DNA from: Marsupella aquatica
Taxonomy: Eukaryota; Plantae; Marchantiophyta
Length of the DNA stretch: 64,000 bases
Direction: 5' to 3'
Assembly (NCBI GenBank): GCA_973895155.1
Contig: OZ316893.1
Span: forward strand, 22,293,844 to 22,357,843
Shown here: positions 1-64,000 of the stretch, piece by piece
Layout: each line of letters opens with the position of its first letter
Position numbering within the stretch: position 1 is the stretch's first letter
The notes under the pieces: model-generated
Told to the model about the DNA's origin: nothing
The model's database searches: none
The model's input: the letters and a program-made list of their open reading frames with translations, nothing else
Position numbers and translations under genes: made by a program

Positions 1-1557
1 CGTTGAAAGGAGAGCTTGAAGATATCCGCGGAGCCCTTGAGCAGAAGGAAGCAGAGTTAGGGAAATCCTATCAAGGGATTATTGCGCTGCAGCAGGAGCT
101 TGCGTCCCTGACGGCCAGCTTCAAGGCCGACCTGCGTGAAAAGGACGACCAGCTCAACCAGACTTATGCCAAGATGAATAAGATGGAGTCTGTGGTCGTA
201 GCAGAGCTCGACAAGGAGCTAAGAGCAACCCAGGAGGAGAGGGCTACCCTGAAAAAAGAATTGGAGGAAGCCAATAAGGAGCTGGAGGAGGCGCGCAAGG
301 ACCTGGACAAGACCCAAAAGGAGTTGGAGGAAATCACGAGAAAGATGGAGAACCTACAGCGGCGGGCCGACAACCAAACGGAGCGGCTGAAGACACAAGC
401 CGCAATATTTAAATGCTTGGCTTCATCAGGTCCAACTCCAATTGAGGGAACCCAGTTACCAGGGGTAGTATTGGCCGCAGGACAAGCCGTACCACTCACC
501 CCGGTGCCGGAGGTAAGTGGCAAGGGGAAGGAACCGGCTGTCGAAATAGGGAAGAAGAAGAAGCGGAAACCTTCTAGGTCTGGGAGTTATACGGCTTCTC
601 AAGCCGTTGTGACCGAGAAGATAAACCCGGCACCAACCTCCGGCATCGGCACGGCGGTGGATCCACCAGTCCTAGGAAGTGGAGATGGCAAGGCCGAGGC
701 CGGGAGAACCAGTAATGCTACCGATGTACCGGATCCTCCACTAGAACATGTCGGGGAGGCCGTAGCCGTAGCGGAGGCCGTGATCGATGCTGAGGCCAAA
801 GCCGAGGGTGGACCCAGTCAGGCCGATGAAGAGTTGACTCGGTCAGGGGCAGGTAATCTGTCAGAGGACGGACCAACGGCAGTGGCTGCAGAGGAAGCAT
901 TGGGGGCGTCCAGTGAGAACTAGCCACCGGTGTCGTGACGGTGTAAGGGTGCCATCCCTTTTAGGGAGGGCGGACGTGGAGGTAGGAGGCGTGAGTGGGC
1001 AGGGCGGGCGCTGATCTCCAAGTTTAGACTTAGGATCAGGATCAGGAGATGGCCCTGACACTTAGATTAGTGGGATTTCGGATCCACGGGTGAGGGCGAC
1101 ACTTGTGCTCCTGCCTCCCTGTACATAGGTAGATTACAATTAGGTAGATTACAGTAGGTAGATTAGGCTTACGCTGCAAGGAATCAGGCGGATCCACAAC
1201 CAAGATAAGTACCTGGGCTGCGGGGAGTTCAGGGCCTCTTCTTTAGCAAGTTTTTAGTTGCACCAGCAGGGCTAGGATCAAGTAGTAAGAGAAGCTCTCG
1301 GTTAGTTATACAGTGACCCTTGTGTATATTCATGTTTCCTCATACCTAAGAACTGAATAGAGTTGGCCTCACGGCTTAGTTCGCAGAGCTTGTGTATGAG
1401 ATGTACTGTTTGTATGGCAAGTGCATGGTATAACTCAGTCAGAAGGAGTCATTTTGCTATTTGTGTGTCGCATTAATTTATGTGAAGAGTGCCCACATCA
1501 ACTAATAGAGGAATAGAAGTAAGCAGGGGAGTGAGAGTTGGATGTGTCGAGCTGAGA
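1..1557 (+). mobile_element. Partial family-A giant LTR (3' part), homology ends ~300 bp before the normal LTR end
   Basis: Collinear with 12057-13615 (ORF C-terminus plus downstream non-coding part); similarity stops abruptly after ...GATGTGTCGAGCTGAGA at 1557. Confidence 0.9.
3..923 (+). CDS. C-terminal coiled-coil/low-complexity part of the LTR-encoded accessory protein (5' part outside window)
   Basis: Aligns to the C-terminus of 34620..38219 (KGELE.IRGALEQKE.ELGKSYQG...ENLQRRADNQTERLK...KKKRKPS). Confidence 0.85.
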   Translation: MKGELEDIRGALEQKEAELGKSYQGIIALQQELASLTASFKADLREKDDQLNQTYAKMNKMESVVVAELDKELRATQEERATLKKELEEANKELEEARKDLDKTQKELEEITRKMENLQRRADNQTERLKTQAAIFKCLASSGPTPIEGTQLPGVVLAAGQAVPLTPVPEVSGKGKEPAVEIGKKKKRKPSRSGSYTASQAVVTEKINPAPTSGIGTAVDPPVLGSGDGKAEAGRTSNATDVPDPPLEHVGEAVAVAEAVIDAEAKAEGGPSQADEELTRSGAGNLSEDGPTAVAAEEALGASSEN

Positions 1558-2038
1558 ACCCCTATTTAGATAAAACTGGACAATTAGTGAAATTTTGGAT
1601 TGATTGAAATTACAATTAAATCATATTTAAGCAAAATAAATTCATTATTACTAAGTTAACACTTGCATGTACCAAAAAACCATATATATTGGTACACAAT
1701 GTCATAATTAGAATTATTGTAATATGCACAATTTAGAATGAAAGATGCACAATCCATGGTCCAATAATGAATAAAGTGGTACAAGGTGTACAATCACATT
1801 AATGTGCACAAATTTACTAGTAAGAGTGAAATGCATAATCCATGATCCAGTCATGAATAACCATCCACATATGGAAATCATTCAATGCTAGGTTGCTTTC
1901 TTGTGATTGTTGAAGAGAAGAATTTTATTGAAGAATTGCTCTCCCCTTTTTAATATGTCAAATCAACCAAATAACAAGGTGATGATGATGATTTACAATT
2001 ACTTATCCTTCTACTAATAAAACTACACTATCTAAGTA

Positions 2039-2685
2039 TCATGAAGTTGATGCTGCCTCATCCTCTAAGCATCTATTCAAATTGTCTCTTGCTTTCATTG
2101 CATGACTTTTTGCTATTCTAACTAAGCCACTTTTGGCTGTGGTCCGTCCCTTGAAACACCATAGTACAGTGTTCACACTTATTGTCTCAGTGGAATACCC
2201 TGGATCACGTTCCCATTGTTGATTCCAACAATCTAACCACCGCTGTCGTGGCTCATATTCTAGCTGACCACGTTTTCTTAGCATGTAAGGTCTATACCAC
2301 TCCACAATACACACATGTTCAAGTTGATTGTTGGCATTCAACTCTCCTTCTTCCACATTACTAATCACTTTGCCCAAATAAATTGGGTAAATATCTAGGT
2401 CAGCTGTGTCTGGCCGAACCAAGATATAATTATCTTTCATGATATCTACCCTTGGGTTAAAAGTTTCATGAGGTTTGTCTTTCCTTGGTCCCACATACCC
2501 AATCTTTGCATCCAACTCACATGCCACATTGCGGTACTATCTCTCCATTTTGACATGGGCCAAAATCCATGAACCAAGTGTTCCTCTCCAAATCTATATT
2601 GCACCGCCTCTGTCTCCAAAGTATGGATAATTTGATTCCAGTATTGTATCAGTGCCACCCATCTACCCTTTCCTTCTTTTGAAGT
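2039..2685 (-). pseudogene. 3' segment of Sola/DUF7869-like DDD transposase gene (frameshift near 2520)
   Basis: Removing the CACTA element and one AGT TSD joins ...FVYNRTT (21106) in frame to SKEGKGRWVALIQYW; continues via a frameshift into ORF 2039..2527. Confidence 0.7.
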
Positions 2686-2699
2686 CACTACAACACTAC

Positions 2700-3120
2700 C
2701 CACACCTTTTGCAAACTTGAAAGCATCGCAAACAACAAAGGAAATCAAAAAACAAAACTCGCCTTTGCGAAGTATCGCGCATCGCAATAGAATCGCAAAC
2801 TGCAAACCCCAAAGGTTCGCATCCGGTCTTTCGCAAGACCTTCGCAACGCCTTCGCAACTTGCGACACTAATAGAATCGCAAAGGACTCACATTTAAGCG
2901 ACTCCGTGGGCGTCGCGAGAGGCTTGCGATAATAATCAAGCAGTTAAATATTTGCAATCCCAGAAGTTTGGTAATCGGTTTGCGATATTAAGTTAATGGT
3001 AGTTATGCCATGAACATGGCTTCGCATTTTTGTGAACGTATGTGGTTTGCATAATGTTTGCGATACCTTCAATATGGTAAATATGCGAATTGGGTTGTTC
3101 GCATAGGTTTCGCAAGATGT
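2700..3120. repeat. CACTA-1 left subterminal repeats (TTCGCAA/TTGCGAA-type, both orientations)
   Basis: Many TCGCAA/TTGCGA motifs immediately inside the TIR. Confidence 0.85.
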
Positions 3121-3368
3121 CTTGAGGCTAGGGTTTAGATTTAGAGTTTTGAATTATGGTTGGGGTCTTGTCGTCCAACACGGAGAATGAGGTTTGAATC
3201 AAAATTGCTTTATAGAAAATTGATAGGTACACAAAAATTAGGGTTTCCTAAACCCTAAACCCTAGATGGGTGTCATATGACAAGCTAGGTCCCTATAAGA
3301 CTACCCATATCAAAACTATATACTACACTAAGTAAATGGGCATCCCATAGGCACTACACCACCAAGCT

Positions 3369-5235
3369 CTAGAATGGGGTCCTCCTACTCCTTGTCGCCG
3401 GCCTCTTCCCCTTGTCCCTCTTGCGACGATCCGGACGTGGCACAGGAGGTGGTGCTGGCTGCTCCTCCACATCTGGTTCCTCCTCGTCCTCGTCCTCATC
3501 CTCTTCCTCCCCCTCCTGCTGGGAAACTCCTCCTACTGGTCCAGATCCACTACTCCCTCCTACCTTGGGCCCCTTTGTCGTGGTCCCCTCATTGTTCTCA
3601 TCGGTGCTGCTGGTATCACTGGCATCCTCATCATCCTGTTTGCACAGCACAACGCCAAATTGGTTTAGGTTTACGGAATGAAAAGATAAGTGGATTGGGT
3701 GGGAAAAACTGAAGGGGATACATGCACTTACAGTCGCCAACTCTGCGTCAACCAAGTCAAAGAGATGTTTGGCTCCATGCGCAGCTCCTATCTCCATCTC
3801 TTTTGCTGTTATCTTCCTGCGGTACCTCTTATACTACCACAACCAAACATTCCAAAACCAAAATCAATCGAGGTTAATATGCTATAAACCCAAGAAAAAT
3901 GCATGGAGGTGCTAATAGGGTGCCCCCTAACACAAAACTGGGCTCAATAACCCTTAGCGGTTTTTTTAAAACATAATACACACTTGCAAAACTCCCCACT
4001 TCGCAAATTCAAATAAATTGGCTGTTTGCGAAGTAGTTTGCGAAGCGAGTTATTTCGCAATAGCTTCGCATTTACAACTTTAAAAAATGCCATGATAGAC
4101 TTTGCGAAACATTTGCGAAGCAACCCGCATCGCAAAAGCTTCGCAAACTCTGTTTTTAAAAAATTCCGAGAAATCTCTAAGGCACGCAATGTGTCAGGGT
4201 GACCTAAAGTACAAGGCAGGCCGTAAGAAAGAAACAAGAGGTATGCAGGGGGGGCATTGCAGGTTTGGATAGCAATTGAAAGCAAGGAAACAGAAGCAGG
4301 GGAGGAGAGGGCCCACTCACAAAGTGTGCTTTGAGGCCGGGAAGTCCACCTTGGCCCATCTTGTGCGTGGTCTTGGGCCGTTTGCTAACTCGCTCAGCTG
4401 CAAGGATGAATTTTTGGGGTGGTGCACCCACTTCATCCACAATGTGCTGCATGTGAGACACTTTCTCAGCCATTGCCTTGAGCTCTCGGTCGGACTTCCC
4501 GGCCTTCTGTGCCTTGGCTTCCATCTCCTTCCAGAAGAGAAGGTTCCTGGCAGCTCTCATCTGCACCTCCACTTTGTAAAAGGCATTCCACACGTCCTCA
4601 GTGAATTGCAGTGGCCTCCTCACGTTTCTGTACTCCTCCAAGTTTGCCAGGTAGGCCCTTACCTTCTTTCTATCATGGTACCATGCTTGAGACATTGAAT
4701 TGGAAATTCTATCTACAAGCCACTGTTCATCAATCTCTGCTCCATTTCGAAATGAATCTTTGATTTGACTCATTACTTTCTTCTGGTCTGCCTTGCTGAG
4801 TTTCCCCCACTCAACTCCTCGTGCAAAATTGGAGCGCACCATAAGCCTGATAGTGCTCTTTGCCCCGGTGTAGGCCAGTTCAGTAGGAATGCCTTCGATC
4901 AAGGCAATCATAGGCAGCTTCTTCCTCTCTTCCTCCTTCTTTCGCTGCTCCTCCCGTTGTGCTCTTATCTCATCTTGTTCCTCTCTCCTCCTCTTCTTTT
5001 CTAGGGCAGCAGGTGAGACTACTCCTGCCTTGGCCCTCTCCTCCTTCTTACGCTTCTTCTCTCTTGCCTTCTGTTGAGCTGCACTCCTTTGCTCCTCCTC
5101 CCTTGCAATGTTCCCTGCATCTACTCCCGTTTGCAAGGCTTGCCCAAGGATTGCACTCAAAGAAGCAATCCCTACTGGTGTAGTCAAATCTAAGTGGCTC
5201 AACTGTGCTGCATTGAGGTGCTCAGCCATCAAATC
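3369..5235 (-). pseudogene. CACTA TnpA-like (Ptta/En-Spm type) gene, main exons 5235-4321, 3833-3732, 3635-3369; interrupted by solo LTR
   Basis: ORF 4204..5232 with EDVWNAFY...KTTHKMGQGG (resembles the W...H..G pattern of TnpA-type proteins); phase-0 GT-AG introns 4320-3834 and 3731-3636; acidic C-terminus with basic tail. Confidence 0.6.
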
Positions 5236-6725
5236 TGTGATGCCTAGATAGGAATCACTCAGCCAGTTAAGTGGGTAAAGCAGGAAGGCACCCTAGGAAC
5301 ACCTTAGTATAGGGACAAAACAAGGAAAATATAAATAATTAGGGGCAACCATGGAACCCGGGCCGAGGCCGGAGGTAAGGACGCTGAGGGTGAAAACTCG
5401 ATTAGGGTTAGGGCGCGTTAAGCATTGGCGGCTAGGAAGGATCAACGAGAAGAAGGACCGGCAGAGGAGAGGGGTAAGGAGCGCTTGCAGGAGATGGTGG
5501 CTCATTTGCGAGCACGAACTAGGCAGACGACTACGGGAGGCCAACTACTGTCAGCTGCTTAGGCAAGCACTCGGGGAGAGAGTAGATACCGACGATCGAC
5601 CTAAGGAGGGTATGAGCAACGTCAATCAAGTGGCACATTTCTGGGGATGCCTGTTCGAACGGGCAACTGAGTACATCAAGACTTACGAGGACGAGGAATC
5701 AGAAAGGGCAGCTCGAGAACGGCAGGAGCTCGCTCGATTGTGGGAGCTGCAGAAGACGGCTTTCTTAGGAGGCAAACTCATCAAGGACGAGTTCCTGTGG
5801 ACGCCTACTTCCAATCAACTCGACGATCTTCTGTTTTGCAAAGACAGCATCGTCGGCATCCGAGAGGCCATCAAGAACTGCAACGACATACACTGGGAAT
5901 TAAAGGGTAGCACGGAAAGGTGGACCCAAGCAACGGTGCTAGGAGAAACCTCCACAGCAGCAGAGATGAAGAGGAAGGGAGCCGTCAACGATGAAGCCAC
6001 CCCGGCAAAAAGAACGAGGTTGGCGGCACCAAAGAAGCCAGCCGAGCAGCAGAGCAGGAGGCAGGGAGAAGCCGAAGAGGAGGAGGTCGATCCCATCAAG
6101 GCCATTCCAACCAGGGATGACACCTGGAAGGGCTGGGCGGCAACCCTACCGGTGGAAGTGCAACTACATTTTGCACGGGAGGAGGATGCATGCTTTATGG
6201 CCATGCAGACCAAGAAGTATCAAGGCTTCATGGCCGGATCCGGCTTAGAGGCCTTTGTAAGATTACCATGGCTGAAGCCGGAGGTACCGGAGTCAGACCT
6301 ATTAGAATTTGTGGGGTCATGGGAACCCGAGACCAATTGCACGAGGATATATGGGAAGGATTTCTATCTTACTTCCAAGGTAATTGCCGAAGTGTTTTGC
6401 TTGCCGATAGGCAATAAGACCAAAGTTGATACCAGGAAGACCTTGCCTGACAAGGAGTTCCGGTCGTTCCCCGGGCCATCAACGAAGAATGGCTTCTTCC
6501 GGAACACCTGCACCAACCCGCACATAGGAGAGATGATCAACTTCTTGCGGGTGACCATGCATTGTAACTTGCCGAGGGCAGAGATCGGCAAGGCACAGGT
6601 CTATCTGGCAGAGAGGCCAGACCCAAGCCGGGACTACAACGGGTACCTCCTCAACCAATTGAAGAAGATCTTAAAGGAGGAGCAGCAGGTAATCGGCATG
6701 GGGAGCGTGTCGTGGCTTGGCTATC

Positions 6726-9700
6726 TGTCACGTCGTAGGCTTTGGCCTTAACTCAGACTTCAGCTTAGACGGGCACATCCCTCGTAAATCTGAGGGTTCG
6801 GGCAGGAAGGGAAGCACGTAATGCACCTTATTCTCGTAAACTAGCGCTAAGTGCGCATACTGCTAAATACGGACACCTCCTAGGTATGGTTTGTGTTCCG
6901 CCGCCGGAACGTACCCTAGTCGATAGCAGGATCGACCCCGGCTTAAGGGCTTCTAAGCCTTCGTGCTGTCCGCCTTCGATCCGGATTCGATGATACAGGT
7001 CCTCAACCCGTGCTCGCAACCACTTACCCGCAGGCTGCACCCTATGCACGTCTCGGGTAGTGCGTTCGGCCCGGCGCTGCCACCCATATACGAGAAACCC
7101 ACACACATATGCGCACACATGCATACAATCTCGATTTACACGAAGGAAAAATGATGGGAAAGGATTTTTACTACAAAGGGAACATATGCGTACACTTAGT
7201 TGACACGACAGCCCTGGAATGCACAGGTTCAAGACCAAGGGTGCACACTACAACGGAGCCCGGCTCCGCACTCGCCCGGCAAGCTTAGTCCTACCCCCTC
7301 CCCTTGGTACTCTGTCATTCCCAGAGGTCGGGACTCCCCGCATGTCCCGCGGATGTCCGACTCTGAAACAAAAAATCCCCCCTGCCTCTACCGAGGGGTG
7401 CACTAAATACTAAGAGCCGAGGAACGGGGTGTCCTCCCGCCGAAGATTCGCTGACCAAGGTCCTAACTAAGCTGACAGTCAGGCCGGAAAACGGCTGTGT
7501 CTTATTAGAAGATCCTAATCTACGCAGGCTGGACAGCAGGGCAGCGCTGCCGTACCTAAGGCAGGTGCCTGTCCCAAGAGCCTGACTAAGCCAATCCTAA
7601 TCCTAATCTATTCCTACTCCGCCGCTAATGCCTGGCACGCTTGCCAGAGCCGCCCAAATGGGAACGGCCATCCCGCTGCCTTCGAAGCCTGTCATTGTCC
7701 GCTTTGAGGAGCTGGACCTGGTCCAGCAGAGATTCGTTCTCTCGCCTCGCCGCGTCCGTCTCCTCTGCTGCCTCCTGACATGCCTCCTCCAGCTGCTGGG
7801 CGTCGCTCGCCAGTTTACTCGCCAGCTGGTCCTGCTTCTCGGCCTCGGTTTGGAGCCGCGCCATCTTGGCCTGCAGCGTGGCTATCTCCGTCGCGTCTCG
7901 CTGGGCTCGCTCCTCGGCCTCCTCCAGGTCTTTCTGCCAGGTGACAGCTTGTTTCTTCAAACTGTCAATCTGGTTCCGGAGTCGTGTAATCTCGGCCTCG
8001 TTCCCAGCTTTGGCCTGTTCGGCTAGGGCGATAAGAGCGTACGCCTTTGCTAACAACTCATCGGCGGCTGCAACCTTGGGTTGTAGTTGCAGAAGCTCAG
8101 CCTCTTGAGCCGCCACTTCGTTCTTTAGGTACACGGACTCCACCCGGTACCGCTCTATCCTCTGAAGGGCCTCCGACTGGGCCCGCCCTACCTTTACGGC
8201 GGCAACCAACTCCTGATTGAAGAAACAGGCTACCTTCCGAGCCATGAACTCCCCGGTATCCCGGGCAATTTGATGAGAGAAATCTCCCAGAAGCCCGTTC
8301 AGAAACGTACCCTGTACGAAGAGTTCCGGGTGGTCCAAGTTGTGCCTGTCCGGATTTGGGCACGGGCAGACATCAACACGCGCAGGGGCCGGGGCAGTGA
8401 CGTCCAGCCCTGGGGACATAATGTTGGAAGGGGCCGGAGTATCCTCCTGCAGCGATGTCCGGTTCTCCGGAATTGCCACCGGCGGGTCCTTGGGAGACCC
8501 GGGTTCGGGTAAGACCTCTGCCGTACCAACTTCTATACTTAGCCCGGCTAGTTGGGTCGCATCAACGGTTGCGACGACCGACCCCTCCGGCGCCTCCTCG
8601 GTTACGATTACAGCTATTTGTGGAGGTGGGGTGGGTGAAGCTGGCGTGTCCACTGGACTTCGGGCCTCGGGTTGGGGCCGTCTCTCCAATGTCGGAAAAA
8701 CCCACCTAGCTGGGACCAGCTTTGTAACGTTGATGCGGGGAAGGGTTCGTCGATCAAACCGGGCGTACCACTCAAGAATGATTTCGATGTGGCTAGCGAA
8801 ATACGCCTTCCCGCCAATGTACAGCGTCTTCCTTCGCCGCTCCATCTCTTCATGGAATTTCTTAGCGAAGTACGACGCCCACTTCCTAGGTCGATAGTTC
8901 TCGACCTGGATGACCTGGGCGGCGGAGATCTCCCCCCGGGGTTCCATCATGTGGAGAGCGTACCTCTAGAACTCCAGCCGCTCAGCTATCTCGGGCATGA
9001 GGCAGGTCCTCATCACGAACCCGTTGTCTACTGATCCCTCTGAGGGAAAACTTGAAGATTGGTACTTGGCCCCCTTGCCCCCGGGAGCCCGTGATTCGAC
9101 CGATGGTCACCTTCGGGTAACCCGAAGATCATCTTGAGCCGTTCTTCTGTGAGGGACATATTCCTTCCCCGCAGCCGAGTCTGTTGACGTACGTCGTCAT
9201 AATTCTTGACGAATTCTGTCATGTCCTCCCCGTAGTACCTGCAAGTGTTCCAGGGGAGAGAGGCGAGGTGCTCAAATCCCTGAGTCTTCAGGTACACCGC
9301 ATGCTTGGGATGGAGGATGTTGCTGTGAACGTTTTCCCCCATGCGATGCATCGTTACCTTGGCTACGGCTACCGTGGCCAACGGTAACCCGAATGCACTG
9401 GCGGATTCCTTCCTCTTCTTTCCCCGTGACTGACTCGGGGAAGGTGATACTTCCCCATCCTCCCGATCGGGCCTGGGGAGTGCCACTGCGGTTGGTAACG
9501 GGCCCGGGGCGGCCACGGTCACCATGTTGTCTGCTGGGGCCGCTCCTGGGGTCAGAGCAGGGGGTGGGGACGATATAGTGTCGGCCCCCCGAGCGCTTGT
9601 TCCTCTGGGCCGCCTGGTCAAGGGTGGGGTAGCCTCGTCGTCATCGCTAAGATCCACCGCGTTGATGACGGAGCGTACCTGTGCTGGTTGGGTGATAGGT

Positions 9701-10733
9701 GGTGGGGTTTGGCTAGGCTGCGGCTGAGGCTGAAGCTGAAGTTGAGGTTGCATGGGCACGGGTACGGGTACGGGTACGGGTACGGCTGAGTTGGTCATGT
9801 TGGTTGATGGCCGAGTTCCCATGAAGCTCTGTAGGTGCTGGTAGAAGTTCTCCGAAGCGAGTGCGGACGCCCTTGTCGAACGGTTGGTACTGGACTCGCC
9901 GTTAATGACTGCCCGAACCTGGGCAGGGATGTGGTCGAAGTGATGTCGCTGCAGGTCGATTGTACCCGGGATATTGAAGACCTCGTCCGGAAGCCGAAGC
10001 AATGCTTCCCAGAACCCGATATATTTGTCTCCGTCAAAGAAGTACCCAGATACCTCAGCTGGTCGGTAAAGCTCGCTCTGAGACGGGTAGTCAAAGTTAA
10101 GGACGTAGTGGTGTCATCCTGCTAGGCGGATGGCTCTCTCGTATTCGCGTTCGATCTCGTATCGGCGCGGGTTGGCGTGTTTCAATGAATCGGCCAAGTG
10201 CCTTCCGGTAGATAGGAACTGCGTCCAGAATCGAATGGCCAAGCTGGAGAGGATCGTGTGCGACATTCAGAGGAGATAGTAGTGGCGACCTAGAGAGAAC
10301 GAGAGAGCTGGGGTCGAAGCTGGCGCGCGGACTGATGGACTGGTGCACTACAAAGGGTTGGCTTCCCTTTTATACTTTGAGGGCTTGTCGATCCCCGACG
10401 TCTCCTCGACGCCCATAGGTTGAACCGCTCACGCTTGTGGTGTACCAGCCACTCCGCCGGTCTGAGTCAGCGTGCGTCAGTGGCCGCTTCCTTAAGTTCG
10501 TTATACGGACCCGAGGGAGGGGCCCCTCCATGCTCATAACCCGGGTGTGCGAATAGCGACCCGCCGCCAGCCCGAACCTGAAGTCCCCCTTATTGCCTAA
10601 TGATGTCCTACCCCTAATGATTACCTAAATACTGTCGTTATGCTAATAATAGCGGCCTAAGACCCACCTAACGCACGTGCCGAGCGCAGTTAGACTGAAT
10701 CACTCATTTAACCGCCGTACCGGCGGCGTCACA
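6726..10733 (-). mobile_element. Family-B element, probable solo LTR (4008 bp) carrying a homologous accessory gene
   Basis: TG...CA termini (minus strand starts TGTGACGCC, like family A TGTGATGCC); 5-bp TSD CTATC (6721-6725, 10734-10738); no gag/pol. Confidence 0.85.
7625..10266 (-). pseudogene. Family-B accessory gene (PMD/Transposase_32-like region + coiled coil); stops at 10114-10116 and 8966-8968, frameshift ~9080-9110
   Basis: Manual translation from ATG 10266: MSHTILSSLAIRFW...; motif GFEHLASLPW...EFVKNYD...TRLRGRNMSLTEERLKMIFGLPEG matches family A GLEAFVRLPW...EFVGSWE...TRIYGKDFYLTPKVIAEVFGLPIG. Confidence 0.85.
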
Positions 10734-13700
10734 CTATCACATGCCGCTGTTGTGCCGGTATGCCAGAGGTCAGACTTTTGCCCCAGTACTTCCCCTGCAG
10801 GTAAGGGCACCCGAGGAAGCTCCAACGCCGAGGCCATTGGCTGAGAAGCCTCAACCACCTGTTAGCCCTACGATCGAGCAGGTGTGTAGGCCCAGGAAGG
10901 AGGACTTGCCGATGCAGCAACCAGGCATGCAGAGTCTGCTGAAACTACTGGAGAAAGAAAATAAATCGGCATCGGCAACAACAACGGCAACGGCAACAAT
11001 GCAGGACACTACTACAGAGGTAGGCCTACACCGGCTCACAAGAGAAAACCCCTTTGCTGGAGACAAGGAGAGAATCAGGCCGGAATCCAAGCCAGGTGTT
11101 CGAATGTATGTGGGAATCTCAAGCTCCGAATCTGAGGCAGAATTGCCTGAAGCTCCTACCGACGAAGAGGAGAGGGAGAAGCCGGACGTCCAAGAAGTAG
11201 AGGAGGCAGTGGAGGACTGCAGCCATGATAATTCCGGCTATGGGTCGGACCATCACGTTCCAGGAGTAAGGACCTATGGCCGGTTTGTCCCCACACTTCC
11301 AAGGGTAGTGCGAGGGGACCCCAACCAGCAGAGTAGCCCTGAGTCTCCCCCACCAGATGTTGCTCCCCCGAGCTTTGACGGCATAAAACAGACGGTGCAG
11401 GAATTTCAGGAGCGAATCAGGCAGGAAGAGGAGGCAGCCCTGGCTAGGGAAAAGGATTTACCAGGAGGAGATTGGCCGGAGGACATCAGGCGGCTAGCTG
11501 AAAAAGGAAGCAAACCTCTAGCCACGATTGAAGAGATCCGTAGGACGGCTTGGGAGCAGAGGCCGCGATGGGCGATGCCAATCACTTCTACTTACTCCAC
11601 CTACGCTAAGAATAGAGCCATGGAGTATGGTGAGATGTGTGGGGAACTTGCGCTCGGCATCTTTGGAGAGGAGTTGGAGGTAGGACCCTTTTTCCATAGG
11701 GAGTAGTTGGAGAAGCACCAATTAGAAGAAGCGGTGGCTTTAGAGAGAAGCAAGAAGGACGAGGTCATTCGGCGGCTTAGGAGGATGGAAGCCGAGATTG
11801 AAGATCTAAGGGCGGCCAAGAAAGCCCAAGATGAACTGCGGATTAAACGGCATGAGTTGAACATCATGCAGGGGCAGTTGGACACCGCGCAGGCTGATAA
11901 TCAGAATATCAAGGATAAACTGACTCAGACGCAGGGAGAGTTGGCCGACACGATCAAAGAGAGGGAGAAGTGGAAGCGAGAGCTGAAGAATACAGAGGAG
12001 GCCCACATAACAGCCAACAGCCGGGCCATGGCGAAGACCCAAAGAAAGGAATGGGCATTGAAGGGGGAGCTCGAGAAAATCCACGGAGCCCTTGAGCTGA
12101 AGGAGGCCGAGTTAGGGAAATCCTATCAAGGGATTATGGCGCTGCAGCAGGAGCTTGCGTCCCTGACGGCCAGCTTCAAGGCCGACCTCAGGGAGAAGGA
12201 CGAGATGCTCGAACAGACTTACGCCAAGATGAACCAGATGGAGTCTGTCATCATTGCAGAGCTCGACAAGGAGCTAAGAGCAACCCGGGAGGAGAGGACT
12301 ACCTTGAAACAAGAACGGGAGGAAGCCCAAAAGGAACTAGAGGAGGCACGCAAGGACCTGGATGAGACCCAGGAGGAGTTGGAGGAAATCACGAGGAAGA
12401 TAGAGAACCTCCAGCGGCGGGCCGACAACCAAACGGAGCGGCTGAAGAAACAAGCCGCAGTATTTAAGTGCTTGTCTTCATCAGGCCCAACTCCAATTGG
12501 GGCAACCAAGTTACCAGGAGTGGTACTGGCCGAAGAAAAAGCCGCACCACCTGCACCAGTGCCGGAAGTAAGTGGGAAGGGGAAGGGACCAGCTGCCGAA
12601 CCAGAAAAGAAGAAAAAGCGGAAACCTTCAGGGTCAAGGAGTAATCCGACTCCACAAGCCGTGGTGACCAAGGAGGTAGAACCAGCACCATCCTCCGGCA
12701 TGAATACGGCAATAGATCCCGCTATCATCATAGGTGGGGGTGGTGCGGCCCAAGCCGAACTACTCAGTAATGAGGCCGGTATTCCAGATCCGCCTCTTGA
12801 GCAGGCCGGGGAGACCGTAGCCGAGGCTGAGGCCGTAACCGATTCCCGAGCCGATGCCGACGCCGATGGTGGACCCAGTCAGGCCGATGGAGAGTTGACT
12901 CAGTCAAGGGCAGGTAATCTGTCAGAGAATGAGCCTACGGCACTGGCTGAGGAGGAAGCGTTGGGGGCGTCCATTAAGGATCCACCACCGGTGTCGTGAT
13001 GGTGCAAGGGCGCCATTCCTTTTAGGGAGGGTGGACGTGGAGGGAGGAGGCGTGAGTGGGCAGGGCGGGCGCTGATCTCCAAGTTTAGGATTAGGATCAG
13101 GACCAGGAGCGGCCCTGACACTTAGCTTAGTGGGATTGCGGTCCCACTGGTAGGAGCAACACTTGTGCTCCTGCCTTGCTGTACATAGGTAGATTCGGGC
13201 AAGTAGATTACTGTTAAGTAGATTAGGCTTACGATGCAAAGAATGGTGGATCCACTACCAGGATAAGTACCTGGGCAGCGGGGAGCTCAGGGCCTCTTCT
13301 TTAGCAAGTTTTTAGTTTGCACCAGCCGGGCTGGGATCAAGTAGTACGAGAAGCTCTCAGTTAGTCATACAGTGACCCTTGTGTATATTCATGTTTCCTC
13401 ATGCCTAAGAGCTGAATAGAGTTTGGCCTCACGGCTTAGTTCGCAAAGCTTGTGTATGAGATGTACTGTTTGTATGGCAAGTGCATGGTATGACTCAGTC
13501 AGAATGAGTCATTTTGCTATTTGTGTGTCGCATTAACTTGTGTGAAGAGTGCCCACATCAACCAGAAGGAAGGAAAGTAAGCAGGGGAGTGAGAGTTGGA
13601 TGTGTCGAGCTGAGAGAGGTCTTAGCGGCTTAACCAAGCCTATTGGGGATCATTCCGGCGGCGGAATCCAAACATACCTAACAGGAAGACAGGGGAAGAC

Positions 13701-13913
13701 AGGGGAAGGCCTATATTAGGCCGGCTACGTATCTCATGACCCGATGAAGGATCTGTCCAGTATATGTGTGTAAAATGTTAATAGTAGTAGTAGAAGGTTA
13801 GCAGCGTCCCATGCCGCTAAGCCGCGGAAACGGCCTCGCCAAGCGCGAAACCTGCGGGAATCGGCTTGAGCTGGGGGGTTTCTTGGGTTTAGGGAGCCAT
13901 GGGACGCACCACA

Positions 13914-14017
13914 AAATCGGTCCATCGATTCCTCTCCTGCTCCCCATTGCCTTCATTCCCATTGCCACTGTCACTCACCCCTGCCCTATCACCTCCATTT
14001 GCTCCACTGGAATCCAT
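13914..14017 (-). pseudogene. 5' end of the CACTA-1 TnpA-like gene
   Basis: ATG at 14017 gives MDSSGANGGD...RNRWTD, joining in frame to LMAEHLNAAQ after removing the LTR and one TSD. Confidence 0.7.
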
Positions 14018-15316
14018 AGCCAAGCCACCCCCCGAGCGCGCGCGAGCTCCCTTCTCCCTCCCTACACTTGAAATTTGTCAAATGCCGCTGAGTACGCCGC
14101 GGCCGAGTGCAAAAGTACAAGCGGGAAAGACTTGCGAAGCAACCCATTTCGCAAGTTGCGATTCTTCTTGTTTCGCATATAGTTTCTCAATTTTGCGAAA
14201 CCATTGCGACGTGAAAGGCTTCGCAACACCTTCGCTCTCTCGCAGAAATGCTCTCAGGCTCTGTTTTTCTGAAGGTCTTGCGAAAGCAGCAGCTTCGCAA
14301 ACCTCAATTCTAATTTGTGATGGTATTTGCGAAGGAAGCGGCTTCGCAAGACATTGGCAACTCGTCCTGGGGGAATGTTGGTTTCATTTGAAAGGGTTTT
14401 TTTCAAAGGTGAAGTGGACCCCTCTATACTCATATTTGGAATGCTTTTTGGCCATGTTTTGGGTGTTAGATAATAGTTGAAGGCGGGTTTGAAGGGTTAG
14501 GCAGATTTCAGGTTAATGGGTTATGTATGGTGTTGGTTTAGGCTAAGGTTTGGGTTTACATTAGTTTAGAAGAAATAATAAAGGTGTGGGATTTGGTTTA
14601 CAAGAAATAAGTAAGGTTTGGGTTTAGGGTTTTAGGGTTTGGGGTTTTTAAATAGAAAGGTCTCTAGGGTTGAAGAAAGGTTTGGGTTTGTGTGTAAGTC
14701 AGATTTAGGTTTAATAGGTAGGATGCGGTTTGGGGTTGAAGGTTTGGATAAGACAAAGCAAGATTTCATGAGATTTATATTGCAGCCTTTTGGGTTTAAG
14801 AGAGGTTCATTGGGTTTATGAATCAAAAGGGGATTGGCATGGGTTTTGCTAACAAAGGAGGGGAATATATGATAGCTTGCAGGGTGCGGCACTTTTTGAT
14901 GATTTGATACTAATGCATATGCATTGTGAGAGCCCGGGCATCTGAAAGGTAAACATTGCATGATCGGCTAAAGTGTTCCTTTCATGTACTTAACACTTTT
15001 GGTTGCCACTATGTATAAAGGGGACATGTATATAGGGTTTTTTGTTCTTGTCTGGTCCAGATTATTGTGCTTACATATACATGGAATGGTTGCAGCTTTT
15101 CCCTCATACTTTCAGATTGGGTTCATTAATTATCTTAGAGCCACAAGAGCTACTGGCACTGCTGAGCCCGGGTCTCATAAAGGTACCTTTTTTATTGCTA
15201 TGGTCATTTTGGTTTGGGTTTCTTGTCATCATTATTTGGGAACTTTGATTTATATCATTTTGTGGTATGTTTTGGTCATAACATGCCCATTTTAATTATA
15301 TCTTGTTACAGGGGAT

Positions 15317-15550
15317 ATGTCTTCATCTTCTGAAATCTCCACCATAGACTCGTCCTCCTCTGATGAAGATACACCACCTCCACCTCAACATCACACGACC
15401 GCACCTCCTCCTCGCGGTCCACCCCGTCAACTTTGTGAATGTTCCAGATGTGTGGGTCAGGTTTCCCAAAAATCTTACATATGTGCCCAACATATTGAGA
15501 GATATGGGCGTTGTGGACGTCATACGGCAGGGGCTTCTTCATCTCATATG
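15317..15550 (+). CDS. First coding exon of CACTA-1 transposase locus (Cys/His transposase-associated, zinc-binding-like motif)
   Basis: CECSRC...CAQHIERYG; 78 codons ending in phase 0 before GTAAGT at 15551; acceptor TTACAG just upstream of the ATG. Confidence 0.7.
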
Positions 15551-15653
15551 GTAAGTGTTATGCCTTAGTTTTCCTACCCTATTCCCATTACTCAATGGTT
15601 GAAGGTTTGCAATTTCACACCTACTTTTGTTTGTTTTGGTTTCGGTGGAATAG

Positions 15654-16469
15654 GTATCCAATAGGCCTAGACCTGCGGCACAAGCACCCTATGTCCCATC
15701 ACAAGGTGTTCTAGATGCTATAGGCAATGCATTCTCAAAAGCCTTGGGTCTAGCGGCAAGGCCCACCAGTCCTAGGGAAGTTGGGGTTGAGGCTATTGTC
15801 CCAAGAGGGAGAAAGCGTTCCAAGAGGCGGGCCCGAGGGGATACTGATTTGTACAAGGCAGTGGTTACGGGTCGGTGGGGTGATTGTGAGTTCACTGGCA
15901 GATGTGTCCCTATCATCAAGGACTGGGATCCTGAGACTCTTGGTTTGCCACAACAGCTTTCCTACGGTGCGGAGGTAGAGGTTTGGGGTAGACGTTGGGT
16001 TATCAAACCTTCCACACTTGGGGATAGACATGGCTATGGAGTTTTTGCCTGTGAGGACATCATTGTGGATGCCGAGAGTGGTAGAGGTGGACGCGGCCGA
16101 GAGGGGCCTACTTTGTTTCCTTATGGTGGACCCATCTACAAGAGAAGACATTGGAACATGATCCTTGCACAACACCCTGAGTGGAAGACTTATGCATTGG
16201 ACATGGATACTTTTGATGGAAACACTAGAAGGTATAGTGAGCAGCGTGTCATAGATGGGGACCCCATACGGACTGGGAATATTGTTGGTTTCATAAACAG
16301 TACCGTGGGGACTCGCCCTAAGCGTAGGCAAAATTGTGAGTGGGTTTTCATTGAGGGTCCTCCGCCAGCACCTTATGGCCAGACATATCATCATGACCAT
16401 TGCCTAGTTGTAGCAACAAGGACCATTAACTCAGGGGATGAGTTATTTACTCACTATGAATGGGATTAG
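15654..16469 (+). CDS. SET-domain (lysine methyltransferase-like) exon inside CACTA-1
   Basis: Motifs HGYGVFACEDI, PYGG, IDGD...GFINST, NC, ATRTINSGDELFTHY; open frame from acceptor AATAG|15654 to TAG 16469. Confidence 0.85.
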   Translation, partial: VSNRPRPAAQAPYVPSQGVLDAIGNAFSKALGLAARPTSPREVGVEAIVPRGRKRSKRRARGDTDLYKAVVTGRWGDCEFTGRCVPIIKDWDPETLGLPQQLSYGAEVEVWGRRWVIKPSTLGDRHGYGVFACEDIIVDAESGRGGRGREGPTLFPYGGPIYKRRHWNMILAQHPEWKTYALDMDTFDGNTRRYSEQRVIDGDPIRTGNIVGFINSTVGTRPKRRQNCEWVFIEGPPPAPYGQTYHHDHCLVVATRTINSGDELFTHYEWD

Positions 16470-16645
16470 GGTTAAGTTAAGGGTCATAGGTGGTATGTTG
16501 CATATCAAAGGGCACTACATATGGCCTTTGGCCACATTTTGTATTTGCACCACAACCAATATTATTTCATTTTTGCACACCCCTAGCCCATTTTTGTGTG
16601 TGTTCTCTTTGCAATATAACTTTCAATTGTTTGCTTTGTTTTTAG

Positions 16646-19600
16646 AATGTGCGACCCTCTCCAAATATGTTACCACGGAGATTGAGAGCAACATATCGAG
16701 AAATGGGTATGCCAGAAGAAGGACATGGATCAGAGTCACACTCCTCATCAAGTGCTAGTGGAAGCAGTAACCCTGATGAAGAGGTACCTCGGACGGATGA
16801 ACAAGTAACTGATGACCGGGATAGAGCCATGGATGACTTTATGGTTGATTGGTTTGGTGCCGACAACCTTGGTGATGACCTTCCCAATGAAGGGCAGGTG
16901 CCCCCCAATGATCCACGCCCAAGACATACCCCTGAGGGACAACGCCAATGGGAAGAAGCAGAGGAACATGCCCGAACACCTATCTATGAGGGTGCTCGTT
17001 TGAGTCATCTTTCAGCCATCTTGGGGTTGATGAACCTACAGGCCAAACACAAGGCAAGCAATGCCTTGTTATCTGATATGTTTGCACTTTGCCATGACCT
17101 TATGTTGCCCACTGAGAATGTGTTGCCAGCAACTTGGAAGGAGGCAAAGAGTGTTCTCTCATCTATTGGCATGGAATATCATATTGTTCATGCATGTGTG
17201 AATGATTGCATGTTATTTCATGGGGCCAATGCAAACATGACACAATGTACAACATGTGATGAGCCTCGCTATGACCCCAACATGCTAACAAAGAAGGTGC
17301 CAAGGAAGGCTGTTCGTTGGTTTCCCATCATTCCTCGGTTGTTGCACATGTATCGGTGTTCTGACTTGGCAGAGTTGATGGTATGGCATAAGACTCATCG
17401 ATCAGAGTCTGGTGTCATGCGGTTGCCAGTTGACTCCCCTGCTCACAAACATATTGAGGCAACATGGCCAGACTTTGCACATGATCCTCGCCATGTGAGG
17501 CTAGGATTGGCATCTGATGGAGTTAGCCCTCATTCACTTGGAGGAAAGGGGCAACCTACATCAGTTTGGCCTGTGGTTGTCATGAATTATAACCTCCCAC
17601 CATGGCTATCCATGAAGAAGGGGTTCCTTTTATTGTCTTTGATTATCCCAGGTCCAAAAAAGGTGAAGAACTTTGACACTTACTTGGCACTATTGGTTGG
17701 AGAACTTCAAAAATTATGGAATGGAGTGTGGGCATATGATGGCAGGAAAATTACAGGAGGTTTTCCACGTGTCTTTCAATTGAGAGGGATCATTTGTTGG
17801 ACAATGCATGACTATCCTGGTAAGATATATGACTTCCATGCCATTTGCAACCCTTCAATAATGTGTAGTTCCTATTGATGTTTCTCATGTGACAACTCTA
17901 ACATAAATTTTGCATGGTTTGATTTCTTCTATGTAAGCAGGGTTTGGTTTTGTCTCTGGATTGCAAACTCAGGGGTACAAAGCTTGCTCTACTTGTGGCC
18001 CAAGCTTAGAGGACATGGCCACATATTGTTCATGGATTAGAAAGATTGTTTATATTGGGCATACAAAGTTTCTTCCCATGGGGCATGAGATGAGGTTTGA
18101 CCCACTTCTATTCTCCTCCTTTGACATGCCATTTGGTGATGAGCGTGAAATTCCTGATGCAACAAGTTTTGCACATTGGAAGTCACTAGCTGATAGGGTG
18201 GCAGACCCAAATGATTCCTTCACCTTTGATAGGACAGGTTTGACCAGGTGGAGTATACTAGCCACTTTGCCCTATTGGTCTGAGTTGAAGATCCGCCATC
18301 TTTTAGACCCCATGCACATAGAGGGAAATGTGGGGAAGGCTTTGATAAAGCATTTTTATGGGGAGAAGGACACTAATTTTAGGGAGGCATGCGAGGAGAT
18401 GGAAATGCATCCAGATGTTTGGGTGACAATTGATCCTATCACAGGTGTGGAGAATCGTCCTTCTGCTCCTTGGGTGTTGAGTGTTGGCCAAAGACGTGAA
18501 TTTCGGAACCGTATAGGAGAGATGCGGTTTCCTACAGGCTATGGTGCCAACCTTCGAAAAGCTTTTGGGATGGAGGACAATCACAAGTGGCCACGATATC
18601 TAAAGACACATGACTATCATCGCCTATTGCAGCATATATTGCCAGTGGCAATTATAGGTATAGGGAGTGAAGAAGTGCAAGATGCCATCTGGTCATTGGG
18701 TCGTTTGTTGAGATGGATATGCTCAAAGGAGATATATGTAGAAGAGATCCCTGGGATGGAGGTATTGGCAGCTGAGGTGGTATGCAAGTTGGAGAAAGCC
18801 CTTCCTCCTTCCTTCTTTGATTGTCAGGTTCATTTACTTGTGCATCTTGTGCGGGAGGTTGCCATTGCAGGTCCAGTGCATTGTAGATGGATGTATTGGC
18901 TTGAGCGTTACATGGCGGTGTTGAAGGCTTATGTACGTAACCGTGCACGGGTGGAGGGAAGCATAGCTACAGGATACTTGGCAACAGAGAGTATATTTTA
19001 TTGTAGTAACATCTTGGCCACCATTGATCCTACTTGTCCATGTACTTGGATGGAGGAAAGAGAAGAGGAGGAGGACCGTTTAACAGGTGCCACAAAAACA
19101 CGCATGTTGACATCAACAGAGTGGTCACAGTTGACAACATTTATGTTGAGTAATAGTAATATCATGGAGAAATGGAGAGAGTTTTATGAGAATGCCAAGA
19201 GAACAAGTCAAAGAGCAAGAATTTTTCCTAAGATGCATGAGTATATGAAGCAAAAGTTGCTTGAGTTGGATGACATGGTGACACAAGGAGGAGATGTGTC
19301 CCACTTTCCTACCATCACAGATGACGTTCGGACCATTGTTCATGGCCCTTTGAGAGTGGTGACATCCAAGACGGCTATGTGGACACAAGGGAGACACTTC
19401 AGGTCCACTAGTACCTAACCTTTCTTCCTCTATTAATTCATGTAGACCTTATTTTGATTAGTTATTTCTATTGTTTAAAAACTTTCTATTATCATTAATG
19501 ACATCCATAACTGTAATGTTGGCTTCTATATTTATGCCATAGGCCATGTGGGTTTTGGCTATTTAGGGATGGGTGTCATATTTTGATGATTATTACATTA

Positions 19601-20140
19601 ATGGTATCTTTTACAGTGTAATAAAAATTTGTGGGTTTTGTTAATTTCAGGGTTTCTTCCCTTGATGAGAAGAGGGGTCGTACTTTTGATTGTGGAGTTC
19701 AAGGGGAATTTTCTCAAGACTCCAGAAGCAGCCGCCATGACAGGAACATTGTTAGAGATGTTGTGCCACACTATGGGAAGATAGAGGAGATCTTGGTGGT
19801 ATCATATGACAACCATTCAAAGTTTGAGGAATATGTCTTCAAGTGCAAGTGGTTCAAAGTGAACCTTGTTGGTCAAAATTGCACTGTACTTCAAGATGAG
19901 AGTGGGTTTACACGGTTGAAGACAAGTGCCACTAGTGTTCAAGCATCTCATTGGCAAACGTCAGAACCATTTGCTTTCCCATCACACTTGGAGCAATGTT
20001 TCTACATTCCATACCCCTTAGACACCGAGTGGTCAATTGTCATCACCTATGTGCCACGTTCTCGTTCCATTGTTTCTGAGAAGCCAGATGTTATTGTATC
20101 AGACCTAGATGACCTTGAGGCCGATGAGGACCAAGTGTGA
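16646..20140 (+). CDS. CACTA TnpD/Tnp2-type transposase (exons 16646-17819, 17941-19402, 19651-20140)
   Basis: HACVNDC, RLGLASDG, WPV...YNLPP, HDYP, LDPMH, KTHDYH, PPSFFD..HLLVHL, WMY..ER, FKCKWF motifs; phase-consistent GT-AG introns; no stops seen in the exons. Confidence 0.93.
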
Positions 20141-20609
20141 GGGACATATTTATATGCACTTGGGTCCAGCCTAGACATTTGTTCATGTTATATTTGATTT
20201 GTTCATGTTTGGTGATATAAAAAAATTAAAGGATTGTCTATATTTATATTTGCCATTCACTTTTGAATGAGTCATACTCATGACATATGTATTGTATTGT
20301 TTTATTGTGATCACTTGTGAATTTTACATGCAACTTTCTATCTAACCTCTGTTGCTCAATATAACTTTATTTCCTACTTATTCCATAATTTTCATTCTCA
20401 CTCTCGTGTTTCCCTCCTCCGTGGTACGTCTGTCCCTCCTCCTCCCTTCCTCTTTCTCCTCCCTCCTTCCTCTTCCATTGTACTCCCTCCCTTTTCCATC
20501 CTTCATTGTACCTCCCTCCATCCTCCCTTCCTCTTCCCTCCTGCCCCATCCATATATTGGACCATCCACCCTCTTCATTGTCTCACCTCACAATAATCTT
20601 AATTTTTAG

Positions 20610-21095
20610 TTTGCAAACAATTTGCGAAGCTCACAAACTCTCACCGGACTCGCAATTTCTATGAATCTTCTCGTTTCTCAATATTTCCATACTACACTCT
20701 TCGCACACTTGTGATGCAAAATCAATCACAAATTTCATATTTTCACCGTTTTGCAAATCTTCCATCCTTCGACATTCTTAAACTTGTCAAACAAATACTA
20801 TCGCAAAACATTTTCAATCCAATCTTCTTCGCAAATATTTACATGAGTTAGTTTCGGAGTCGGCGAGCGATTTTTCCGTCTTCGGAAGGCGCCTTTCCAT
20901 TCAACGCGTTTTGGTAAAATTTGCAAAACCACGTACTTCGCAATTTATTAGCGATATAATGCGCTTCAGCTATTAGATTTGCAATAGGGATAGAATCACA
21001 AATTGCGATGCGGGTTGATTCGCAAAATATGCAAAGCGCCGCCCATCGGAAATACAAGAGCGTCGACAAAAATACCTTCGCAAAAGTGTCAAATA
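20610..21095. repeat. CACTA-1 right subterminal repeats (TTCGCAA-type)
   Basis: Repeated TTCGCAA/TTGCGAA next to the right TIR. Confidence 0.8.
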
Positions 21096-21105
21096 TGTTG
21101 TAGTG

Positions 21106-22840
21106 AGTAGTTCGATTGTAGACAAAATTAAAAAATTTCACTTGCTTATGTAGTCCTTGTCGCACCTCCTCTACCATGGCCATTTCTATCATTGGTAATC
21201 TTTTTGGTTCTCCTACGGGAAGTTTTGGACTATTATCATCCGTCCACGACCACATCTCAATACCTTCTCTTGGGAGCCAATCATCCTCTTGGCATTTCAT
21301 TTTGTATTGAAGGCATGGCATACCATCATCACGCACATACAATCGAAATAGTCGTGGTTGCAAATGCCCCACCAATGAGTCCCCTCCTTTAAGCAAGTAT
21401 GGTTCCAAGTATGATTTAAAATCGGGCACCTCTTGCACGAAATGGGGAACTGGATGTGGAGTCCTTGCCCCCATTAACAATGACATTAGATCTGCCAAAG
21501 AATAGGTTGGGTTACGCATTAAACTTTCAGAGAAATGGCCAAACATAGCATCAACATCCTCATGAGTATGTCCGACCATGAGAAATCCCAGATGAATCTC
21601 TTCAAAAACATCTCTTGTCGTCAGTAGGGACAAATAACCCAACACATATCTGTTTTTGTTATCTCCTACACAATTGTCAAGTTGTAACTTCAAAACTCTT
21701 GGAAGAGGCTTGAAGGTAGTAGACGCATCCAATGAGTGTGACTTCGCTGCAAAAATTTAAGAACCATATATATTAGGGTCAATAATTAATTTAGAGCCAA
21801 AACATTTTCATAGAGCCTACATATTTTCTTAGACATATAGAATAACCAATAATATACCATCATGGGCAACGATTTATGAACATAAACTCAAATGAACTAT
21901 AGTTTCTAGTCTGAAATAAATAGTTAACGGTTCAAGCCATGGTTCTCACTAAGTTTTGCATACACTAACAACAAACCATGGGTCACACTTTCAATAAGCT
22001 AGTTACAATGAACCATGGTTTGTGCTCTCAAATAAACTAACAATAAAGAATGGTTCATACTTTGAAATAAACTATCAACGAACCATGGTTTGCACTTATC
22101 ACATAAAATAACAAACAAGGATATATCCTAAGAAAATGACTCTCACATGAGCGAATAATAACAATCTTTATGTCAACTGACAATGAACTCTGGTTGACAC
22201 CTTGGAAGGTCACATCACTTACAAAGGAAGCATGGTTGATACTGAATATGGCATAAAAATAACAACACTTATTTGCATTGAAGTGAAATAATTACCTAGA
22301 TTTGATATTTCGTCCTTAAATGCTTCACAAAGTTTTCCCTCCAATATAGGTCCTCGCCCCTCAAGCAAGTTTTCAAATAGTTTTGTGGAATCTGGCCCTT
22401 CCACTAAAGATTTGATCATCGGTTCTGGATTTTCCAACATTCGAAGTATTGTGTCAAGTGAACCAATTGTGGCATTGGCATCACGTGCCCACACTCCAAC
22501 ATTATATTGAGCAATAGCTTTTGGACCATGGCCATGAGTCAAAATACCAGTCAAGGTAATTGGAAGTTTAATCGCACCATCCACTTCTTTTGGACAAAAG
22601 GGCATCCTTGGTAGTGCAGTCTTACAATGATCCATTTTATCATGAATTATGCATAAGACCTGTTTTGGATTATCAACAGACTGGCGTCTCCAAGAGTGAT
22701 ATAATAATCTGCCTTCGGTATGATCACGATGATGAGCGATTTCATCCCTCTTTAAAATCTCAATCTCTTCTTTCACACCGGTCAGATTTGCTTTCCGTTG
22801 CATCAACTCACTACAAGTTGTACACTTGGAAAAGTTATTG
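21106..22840 (-). pseudogene. Catalytic core of Sola/DUF7869-like transposase (exons 22840-22296, 21746-21106)
   Basis: FSKCTTC, IIHDKMD, LQLDNCVGDNKN and FLMVGHTHEDVDAMF motifs; phase-1 intron 22295-21747 (GTAATT...TTTTTGCAG). Confidence 0.8.
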
Positions 22841-25800
22841 TGTGGTGCGTCCCATGGCTCCCTAAACCCAAGAAACCCCCCAGCTCAAGCCAATTCCCGC
22901 AGGTTTCGTGCTTGGCGAGGCCGTTTCCGCGGCTTAGCGGCATGGGACGCTGCTAACCTTCTACTACTACTATTAACATTTTACACACATATACTGGACA
23001 GATCCTTCATCGGGTCATGAGATACGTAGCCGGCCTAATATAGGCCTTCCCCTGTCTTCCCCTGTCTTCCCCTCCGTCTTGTTAGGTATGTTTGGATTCC
23101 GCCGCCGGAATGATCCCCAATAGGCTTGGTTAAACCGCTAAGACCTCTCTCAGCTCGACACATCCAACTCTCACTCCCCTGCTTACTTTCCTTCCTTCTG
23201 GTTGATGTGGGCACTCTTCACACAAGTTAATGCGACACACAAATAGCAAAATGACTCATTCTGACTGAGTCATACCATGCACTTGCCATACAAACAGTAC
23301 ATCTCATACACAAGTTCTGCGAACTAAGCCGTGAGGCCAACTCTATTCAGCTCTTAGGCATGAGGAAACATGAATATACACAAGGGTCACTGTATGACTA
23401 ACCGAGAGCTTCTCGTACTACTTGATCCCAGCCCGGCTGGTGCAAACTAAAAACTTGCTAAAGAAGAGGCCCTGAGCTCCCCGCTGCCCAGGTACTTATC
23501 CTGGTAGTGGATCCGCCATTCTTTGCATCGTAAGCCTAATCTACTTAACAGTAATCTACTTGCCCGAATCTACCTATGTACAGCAAGGCAGGAGCACAAG
23601 TGTTGCTCCTACCAGTGGGACCGCAATCCCACTAAGCTAAGTGTCAGGGCCGCTCCTGGTTCTGATCCTAATCCTAAACGTGGAGATCCGCGCCCGCCCT
23701 GCCCACTCACGCCTCCTCCCTCCACGTCCGCCCTCCCTAAAAGGAACGGCGCCCTTGCACCGTCACGACACCGGTGGTGGATCCTTAATGGACGCCCCCA
23801 ACGCTTCCTCCTCAGCCACTGCCGTAGGTTCATTCTCTGATAGATTACCTGCCCTTGACTGAGTCAACTCTCCATCGGCCTGACTGGGTCTACCTTCGGC
23901 TTCAGCCTCGACACCGGCCTCGGCAATACCCACGGCTTCGGCCTCAGCCACTCCCTCGGCTTCGGCCTCCCCTTCCCCTAGGGTAGTTGGATCCCTAGCC
24001 GTGACCCTGTCTGGGGTCGGTGCTGGGTCTACCTCCTTGATCACCACGGCCTGTGAAGTCGTATTACTCCTTGACCCTGAAGGTTTCCGCTTCTTCTTCG
24101 TTGGTGGCTCGGCAGCTGGTCCCTTCCCCTTCCCACTTACTTCCGGCACTGGTGCAGGTGGCGCGGCTTGTCCTTCGGCAATTACCACCCCTGGTAACTG
24201 GTTTGTCCCAACGGGAGATGGACCTGCTGCAGCTAAGCATTTAAGTACTGCGGCTTGTTTCTTCAGCCGCTCTGTTTGGTTGTCGGCCCGCCGCTGTAGG
24301 TTCTCCATCTTCCTCGTGATTTCCTCCAACTCTTGGGTTTCATCCAGGTCCTTACGTGCCCCCTCCAGCTCGTTTTTGGCCTCCTCTTGCTCCCTGTGGG
24401 CTTCCTCCAATTCCTTCTTCAAGGTAGCCCTCTCCTTCTGGGTTGCTCTTAGCTCCTTGTCGAGCTCTGCAATGATGACAGACTCCATCTGGTTCATCTT
24501 GGCGTAAGTCTGTTCGAGCATCTCGTCCTTCTCCCTTAGGTCGGCCTTGAAGCTGGCCGTCAGGGACGCAAGCTCCTACTGCAGCGCCATAATCCCTTGA
24601 TAGGATTTCCCTAACTCGACCTCCTTCTGCTCAAGGGCTCCGCGGATTTTCTCGAGCTCCCCTTTCAACGCCCATTCCTTTCTTTGGGTCTCCGCCATGG
24701 CCCGGCTGTTGGCTGTTATGTGGGCCTCCTCTGTATTCTTCAGCTCTTGCTTCCACTTCTCCCTCTCTTTGATCATGTCGGCCAACTCTTCCTGCGTCTG
24801 AGTCAGTTTATCCTTGATATTCTGATTATCAGCCTGCGCGGTGTCCAACTGCCCCTGCATGATGTTCAGCTCATGTCGTTTAATCCGCAGTTCATCTTGG
24901 GCTTTCTTGGCCGCCCTTAGATCTTCAATCTCGGCTTCCATCCTCCTAAGCCGCCGAATGACCTCGTCCTTCTTGCTTCTCTCTAAAGCCACCGCTTCTT
25001 CTAATTGGTGCTTCTCCAACTGCTCCCTATGGAAAAAGGGTCCTACCTCCAACTCCTCTCCAAAGATGCCGAGCGCAAGTTCCCCACACATCTCACCATA
25101 CTCCATGGCTCTATTCTTAGCGTAGGTGGAGTAAGTAGAAGTGATCGGCATCGCCCATCGTGGCCTCTGCTCCCAAGCCGTCCTGCGGATCTCTTCAATC
25201 GTGGCTAGAGGTTTGCTTCCTTTTTCGGCTAGCCGCCTGATGTCCTCCGGCCAATCTCCTCCTGGTAAATCCTTTTCCTTAGCCAGGGCGGCCTCCTCCT
25301 CCTGCTTGATTCGCTCCTGAAATTCCTGCACCGTCTGTTTTATGCCGTCGAAGCTCGGGGGAGCAACATCTGGTGGGGGAGACTCAGGGCTACTCTGCTG
25401 GTTGGGGTCCCCTCGCACTACCCTTGGAAGTGTGGGGACAAACCGGCCACAGGTCCTTACTCCTGGAACGTGATGGTCCGACCCATAGCCGGAATTATCA
25501 TGGCTGCAGTCCTCCACTGCCTCCTCTACCTCTTGGACGTCCGGCTTCTCCCTCTCCTCTTCGTCGGTAGGAGCTTCAGGCAATTCTGCCTCAGATTCGG
25601 AGCTTGAGGTTCCCACGTACATTCGAACACCTGGCTTGGATTCCGGCCTGATTCTCTCCTTGTCTCCAGCAAAGGGGTTTTCTCTTGTGAGCCGGTGTAG
25701 GCCTACCTCTGTAGTAGTGTCCTGCATTGTTGCCGTTGCCGTTGTTGTTGCCGATGCCGATTTCTTTTCTTTCTCCAGTAGTTTCAGCAGACTCTGCATG

Positions 25801-27474
25801 CCTGGTTGCTGCATCGGCAAGTCTTCCTTCCTGGGCCTAAACACCTGCTCGATCGTAGGACTAACAGGTGGTTGAGGCTTCTCAGCCAACGGCCTCGGCG
25901 TTGGAGCTTCCTCGGGTGCCCTTACCTGCAGGGGAAGTACCGGGGCAAAAGTCTGACCTCTGGCATACCGGCACAACAGCGGCATGTGATAGCCAAGCCG
26001 CGACACGCTCCCCATGCCGATTACCTGCTGCTCCTCCTTTAAGATCTTCTTCAATTGGTTGAGGAGGTACCCGTTGTAGTCCCGGCTTGGGTCTGGCCTT
26101 TCTGCCAGATAGACCTGTGCCTTGCCGATCTCTGCCCTCGGCAAGTTATAATGCATGGTCACCCGCAAGAAGTCGATCATCTCTCCTATGTGCGGGTTGG
26201 TGCAGGTGTTCCGGAAGAAGCCATTCTTCGTTGATGGCCCGGGGAACGACCGGAACTCCTTGTCAGGCAGGGTCTTCCTGGTATCAACTTTGGTCTTATT
26301 GCCTATCGGCAAGCCAAACACTTCGGCAATTACCTTGGGAGTAAGATAGAAATCCTTCCCATATATCCTCGTGCAATTGGTCTCGGGTTCCCATGACCCC
26401 ACGAATTCTAATAGGTCTGACTCCGGTACCTCCGGCTTCAGCCATGGTAATCTTACAAAGGCCTCTAAGCCGGATCCGGCCATGAAGCCTTGGTACTTCT
26501 TGGTCTGCATGGCCGTAAAGCATGCATCCTCCTCCCGTGCAAAATGTAGTTGCACCTCCACCGGTAGGGTTGCCGCCCAGCCCTTCCAGGTGTCATCCCT
26601 GGTTGGAATGGCCTTGATGGGATCGACCTCCTCCTCTTCGGCTTCTCCCTGCCTCCTGCTCTGCTGCTCGGCTGGCCTCTTTGGTGCCGCCGACCTCGTT
26701 CTTTTTGCGGGGGTGGCTTCATCGTTGACGGCCCCCTTCCTCTTCATCTCTGCTGCCGTGGAGGTTTCTCCTAGCACCGTTGCCTGGGTCCACCTTTCCG
26801 TGCTACCCTTTAATTCCCAGTGTATGTCGTTGCAGTTCTTGATGGCCTCTCGGATGCCGATGACGCTGTCTTTGCAAAACAGAAGATCGTCGAGTTGATT
26901 GGAAGTAGGCGTCCACAGGAACTCGTCCTTGATGAGTTTGCCTCCTAAGAAAGCCGTCTTCTGCAGCTCCCACAATCAAGCGAGCTCCTGCCGTTCTCGA
27001 GCTGCCCTTTCTGACTCCTCGTCCTCGTAAGTCTTGATGTACTCAGTTGCCCGTTCGAACAGGCATCCCCAGAAATGTGCCGCTTGATTGACGTTGCTCA
27101 TACCCTCCTTAGGTCGATCGTCGGTATCTACTCTCTCCCCGAGTGCTTGCCTAAGCAGCTGACAGTAGTTGGCCTCTCGTAGTCGTCTGCCTAGTTCGTG
27201 CTCGCAAATGAGCCACCATCTCCTGCAAGCGCTCCTTACCCCTCTCCTCTGCCGGTCCTTCTTCCCGTTGATCCTTCCTAGCCGCCGACGCTTAACGCGC
27301 CCTAACCCTAATCGGGTTTTCACCCTCAGCCTTACCTCCGGCCTCTGCCCGGGTTCCATGGTTGCCCCTAATTGTTTATATTTTCCTTGTTTTGTCCCTA
27401 TACTAAGGTGTTCCTAGGGTGCCTTCCTGCTTTACCCACTTAACCGGCCGAGTGATTCCTGTCTAGGCATCACA
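22841..27474 (-). repeat. 3' LTR (4634 bp)
   Basis: Direct repeat of 33699-38334; directly follows the PPT on the minus strand. Confidence 0.96.
23763..27359 (-). pseudogene. Accessory gene copy in the 3' LTR, with two premature stops (26976-26978 CGA>TGA; 24576-24578 CAG>TAG)
   Basis: ORFs 26976..27359, 24576..26975 and 23763..24521 are one frame matching 34620..38219. Confidence 0.92.
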
Positions 27475-30400
27475 TAGCTCCCCACTTAATTGTGAAGCGT
27501 CCTCGCGAACAACTTCATCTTCGTCCATATAGTATTTCTTGAGGCGGTCATAATGGATGCGAACTGGATATACCTCTCCCGTAATGTTGGCCAATTGTAC
27601 GAAGCCATTGGGGAACATCATGGTTACTCTAAAGGGTCCTAACCAGCGAGTGTAAAGCTTTCCTGGAAACCTACTATACCTACTGTCATAAAGTAGCACA
27701 AGATCACCGGTATGAATACTAACTACTTTTAACCTTTTATCATACTGCTGCTTCATGATATTCTGTCTATATTCTACTCTCTGGGCTGAAATCATTCTCG
27801 CTTCCTCTAAAGCTTCTAACCTATATTCTCGCTCCTTTAGGCTCTCCTCCGCTGAGGCTCTTTCCTCAATTGTAACTTGAAATGTCGGTATCTCAAGTTG
27901 CATGGGTACCAGGGCTTCTTGTCCAAAGGTTAAGAAGAAGGGTGTATGACCGGTAGTGGATTTATAGGCAAGATTGTAAGCAAAAACAGCAGCAAACAAT
28001 TTATCATCCCAATCGAGTTTGTTCTGAGCTACTGTCTTGTTCAATATCTTTCCTATGATTCCGTTTGCTCGTTCTGTCAACCCGTTTGCCTTTGGATGGT
28101 AGGGAGTAGTAGGCCTATGTTTAACTAAATACTGCTCATTTAAACGACTAATTATATCATTCAAAAAATGGGTTCCTCTATCACTAACTAATTCTAGGGG
28201 TGCTCCATACCTGGTGAAGATCTGCTCATACATGAATCTAGCCGTAGTAATTGCATCATCCTTCGTTGTTGGTCTGGCCTCTACCCATTTAGTTGCATAA
28301 TCCGTAGCCAGGATTATGTACTTGTTCCGTCGAGGGTGGGTCAGTGGTTTCAGAGGTCCAATGTAATCAATACCCCACTTCTCGAATGGTGCCAGAGGTA
28401 GAATAGGGTGCAGTGGATGCCTGGTGGACGCCCTTGGTCCTCCCGCTCGTTGACAAGGATCGCATTGTTTGATAAACTGATAGACATCTTTGTGCAAGGT
28501 GGGCCACCAGTAACCGGCATTTAATATCTTCTTAGACGTGGTTACTGGGGCAAAATGTCCTCCGGCCTCCTCTCCATGCATGGCCCGTAGGACTCGTTTT
28601 ACCTCTCTCTTTTCCAAACATCTTTGAATCGTGCCGTTGATTCCATGCTTGTGCAGTATGCCTTTAATGCACTGATACTGTCTGACCTTCCGCACAAAGA
28701 CTGCGGCTTGCTCTCGGCTTAATCCTGGCTGTAATCTGGAAGTGCTGAGAAATTGTAAAATCTCAGGGTACCATGTACCAGCTATTTCCACAACGAATAG
28801 CTCCTCGTCGGGGAATCGATCATCGATGCAATCCGTGGCAGGTTTACCTGTGATCCTTGAAAAGAAGTCGGCATTGGCATGTAACTTTCCCGGCTTGATC
28901 CTCAGCTCATAGTCAAACTCCTGTAATAGCAAAATCCATCTTGCTACTCTGCCTGTAAGGTCCGGCTTATTGACTAGGTACTTCAAACTTTCATGATCAG
29001 TATGAAAGATTACCTTGTACCCTAGTAAATAATGCCTAAACTTTTTACAAGAATAAATGACTCATAATGCTTCTCTTTCCGTGGTAGAGTAGTTCCGTTC
29101 GGCATCGGCAAGCTGACGGCTTGCGAAGTATATGGGATGGTCCCTTCCTTTCTCATCCAACTGACTTAGTACTGAGCCAATACAGAAGCCCGAGACATCT
29201 ACAAAAACATGAAAATCTTTGTTTCAGTCCGGTGTTATCATGACTGGGGCCTCTACTAACATCTGCTTCAATTCTACCACCGCTGTGACTCGTTCGGGTG
29301 TGGGTTCGAAGTCTGCTCCTGCCTTGAGCATATTGGTTAATGGTAAAGCCAGCTTGGCAAAATCCTTGATGAACCAGCAATAGTAACCAATGCATGTCAA
29401 GAAGGATCTTACATCCTTTATGTTCTTAGGTTGCATGATATCTAGCCATACTGCTAGCTTACCTTTGTCAATCTCAATGCCCTTCCTTGATACCTTGTGA
29501 CCTAGTAGCACCCCCTCGGTTACTGCAAAAAAACATTTATCTGGGTGTAACTTGAGACCCACCTCTCTACATCTCATGAAGGTTTTCCTGAGGTATTTAG
29601 CATGTTTCGATGCCTTCCCGAATACTGCAAAGTCATCAATGAAGATTTCCATGAACTTTCTCAAGTAATCATGAAAAATGTTCACCATTAATCGTTGGAA
29701 CATAGCTGGTGCGTTGCAGAGTCCAAACGACATACGATTGAAGACATAGATCCCCCATTCCGTGATGAAGGCCGTCTTGATTTGGTCTTCCTGCCGAATC
29801 CTGATTTGGTTATAACCAGAGTATCCATCCATGAATGAATATAGTTCATGACTGGCTACCATGTCTAGTACCATATCAGTAAACGGTAAAGGAAAATGGT
29901 CTTTTAATGTTGCTTCATTCAGCTTCCTGTAATCCTGACAAACCCGGATCTTGGGTTTACCATCGGGTCCAACTTTCTTGGGAACTATCACAATTGGAGA
30001 CACCCAGTCTGAATGCAGGACTGGAGTGATGAATCCAGCTTCCACTAGTTTGTCGATTTCTGTTTTGACCAGCAGGGAATACTTCGGGTTCATCCTTCGA
30101 ATTGGTTGTCGAAATGATTTGGCTCCTAACATGAGATCAATTCGATGTTCCCCTAGTGTTGGATCTACTCCCTTTAGATGTTGGTGACTCCATGCAAACA
30201 CATCCTGAAATTCAATCAATAAGTCACTGATCTCTTTCTCGAGCTCAGGTGCTAGGTTTCTCCCTAAGTTCAGTTCTCTTCCCTCTCCTAAGTCGAGCTT
30301 CCGATATTGCCGTGCTTGGATCATATTAATCTGCTTCTTCAAATTCGGGTCCAGTTCGGCTTCCAGTCTCTCTAATCTCATACCTCCATAAACTGGGATC

Positions 30401-30729
30401 TCGGCTGGACTAGCCGAGTCGGTCCCTTCCTTGGTGTCCATAGATTGTCCCCTTACCGGTCTATTCGGTTTTGAATTAGTGGTCGGCTCCCCTTCCTGCC
30501 TTGGCTCTGGATCGTGTCTGTCCATCTCATCCACTTCTTGCTCCTGAGAGTTAGGCCGCTGTGCTCTCTCGGCTTCTAATAGGGCCTCAATTTGTTCTGC
30601 CCTCGTAATCGGCTTGTATGCCGATCCCTTGGTATTTAATTCCTTGCCGATGATCGATGGCGTTGTGGACCCCGTCGGCTCTGCCACAACGCCTGCAGAA
30701 AATCCACTGTCCCTGCTACTGCTCCCCAC
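27463..30729 (-). pseudogene. pol: pol: reverse transcriptase, RNase H, integrase (stops at 29224-29226 and 29062-29064)
   Basis: RT: WVSPIVIVPKK, DYRKLN, DGYSGYNQI, FGLCNAP, FIDD. RH: FHVFVD, ERNYSTTERE, TDH. INT: H..GGH/CxxC, WGIDY, SDRG, NGLTER, WLGPF. Confidence 0.95.
27478..27487 (-). promoter_or_regulatory. Polypurine tract (AAGTGGGGAG)
   Basis: Purine-rich run 3 nt before the 3' LTR TG. Confidence 0.75.
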
Positions 30730-33629
30730 TTAGCCGTTTCATCCAATTGGTCTACATCCTTTACTTCCTCCGGAATTGCAGCTAAAAAGGTGGATTCTAT
30801 TGTAAAGCAGTCCTCGACCTCTTCGTCTTCTTCTTCCAAGTCACCTTCCATTGGTTCTTGCCATAATCTGCTGGGGGGTACCTCTGGTCCAAAGACACCT
30901 TCTTCGGTTAGGTTAGTGAGGCATTCTAACCAACGTACTTCATCGGCTGACTCCAGTCCACTATCGTACCCATCTACTTCCCTTATGCTTTTCCTACGGT
31001 CATCCTTAGTGTCCCAGGATACCGTGATAGAGGGGGTCCCGAAAGTGAACTGCTTTTTACCCCAATCTTCTATTACCTCGGCTAGGTACAGCCATGGCCT
31101 ACCAATCAATAGCCGGAATGACGTAGGATTTACCGGCTTCATTACTACATAGTTAATGCTAAAGAAGATACCTCCTATCTCTGTCTTGATGCCGGTTAAC
31201 ACTCCCGTCGGAATGACCTGATATCCATTGGCCATGTTCAACACTCTTCCAGTCATCTTCGGTGTTAGACCCCACCCTTTTGCTGTTGAATCAATCATAA
31301 TACATACCCCTGATCCTCCATCGATGGGTACCCGTAGTAATAATTCTCCTTGAATCATTAATGGTAATGTTGGGGCTCCTTGATCTTCTTCTATCATTAG
31401 TACGTCGGATCTGGTTGCTACCTTGGGTAATCTCGGCTTGCCGAGAATAGCCTTCCTTAATTGCTTCCGGAAGTACGGGCTATTTTTCAATAGTTGACCT
31501 ACTGTTGCCGAGACTCTAGATTCTAGTACATCTTTAGCCAGGTCATAGGGAACAATCGGCTTCTCTTCTGGTGGTGTTTCCGTCTTGGATTCGGCCAGTT
31601 TTGCCACGCTAGTCTCCACAGCTGTTGGGTCTTCCGAAGCAAACAATGCTTTTGCTCGTTTTACATCCTTGGCAATGGCTTCGGTATTCTCCAGGGTTTC
31701 TAATTCTCTTAGTTGTTCCTTAACACTAGCCGTAACAGAGGGGTAGAACAACTTAGGATGATCTCGATTGAAGTCGCTATCTTGTGAAGGATTGGTTTCA
31801 CTGGTGGGCTCATGGCTTACCTGTATTGCCGGAGCCCTCTCTTCTCCTTCTATTGATGTTGACGAAGAGTCGATCCTTTCCTCCGTAACCTTCCCTTTAT
31901 TTTTGGCCAGCCCATCCCACCTTTCCTTCCTTCTGGTAGATCGAGTAGAGACCCGGTAGCAATCATGATCTAAATCCTCCTCTGAGAAGGTTGATAGGGC
32001 TTCGGCCTCATCATCAGATGGTACGAACTCTGCCTCGGCATCCTCTTGCCATCCTAGTTCGATGTGGTTGATTTGAACTCCTCCGGGGGTAGTACCTGGC
32101 GGTAAGATCTTGATCGGCAAAAGCTTATGATTTGCGGCCAGGCCTGCCAACCAAGTAGGACATTGCCCTAGCATATGACCTTCCTGTCGGCATCCCATAC
32201 ATAGCTGAGCTGGTTGTCCATCACCCTGTTTGCGTGCATTCGGGCATTCTCTAGCAAAATGGCCAGGTTGACCACAATTATAGCACTCCGCAAATCTTTG
32301 CACATTCGGCCTAGGAGGTACTGACGGGTTCTGAATAATCCGAGGATACATCTCTCCTGGATTGTTCCTTAACCCTGACCACAGAGATGCAGGTCTGTTG
32401 GATAGGTCTCGTGCTCCAGTCTCACTGATGCCGAAAACACTATCAGCGGCATCTCCCAAAAAGTACTCTACTTCTCCCTGACATGGTCTGATCTCGGCCA
32501 CATGCCGAACATGATTAGTATTAAGCTTAGGACACGCATCTTTATGGTGTCCGGTTTTATAACATAAGGCACACCATACAGAGCTATCCTCCTGTACTAC
32601 CTTCTTCTTTGGTTTTACCTCTGCAATGATAGCCTTAAGTTGCTCGGTAAGGGCTACGATGTTATCTGGTGGCTTAGCCTCCATCTTGACTTTCGTCTTC
32701 CCTCTCCTTCTGCCCTTCCTTTTCCTAGTTTTTTCTTCTTCAGAACTAGAAGATGACTCACTCTTGCTACTCCCACTATCCGAGCTTGACTTATCACTTC
32801 TAGACTTCTTGGGATGTTTCTTCTTCTTATCTTTTTTCTTATGGGGTGATCCCTCCTCTGATGAGGAACTCTCAGACTTAAGCTGTTTCTTCCGGCTTGT
32901 GATATCTGCATTAATGTATAATTGAATATCCTTAATTGCATTGGCTAAAGTCTTCGGGTTCTCCTTCCTAATTGCAAAACTCATCTTCTGTGGCAAAGCA
33001 TTCACCAACCATTGAAGTTGCATACCTTCAGATGCATTGGTCTTTGTACGTTTTACCAGTTTCTGAAAGCGTTGCAAGAACTTCCTGAAGGATTTGTTCT
33101 CCTTGAACCGAAGTTGTCCCAACTTCAGCACTGCTAGTTCTGAAGTTCCAATGGGTCGAAACTCCTTAACAAAGAGTGTTTTGAAGATATCCCAGATGGC
33201 TTGATCTTCCACATCTAATGCTCTGTACCAAGGCCTAGCCTCACCCTTGAATAGGCCGGGAAGAATCTGCATCTTGATGGCCGATTCTCCATTTGCTGCA
33301 GCGGTTCCCTCGAAATCATCCAACCATTCGTCCGGATCCTCATCTCCTCTCCCATGAAATGCCTTGTAATGTATGCGCGACCGTTGGCTCAATCTGGTCC
33401 CTGGCCTCTCGTCTGGCCGTGCCTCTGGTTCCCCCATGTCGGTTGGAGACTCACTTCTCCTTACCGACTCTTCTTCTGGTATGTCTTCTTCGACGCCACT
33501 TCCAGTTTCGGAGCTACCAGCTCTTTCTGCCCCTCTCAGTCGCTGTGTATCATGCCACCCGGCGAGCTGCTGCAGTTGAGCTCTCTCCCGTTGAATCACT
33601 CTTTCTTCCCTCGGCGTAAGGTCAGTCAT
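30636..33629 (-). CDS. gag: gag (capsid-like region, three CCHC knuckles) + aspartic protease
   Basis: FHGRGDEDPDEWL; CALCYKTGHHKDAC, CYNCGQPGHFAREC, CMGCRQEGHMLGQC; protease IDGGS...LLIGRPWL. Confidence 0.93.
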   Translation of the reverse strand: MTDLTPREERVIQRERAQLQQLAGWHDTQRLRGAERAGSSETGSGVEEDIPEEESVRRSESPTDMGEPEARPDERPGTRLSQRSRIHYKAFHGRGDEDPDEWLDDFEGTAAANGESAIKMQILPGLFKGEARPWYRALDVEDQAIWDIFKTLFVKEFRPIGTSELAVLKLGQLRFKENKSFRKFLQRFQKLVKRTKTNASEGMQLQWLVNALPQKMSFAIRKENPKTLANAIKDIQLYINADITSRKKQLKSESSSSEEGSPHKKKDKKKKHPKKSRSDKSSSDSGSSKSESSSSSEEEKTRKRKGRRRGKTKVKMEAKPPDNIVALTEQLKAIIAEVKPKKKVVQEDSSVWCALCYKTGHHKDACPKLNTNHVRHVAEIRPCQGEVEYFLGDAADSVFGISETGARDLSNRPASLWSGLRNNPGEMYPRIIQNPSVPPRPNVQRFAECYNCGQPGHFARECPNARKQGDGQPAQLCMGCRQEGHMLGQCPTWLAGLAANHKLLPIKILPPGTTPGGVQINHIELGWQEDAEAEFVPSDDEAEALSTFSEEDLDHDCYRVSTRSTRRKERWDGLAKNKGKVTEERIDSSSTSIEGEERAPAIQVSHEPTSETNPSQDSDFNRDHPKLFYPSVTASVKEQLRELETLENTEAIAKDVKRAKALFASEDPTAVETSVAKLAESKTETPPEEKPIVPYDLAKDVLESRVSATVGQLLKNSPYFRKQLRKAILGKPRLPKVATRSDVLMIEEDQGAPTLPLMIQGELLLRVPIDGGSGVCIMIDSTAKGWGLTPKMTGRVLNMANGYQVIPTGVLTGIKTEIGGIFFSINYVVMKPVNPTSFRLLIGRPWLYLAEVIEDWGKKQFTFGTPSITVSWDTKDDRRKSIREVDGYDSGLESADEVRWLECLTNLTEEGVFGPEVPPSRLWQEPMEGDLEEEDEEVEDCFTIESTFLAAIPEEVKDVDQLDETAKWGAVAGTVDFLQALWQSRRGPQRHRSSARN

Positions 33630-33676
33630 TACCTACGCTTCTGTTCTAACTTCATATCTCACGGCTTAAGAAATGC

Positions 33677-33694
33677 CCCCTCCATCTAGCGCCA
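33677..33694 (-). promoter_or_regulatory. Primer-binding site (TGGCGCTAGATGGAGGGG)
   Basis: Starts with TGG (complement of tRNA CCA) 4 nt after the 5' LTR end; primer tRNA identity not determined. Confidence 0.85.
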
Positions 33695-34619
33695 AAAATG
33701 TGGTGCGTCCCATGGCTCCCTAAACCCAAGAAACCCCCCAGCTCAAGCCGATTCCCGCAGGTTTCGTGCTTGGCGAGGCCGTTTCCGCGGCTTAGCGGCA
33801 TGGGACGCTGCTAACCTTCTACTACTACTATTAACATTTTACACACATATACTGGACAGATCCTTCATCGGGTCATGAGATACGTAGCCGGCCTAATATA
33901 GGCCTTCCCCTGTCTTCCCCTGTCTTCCCCTCCGTCTTGTTAGGTATGTTTGGATTCCGCCGCCGGAATGATCCCCAATAGGCTTGGTTAAGCCGCTAAG
34001 ACCTCTCTCAGCTCGACACATCCAACTCTCACTCCCCTGCTTACTTTCCTTCCTTCTGTTGATGTGGGCACTCTTCACACAAGTTAATGCGACACACAAA
34101 TAGCAAAATGACTCATTCTGACTAAGTCATACCATGCACTTGCCATACAAACAGTACATCTCATACACAAGTTCTGCGAACTAAGTCGTGAGGCCAACTC
34201 TATTCAGCTCTTAGGCATGAGGAAACATGAATATACACAAGGGTCACTGTATGACTAACCGAGAGCTTCTCGTACTACTTGATCCCAACCCGGCTGGTGC
34301 AAACTAAAAACTTGCTAAAGAAGAGGCCCTGAGCTCCCCGCTGCCCAGGTACTTATCCTGGTAGTGGATCCGCCATTCTTTGCATCGTAAGCCTAATCTA
34401 CTTAACAGTAATCTACTTGCCCGAATCTACCTATGTACAGCAAGGCAGGAGCACAAGTGTTGCTCCTACCAGTGGGACCGCAATCCCACTAAGCTAAGTG
34501 TCAGGGCCGCTCCTGGTTCTGATCCTAATCCTAAACGTGGAGATCCGTGCCCGCCCTGCCCACTCACGCCTCCTCCCTCCACGTCCGCCCTCCCTAAAAG
34601 GAACGGCGCCCTTGCACCG

Positions 34620-37600
34620 TCACGACACCGGTGGTGGATCCTTAATGGACGCCCCCAACGCTTCCTCCTCAGCCACTGCCGTAGGTTCATTCTCTGACAG
34701 ATTACCTGCCCTTGACTGAGTCAACTCTCCATCGGCCTGACTGGGTCCACCTTCGGCTTCAGCCTCGACACCGGCCTCGGCAATACCCACGGCTTCGGCC
34801 TCAGCCACTCCCTCGGCTTCGGCCTCCCCTTCCCCTAGGGTAGTTGGATCCCTAGCCGTGACCCTGTCTGGGGTCGGTGCTGGGTCTACCTCCTTGATCA
34901 CCACGGCCTGTGAAGTCGTATTACTCCTTGACCCTGAAGGTTTCCGCTTCTTCTTCGTTGGTGGCTCGGCAGCTGGTCCCTTCCCCTTCCCACTTACTTC
35001 CGGCACTGGTGCAGGTGGCGTGGCTTGTCCTTCGGCAATTACCACCCCTGGTAACTGGTTTGTCCCAACGGGAGATGGACCTGCTGCAGCTAAGCATTTA
35101 AATACTGCGGCTTGTTTCTTCAGCCGCTCTGTTTGGTTGTCGGCCCGCCGCTGTAGGTTCTCCATCTTCCTCGTGATTTCCTCCAACTCCTCTTGGGTTT
35201 CATCCAGGTCCTTACGTGCCCCCTCCAGCTCGTTTTTGGCCTCCTCCTGCTTCTTGTGGGCTTCCTCCAATTCCTTCTTCAAGGTAGCCCTCTCCTCCTG
35301 GGTTGCTCTTAGCTCCTTGTCGAGCTCTGCAATGATGACAGACTCCATCTGGTTCATCTTGGCGTAAGTCTGTTCGAGCATCTCATCCTTCTCCCTTAGG
35401 TCGGCCTTGAAGCTGGCCGTCAGGGACGCAAGCTCCTGCTGCAGCGCCATAATCCCTTGATAGGATTTCCCTAACTCGACCTCCTTCTGCTCAAGGGCTC
35501 CGCGGATTTTCTCGAGCTCCCCTTTCAACGCCCATTCCTTTCTTTGGGTCTCCGCCATGGCCCGGCTGTTGGCTGTTATGTGGGACTCCTCTGTATTCTT
35601 CAGCTCTTGCTTCCACTTCTCCCTCTCTTTGATCATGTCGGCCAACTCTTCCTGCGTCTGAGTCAGTTTATCCTTGATATTCTGATTATCAGCCTGCGCG
35701 GTGTCCAACTGCCCCTGCATGATGTTCAGCTCATGTCGTTTAATCCGCAGTTCATCTTGGGCTTTCTTGGCCGCCCTTAGATCTTCAATCTCGGCTTCCA
35801 TCCTCCTAAGCCGCCGAATGACCTCGTCCTTCTTGCTTCTCTCTAAAGCCACCGCTTCTTCTAATTGGTGCTTCTCCAACTGCTCCCTATGGAAAAAGGG
35901 TCCTACCTCCAACTCCTCTCCAAAGATGCCGAGCGCAAGTTCCCCACACATCTCACCATACTCCATGGCTCTATTCTTAGCGTAGGTGGAGTAAGTAGAA
36001 GTGATCGGCATCGCCCATCGTGGCCTCTGCTCCCAAGCCGTCCTGCGGATCTCTTCAATCGTGGCTAGAGGTTTGCTTCCTTTTTTGGCTAGCCGCCTGA
36101 TGTCCTCCGGCCAATCTCCTCCTGGTAAATCCTTTTCCTTAGCCAGGGCGGCCTCCTCCTCCTGCTTGATTCGCTCCTGAAATTCCTGCACCGTCTGTTT
36201 TATGCCGTCGAAGCTCGGGGGAGCAACATCTGGTGGGGGAGACTCAGGGCTACTCTGCTGGTTGGGGTCCCCTCGCACTACCCTTGGAAGTGTGGGGACA
36301 AACCGGCCACAGGTCCTTACTCCTGGAACGTGATGGTCCGACCCATAGCCGGAATTATCATGGCTGCAGTCCTCCACTGCCTCCTCTACCTCTTGGACGT
36401 CCGGCTTCTCCCTCTCCTCTTCGTCGGTAGGAGCTTCAGGCAATTCTGCCTCAGATTCGGAGCTTGAGGTTCCCACGTACATTCGAACACCTGGCTTGGA
36501 TTCCGGCCTGATTCTCTCCTTGTCTCCAGCAAAGGGGTTTTCTCTTGTGAGCCGGTGTAGGCCTACCTCTGTAGTAGTGTCCTGCATTGTTGCCGTTGCC
36601 GTTGTTGTTGCCGATGCCGATTTCTTTTCTTTCTCCAGTAGTTTCAGCAGACTCTGCATGCCTGGTTGCTGCATCGGCAAGTCTTCCTTCCTGGGCCTAA
36701 ACACCTGCTCGATCGTAGGACTAACAGGTGGTTGAGGCTTCTCAACCAACGGCCTCGGCGTTGGAGCTTCCTCGGGTGCCCTTACCTGCAGGGGAAGTAC
36801 CGGGGCAAAAGTCTGACCTCTGGCATACCGGCACAACAGCGGCATGTGATAGCCAAGCCGCGACACGCTCCCCATGCCGATTACCTGCTGCTCCTCCTTT
36901 AAGATCTTCTTCAATTGGTTGAGGAGGTACCCGTTGTAGTCCCGGCTTGGGTCTGGCCTTTCTGCCAGATAGACCTGTGCCTTGCCGATCTCTGCCCTCG
37001 GCAAGTTACAATGCATGGTCACCCGCAAGAAGTCGATCATCTCTCCTATGTGCGGGTTGGTGCAGGTGTTCCGGAAGAAGCCATTCTTCGTTGATGGCCC
37101 GGGGAACGACCGGAACTCCTTGTCAGGCAGGGTCTTCCTGGTATCAACTTTGGTCTTATTGCCTATCGGCAAGCCAAACACTTCGGCAATTACCTTGGGA
37201 GTAAGATAGAAATCCTTCCCATATATCCTCGTGCAATTGGTCTCGGGTTCCCATGACCCCACGAATTCTAATAGGTCTGACTCCGGTACCTCCGGCTTCA
37301 GCCATGGTAATCTTACAAAGGCCTCTAAGCCGGATCCGGCCATGAAGCCTTGGTACTTCTTGGTCTGCATTGCCGTAAAGCATGCATCCTCCTCCCGTGC
37401 AAAATGTAGTTGCACCTCCACCGGTAGGGTTGCCGCCCAGCCCTTCCAGATGTCATCCCTGGTTGGAATGGCCTTGATGGGATCGACCTCCTCCTCTTCG
37501 GCTTCTCCCTGCCTCCTGCTCTGCTGCTTGGCTGGCCTCTTTGGTGCCGCCGACCTCGTTCTTTTTGCGGGGGTGGCTTCATCGTTGACGGCCCCCTTCC

Positions 37601-38219
37601 TCTTCATCTCTGCTGCCGTGGAGGTTTCTCCTAGCACCGTTGCGTGGGTCCACCTTTCCGTGCTACCCTTTAATTCCCAGTGTATGTCGTTGCAGTTCTT
37701 GATGGCCTCTCGGATGCCGACAACGCTGTCTTTGCAAAACAGAAGATCGTCGAGTTGATTGGAAGTAGGCGTCCACAGGAACTCGTCCTTGATGAGTTCG
37801 CCTCCTAAGAAAGCCGTCTTCTGCAGCTCCCACAATCGAGCGAGCTCCTGCCGTTCTCGAGCTACCCTTTCTGACTCCTCGTCCTCGTAAGTCTTGATGT
37901 ACTCAGTTGCCCATTCGAACAGGCATCCCCAGAAATGTGCCGCTTGATTGACGTTGCTCATACCCTCCTTAGGTCGATTGTCGGTATCTACTCTCTCCCC
38001 GAGTGCTTGCCTAAGCAGCTGACAGTAGTTGGCCTCCCGTAGTCGTCTGCCTAGTTCGTGCTCGCAAATGAGCCACCATCTCCTGCAAGCGCTCCTTACC
38101 CCTCTCCTCTGCCGGTCCTTCTTCCCGTTGATCCTTCCTAGCCGCCGACGCTTAACGCGCCCTAACCCTAATCGGGTTTTCACCCTCAGCCTTACCTCCG
38201 GCCTCTGCCCGGGTTCCAT
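34620..38219 (-). CDS. Intact LTR-encoded accessory protein (1199 aa; probable true start Met87 at 37961): N-terminal domain, PMD/Transposase_32-like region, long coiled coil, KKKRKP basic motif
   Basis: Uninterrupted 3.6-kb ORF wholly inside the 5' LTR, same sense as gag-pol; frame conserved across 5 copies. Confidence 0.9.
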   Translation of the reverse strand: MEPGQRPEVRLRVKTRLGLGRVKRRRLGRINGKKDRQRRGVRSACRRWWLICEHELGRRLREANYCQLLRQALGERVDTDNRPKEGMSNVNQAAHFWGCLFEWATEYIKTYEDEESERVARERQELARLWELQKTAFLGGELIKDEFLWTPTSNQLDDLLFCKDSVVGIREAIKNCNDIHWELKGSTERWTHATVLGETSTAAEMKRKGAVNDEATPAKRTRSAAPKRPAKQQSRRQGEAEEEEVDPIKAIPTRDDIWKGWAATLPVEVQLHFAREEDACFTAMQTKKYQGFMAGSGLEAFVRLPWLKPEVPESDLLEFVGSWEPETNCTRIYGKDFYLTPKVIAEVFGLPIGNKTKVDTRKTLPDKEFRSFPGPSTKNGFFRNTCTNPHIGEMIDFLRVTMHCNLPRAEIGKAQVYLAERPDPSRDYNGYLLNQLKKILKEEQQVIGMGSVSRLGYHMPLLCRYARGQTFAPVLPLQVRAPEEAPTPRPLVEKPQPPVSPTIEQVFRPRKEDLPMQQPGMQSLLKLLEKEKKSASATTTATATMQDTTTEVGLHRLTRENPFAGDKERIRPESKPGVRMYVGTSSSESEAELPEAPTDEEEREKPDVQEVEEAVEDCSHDNSGYGSDHHVPGVRTCGRFVPTLPRVVRGDPNQQSSPESPPPDVAPPSFDGIKQTVQEFQERIKQEEEAALAKEKDLPGGDWPEDIRRLAKKGSKPLATIEEIRRTAWEQRPRWAMPITSTYSTYAKNRAMEYGEMCGELALGIFGEELEVGPFFHREQLEKHQLEEAVALERSKKDEVIRRLRRMEAEIEDLRAAKKAQDELRIKRHELNIMQGQLDTAQADNQNIKDKLTQTQEELADMIKEREKWKQELKNTEESHITANSRAMAETQRKEWALKGELEKIRGALEQKEVELGKSYQGIMALQQELASLTASFKADLREKDEMLEQTYAKMNQMESVIIAELDKELRATQEERATLKKELEEAHKKQEEAKNELEGARKDLDETQEELEEITRKMENLQRRADNQTERLKKQAAVFKCLAAAGPSPVGTNQLPGVVIAEGQATPPAPVPEVSGKGKGPAAEPPTKKKRKPSGSRSNTTSQAVVIKEVDPAPTPDRVTARDPTTLGEGEAEAEGVAEAEAVGIAEAGVEAEAEGGPSQADGELTQSRAGNLSENEPTAVAEEEALGASIKDPPPVS

Positions 38220-38234
38220 GGTTGCCCCTAATTG

Positions 38235-38240
38235 TTTATA
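38235..38240 (-). promoter_or_regulatory. Candidate TATA box for the LTR-encoded gene
   Basis: TATAAA ~95 nt from the LTR 5' end; family B has TATAAAAG at ~10367-10374 upstream of its ATG. Confidence 0.4.
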
Positions 38241-38334
38241 TTTTCCTTGTTTTGTCCCTATACTAAGGTGTTCCTAGGGTGCCTTCCTGCTTTACCCACT
38301 TAACCGGCCGAGTGATTCCTGTCTAGGCATCACA

Positions 38335-39757
38335 TATTGCCTTTCTTATGAATCGTCACTTCCTTGAAGTACTTTTGATGTAAAATACTCAATGTGGACT
38401 GGGAGATTGGTTGAAGACCAAGCTCTAAATTTGTAGCATTGAGCTTGTTCCTAATACTTTCCCAAGTATAACTTGTAGGTAGCTCCTTTAAAACTTGTCA
38501 AGATTTGTCTGCAGTCGTCCTCATTTTTTCAGGATGAAGATCTGCGCACTCATCAATCAACCCATGCAATGACATATAGGCTTGAGAAACTCGTTCAGTC
38601 ATCCTTCTCTTTCCTTGGTTTCCATGATAAGCTATCCTCACCCCATTACCCACAGCCTTTCTGAGCTCATAGAATTGACTTCGCCCTTTGGAGTGCAAAA
38701 TCCTCCATGCCTCCAAGCATATTGCCTTCCCTTCAATGGTGATTAGTTTTTCAGTATTAGATAGTTCCAATATATTGACAATAGCATTGATCTCATACTC
38801 TTTTCGCATCTCAAATGATTTCTCCCAATAGTTCTCCCTAATCCCCCTTGCCACATGAGGGTCAAGAAGATGGCAGTACCTACAAAGGCAACATTTCTGT
38901 TTTCTGATTTCCTCCACATCTTCTTTGGAAAGGGACTTGTCTTTCTTTGACAAAGAAAGAGAAGGTTGTTTTCTTTTTCTGGTTATTGGAATGTATGATC
39001 TCTTTTGACTTGAAGCATCTAGATCCTCCTCCTCTGCATCTACAAAAAATGAGGCTAATAGCCTTCCGTTACTTGTGACGAGCCTATCCAATGGCCATGC
39101 CCTCAAACAATCTCTATGTTTCAGGTGATCATTGGTTGCACCTTGAATATATTCATCAATCAAGATTCCCACATGTGTATTTTGAAGAGTAGTATCTCCC
39201 AATGTCACTTCTGGATCAACAGCCATTACTCTTGCAATGGCAAAGGCAAAATGTGTTACTTTCATCAAGTACTTTAACAACCATTCCCATCCATAAACTT
39301 GTGGATGAAATTCGAAGAGGATTTCCACTAATTCAACTCCATTCTCATTTGACCACTCCGGTTGGTTTCCTTGAGCTTCGTTCTCATTTGAGATCTCTGG
39401 TTGGCTGGTATCACTTCCATTGCTCGTTGAAGCTCCATTCTTGTATGAGGTATTAGGTAGGTATCCAGTAACCATTTCAAGTTGCTGAAGTTGACCTTTT
39501 TTCCAGACTAGAAAAGATCCTATCATGTCAGCCAAGCTTTCACCATGATCCCATTGAATTTCCCCATCAAATACTTCTTTCAAAGTAACAAGAACTTGAA
39601 GAGGCCCAAGAGGAACATTATGGCAAATCCGAGATGGATCCACACTTTGAATGATACCCTTCGCAACCATTTTATTTGATATGCACAAACCTACGGTTTC
39701 ACCGACAATAATCCAAGATGTCGCCATTATTTTATCTGCACATTCAATCCAAATCAA
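38335..39757 (-). pseudogene. 5' part of the Sola/DUF7869-like transposase gene (TGA at 38498-38500)
   Basis: ORF 38498..39757 reads on past one TGA to ...TIHKKGN, joining NFSKCTTC in frame after removing the LTR element and one TSD. Confidence 0.75.
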
Positions 39758-42198
39758 AGTTAACCTCTGTTCCTAAGATATAGTTGTTGTTTTTTTCTCT
39801 GAATATACCCAAGGGACCGTATACTTTTTGTCTTAGTTTTCCAGACCTACTTTGTTTCCCTTGTTTCTCAATAGCCTTGAACTCTCGTGTAATTGTCTGA
39901 GATGAGTTGCCCTCACAACTAAGTTGGCAGGTTGTTACTTACCATTGAGTTCAAGAAGCATTGTGTACATTTGACCCAAAACCCTAAACTACTACATACT
40001 TAAATGATGTCTTATCACAAGATGGCAACTGCAAACCATGGTTCGCTCCATTAATGAGAATATAAGAAAAGTACTAAGGCGTATAATTACCATGATTATC
40101 TTTTATCATATTATAGATATGAAGTGTTTCTTATGGGGTGTTTTTATAGTATTGTCATCAAGAAACAGTGTTGAGGCTAGGTTTAAATTCACCATGAATG
40201 ATACATGTTAAAACAAAAGCAAATCAGTATTACAAGAGAAAGTCATCTTGCATTATAATTGTTTGATGTGTAATAATTCCATCAGTTTATAATTCATAAG
40301 AAAGTCTTTATCAAATGTATTCTATTGGACTTATGTATGAGTTTCTTTTGACCAGAATGTAAACAATATTAAAGAGAGTTATAATCATACTTAAGCAAAG
40401 CAGGAGACTGAGATTCATGTATCATATAGATCATGTGACTATGAACCATGGTTTGTGGCCTTTGGTCATAGTCACATTTTTATTTTTCTAGCTAGGAGTA
40501 TACTAGTCAGTTTGGTAATTTACTCCTAGTTTTAGATGATGCTGTTAAATAAGGCTCATTAATTCAAGGGCTATGTACCATGATTTGCACTCACCTTTCA
40601 TTTTCCCATCTACAAGTTGAGTTAGTTTGATATGGTTTGAACCATGGTTCGAAGTCACTTTTTACATGTAGGTGTAGAGTTGGTTCACTCCAAGTATTAG
40701 ATAATTAATGCCATCAGATAAGCCTCTTACTAGGCACACGAACCATGGTTCATGGTCACTTTTTAAAGTTTTGATCATCTACTTGAAGTATTAGAGGTTT
40801 CCTAGTCACCTCAGAAGTCATTTGTTTAAGAAAACCACAACATGACAAAGGTAGGCTCATGTACCAACCACAAATACTTATCATGATAACATTCTCCCAC
40901 AAGTTATTTGGTGTTAAATCTAGGAGAAAGCACATACATATATGTTACTTTCATTCAAGTATCTTTGTTTGCTTATATGCGTTCAATTTTAAATTATGTA
41001 TGTCAAGTAACATTCACGCTAGTTAGTTTGCGAAAATCTACACTCAGGTAGATTATGATTGAAGTTGAACAGGTTAACAAAAGATTAACCTCATCAAACA
41101 TTAGAATGAATCGGATATATTACTCAGTTACAAATACAATCTACAATCTTAATGATTAAATTCTCACTTAAGTTCGAGTTAGGGAATGATTCTTGAGTTC
41201 AAGATTCATATATATTATGAAGTGAATTGAGTTCACACATCACAATCTAATTCATCAATTCAATCTCTCATTCTAAGATTGAAGAAGAACTAATGCAAAA
41301 AGGAAGAACTTGAATGGATGGTTACTTACAGTTTCAAGACACATACAGCTTGTATATCTTCTCTGCCACTCTAGACAGTTCACTCAATCTTCATCAACAA
41401 ATAACTCGTGCAGTCTCTTGCCAGTTCCTCTATAGTCGCACACTATGACTCTTTGATGAAGGCTGACTGTCTAATCTCCTCGATCGCTCTTCAATGTTAA
41501 TCTCTATCTCCTTGAACAATCTCTACTCTAAGAACTCCTCCCAGCTCTCCTCTTGAAGTATCCCCTCCCAGCACTTGAAGCACTCTCCTCGCAGCTTGAA
41601 GCGCTCTCCTTGTAGCTCTCCTGAATCAAAACCCTTTCCTAGTAAATGAACTCCATAGACGATCAAAACAGACTTAACATTTTTGACTCCACAAGAGGAT
41701 TCTGGAAGTTCGCATTTCAAAATGAAACTTTTGGGGGGAATTTTGAATTTTGAATTTTGACCTGGTTATGATTGCCTCGGCCTTCGGTAACTGATTCTCA
41801 TGCCCAATCGATCTGATGCAAACTGATCATATCTTGTCTTGTAAATGCCCGGAGGTACCCTTCGAGCAGAGAAGAGTTTACAAGGCCTTGGCCGTAAAAT
41901 TAATAAAATTTTCTATTATATGCTTGTAAATTGAAACAAATTTTTAACTTGCTAGGGGGATCCTCACCTAATCTTTTAATTTGCACCCATTATACATTTA
42001 CTACTAAGGTAACTTACTTCCTTTACGATTAAATTTACCATTTGTACTACCATAATTTATTTAACCTCATTTAATATTTTTACTACCATCATTATTTAAC
42101 CTACTAAGGTAACCTCATTCAATCTTTTTACTACCATAATTTATTTAAATTACTAAGGTAACCTGATTTGTTCTTTTTACTACCATTATTTAATAGCC

Positions 42199-43200
42199 TA
42201 TAACTAAGGGTAATACTCGCCTAAGATTTCACAACACATATGAATTATTAAACCTACTCGGGTAACCGCCCCTTAATCTGATTATATCTAAACCCTAAAC
42301 CCCTAAATCTGATTATATATATTATGTGTTTAACCCCTAGGGTAACCCTTGATCTCTTAATCCTTGTGCAACCATTATTAATTTAACTTACTACAAGGGC
42401 CTCTCTCAGTCTTGTGCAACCATTATTTATTTGTACAATTAACCCAAAGTCATCTTAGCTAATTTCTATGAAAAATACCTGTTTTGGATCGCACGTGGTT
42501 CCTAAGATTTTTGATAGTCAACCCCCCGAGCATCTTAGGATTAAGGACTGTTACCGATGTTTAGGCTTAAGGTTAAATAGAGTTAACCTAAGTAATGTTT
42601 AGGGTTCTAGGGTTTCATGTTCAGGGTTCAGGGTTTAGGGTTTTTAAGGGTTTCAGCCTAAACCCTAACTAAACCCTAGCTAAACCCTATAACTAAGGCT
42701 AATACCCGCCTAAGATTTCACAACACATATGAATTATTAAACCTACTCAGGTAAACACCCCTTAATCTTATTATATCTAAAACCTAAACCCCTAAACCCT
42801 AAATCTGATTATATATATTATGTGTTTAACCCCTAGGGTAACCCTTGATCTCTTAATCCTTGTGCAACCATTATTAATTTAACTTACTACAAGGGCCTCT
42901 CTCAGTCTTGTGCAACCATTATTTATTTGTACAATTAACCCAAAGTCATCTTAGCTAATTTCTATGAAAAATACATATTTTGGATCGCACGTGGTTCCTA
43001 AGATTTTTGATAGTCAACCCCCCGAGCATCTTAGGATTAAGGACTGTTATCGATGTTTAGGCTTAAGGTTAAATAGAGTTAACCTAAGTAATGTTTAGGG
43101 TTCTAGGGTTTCATGTTCAGGGTTCAGGGTTTAGGGTTTTTAAGGGTTTCAGCCTAAACCCTAACTAAACCCTAGCTAAACCCTAGCTAAACCCTAGCTA
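42199..43200. repeat. Tandem duplication, ~490-bp unit x2, with degenerate CCCTAAA/TTTAGGG telomere-like repeats
   Basis: Units start TATAACTAAGG at ~42199 and ~42688 and are near-identical. Confidence 0.9.
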
Positions 43201-45413
43201 AACCCTAAAGCCCCTGAACCCTTAACCAAGTAGTCAAACCTCATTGTGGGCGCCCATGTGGTCTCTTGTGACATGTCCATTTCAAAATTCCGGGCCAATG
43301 GTTGTGCCAGATCCAAACCTAAACAAATACAAGGTCCATTTGTGTTTGTTGTGAAACTATTACAATTTATAATTTGTCTCGGGAACTCAGGGCCAAAGAG
43401 AATTCAAATTTTACGTACCAAATAAGAATGAGGAACTTTAAACCAACCATACTTTAAATTTCTTAGTTATTCTTTTTGAGTTTTCACTATGTTTATTTAG
43501 TCCTACTCGGGTACATTAGTATTCAAAGGCGCATTAAGAGAGTTTTGGCCATTATTTGCTGTGGGTCAAAAGCCCGTTTGGGTTGAGAGTTTTTATGTTG
43601 CAAATTGGGGTTGCTCAAGCTTTTGTTGAGATTCAACCATGTACTAATTATTGAAAAATGGTATAGTTAGCTAGGGGCACTATAAACCAACCATACTTTA
43701 AGTTAGTGGGTTCTTCTTATTGTGTTTTAACCATTCTTTGTAAGAGAGAGGCAGGTGGGTTTCGGGCACCTAGTCGGATTCCTTTGCTTAACCCTCCTAT
43801 GCAGTTTACGCCTGAGCTTGACCAGGCTCTTCAGTATGTTGATAGGTAGGGTTTGGTTTTTGTGTCTCCTCTTGTGCGGGAAACCCTGCCTGCTGCTAAC
43901 CCTAAACTGATAAATATTTTGGCCTTTTTTGTGTTCTCCCTTGATTGGGTTTTTGGCCTGTGGAATCTTGTCTCCCAGTTGGGCGCCTTCTGCTTTTGGC
44001 AATTTGATATAAAAAATTAGTGCTATTAGCATATGTTGATATCCAAAGTATTTCAACCTTGCACATTTTCAGCTGTTGAAAGAAGCAAAAATTATTGGTG
44101 ACAAAATGTAAAAGATTAAGGTCCGGATTAAGGTCCAAGACAGTCCATTATTGATCAAAATGTTGTATCAAACTATTCCCAGATGGATAATACATGATTA
44201 ATATTTTGGATGAAGCTAGGAACTTGCAAATGACACTGTTCAAATCTTGTCTGACTTGATCATTTCATTGATGGTCTCTTTTCTACTTGGCGGACCCTTT
44301 GTTTTCATGGACCTGGGGGAGAATGTAAAAGTAGATTAAGGGTCCAGGCATTATTGTAAGTGTCCGTTATTGCATTGTAAGTGTCCATTATTTTAAGTAG
44401 ATAATTTGTGAGTGACTGTGGGAACTAAGCAAGGAGATAGCACTAGTCTAAACCCTAAAGCCCCTGATTCAAACCTTAACCTGGGGTTAGCCTTAGTCAA
44501 ACCTCATTGTGGGCCCATGTGTGGGCCCTTGGGGCATGTCCATTTCAAAGTTCCGGGCCAATGGTTATGCCAGACCCAAACCTAAACAAATACAACTATG
44601 TGTGTTTTTTGTGAAACTACTACAATTTATAGTTTGTCCCGAGAACTCAGGGTCAAAGAGAATTCAAATTTAACGTGCCAAATAAGAAGGAGGAACTTTA
44701 AACCAACCATACTAAATTTCTTAGTTATTCTTTTTGAGTTTTCAATATGTTTATTTGGTTCTACTCGGGTACATTAGTATTCAAAGGTGCATTAAGAGAG
44801 TTTTGGCCATTATTTGTTGTGGGTCAAAAGCCCGTTTGGGTAGAGAGTTTTTAAGGTGCAAATTGGGGTTGCTCAAGCTTTTGTTGAGATTCAACCATGT
44901 ACTAATTATTGAAAAATGGTATAGTTAGCTAGGGGCACTATAAACCAACCATACTTTAAGTTAGTGGGTTCTTCTTATTGAGTTTTAACCATTCTTTGTA
45001 GGGGAGATGCAGGTGGGTTTCGAGCAACTAGTCGGATTCCCTTTCCTCCTATGCAGTTTACTCGTGAGCTTGACCAGGCTCTTCAGTATGCGGATAGGTA
45101 GAATTTGGTTTTTGTGTCTCCTCTTGTGCGGGAAACCCTGCCTGGTGTTAACCCTAAACTGATAAACGTTTTGGCCTTTTTTGTGTTCTCCCTTGATTGG
45201 GTTTTTGGCCTGTGGGATCGTGTCTCCCAGTTGGGCGCCTTCTGCTTTTGGCAGTTTGATGTAAAAATAAATTAGGGTGTGTTCATGGACCTGGGGGAGC
45301 ATGTAAAAGTAGATTAAGGGTCCATTATTGTAAGTGTCCATTATTGTAAGTAGATACTCTAATAATTTGTGAATGTGGAAAGCAAGGAGATAGCACTAGT
45401 CTACACCCTAAAC
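43199..45413. repeat. Diverged tandem duplication (~1250-bp unit and a ~965-bp copy with an internal deletion)
   Basis: Units start TAAACCCTAAAGCCCCTGA at ~43199 and ~44449; both end ...GCAAGGAGATAGCACTAGTCTA. Confidence 0.85.
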
Positions 45414-45601
45414 CCTTTTGATGGCTTTGATTAAAGCTGCTGTTGCATACCGTGAAGCTGGTAGAAAACAATTGAAGTCTTTTTCAAAACAAGTACTGTA
45501 TAAAAATGGTAATTATGCAACAGCAGCTTTCGGCGAAGCAGGTTTAAGCAACACAGTCAAAAGGGTATGCAATAGCAGCTTTAATCAAAGCCATCAAAAG
45601 G
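45414..45601. repeat. 188-bp foldback / MITE-like element with 38-bp inverted arms
   Basis: 45414-45451 vs 45564-45601 are reverse complements with 1 mismatch; no clear TSD. Confidence 0.7.
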
Positions 45602-48600
45602 ATAATTATGTAAGAGCAATGCCATGCCTAACGGCAAAAAAATGGAGTACAAGAGCAAGTCCCAGAGCAAGTTAGGATGGGAAACTTTCCAGCCATTGAG
45701 ATCCTCACCTCAAACTCCCTAGTAGAATAATCACAACTGAAGATACTTAGTTGAATCCGGGGTTGAATCCTGATATGTCTAGTTAATCTGTAGAAATTGA
45801 GAACTCCAAGTTGTGTTGAATCAAATGGTTATACCTTGGTTCTTCAGCTGACCATAAACAATACGTTTGAAGACCATCGCATAGGAACCATCTACCACCC
45901 CTACAGAACCAAGATACATTAAGTTGTCAGATGAACTACTGCATTTTGATAAACCTTAAAAAGAACCTAGCTTTCTTATAATGTGACAAGCATACTACGG
46001 CTTAGAGAACAAATTTCTAACCACAACACTTCAAAATCCAGAATTAGACTCCTGGACCAACATGAAAAGATCTCACTGGACGACATCAATCTGTTAGGTA
46101 GAGACATAACTGTTATCTCCAAGTTTCCCCACAAGTTCCACATAGTGATTAAGTCTTTACTTTGTTACTCTACTATATAGGTTTTGACTCTCTGTTTTGG
46201 CTTTTTGTATGTATGTGGTGTTGTGTTTGCAAATTGTTGTTTTTTTTGAATTTGGCATTGTGAGATGAAATCATAGTGCTCAGGGTCTCCAGGAGCATTA
46301 ACAGGACGGAGCTCAAATGCATTGTACGTTCTCAATAATAGATTAACACTTGAAAAGTTTGAGGAAAACCCTGGGTAGTTGTGAAAATAAGGGTATTTTG
46401 GTAGGAAGCACATCCATGAGGTTATAAATATCTCCTTAGGGATAGTTAGCTCAATGAATCTTTGTGTGACCAAAAGCTATTGGGAGACAAGAAATATCCT
46501 TCAAGAGGGCCTCTTCTTTTGCTCAAAATTATATAATTTCCAAAATCTTGATATTATTTTTAAGAAACCAAGGGTCATAGTCAAAGAAGGGGAGTGTCAT
46601 TTTTCTATTTGTCCACAAATCATTATGCAATTTGATCATGTAAACCCTAAACCCTAAACCCTAAAGTCAAACATAATAAAAATTGAAATGATTGCCTAAA
46701 GTAAATGATTAGTCATGGGGATTAGGGGCAGTCTAGGGGTGGGGGACCTGTGCCCGGGCCCTCACTCTATGTATATTAAGTATATCGTTGTTATATGTAA
46801 AAAATTAATTTCTGATAACGTTTTACACCCTTAGGTGCCTTATAAAACTGGTGAAATCTATATTTGAAAACCCATTCAGGAATTATAATTAGGAAAACCC
46901 AACATAGGGCTAGCATACCAGATATACAAGTATTCCAAACAAAAGGATGCATACAGTCACACATACAATTTATATAATTATGTTTGAATGACCAGTTTGG
47001 CCAAACTGGTCCCCAAAACTGGTATAGGCTCTAAGACAAAAGATCTGGACCTTTCAAGACTTTGATCTGTGCACTCCCCACAAAACTCTGAATCTGTCAT
47101 ACCAAAGCCTTTCCCAAACTTACCCCCTCACTAAACCCCCAAAACCCTTTTACCCCTGCTTTTACCTTAGGATAGGCGCACCCATTAAAATGGAAATATA
47201 AGGATTTGCCACATATTGCAAAGAGACCTTGCCACATGGACCACTTATACAATGACGCATGGCACATACATTATAAGACCCCTTCAGTCTGATTAATATG
47301 CCACCACTTTGGAAATATCTTTCTGACTTATAAACCCAAACTTGTATAAATTTGGAGGTTGGTTTGTTGTAATTTAATTAAAAAAATTAGTCGGAATGGG
47401 ATTAAAAACACCCTTCAAGTGGGCAAGTAATACTCATTCCCCAAAGTTAGCTCAATGAACAATCTGAGTTGGGTTAAGTTTTATGAAATGAAAGAAGTAT
47501 CCTCGAACTAAACAACTCTATGGCAAGCAGAAACAATTGCCACACTCTTGAGAGTCTGCGTTATGTATTCCCATCATTCCGTAAGCGACCTGAGAAGTGA
47601 CCTTGTTGTGACAGTTTCTATGAGGGTTTTATTTATGTCTTGTGGGTTAGCAATCACCAAAACCTGGAAAGGCCCAAGTTTGGAAGGTATTAGTCTCCAC
47701 CCGACTGCCAGCCCGACTCTGCACCCCTAATACTTCCTGTACTTTGGAGTCAATTGTATTTATAATGACAAATTGAATACTAAATTTTGATAGCATACCT
47801 CTTTGCAAATGAAACATAATCTTTATTCTTTCTTGATTCAGATAGGGTATGTTTGTCCGCATGCAGCAAACACAATATTTGTTTTTACTTGTTCTAGGAG
47901 GGAGACAGTGTTGGAGTCTTCTCTTTTATCATATGTGCTAAGTCAAGAATTTAACTAAGTTCTTTTATTCTTCTTTTCTCTTTTGTCATGTAATGCAGTC
48001 ATTGCGCTTTCATTCCTTTACTATTCACTTTTTAAAGATTCTTTCCTCCTTTTCAACTTAAAAAATAGTTTAGTCATTGCCCTCTTATCTGCTTACTGTT
48101 CATTCTTTTATAAAATCTCATTTTTCTACTTTTCAAGTAAAAACGTCATGTTTGCATCTTTTCACTCGAACTCTATTTATTTTTTCCTTTCTTTGGCACA
48201 TGACACTATTGTACGTAGTGAGGTACCCCCTCTTGGCCCTCCCTTGCCTTTGCCCATTGAACCACTATGTTCACGGTTAACTAAGAGTTTTTCAGGTAAT
48301 GAAAAGATATGTTACTCCTGACTCATTGGAGAGTCATTCATGTGACTGTGGTAAGTAAGTCAAAAGGATTTGATGATAAGTAGCATAAGGACATTACAAT
48401 CTAGTTCTATACCTAAAGAACTCAATTGTGCCATGGCTTAAGTTATTTAATCTCATGGTGTACATTAATTTGCGCCAAATATAATTAATATACCCTTTCC
48501 CCAAATGTGACCAATTGTTTATGACCAAATGTTGGGGATCAGTAAGTTGGACTACTGTTTTGTGTAAGAGGATGCACGGTTATATCAATGGGAACTTCCA

Positions 48601-51600
48601 CGTAACAGTTGGCTCCATTATCTTCGATCAATGTCTAGTGCCAACCATCTGAACAACTTGTGCCAACTCAAGACTTTGAGGGAGGTTGGCACTAACCAAT
48701 GCCACACTTTACAATGTCATATTTTTCAGTAGTGACACTAACCAATATGGCCTTGAACCATGTTTACCAATAAGGCATCTCAAAGTTTCAAATAATGTGT
48801 CTCAAAGCTGCTTACATACAGACATCACAAGTTATGGACAGGCGGGTGGACAGTACGTTTATGGGCAGAACAAGTTATGAACTACCGAAGTCATAATTTA
48901 TCACTTTTTGCCATAACAATTGGATATATGTCTTGATCATAAGTGAATGAAGAGGTTACTGAAAAATAAAAAATAAACCTTTTGAATAATTAAGTTTGTG
49001 CAAAAGCTATGGCCAGCCATCCTCCGCTTTTCCTTATGGCCAAGCCAAATTTGATGGCAAGGGTTCCCTCCATTTCCTCTAACTTGAATTAATGTCCCAT
49101 TTTTCAGTGCATGTCTCCCGCTCATGTTTTGGGTGAAAAGTTCACATTGAGTGGATTTCTCGTGCGCACTGCTGTGTGAGTGCCTGCAAGGTAGTCAAGT
49201 AGCAAGTATAGTGGGAGTTCAAAATCTGGAATTCGATCTTATGAGTAAGGTGAGTTGCGGGAAAGTTTGAAGCGTGAGCTACATCAAGTTAGTTTGCTAG
49301 GTCAAAGCAAGTATAGTGGGAGCTCAAAATCTGAAGGTCAATCTTGTGAGTTGCAGGAAAGTTTGGAGCGAGAGCTACATCAAGTTGTGCTTTGGTGCAA
49401 GTGCTGAGACCCTGAACTGTGAGTTGGAGCTGAAGAATGATTTGGACCTCAACCGTGAGCTGGAGTTGAGCTAAGTTTTGGCAAGATGGAGCTGGAATAC
49501 AGGACTGTGAGTCGTTGCTGAGTGAGTGCTAGGACTGTGAGTAATCGCTGAGTGAGTGCTGCGCTGAGGTGACCTGATGTGAAAGTGATGGAGAATAGGT
49601 GAGCTAGCCTGTATGTGGAATGTATGTCGTCACTTTGCATCTATGTGTATAATTTTGATATCGACCAAAGTGAAGCAGAGCCTTGCTGCAAGGGTTTGCT
49701 AGCAGTTCCCATCACCTGCACTGTTTTTCATTCGTTTCTTCCAAGCAGAGCCTTGCCACAGGGGTTTGCTAGCAGTTCCCATCACCTGCGCTATTCTTTA
49801 TTTGTTTCTTCCTGGCTCCCGGTTGTAATGGAGGATCGATGTTCCTTCAAACTCCTTCTCTGACTTGTCTTCCGATCTCAGTGTTTACTCAACAAGAAGT
49901 CTTGCTCATGGGCTTGTTTCAAAAGCATTTGAAAATCCTTTCCAACGATGCCTTAATCGCCTGTTTTCATCCAGTATTATTGAAAATCGTGTCACATTGA
50001 CCCAGTCAACATTTATGCATTTTTCTGTATCTAGCTATGTTATTTTTGCATTTTTTGCCTACTTACGATTCATATTGTGTCTTCCTCTTTCTCTCAAAAC
50101 CTGAGTGTCTAGGTTTGTTGGATGCGGCTTGACTTCTTCTTTCCAACGGTATAAAGAATGACACATTTGGTTTCCAGATCTTCCTACTCCGTAACATTTA
50201 TGTGCTTTCATTGGAGCTCTGCATGACAGCTACATTTTTTCTATTCTCCTAACACTATGCCTGCTTCCGTTGGACAGGAGCGCTGCATGTCGGCGACGTA
50301 TTTTATTGTTGCGCCTCTCCCAGAGAGCTAGTTTCTCCCAACAGGTATAGATCTCGGTTTTATTCTGAAGGTTATGTGATTGTTGGAAGCCAGGTACAGT
50401 AGTTCCCTATCTATTTTTAACGTTCTTAGCAATCTGATTGGAACAAGGATAAGACGAATTGACCATACAGTGATATTCAAACTTAGAAAGTTTGACAAAG
50501 CTTGCAATAGATTAGAATTTAATTCTCAATGTGGATGTCAGCCTGACAAAAACTAGAATCTAGATCCATGCGTGAGATTATCTAACAAATGCCAAATTTT
50601 AAAACAATTCTGTAATTAGAAGGATAGCTACACAGCATAAAATTAAAATAGTAGTACATTTGTCTTGTGTGTAGATGGACACATTTTCTTTATTCTTCTG
50701 ATGTCATTTGTACTTCCATTGGACAGGAGCGCTGCATGTCAAATATGTAATTTAGTGCTGCGATCCTCCCAGGGATGCTATTCAGAGTTAAACTACTACT
50801 TCACCAACAACGTACTTCACCAACAACAGAAGGTAGATCTGGTTTTCATTACCAAGGTTATGTGATTGTTAAGAAGGTACTTCCCTGTCTATTTTAATAT
50901 TCTTACCACTTTGATTGGAAGAGGAATATTGCTCTCCTAGTTTTACGTCAGACAACACAAATTATGAAACTATAATGTACTCTACATATTGATTCATCAC
51001 TTTGCTTCCGACATGTGTTCTAACCAAGAGCAATGGCATTGATAAATTGTCTTGTAGACGTACATGAATATAATTTGTAAAGTTTTTTATGTGCATCTCA
51101 TCGTTTTCTGCTGCATGCAATTAAATACTGTGGTGGGTTTGCCAAAGTTTCAGTTCATTGTTTTAGCTTGTTGAAAATTATATTCACTGTTTATCTTCTT
51201 TAGTGGTGGCCTTGTGATACTAAAGTTTGTTGCCTGGACATGTAGGTCCAAGACAACTTTGACTTCAACACAATAGAGTGAGCAACAGGCGTAGCCGTTG
51301 ACAGTAAAAGCACAGGTCAGATTTGGGTATGCACTAATCTATTATTGGGCAACTGCATATAATTAGCCTCTACGTGCCAGAAGTCAGCCCTATCAATAAT
51401 GCTAAAGAGGCCGTAGATCGAGTCACTCAAGGAGAGGTATCTTTGTTGGGACTGTGTATGGATCGAGTATCAATTGCAAGCATTCTTAGCACAAGGCTTG
51501 GTTTCTGTGCAAAGACAACTCAGACTAGTATATGGACGTACGTAGAGTTTAAGAAATTAATCTAAAAATTTGCTGCTAATTCATAACTAATCAATCGATC

Positions 51601-53264
51601 ATGGCAAGAAGCTGAATATTTAGTTTGATAGATCGAGGGCTTAGTTTGAGGTAAATTAAAAATGACTAGATCAAATATTTTGGGCCCAATTCTGGGCCTT
51701 CTAAGATCTAGGAATTGATCTCAGTTAGTAAGGGTCGATAATGTATATATTGGCATATATGTGATTGAGTAGAGTAGAGTAGAGAGTTCGGGACGACTAC
51801 CTGTGTCACAACATGAACTCATTTGTCCAACTTGCACGTCTTGGTCTAATTTAACAGTCACACTCTCACAGTCCGCAGTCTACCCGGCTGCCTACTCAGT
51901 TCAGTGTACAAGAATCAAGTGCCTTAGTTTCATTACGATGCTACATGTCGATAATATGCTTGTCAGAGTGTATGCTTGGCTGTGCAAACAGACCCATTCA
52001 AACAATTAATGCAGCAAACTGTTGTTGCTTACTGTTTGGCAGCCATGTGGAAGATAGTAGCTTAGAGCAACACTCAACAATAGATTTTCCAAGCACGCGG
52101 TAGGAAGACTAAATTTTGGTTGTATGTTTTCATTTGGTTCTACAAATCTCACATGCTTTTGATCAGATTGTCTTTTTCCCTTCAGAAGTGGTTGTTCTTT
52201 AAATTAGTGTTCCTTTGTCACCTCCGCCCTTGCTATTTGGGTGGATTGACTCATTTGTTGATCATGCCTCTCAGTATTGAGTCGTGTTCTTGTAACTCTT
52301 TGTGATTGGTAAGAGTTTTAATGCTCAACTTCTGGTTTTGTTCCTTTGTGTGGTGCAGTATGCTGCGTAAAGGCGTGGAAGGCCAGGACTATTCTCACAT
52401 GTTGTGTGAAGGCCAGGACTATTCTCAGTAGTAAGTGCTGCTACACGATTATACTGTTGGACATCCTTAAGTCTCTATCGTTGTTTTGGAGCCTTTGTTA
52501 ATTGGAAACTTCTTGTTATGGCATATCTGTTTGAATATATACCCTTTGATATTGGCTTTGTGAGCACATGATGAAGTGTGATCTTGGATGTGTTTGGCAG
52601 TCTAGGAAGGTGGATCGAGCTACCCCTTCTCATCTCAATAACTGGCCTAAACGTGGCATATATCCCTTTTTCTAATCCCCATCAGCGCGGAGTTGTTGAG
52701 GCTTGAGCTGGTCTGAGCAGGGTTGCTGAGCTAACTTGAAGTGCACTTGATCATAGGTAACCTGCCCTCAATCTCTGTAGTCCAGAGTGTGCTGAAGATT
52801 GCCATAGCAAGATTTGTCCTATTGTGCTTGACTATTCCTAAAGGTCATTTTATGTTCATTAACAATAACCAAAGTCTAAACTTGGAGGTCACAACTAAAA
52901 TTTTATGGAGGATTGTAATATCCCCTTCTTCCCACAATCCTAACTCAATCCATGAATCCTTCAAGTAAGCTGTTATGGACTGTACACCTTATCAAAGAAA
53001 TCATCCTTGAGGCCAGCAGCTAAGTTGTTACGGCCAGTGCATTTCCTGATCGAATCCGTTCCATGTTGTGGAGTCCCAATAAAATCACTCCACTCCTAGG
53101 TCAGCTATCATTCCAGCAATCCCACTTTATGAAATGGATTGCATTTTATCCCTACCAGCTCAAACCATGATGTGCAATTCAACTGTCTCTCACATGGTGT
53201 TCCCTTGGCCTCTCTGTGGTCAACTAAGCTAGCCTTCCTTTGAGGCAATACATTTATCAATTGC

Positions 53265-54180
53265 TGCATGAACCATGGCTTGTGCTGCGAAGCAATCTTT
53301 TACTCCCACTAAAGTGACCTCGATTATCCTCCTAGTCGGCCCTGTCTCTGAAATAGATTCCATGATTTCATATAGCACAAACCATGGTTTGCCCAACTTT
53401 ATGTTAAGTCTAATTCCACCACTCTGACCTCAACTCACCTTCCTTTGAGGCATTACATTTTCCAAATCTGGTGCCTTGTACCTATCGTGGCACAAACCAT
53501 GGTTCGTGTTGTGAAGGGGTAATATGACTCCCACTATCACAACTCACATCTGGACTTGGCTGTCCTTCCAGCCAACAATTTTCTAGCAAATGGATTTACA
53601 TTTGTACTTGCAGCACAAACAAGGATTTGCACATCATCCATGTCCACCCAGTCCAATTTCTAATCTTAATGAAGCTCAATTTTGCTTTCAAGGGCATGAA
53701 CCATGGTTTGCTCTGAAGTTTATCTTCCTAGTCAATTTTTCTAGACCTTGTTGCACAAAGGGACCTATTGATATTCGAGCCTTATTACTTCATGTTCATT
53801 TTGATTGTTAGTGTTGCCATTCATTTAACGTGAAAGTCATATCATTTGCAGTGCAAAATATGGTTTGCACTACTGAGAATAAGTATCACAAGCCCTCATT
53901 GCACAAATCTTGGTTTGCAGTGTCCCCATTGATTTGTCCTGAAGTTCATTCCCTGTAACCATTTGCAGAGCAAACCATGGTTTGCAGTACAAAGAATAAA
54001 TACCAGTCACAGCTAGCTATCTTGCACAAACCTTGGTTTGCACTGTCCCAGTAGTCTTTGATTCAATTCATTTAGATTCAAAGCTAACTATTATTCCATG
54101 AACGTTTGTTTGCACTATCCCTAGTCATCTTTGATTTCATCTAGATTTAGAGCTTGCAGCATGAACCATGGTTTGATGAT
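53265..54180. repeat. Array of palindromic AACCATGGTT motifs upstream of the ParB-like gene
   Basis: Exact copies at 53380, 53495, 53699, 53973, 54164 plus variants. Confidence 0.85.
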
Positions 54181-54370
54181 CTACATTTTGCCAGAATCCA
54201 AACTACTCTATGCTGTCCCTGGGAGAAAATTAAGTCAAACATTTCAAAATATCTGGTTTCTTTGAACATTCAACATGTTCTTTAAAGAATATCCTTGACA
54301 CATCTTGCCGATAGTATTCTTATGATCAAATTTGTTTTTGTTGTGAAGCAGAGCGAGAACGCACATAATC

Positions 54371-57300
54371 ATGGCATCCAAAGGAGAAACTAGCAAGAAG
54401 AAGCGGAAGTCTTTGGAAAAAACTGATGGAAGCACAAAAAAAAGGAAAGTCAAAGTTAGAAAGGGTGTCACAGGAGTGAATTCCATCACTAATTTTCGTG
54501 GGAGGAAGATGACATTGAAATCCACCATCACCGATACTGTTGTCCGAGTTGAACAGAAAGATATGAAGCACTGGGGAGTGGTGCTTGATAAGAATGTTCT
54601 TCGGATGTGCGTCGCTTCTGAAGAGGGGACTTTGGTATTGTCAGACTCTCGAATTCTCAGTTGTGTTTATGAGAAAAATGTCAACCTGAAAGACTGTCAA
54701 GAGGCTTTGGTCCTTCTGGTCAAGGAGGATACCGTCGATGAATCACAAAACAATAGGATTTGCTATTGTTTCTCCAGAGAGGTATTTGGGATGTTTGACC
54801 AAACATACATTGAGGCAAATTGCAGATTATCTCCGGAGGCATTCTCAGCCATTTTGGATCCCACATTCCCAAAGGTTTCTACACTCATAAATGGCCCAAG
54901 CATCGAGAGGTACATGTTATCCATCTTGGCATGGGCAAAATGCACCTTCCCGGAAACATTTCGTGTTGGAAAGAAGGAGGAACTTGAGAAGCAATCCAAG
55001 TTTGAAACAGGAGAACTTCCAAAAGTGATCACTGGAGAAAACATTGGAGATCTTTGCAAGAGTTTCAATGGTGTTTATATAAAAGCAAACATCTTTGATA
55101 GTAGAGTTTTCAATGTTGAAAATTCGAAATGCCACATTGCACCCAATGTTGTAAAATGTAGAGGACATGACCCTGATTACTCAAGGGACCTTGCCAACTC
55201 GATGAAATTTCAGTCGTTGGTAAATTTTGAGAAGCGGGTTTGTTTCCTCATCCCAGTGCTTTGGGATGAGAGCAGGAGCACTGAAGTTGGCTATTGTGGG
55301 ACTCCATTGTCACACCCACCGATCCTTGATCAAATTGACAATTATCATTTTTGGATAATTGGAGGCCAGCACACAGTAATAGCTTACCGATTACTTTTGA
55401 ATGATGAATCAGTGGATGCTGCTATTCATCAAAAATGCCTTACAATTGATCTCGTGATGTTTTGGGCACCATATGATTTGGCTGGGAACCTGGTAATGAT
55501 GGGATTATCAAAGACATTGAATCATGTCCATCACACAGCGATGGATGAATCCCAATTTTTCTTGATTGCAAGACACGTCAGAGATATTTGGAAAAGTTAT
55601 GGATGTCCTCCTTCAGAGACAAACAGCACCAAAGATTCAAAATGGAAGGTAAGAGTCATATATTTCATAAGTTTATTTTTATTCTTGTTTAACTTCTGCT
55701 AGTGCATCTGAATGCAATAGAATGTGAAAAGTAGAATAGTGTGAACCATGGTTCGTATCCACCTAATGATTTTAGTTGTGTGTGAACAGCACTTCTCAAA
55801 AGCAGCAATGATTGTCATCCCTTGGGCTAAAGAGGAGAATGGAAAATTTAATTTGGGTGAACTTGGACCTTTCATCTTAAATATGACAGATTCCACCTTC
55901 AACTTGTGGATGAAAGTTTACGAGATGTCAAGAGAAGGAAAATTGGTTGCTTTCAATGGGTTCTTACAGAGAGATGTTATTAAGAAAGATTCTGCTCGAG
56001 GAGCTTGGGAGGTGGCACGAAGAACATTTTGGGATTTTCTTGGTGTTGAAGATGTAGTGTTGATGAAGATTGCAAGGTATCTTCTTACCAATAAGAAGAT
56101 CTCACTAATGAAGCAACGAAGTAGCGGAATTGCAAAGAAGATAGATGCAGTTCCTATCGAAGAAGATTTCATTGCTCTTGATGAGTATTGCGTTCAAAAG
56201 AAGCAGGATAAGGAGTTTGAGATACTGCTTTTGAAATATCTTGCAAAAGATAATATGTAAGGGGAAACTACGAGCGTTGCCCATGGAGCAGAGAATCGAG
56301 AAGGTGAATGCAATGCGAGCTTTTTTTAAGCTTACTCCAGATAAAGTTGAAAAACTTTGAACTACGCTTGGACCTGCAGTAATCCCAAAATCATTAACGA
56401 AGAACACTGGAAATGACGAGTTGCAAAATCTTATGCCTGGAGTTTTTAAGAGTTTGATATGGTCAATCAGGGCTTCAGTGGATGGAAAAGGTAATCCGGT
56501 GGTTGTGAAACTTGACTCAAAACTTAGGTTTTGTTCAAATGAGGGATTTGGAACTCCTGCATTTTTTCGTCCAATCATCTTGGAATTGAAAGAAATGGCA
56601 ACATTCATATTCTTGGATGCTACCATGATACCTGGAATAAGTCCCATGACACGGAAGACATATGAAGCATTCTTTGATGCAGCTTCTATGATTGGGTCCA
56701 AACCATCTCATGTCGTGGTAGTGATATCATCTGCGATCGACTCTTTCTTTGTGATGAGTGCCATTTCAGCACACCCACATTATGTTGCATTCACAACACA
56801 ATACTAGACACAATCTCGACCGTCATCTTCTACATCGACAATTTATGATGTCAATTGTCTTTTTGTAACTTATGCATTCTTCAAAGTGTCATTCACTGAA
56901 GAATGTGAGGCGATGAGATTTCAGGAAAATTTTTGTTAAGCTTTAAGAAAGCAGGATGTTTGGAGAATTATGAAGAGACAACAGAAGATGTTGCAGAGCA
57001 GACTCAGCTTGGGGAGAAAAGCAAGAGTTTCTATGATAACTTGACTTCTCAACTTGTCTCATTTGACAAGTTTTCTGTCTATTTTGGAGATGGCCGACAT
57101 CTGATCCACTCCCTTTTGGTATGAGTTTTTAAACCCCAAACCTTACAGTTGAAAGTTCATTTAATTATTCAACTATATTGAAATCCCAAGTATTAAAACT
57201 CTCATGGTTTTGCAGAACTTGGGAGCTCGGGTACGTTCATATTGTGACAAGTCTAATCACGAAGGACTTACGCAGTTCTTTTCTTCCACAAACAAGTTTA

Positions 57301-57653
57301 ATCATGATCAGCCTGAAGAAGCATCATGTGAACTTTGAAGTATTTTAGAGAAAAATATTGCCAGATTGATGAAGTATAATTTGGCCAAGAAGAATATGAG
57401 AGAGGACATTATTGAGCTTTGCAAAGATACCTTACACCTTGGTGAAAGTAGTATTGCTTGTGTGATCAAGGAATATGGATTGGGCGACATTCCTGAATCA
57501 GATGACAAAGTCTACGAAATGCCAACCAATGTTCCTACTGTCCACTTGGAGGTTAATATGACTACCATTTGTTATAAACTACCATATTCAATAGCTAATG
57601 ATGAATTAAGTAGCCAAACTTGTCATATGCCAGATATGAATCATGAATTATAA
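54371..57653 (+). pseudogene. Multi-exon decayed gene with ParB/Srx-like motif and possible MTase-like C-terminal region
   Basis: CRGHDPDYSRDLANSM...FWIIGGQHTVIAYRLL; phase-0 introns 55649-55789 and 57119-57215; several stops and frameshifts after 56258. Confidence 0.6.
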
Positions 57654-58580
57654 ATCGATGTTCTCAAGAGAATGATGTACATGATTTGATATAGAATGAT
57701 TGATTGATGAAAATATTAGAATGAACCATGGTTGGAACAAGTTGGATGTGTGAAGTTAGATAAATTTATCAAGACAATATAGAACCTATTATTTGGTATA
57801 GTCCAAACATTTCAAATGGATAATAACACTAGTACATTTTAGGCACTTTTCCCATACTAAAAACACGCATTTCTCAACGCGCCCGATACTAAACACAACG
57901 AAAAACTTCCGATACTCCCAGCTACGGAACTTCCGATACTACCCAAATCGGACATTATTATCCGATATGTTTTGTATCGAAAACTTTATCCAATACCCAT
58001 CATATCGGACAATGTCCGAAACATCCTGTATCACAAATTGAGAGCCGACATGTTTTTCAGACGTCCGATAATAATAGTATTGAAAGCTAATTCCGATAGG
58101 TTTGGTTTCGGACATTTACCGATACAAAATGTATCGGACATATTGTTGCAATACTAGTTACAATGGAAATCATTTGTGAAGGCTGAGGTATCGGTTACTA
58201 TCCGTTGAAATTTCTATCGGACCCCTCCTCGGCTGCGGGCTTAAGCGTCCGATCTGTGGAGTATCGGATAGTGGCTTCCGATTGTTATAGTATCGGAAAA
58301 TCCGATACTTTGAGGATGGGAAGGGGTTTTTTGCTTTGGCAGTACTGATGTGTGTCCGATATGTTTCCGATGGTATTTGAATGGGACATATGGGACTTTA
58401 GTGTTTTACAATGTATAGGTTGCATGGAATTAATGGATTCAGATATGGGGCATACTTTAAGCAATAGATTTGTATACTGCATGAAATTGTGGACAATTAG
58501 AAAAATCATAGAATGCCGATAAAAAGATAGTGCCGGTAAAAATATACATGAAGATGGTGGGGTCTACAATTTATACTAAC

Positions 58581-59314
58581 TCATGGGGGTATGTCTCTAT
58601 CTTCCACTACAACTACGTTGGGTCTCTCTTGGACTATGGACCATGATCTGGGAATATACGGCATGACAATGGACCACTCGGGGTCATTGGGATAGGGTAG
58701 GTAAAAGCATTGCTCAAGGTGATGTGGGAAGGCAAAGGGATCTGAGGACCTCCAGTTGGAACTGATGACACTATTTGCTGATGTCTTCAAACGAGTAAAA
58801 CCGCATGCATCATCTTCACAAGTATGATTGTGGCCTACAAGATTCATCTTGAACCATTTGCACTTGAATACCACTTCCTCCAAAGTAGTATGTGCATGGT
58901 ACTTCACTGTTAGGATCTCCTCAATCTTCCCATAATGGGCCACGGTGGAGCGAATGGGATTCATGTCTGACATGTTACTCTGGGAATCTTGGGTGAACCA
59001 ACCCATCACCCCACAATCCTGTGTAGCTGCCCTCTTCTCATTAAGTCGTTCCACACGAAAATGTCTCCCCTTTGACCACATGGCAGTCCGAGTCGTGACT
59101 ATAAGTAGTGGACCATGAATCAAGGTACGAAGTTTATCTGTCACGTTTGGGTAGTGTAATACACTCTCCCCGGTACCCACCAGGGCATCCACTTCTAACA
59201 ACTTCTCCTTCATGTATGGGTGAAACTTGGGAAATAACCGTGGGCGTCGACTGTTTTGCTTCTCCTCCTCATAAAATGTTGTCCACTCCCCGACAACCTC
59301 GGGTGAGTTATACA
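58581..59314 (-). pseudogene. CACTA-2 TnpD C-terminal part, interrupted by a solo LTR
   Basis: HYGKIEEIL...FKCKWF...PFAFPHHLEQCFY; homologous to 19150-20140. Confidence 0.88.
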
Positions 59315-62300
59315 TGTGGTGCGTCCCATGGCTCCCTAAACCCAAGAAACCCCCCAGCTCAAGCCGATTCCCGCAGGTTTCGCGCTTGGCGAGGCCGTTT
59401 CCGCGGCTTAGCGGCATGGGACGCTGCTAACCTTCTACTACTACTGTTAACATTTTACACACATATACTGGACAGATCCTTCATCGGGTCATGAGATACG
59501 TAGCCGGCCTAATCTAGGCCTTCCCCTGTCTTCCCCTCCGTCTTGTTAGGTATGTTTGGATTCCGCCGCCGGAATGATCCCCAATAGGCTTGGTTAAGCC
59601 GCTAAGACCTCTCTCAGCTCGACACATCCAACTCTCACTCCCCTGCTTACTTTCCTTCCTTTTGGTTGATGTGGGCACTCTTCACACAAGTTAATGCGAC
59701 ACACAAATAGCAAAATGACTCATTCTGACTGAGTCATACCATGCACTTGCCATACAAACAGTACATCTCATACACAAGCTCTGCGAACTAAGCCGTGAGG
59801 CCAACTCTATTCAGCTCTTAGGCATGAGGAAACATGAATATACACAAGGGTCACTGTATGACTAACCGAGAGCTTCTCGTACTACTTGATCCCAGCCCGG
59901 CTGGTGCAAACTAAAAACTTGCTAAAGAAGAGGCCCTGAGCTCCCCGCTGCCCAGGTACTTATCCTGGTAGTGGATCCGCCATTCTTTGCATCGTAAGCC
60001 TAATCTACCTAACAGTAATCTACTTGCCCGAATCTACCTATGTACAGCAAGGCAGGAGCACAAGTGTTGCTCCTACCAGTGGAACCGCAATCCCACTAAG
60101 CTAAGTGTCAGGGCCTCTCCTGGTCCTGATCCTAATCCTAAACTTGGAGATCAGCGCCCGCCCTGCCCACTCATGCCTCCTCCCTCCACGTCCGCCCTCC
60201 CTAAAAGGAACGACGCCCTTGCACCGTCACGACACCGATGGAGGATCCTTAATGGACGCCCCCAACGCTTCCTCCTCAGCCACTGCCGTAGGTTCATTCT
60301 CTGACAAATTACCTGCCCTTGACTGAGTCAACTCTCCATCGTCCTGATTGGGTCCACCATCGGCGTCGGCATCGGCTCGGGAATCGGTTATGGCCTCAGC
60401 CTCGGCTACGGTCTCCCCGGCCTGCTCAAGAGGCGGATCTGGAATACCGGCCTCATTACTGAGTAGTTCGGCTTGGGCCGCACCACCCCCACCTATGATG
60501 ATAGCGGGATCTATTGCCGTATTCATGTCGGAGGATGGTGCTGGTTCTACCTCCTTGGTCACCACGGCTTGTGGAGTCGGATTACTCCTTGACCCTGAAG
60601 GTTTCCGCTTTTTCTTCTTTTCTGGTTCGGCAGCTGGTCCCTTCCCCTTCCCACTTACTTCCGGCACTGGTGCAGGTGGCGCGGCTTTTTCTTCGGCCAG
60701 TACCACTCCTGGTAACTTGGTTGCCCCAATTGGAGTTGGGCCTGATGAAGACAAGCACTTAAATACTGCGGCTTGTTTCTTCAGCCGCTCCGTTTGGTTG
60801 TCGGCCCGCCGCTGGAGGTTCTCCATCTTCCTCGTGATTTCCTCCAACTCCTCTTGGGTCTCATCCAGGTCCTTGCGTGCCTCCTCTAGTTCCTTCTGGG
60901 CTTCCTCCCGTTCTTGTTTCAAGGTAGTCCTCTCCTCCCGGGTTGCTCTTAGCTCCTTGTCGAGCTCTACAATGATGACAGACTCCATCTGGTTCATCTT
61001 GGCGTAAGTCTGTTCGAGCATCTCGTCCTTCTCCCTTAGGTCGGCCTTGAAGCTGGCCGTCAGGGACGCAAGCTCCTGCTGCAGCGCCATAATCCCTTGA
61101 TAGGATTTCCCTAACTCGGCCTCCTTCTGCTCAAGGGCTCCGCGGATTTTCTCGAGCTCCCCCTTCAACGCCCATTCCTTTCTTTGGGTCTCCGCCATGG
61201 CCCGGCTGTTGGTTGTTATGTGGGCCTCCTCTGTATTCTTCAGCTCTTGCTTCCACTTCTCCCTCTCTTTGATCGTGTCAGCCAACTCTCCCTGCGTCTG
61301 AGTCAGTTTATCCTTGATATTCTGATTATCAGCCTGCGCGGTGTTCAACTGCCCCTGCATGATGTTCAGCTCATGCCGTTTAATCCGCAGTTCATCTTGG
61401 GCTTTCTTGGCCGCCCTTAGATCTTCAATCTTGGCTTCCATCCTCCTAAGCCGCCGAATGACCTCGTCCTTCTTGCTTCTCTCTAAAGCCACCGCTTCTT
61501 CTAATTGGTGCTTCTCCAACTGCTCCCTATGGAAAAAGGGTCCTACCTCCAACTCCTCTCCAAAGATGCCGAGCGCAAGTTCCCCACACATCTCACCATA
61601 CTCCATGGCTCTATTCTTAGCGTAGGTGGAGTAAGTAGAAGTGATCGGCATCGCCCATCGCGGCCTCTGCTCCCAAGCCGTCTTGCGGATCTCTTCAATC
61701 GTGGCTAGAGGTTTGCTTCCTTTTTTGGCTAGCCGCCTGATGTCCTCCGGCCAATCTCCTCCTGGTAAATCCTTTTCCCTAGCCAGGGCTGCCTCCTCTT
61801 CCTGCCTGATTCGCTCCATAGCCGGAATTATCATGGCTGCAGTCCTCCACTGCCTCCTCTACTTCTTGGACGTCCGGCTTCTCCCTCTCCTCTTCGTCGG
61901 TAGGAGCTTCAGGCAATTCTGCCTCAGATTCGGAGCTTGAGATTCCCACATACATTCGAACACCTGGCTTGGATTCCGGCCTGATTCTCTCCTTGTCTCC
62001 AGCAAAGGGGTTTTCTCTTGTGAGTCGGTGTAGGCCTACCTCTGTAGTAGTGTCCTGCATTGTTGCCGTTGCCGTTATTGTTGCCGATGCCGATTTCTTT
62101 TCTTTCTCCAGTAGTTTCAGCAGACTCTGCATGCCTGGTTGCTGCATTGGCAAGTCCTCCTTCCTGGGCCTAAACACCTGCTCGATCGTAGGGCTAACAG
62201 GTGGTTGAGGCTTCTCAGCCAACGGCCTCGGCGTTGGAGCTTCCTCGGGTGCCCTTACCTGCAGGGGAAGTACTGGGGCAAAAGTCTGACCTCTGGCATA

Positions 62301-63810
62301 CCGGCACAACAGCGGCATGTGATAGCCAAGCCGCGACACGCTCCCCATGCCGATTACCTGCTGCTCCTCCTTTAAGATCTTCTTCAATTGGTTGAGGAGG
62401 TACCCGTTGTAGTCCCGGCTTGGGTCTGGCCTTTCTGCCAGATAGACCTGTGCCTTGCCAATCTCTGCCCTCGGCAAGTTACAATGCATGGTCACCCGCA
62501 AGAAGTCGATCATCTCTCCTATGTGCGGGTTGGTGCAGGTGTTCCAGAAGAAGCCATTCTTCGTTGATGGCCCGGGGAACGACCGGAACTCCTTGTCAGG
62601 CAAGGTCTTCTTGGTATCAACTTTGGTCTTATTGCCTATCGGCAAGCCAAACACTTCGGCAATTACCTTGGGAGTAAGATAGAAATCCTTCCCATATATC
62701 CTCGTGCAATTGGTCTCGGGTTCCCATGACCCCACGAATTCTAATAGGTCTGACTCCGGTACCTCCGGCTTCAGCCATGGTAATCTTACAAAGGCCTCTA
62801 AGCCGGATCCGGCCATGAAGCCTTGATACTTCTTGGTCTGCATTGCCGTAAAGCATGCATCCTCCTCCCGTGCAAAATGTAGTTGCACTTCCACCGGTAG
62901 GGTTGCCGCCTAGCCCTTCCAGGTGTCATCCCTGGTTGGAATGGCCTTGATGGGATCGACCTCCTCCTCTTCGGCTTCTCCCTGCCTCCTGTTCTGCTGC
63001 TTGGCTGGCTTCTTTGGTGCCGCCGACCTTGTTCTTTTTGCCGGGGTGGCTTCATTGTTGATGGCTCCCTTCCTCTTCATCTCTGCTGCCGTGGAGGTTT
63101 CTCCTAGCACCGTTGCCTGGGTCCACCTTTCCGTGCTACCCTTTAATTCCCAGTGTATGTCGTTGCAGTTCTTGATGGCCTCTCGGATGCCGACGACGCT
63201 GTCTTTGCAAAACATAAGATCGTCGAGTTGATTGGAGGTAGGCGTCCACAGGAACTCGTCCTTGATGAGTTCGCCTCCTAAGAAAGCCGTCTTCTGCAGC
63301 TCCCACAATCGAGCAAGCTCCTGCCGTTCTCGAGCTGCCCTTTCTGATTCCTCGTCCTCGTAAGTCTTGATGTACTCAGTTGCCCGTTCGAACAGGCATC
63401 CCCAGAAATGTGTCGCTTGATTGATGTTGCTCATACCCTCCTTAGGTCGATCGTCGGTATCTACTCTCTCCCCGAGTGCTTGCCCAAGCAGCTGACAGTA
63501 GTTGGCCTCCCGTAGTCGTCTGCCTAGTTCATGCTCGCAAATGAGCCACCATCTCCTACAAGCGCTCCTTACCCCTCTCCTCTGCCGGTCCTTCTTCCCG
63601 TTGATCCTTCCTAGCCGCCGACGCTTAACGCGCCCTAACCCTAATCAAGTTTTCACCCTCAGCGTCCTTACCTCCGGCCTCGGCCCGGGTTCCATGGTTG
63701 CCCCTAATGGTTTATATTTTCCTTGTTTTGTCCCTATACTAAGGTGTTCCTAGGGTGCCTTCCTGCTTTACCCACTTAACTGGCCGAGTGATTCCTGTCT
63801 AGGCATCACA
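59315..63810 (-). mobile_element. Family-A solo LTR (4496 bp, internal ~167-bp deletion at ~61817)
   Basis: TG...CA termini; TSD ATACA (59310-59314, 63811-63815). Confidence 0.95.
60227..63695 (-). pseudogene. Accessory gene copy in the solo LTR (stops plus frameshifting deletion)
   Basis: ORFs 62910..63434, 61779..62894 and 60227..61834 match the 1199-aa protein. Confidence 0.9.
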
Positions 63811-64000
63811 ATACAACATAAATGTTGTGAGCTGTAAACGCTCTGCTGAGCCTATGAGACGCTCTCCAGATGCCCCAGTGAGTCTATCATCCTCGTAGTC
63901 AGCTCGTACCGCCTCATCTATCCATCCCCTAGGAGCACTAGGATCTAGTGTGGCAACTATGCTTGTACAGTAAAACATACTCTCTGCTCCAAGATGACGC
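63811..64000 (-). pseudogene. CACTA-2 TnpD, segment upstream of the LTR insertion
   Basis: Translates ESMFYCTSIVATLDP...DDRLTGAS...QLTTFMLY, matching CACTA-1 ESIFYCSNILATIDP...DRLTGAT...QLTTFML. Confidence 0.85.

Follow-up and report, generated by a model that had tools for sequence, protein, structure and literature searches.

The closest described counterparts of the gene considered here are the sense extra open reading frames (ORFs) of Athila elements (PF03078; PF20167), which likewise add a sense gene to a non-chromovirus Ty3/gypsy retrotransposon and stand nearest to its conserved core in an Atlas comparison of language-model features. The Athila ORFs lie between pol and the 3′ long terminal repeat (LTR), one per element (PMC7264820), whereas the gene described below lies inside the LTR, and is therefore carried twice by a full element and once by a solo LTR; its protein further differs from the Athila ORFs in having neither a Pfam match nor a membrane helix. 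According to the accessible text of PMC11728184, PF20167 is related to Athila ORF1 and is present in ORF(+) of sunflower Athila 14, a sense ORF. Transposon-borne accessory proteins with a tie to chromatin are represented by the PMD (PF10536) ORFs of Ogre, with host MAIN/MAIL1 and VANC beside them; for the proteins studied here, which lack a PMD match, the analogy is functional only. In the available portions of two preprints, MAIL1 and MAIL2 counteract silencing by Polycomb and are associated with DNA motifs (bioRxiv 10.1101/2024.09.27.615353), and VANC structurally resembles MAIL1 (bioRxiv 10.1101/2024.04.02.587720).

Conserved accessory genes are also described, in the sections of PMC7264820 and PMC11963269 at hand, for Retand (TRP28), Grande (gene23) and PvRetro13 (ORF2), some of them nuclear, some with SMC-like coiled coils and some with a promoter of their own; these are antisense and internal, unlike the present gene, and Retand LTRs measure 0.3-1.2 kb. 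The Retrosat2/RIRE3/RIRE8 group combines LTRs of over 3 kb, many solo LTRs and an extra sense ORF, with LTR ends (given for RIRE8/Retrosat2) that resemble the termini of the family-B element below, but its ORF0 is described as upstream of gag-pol, not in the LTR; this comparison is by description only, from the accessible part of PMC3485330. More generally, extra ORFs are common in plant elements, and reviews put them between the LTRs. A literature search that reached open-access papers and few subscription ones found no report of ORFs inside plant LTRs. A complete protein gene in the U3 region of an LTR is known from the vertebrate retrovirus MMTV, whose sag product, a membrane protein, has about 320 aa; it is unrelated to the gene described here in sequence and in function. 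One plant survey sorted ORFs into just two classes, upstream and downstream (PMC6317226), so that LTR-borne cases could sit unnoticed in its supplements.

The window, that is, the whole stretch of 64,000 nucleotides of Marsupella aquatica DNA that was analysed, contains sequences of two repeat families, here called A and B. The family-B element occupies 6726..10733 on the minus strand; it is 4008 bp long, opens with TGTCACG at 6726 and closes with GTCACA at 10733, and has a short imperfect terminal inverted repeat and no internal direct repeat. The target duplication CTATC flanks it on both sides (6721..6725 and 10734..10738, plus strand), and the element sits within a solo LTR of family A (5236..13913, plus strand, target duplication AAATC), which it splits and which picks up exactly on its far side. 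The empty site is present in other A copies of the window, and also as the joint 6720-10734 in three of four public runs. The sequence-only reading had described an insertion of 4008 bp, bounded by TG...CA and a target duplication of 5 bp and having little DNA similarity to family A, and both statements are borne out: DNA similarity between B and A is confined to one block of 29-36 nt. The best end-to-end direct match within B is 11 nt and no long inverted match exists, and classification as a TRIM/LARD or as a TIR DNA transposon was rejected for want of an own direct-repeat pair and of long terminal inverted repeats. A search of 5200-14000 against Rfam gave no matches.

Family A provides the reference structure. 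Its full-length element (22841..38334, minus strand, target duplication TATTG) carries a compact gag-pol between two LTRs of about 4.64 kb that are 99.2% alike (5′ LTR 33699-38334, 3′ LTR 22841-27474). Gag, reverse transcriptase, RNase H and integrase follow one another in Ty3/gypsy order, and the paired LTRs are accompanied by a primer-binding-site-like sequence (33676..33694, minus strand), which begins with TGG 4 nt after the LTR, and by a purine-rich tract placed directly at the end of pol (27475..27489, minus strand). The pol frame stops only a few bases into the 3′ LTR, and the stretch after the integrase has no Pfam chromodomain match before the frame ends at the LTR. Family A is thus a Ty3/gypsy family outside the chromoviruses. 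Besides this element and the solo LTR split by B, the window holds a second complete solo LTR (59315..63810, minus strand, target duplication ATACA) and, at 1-1557, a cut copy that has diverged further, which gives two complete solos beside one full element. An intact gene of 1113 codons lies inside the 5′ LTR and shares the sense of gag-pol (34620..37961, minus strand), so that the gene of family A lies in true paired LTRs.

The corresponding gene of B is broken. It extends over about 880 codons on the minus strand (7625..10266), from an ATG at 10266 to a stop at 7625-7627, and is interrupted by in-frame stops at 10114-10116 and 8966-8968 and by a frame change near 9100. Three parts can be distinguished on the minus strand: a domain of about 110 aa at the N-terminus (9937..10266), a conserved core (8759..9306) and a C-terminal coiled-coil region (7650..8281, limits approximate).

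Relatives outside the window were obtained by an exhaustive protein search with residues 1-400 of the A protein, which returned 21 proteins at E <= 0.001; one of these, P0013, was discarded as a chance match with bacterial Ig repeats. Two of the 10 relatives that were looked up belong to the leafy liverwort Calypogeia fissa (CAM6090539.1 and CAM6122807.1), and the others are Logan or metagenome proteins; on this evidence alone the host would probably be a liverwort, or else some other bryophyte. A word-index protein search with the same residues found nothing, and a profile run by word index found nothing among proteins of 1303-3720 aa, a length range ill-suited to it, and two proteins at shorter lengths. 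Exact look-up of seven window proteins in the protein collection gave no hit; metagenome contigs yielded no locus related to the second half of B or to the relative P0027, and viral contigs none related to the A core or to the shared DNA motif discussed below.

The sequence-only reading had proposed that the A and B proteins align in several blocks and that both end in a coiled coil. All the blocks are present, with unequal statistical strength. For these comparisons the broken B frame was read with X at the breaks. The core of B aligns with residues 202-381 of A with a score of 192, which none of 1000 shuffles reaches (maximum 59), at 52 identities in 179 positions (29%) and a pairwise tblastn E of 5e-17. 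The coiled coils align with a score of 106 that none of 300 shuffles attains (maximum 94), composition being partly responsible. The B protein does end shortly after its coiled coil, but the A protein continues for about 150 further residues.

The N-termini of A and B, compared on their own, are not significantly similar (207 of 1000 shuffles do as well locally and 38 of 1000 globally), and the A-like N-terminal fragments P0005, P0008 and P0010 do not match the B N-terminus one by one. The match is instead bridged by a Calypogeia protein. The N-terminus of P0020 reaches a score against B that no shuffle in 1000 equals, and against A one that four in 1000 equal, both in the same register; that of P0027 gives 0/1000 against B, and a profile of the domain built without B scores B at 16.0 bits, the best of 1000 shuffles reaching 8.9. 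Homology to A in this domain, found only through P0020 and P0027, becomes credible by way of these outside relatives, which were picked up by their core only. The order of N-terminal domain, linker, core, linker and coiled coil is thus common to A and B, with linkers of different length; P0027 (787 aa) has its N-domain, core and coiled coil in the same order.

The two LTRs also resemble each other in layout. The ATG is preceded by 373 nt in the A LTR and 467 nt in B, with one TATA-like box in each, and the stop is followed by 921 nt and 899 nt respectively. The box of B (10368..10374, minus strand), 108 nt upstream of the ATG, has no second TATA[AT]A match beside it on the minus strand of the element and may act as a promoter. 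The single block of DNA similarity is a 36-nt motif 155 nt from the 3′ end of B (6881..6916, minus strand), with its A copy 242 nt from the LTR's 3′ end (33941..33975, minus strand). The two agree at 29 of 36 nt, and their score of 45 narrowly exceeds the maximum of 41.5 over 500 shuffles (none reaching it). The motif contains a 5-6-bp hairpin of unremarkable stability (z -0.9 and 0.0).

What kind of protein is encoded can be stated only with caution. None of 19 aligned family members matches Transposase_32, ATHILA or PMD in Pfam at E 10, nor do the ORFs of the window. The Atlas comparison relates the A core to Transposase_32 (0.90) and ATHILA (0.89), and the core of the relative P0012 to the same two (0.84 and 0.83), in each case behind a top-ranked unnamed cluster; with shared-feature counts of 123-151, under the 170 typical of true members, these relations stand at the level of leads. 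Two AlphaFold models, weak overall (pTM 0.28 and 0.34), show helix, beta-hairpin and helix in their best-predicted part, for which Foldseek and VIA-align (the latter applied to the first model) returned no meaningful structural match (best Z 3.6), and a PDB sequence search gave no match. An Athila ORF-1-type fold is nevertheless the more probable assignment for the core, in which we also take a motif to resemble PMD. Neither protein contains a predicted membrane helix (maximum 19-residue hydropathy 0.82 in A and 1.32 in B), and both contain basic clusters resembling nuclear signals.

Selection could be followed in family A. Between the sister LTRs of the full element dN/dS is 0.98 (5 synonymous and 17 non-synonymous changes), which is the expectation for decay after insertion. 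Against two diverged solos the gene as a whole gives 0.41 and 0.36, the core 0.21 and 0.28, the linker 0.19 and 0.22, and the coiled coil 0.28 and 0.25; as these solos are 98% alike, the paired values are not independent, and with the coiled coil of the cut copy (0.22) they amount to about two independent comparisons. The gene of A has therefore been under purifying selection between subfamilies. The same data bear on its start, for which the ATG at 37961 (Met87) had been proposed from the alignment with B. That choice is supported, since the in-frame extension upstream of it is without selection and P0008 and P0020 start at the matching place. The alternative Met19 (38219) was rejected, lying only 21 nt from the start of the TATA box at the head of an extension that bears no sign of selection (1/1, 3/4 and 1/5 synonymous/non-synonymous).

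For B, the evidence comes from public sequencing runs. The element is present in six of nine listed runs from four studies, one run being possibly the source sample, and in runs X1 and X2 it is covered by thousands of contigs at identities from <90 to >99%, which indicates a diverse repeat family, run depth over B being no measure of copy number. Near 9100, a length difference of one base separates other B copies from this one in all four runs compared; the extra base accounts for 39% of depth in X1, 95% in X2 and 89-100% across the runs other than X1. Among the 12 indels listed of 19, the other two inside the gene (+6 and +3) keep the frame, and the nine outside it measure 1-2 bases. Among the 40 substitutions listed of 531, 22 fall in the gene and 10 of these are synonymous; by a hand split, 3 of 11 are synonymous at >80% of X1 depth and 7 of 11 among the rest, the former being likely private to this copy. 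The pattern is no more than suggestive of selection on the B gene.

The reading that accounts best for these observations, to which we give a probability of roughly 0.6, is that B is a solo LTR and belongs to a second Ty3/gypsy family outside the chromoviruses, one that shares an inherited LTR gene with A. The gene would be located in U3 under its own promoter, and its predicted product, a nuclear regulator with a coiled coil and of the Athila ORF-1/Transposase_32 kind, would help to sustain the expression of its own family. At this locus, a full B element would have inserted into an A LTR, its two LTRs would have recombined to leave one (as the two complete A solos beside one full element would illustrate), and the lone copy would then have decayed. 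As to origin, U3 could have taken in an accessory gene that once stood between pol and the 3′ LTR, when plus-strand priming moved upstream of it; the pol of A ending at the LTR edge, with the purine tract at its very end, fits such a capture of an extra 3′ ORF that used to be internal. Active members would read the gene from the upstream TATA box as a unit of its own in U3, and the gag-pol promoter, R and U5 would occupy the last 0.9 kb of the LTR, where the shared motif sits. The predicted nuclear, oligomeric protein might then, by analogy with PMD and VANC proteins, keep its own family expressed.

These components differ in how firmly they can be held, and each has its competitor. That B is a solo LTR of a gag-pol family is probable, given its TG...CA ends and 5-bp duplication, its layout matching the LTR of A and a fixed end with varied flanks: at the left end, to which inspection of loose ends was directed, loose letters start at 6726 in three of four runs, and their agreement of 0.48 and 0.50, where several contigs contribute, points to one boundary with many different neighbours. 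Among the loose ends listed there, from short contigs, no primer site, purine tract, gag-pol or other internal sequence was seen, as would be expected if B were a stand-alone 4-kb unit with LTR-like ends, moved by the integrase of another element and never placed around gag-pol. Contigs branching at a repeat end would, however, overlap too briefly for reliable placement; such a unit, having neither repeats inside it nor primer signals, would have no route to reverse transcription; and the window shows its homologue A to be a proven LTR that also occurs as solos, all of which makes the stand-alone unit very improbable. Common descent of the gene-in-LTR layout is likewise probable. Were B a real LTR and the layout convergent, A and B having acquired related accessory genes independently, the absence of DNA similarity outside one motif would be explained, as would the core tree, in which A and B are not sisters (its deep branches are without support); the same orientation, flanks of nearly equal length and a motif common to both in a corresponding position argue against convergence and leave it a poor prospect. 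The sequence-only reading had called the design an old, lineage-level trait under selection: selection is demonstrated in A (0.19-0.28 in core, linker and coiled coil), and age is only likely, from two families in one genome that are 29% identical in the core, agree in layout and have one DNA motif in common.

A position in U3 is favoured for the gene, with somewhat less assurance than common descent. In a different arrangement, the gene would lie in R/U5, the genomic RNA starting at the upstream TATA box with the gene as its first ORF (compare Ogre ORF1 and Retrosat2 ORF0) and gag-pol being expressed by splicing or from a second promoter. In both LTRs the sole TATA[AT]A match is indeed upstream of the gene, with no second one in the 0.9-kb 3′ part, and donor-like GGTAAG sites occur in A, at nt 139 and 235 of the LTR; but the same patterns find no donor-like site before the B gene, minus-strand strong-stop DNA of 3.6-4.5 kb would be required, and extra ORFs of this Athila type have a reported position 3′ of pol (PMC7264820), the pol of A ending right at the LTR. 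On balance R/U5 is unlikely. The role of the product is the least secure component, an activator or anti-silencing function being a tentative proposal drawn from analogy. With the layout unchanged, the protein could instead be a particle, movement or env-like factor, since Athila-type sense extra ORFs have been called env-like and proposed for movement or as chaperones (PMC7264820), and long coiled coils can be structural; A and B have no membrane-spanning stretch and do have basic, nuclear-signal-like clusters, which speak against such a factor and make it distinctly unlikely.

Under the preferred reading of B as an LTR with an inherited U3 gene, the locus presents an accessory gene whose class is known but whose location is unusual, in two distant families. 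The present gene would add liverworts to the hosts of a domain that is likely of the Athila ORF-1 type. Two families with 29% core identity, each with a gene of 2.6-3.3 kb in its LTR, would show that this layout is stable over long times, and an LTR-borne gene is one possible explanation for the 4-5 kb length of some non-chromovirus LTRs. A bolder proposal, doubtful at present, is that an old liverwort Ty3/gypsy lineage carries an anti-silencing gene of Athila/PMD type in U3, so that every LTR, solos included, would be a gene for a family-specific chromatin regulator recognising a motif in its own LTR. If that were true, LTR-LTR recombination, the main route by which the host deletes such elements, would still spare the regulator gene, which would persist in many copies.

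The copies of family A, a Ty3/gypsy element whose LTRs carry a sense gene, are bordered by several reading frames. The full element is flanked on one side by a DUF7869 frame (20848-21756, minus strand; E 1.9e-38) and on the opposite side by an unannotated frame of 424 codons (38498-39772, minus strand), and these may be the two halves of one element split by its insertion. The left end of the host solo LTR (the copy in which family B is nested) cuts a 362-codon frame with basic, coiled-coil-like stretches (4204-5292, minus strand), for which no Pfam match was found, and the second solo LTR adjoins a DUF4216 CACTA fragment (58581-59426, minus strand).

Elsewhere, a 271-codon frame matching the SET domain (15654-16469, plus strand; E 1.6e-5) lies directly upstream of a CACTA transposase (16646-19418); a DNA transposon may thus have a methyltransferase-like gene as cargo here. 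A 451-codon frame without clear family occupies 54347-55702 (plus strand), and AT-rich tandem duplications (~490 and ~1250 bp, 90-97% alike) are located at 42197-45415.

In the family-B element, a likely solo LTR, the first bases of the 5′ end (10717-10725) are complementary to the core (6896-6909) of the 36-nt motif shared with family-A LTRs; the family-A 5′ end has no such complementarity.

Between family-A subfamilies, synonymous sites of the gene diverge by 8-9%, and non-coding LTR parts by less (~2%). In the same comparison (22841-38334 versus 59315-63810 and 5236-13913), LTR identity is 96-99%, except at LTR nt 3000-3600, i.e. the coiled-coil end and tail of the gene, where it falls to 82-89%, thus suggesting a C-terminus that is either swapped or fast-evolving.

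Follow-up and report, generated by a model that had tools for sequence, protein, structure and literature searches.

A SET-domain exon within the transposase gene of a CACTA transposon from the liverwort Marsupella aquatica: a likely alternative last exon

The window, i.e. the whole stretch of 64,000 nucleotides analysed here (Marsupella aquatica, assembly GCA_973895155.1, contig OZ316893.1, positions 22,293,844 to 22,357,843), contains a CACTA (En/Spm) transposon with a SET-domain exon that likely sits between exons 1 and 2 of the TnpD transposase gene, and a single gene likely makes both proteins. In the reading that we prefer, with a probability of roughly 0.55, one promoter and the choice of the 3' splice site would give either a Cys/His+SET protein or TnpD, and the SET protein would methylate histones of the element, sustaining its expression.

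The assignment of positions 15317-20140 to a CACTA transposon, made in the initial annotation, was correct but too narrow: the element spans 2686-21105, with the TnpD/SET region as its right arm, and comprises also an upstream exon, a divergent gene and an LTR insertion. Its boundaries, repeats and left arm are as follows.

2683..2685, no strand: left target-site duplication AGT, the same three nucleotides standing at 21106-21108
2686..2695, plus strand: left terminal inverted repeat (TIR) of CACTA type, 10 bp, the reverse complement of 21096-21105
2765..3115, no strand: left subterminal TTCGCAA/TTGCGAA cluster, to which a protein of the element likely binds
3369..3833, minus strand: exon or exons in the downstream part of the divergent accessory gene, limits approximate, 5' part conserved in relatives
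4000..4146, no strand: internal subterminal-repeat cluster, flanked on either side by an exon of the divergent gene
4204..5229, minus strand: main exon of the same accessory gene, which resembles ORF2/TnpA in its position only
5236..13913, plus strand: secondary insertion, a solo LTR of a neighbouring Gypsy family and not part of the CACTA, TG...CA, with 5-bp duplication AAATC
14132..14349, no strand: cluster of eight subterminal-type repeats in a likely bidirectional promoter region
20622..21083, no strand: right subterminal repeat cluster
21096..21105, minus strand: right TIR, followed by the AGT duplication at 21106-21108

The locus is an autonomous-type CACTA transposon. The 10-bp TIRs, at 2686 and 21105, are of the CACTA...TAGTG form, the target-site duplication is of 3 bp, and the empty site restores an interrupted DUF7869 frame. 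With the nested LTR insertion removed, the element proper measures 9,737 bp (~9.7 kb), and 25 of the 29 TTCGCAA/TTGCGAA copies of the window fall within it as subterminal repeats. The LTR insertion, which itself holds a further nested insert (~6726-10733), is not present in relatives, where the divergent gene lies in most loci ~0.8-1 kb from exon 1; placed just before the start codon of the divergent gene, it has probably crippled the window's copy in cis. The divergent gene returned neither a Pfam match nor a profile match to two PF03004-bearing segments.

The right arm holds the following exons.

15096..15182, plus strand: upstream exon, likely a non-coding 5' UTR, whose sequence and AG...GT borders are preserved in the four loci examined
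15317..15550, plus strand: exon 1, coding part, 78 codons, with a Ser-rich start, CxCxxC-x13-H-I-xx-Y-G, PF13963-like, and a phase-0 donor
15654..16469, plus strand: SET exon, 271 codons, a linker with a basic patch and then the SET domain, stop directly after YEWD
16646..17819, plus strand: TnpD exon 2, start of Transposase_21 and first catalytic Asp, with a phase-0 start seven codons before the first Met
17941..19402, plus strand: TnpD exon 3, with C2C, H motif, DUF4218 and the catalytic Glu
19651..20140, plus strand: TnpD exon 4, with DUF4216 and the stop

The SET exon encodes a true SET domain. The HMM recovery of SET, whose failure would have refuted the initial annotation, was obtained with PF00856 (E 1.6e-5, 25.7 bits, above the curated cutoff of 22.4; Pfam), and SET was the only domain that Pfam found in the exon, with no methylase domain. 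The AlphaFold model (pLDDT 91, pTM 0.86) matched SET8 in Foldseek (E 1.8e-7) and was aligned by VIA to yeast Set1 (Z 12.4, rmsd 2.7, 124 residues) and to SET8 (Z 11.8, rmsd 2.3, 123 residues). Searches of solved structures with a single sequence or a shallow profile found no SET; a deeper profile recovered it. The landmarks, i.e. GxG (residues 127-129), Y157, N215-S216, N227 and E263...Y268, were followed in 100 aligned rows reaching down to ~30% identity and including many near-identical Sphagnum-type copies: G127 is kept in 91/96, G129 in 92/96, Y157 in 81/97, N215 in 78/89 and N227 in 83/83 rows, and in ELxxxY E263 is kept in 72/73 and the terminal Tyr, Y268, in 67/69. The alignment agrees with the GxG and terminal ELxxxY first read from this frame.

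The fold (Z 11-12) and the motifs GxG, YxG, N and ELxxxY are shared with Set1, SET8, SET7/9, EZH2 and bacterial LegAS4/RomA, whereas identity to those histone methyltransferases is only ~20-27%, N-S stands for N-H, loops are inserted and pre- and post-SET Cys clusters are lacking; the domain cannot be placed in any host SET class. The departure from the canonical NH, noticed at the outset, was borne out (the window reads GFINS for the canonical RFINH), but the doubt it cast on activity has weakened: G[FY]INS is found in the family, where N-S is the rule (78/89 and 81/89 rows), and among solved relatives the one nearest by profile, itself an active histone (H3) methyltransferase, reads RYINF, with N-F at the NH position. 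NS in place of NH therefore does not by itself exclude activity. SAM-dependent lysine methylation is a likely activity of the SET protein.

The full SAM-binding and catalytic set kept to ~30% identity, the methylation of H3 by a relative that equally lacks the His and the basic patch of the linker, which suggests nuclear import, speak against a different outcome of the same splicing, in which the SET protein would be a methylase of non-histone substrates (TnpD or the divergent protein), a repressive writer limiting the element, or a weak scaffold or reader. We regard this second outcome as possible, with low confidence: structure comparison ties SET1, SET8, SET7/9 and PRC2 and indicates no single histone site, the protein ends directly after YEWD with no post-SET Cys cluster, Ser replaces the His of the NH motif, and constraint among recent copies is weak, all of which would suit it.

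The arrangement of splice sites was confirmed on sequence check in all respects initially described: the coordinates, the phase-0 end of 15317-15550 (donor ATG|GTAAGT), and the acceptors before 15654 (GGAATAG) and 16646 (TTTTTAG), both in frame. Joined to 15654, exon 1 would give a predicted isoform A of 349 aa (stop 16467-16469); joined to 16646, a predicted isoform B, the TnpD transposase of 1119 aa (exons 15317-15550, 16646-17819, 17941-19402 and 19651-20140), with no internal stop and every intron GT-AG. The phase is kept across related loci (donor 14/14, acceptor 1 13/13, acceptor 2 exact in 21/23), and since donor and acceptors recur in phase where the introns of relatives differ, the layout is more than chance. 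Intron joints in eight sequence runs were not counted as splicing, because they fit diverged sister copies; these runs are contigs that cover the introns and behaved as DNA, and they gave no junction read.

Exons 2-4 match the TnpD domains PF02992, PF13960 and PF13952 (Pfam) and hold the DDE, C2C and H motifs; PF13963, carried by 95 of the 120 TnpD relatives listed, is absent from them (Pfam). Exon 1 gave no direct match in a Pfam scan. Against a profile built here from 83 TnpD N-termini it reached an hhalign probability of 87% and 9.8-13.2 bits, the PF13963-type template rows having been chosen by motif regex, and the likeness is modest, with 9.8 bits versus 9.1 for the best of 500 shuffles. 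Exon 1 may thus be said to resemble, modestly, the usual N-terminal domain of TnpD, which supports its sharing by alternative splicing. Moreover, TnpD appears to need an upstream coding exon, because there is conservation in the codons ahead of the first Met (N-V/I-R-P-S, R and P showing synonymous changes), this Met is missing from distant relatives (P0253 and the P0201 group), and PF13963 is usual. With these codons, the kept phases and the PF13963 likeness, the earlier proposal that exon 1 serves both SET and TnpD is the most likely one. In addition, 22 of the 185 SET-bearing proteins retrieved, including the distant P0180, P0197 and P0213, have Cys/His and SET in a single protein.

The same conserved codons and Met-less relatives make it unlikely that SET and TnpD are tandem genes with no more than a promoter and the UTR exon in common, exon 1 belonging to SET alone and TnpD being spliced from the UTR donor 15183 to 16646 and started at the Met seven codons in; a TnpD of this kind would, furthermore, miss the PF13963-type domain. 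Such tandem genes would fit the conservation of the UTR exon and its donor, and the Met itself, which the window shares with all 23 loci examined and with Riccia P0050. A coding role of 15096-15182 was rejected: in relatives a stop interrupts the frame that would join exon 1, and the segment is therefore likely non-coding. Database models, too, join exon 1 to SET only: none of 14 matches joins it straight to TnpD, annotators having chosen exon 1+SET. Separate tandem genes are described for some Arabidopsis EN/SPM families in the available text of PMC13547354.

Other database models (P0028, P0050, P0212, P0249, P0253, P0201, P0219, P0247 and P0257) are fusions, as expected if a SETMAR-like SET-transposase protein were spliced from inside the SET exon to TnpD. 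Their fusion points, however, vary from model to model and in most cut off the catalytic Tyr; no phase-0 donor was scored inside the window's SET exon (the scoring used approximate frequencies), the only donor within this exon common to most loci is of phase 1, and nearly all of 24 loci examined retain the stop that follows the SET domain. We hold this fusion to be very improbable.

SET adjoins TnpD directly upstream in 23 of 36 related loci and exon 1 lies upstream of SET in 17, most misses being contig ends; the divergent gene lies upstream of exon 1 in 10 (52-59% identity). These loci were picked by conserved SET peptides and 35 of the 36 are of one family, and are therefore neither unbiased nor independent. 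Gene models from further deep branches (P0050, P0212, P0249, P0253 and the P0201 group) likewise place SET beside TnpD. Relatives of the element occur in Calypogeia, Sphagnum and Riccia; the family is common to mosses and liverworts and is multi-copy in Sphagnum, where one 90% cluster has 360 members. The match P0193 was rejected as a repeat artefact.

Between the window and its relatives dN/dS is ~0.23 for the SET core, 0.16 for exon 1, 0.10-0.15 for TnpD and 0.28 for the divergent gene, and SET is under purifying selection between lineages. The conservation of SET in family copies, raised in the initial annotation, is seen in order, splice phases and dN/dS versus relatives, but not among recent sister copies, where pN/pS is 0.87-0.94 for SET versus 0.34-0.55 for TnpD and shows no clear purifying signal on SET; for high-frequency shared variants of these copies the SET value is 0.45-0.65, which is not significant. 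Near-neutral ratios and the stops borne by SET in many sister copies are what a neutral fragment of a host gene, captured by the CACTA and devoid of a role, would show. This explanation is largely refuted and hardly credible, as TnpD carries stops in those copies too, dN/dS is 0.23 across lineages with catalytic residues kept over deep branches, the exon sits at an identical place in the elements of mosses and liverworts, and no host SET gene is recognisable among 94 matches. Neither viral contigs (0 of 57 candidate stretches) nor prokaryote genomes (0 of 72) yielded relatives, and viral SET folds show fold-level likeness only, at no more than 23% identity. On sequence grounds, the SET exon is a conserved cargo of this CACTA lineage and not a one-off capture.

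In the preferred reading, that of a pro-element histone writer made by splice choice, the SET exon would have been inserted long ago behind the exon for the N-terminal Cys/His domain of TnpD and would serve the transposase gene as an alternative last exon. The basic patch would take the SET protein into the nucleus, where recruitment to the element may occur via the shared N-terminal domain, or via element proteins at the TTCGCAA repeats, and methylation of histones there would maintain the expression of the element.

Several known systems are comparable. VANC is a non-enzymatic protein encoded by a separate gene in MuDR elements. VANDAL VANC proteins are anti-silencing (PMC12730594; bioRxiv 10.1101/2025.02.11.637652), and the SET protein may, by analogy, be likewise an element-encoded factor countering the silencing of its own family via short repeated motifs; anti-silencing is proven for VANC and is a proposal here. 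Maize En/Spm and Arabidopsis EN/SPM3 are reported to make TnpA and TnpD by alternative splicing, and Spm3 TnpA to be anti-silencing (PMC13547354; bioRxiv 10.64898/2026.08.24.746577). As predicted here, one CACTA gene thus gives a transposase and a second protein; unlike in En/Spm, the latter would here be a SET-fold enzyme and not TnpA, and the ORF2-like gene is separate and divergent.

The transposon-borne SET domain is less new than was implied, because SET accessory genes have already been reported in Plavaka, of the EnSpm/CACTA superfamily, and in other transposons. Red-algal Plavaka carry the accessory gene PAG2 with PF00856 SET (bioRxiv 10.1101/2025.02.11.637652), for which chromatin modulation was proposed; as far as described there, PAG2 is a separate gene with SET fused to an adenine methylase, in a three-gene cassette of giant 17-19 kb elements, whereas the present element, of 9.7 kb, bears a SET exon on its own, within a plant TnpD-type gene. 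Phytophthora HarbingerS and MuDR families, as well as Helitrons, are likewise DNA transposons with captured SET genes (PMC12730594; bioRxiv 10.1101/2025.02.11.637652), but they represent other superfamilies and hosts, and the available text presents SET as an accessory gene, with no mention of exon sharing with the transposase. Our literature search yielded no account of a SET exon in bryophyte CACTAs, nor, in print, of the exon-sharing layout in land-plant CACTAs; Repbase and bioRxiv supplements may hold such families. The accessible parts of the reports on transposon-borne SET genes of oomycetes and algae yielded no activity test.

A wider proposition, which we put forward only tentatively, is that bryophyte CACTAs of several deep lineages encode, in an alternative last exon, a histone methyltransferase of their own, possibly with horizontal transfer between mosses and liverworts, the Cys/His domain steering it and the splice choice switching between protective chromatin and jumping. 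The data suggest, moreover, that transposon genes account for many of the gene models named 'SET domain-containing' in annotations of Sphagnum and liverworts. The family occurs in liverworts, close to tractable model bryophytes, and is multi-copy in Sphagnum; a small, compact predicted enzyme together with a defined repeat motif offers a way to ask if a transposon writes its own histone marks. If true, this transposon would tie its transposase to a chromatin enzyme by a single splicing decision.

The SET exon of this bryophyte CACTA element is real, conserved and coherent. The initial annotation had set a Cys/His exon (exon 1) at 15317-15550 ahead of two AG acceptors, before 15654 and before 16646, and its coordinates proved correct: exon 1 is 78 codons long, contains a CxCxxC...HIxxYG motif and closes in phase 0 on a GTAAGT donor, and both acceptors are in frame with it. 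The first opens the SET exon (15654-16469), which a profile search recovers above the Pfam cutoff for SET (E 1.6e-5), and the second opens exons 2-4 of TnpD, the CACTA transposase (16646-17819, 17941-19402 and 19651-20140), which match Transposase_21, DUF4218 and DUF4216. Exon 1 and the three TnpD exons encode 1119 aa across GT-AG introns, with no internal stop and with DDE, C2C and H motifs present.

The SET model, predicted from a 50-sequence alignment, had a pLDDT of 91, and its structural matches were exclusively SET domains among those listed, such as SET8 (Foldseek E 1.8e-7) and Set1 (Z 12.4, rmsd 2.7 over 124 residues), the latter tied with SET8, SET7/9 and PRC2. Close relatives numbered 42, including Calypogeia fissa (73%), several Sphagnum species and Riccia sorocarpa (39%); wider relatives (94 matches among 50%-identity representatives) reached a lycophyte fragment (E 3e-4). 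Distant members P0237 (Cys/His repeats at the N-terminus), P0248 (Calypogeia) and P0255 (Diphasiastrum) carried no transposase evidence and could be domesticated, or carried by other elements. GxG, YxG, N215, N227 (numbered in the SET exon product) and ELxxxY were nearly invariant over 100 aligned rows. The replacement of NH by NS, initially taken to make activity uncertain, is real and family-wide, G[FY]INS standing where the canonical motif is RFINH (PMC3980110); but it does not exclude activity, because LegAS4, the solved structure that best matches the family profile (E 1.7e-4) and described as an H3K14 methyltransferase, reads RYINF there.

The SET exon also recurs in sister copies. Among 36 related loci, TnpD directly follows SET in 23; nine others end too early, and in four SET is truncated and TnpD does not follow. 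Exon 1 precedes SET in 17 loci, a further 17 start too near SET, and two are without exon 1. Elsewhere in the SET tree, on other deep branches, gene models likewise join SET to TnpD sequence (P0050, P0212, P0249, P0253, P0201, P0219, P0247, P0257), and a Cys/His motif lies upstream of SET in 22 of the 185 SET-bearing proteins fetched, distant ones included, most of the remainder being single-exon or partial calls. In this tree, built from 50 rows picked to represent the breadth of the family, the window groups with Calypogeia and Sphagnum in a shallow clade (100/98), with Riccia copies on other branches; the pattern may reflect horizontal transfer or ancient paralogous families. Contigs from eight runs (five organisms) cover the SET exon, and most of the region is present in four runs.

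Exon 1 appears to be used by both SET and TnpD, a reading drawn from sequence to which we assign a probability of roughly three in four. Its donor occupies the identical place in 14/14 scored loci, acceptor 1 keeps phase 0 in 13/13, and acceptor 2 falls at the identical codon in 21/23 (one mutated, one displaced by a codon); these sites are kept though the intron sequences of the loci differ from those of the window. TnpD exon 2 likely needs an upstream coding exon, because the seven codons leading up to its first Met are kept, with synonymous substitutions among them, and distant relatives are without that Met. Furthermore, exon 1 resembles PF13963 (hhalign 87%; 9.8 bits, narrowly above all 500 shuffles), which is present in 95 of the 120 TnpD relatives listed. 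Donor-site scoring gave no phase-0 donor in the SET exon interior. Against exon sharing, however, none of the 14 database proteins bearing exon 1 joins it directly to TnpD, and a conserved UTR exon (15096-15182) provides an alternative donor.

Between the window and the loci, dN/dS was 0.23 over 36 loci for the SET core, 0.16 over 17 loci for exon 1 and 0.10-0.15 over 4-17 loci for TnpD. Since the loci were retrieved via conserved SET peptides and 35 belong to one Sphagnum-like family, these values effectively amount to one or two comparisons between lineages. Among sister copies the SET ratio looked near neutral (0.87), which counts against the reading favoured here; for variants in at least three sister copies it was 0.94, versus 0.34 for TnpD, and for high-frequency SET variants under stricter filters 0.45-0.65, from few sites and not significant. 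Synonymous divergence in the same pairs (L001, L011, L014, L016, L017, L020, L024; window 15654-17819) was lower for SET (0.70-0.83) than for TnpD exon 2 (1.3-2.5), a difference that may stem from exchange of exons, constraint on codons or composition.

The element spans 2686-21105; its inverted ends are 10 bp long and of CACTA type, and the flanking AGT is duplicated. It is interrupted at 5236-13913 by a solo Gypsy LTR that carries a nested insert of its own and is bordered by an AAATC duplication; without this insertion the element proper measures 9,737 bp. Its subterminal repeat motif, TTCGCAA/TTGCGAA, has 25 of 29 window copies inside the element, at both ends, in the divergent gene interior and in the likely promoter region. 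This divergent gene, a conserved left-arm accessory gene (3369-5229, -) with no Pfam match or known family, was also found in 10 of the 36 loci (dN/dS 0.28); it stands head-to-head with TnpD, whereas Arabidopsis EN/SPM is described as tandem. The window copy is probably impaired, because the LTR inserted a few bases ahead of the divergent gene's start codon. The host site is a DUF7869 gene (2039-2685 and 21106-22884, -; PF25273 E 1.9e-38), probably another transposon's, whose reading frame the empty site restores; it is also cut by Gypsy at 22841. The surroundings hold:

22841-38336 (-), young Gypsy element, LTRs at about 22841-27476 and 33699-38336, 99.2% identical
58581-59333 and 63814-63996 (-), 3' portion of another CACTA transposase, which has diverged from the element's TnpD (50-62% identity)
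54347-56807 (+) and 38498-39772 (-), long open reading frames that probably belong to other transposons
42658-43218, degenerate CTAAACCCTA repeats resembling plant telomere sequence, inside a 496-bp duplication

At 4.6 kb the Gypsy LTRs are unusually long, and one of them contains an open frame of 1217 codons (34620-38273) that includes a long coiled coil; related LTR copies occur at 1-1557, 5236-13913 and 59315-63810. The second CACTA transposase is LTR-split, its 5' part lying outside the window.

What is established here comprises the element's ends and frames, the SET fold, the conserved order and splice phases, and constraint between lineages. Alternative 3' splice-site choice would make the SET exon a last exon, and its product, predicted to be an active enzyme, may be nuclear, judging by a basic patch. 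By analogy with TnpA of Spm3 and VANC, it might be recruited to the element and write a pro-expression histone mark; these are the weakest steps, and the main rival explanation would instead give the protein a non-histone or repressive role.

Transposon-borne SET genes have been reported from the HarbingerS and MuDR families of Phytophthora (PMC12730594) and from Helitrons; the Plavaka EnSpm elements of red algae carry one as PAG2 (bioRxiv 10.1101/2025.02.11.637652). Production of TnpA and TnpD by alternative splicing is documented for maize and Arabidopsis (PMC13547354). No SET exon inside a land-plant TnpD gene was found described in the accessible literature, including PMC11982613, PMC4158355, PMC12973397 and 10.64898/2026.08.24.746577, Repbase and preprint supplements lying outside the search. 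It is the likely sharing of an exon with the transposase that sets the SET exon of bryophyte CACTAs apart from other transposon-borne SET genes.
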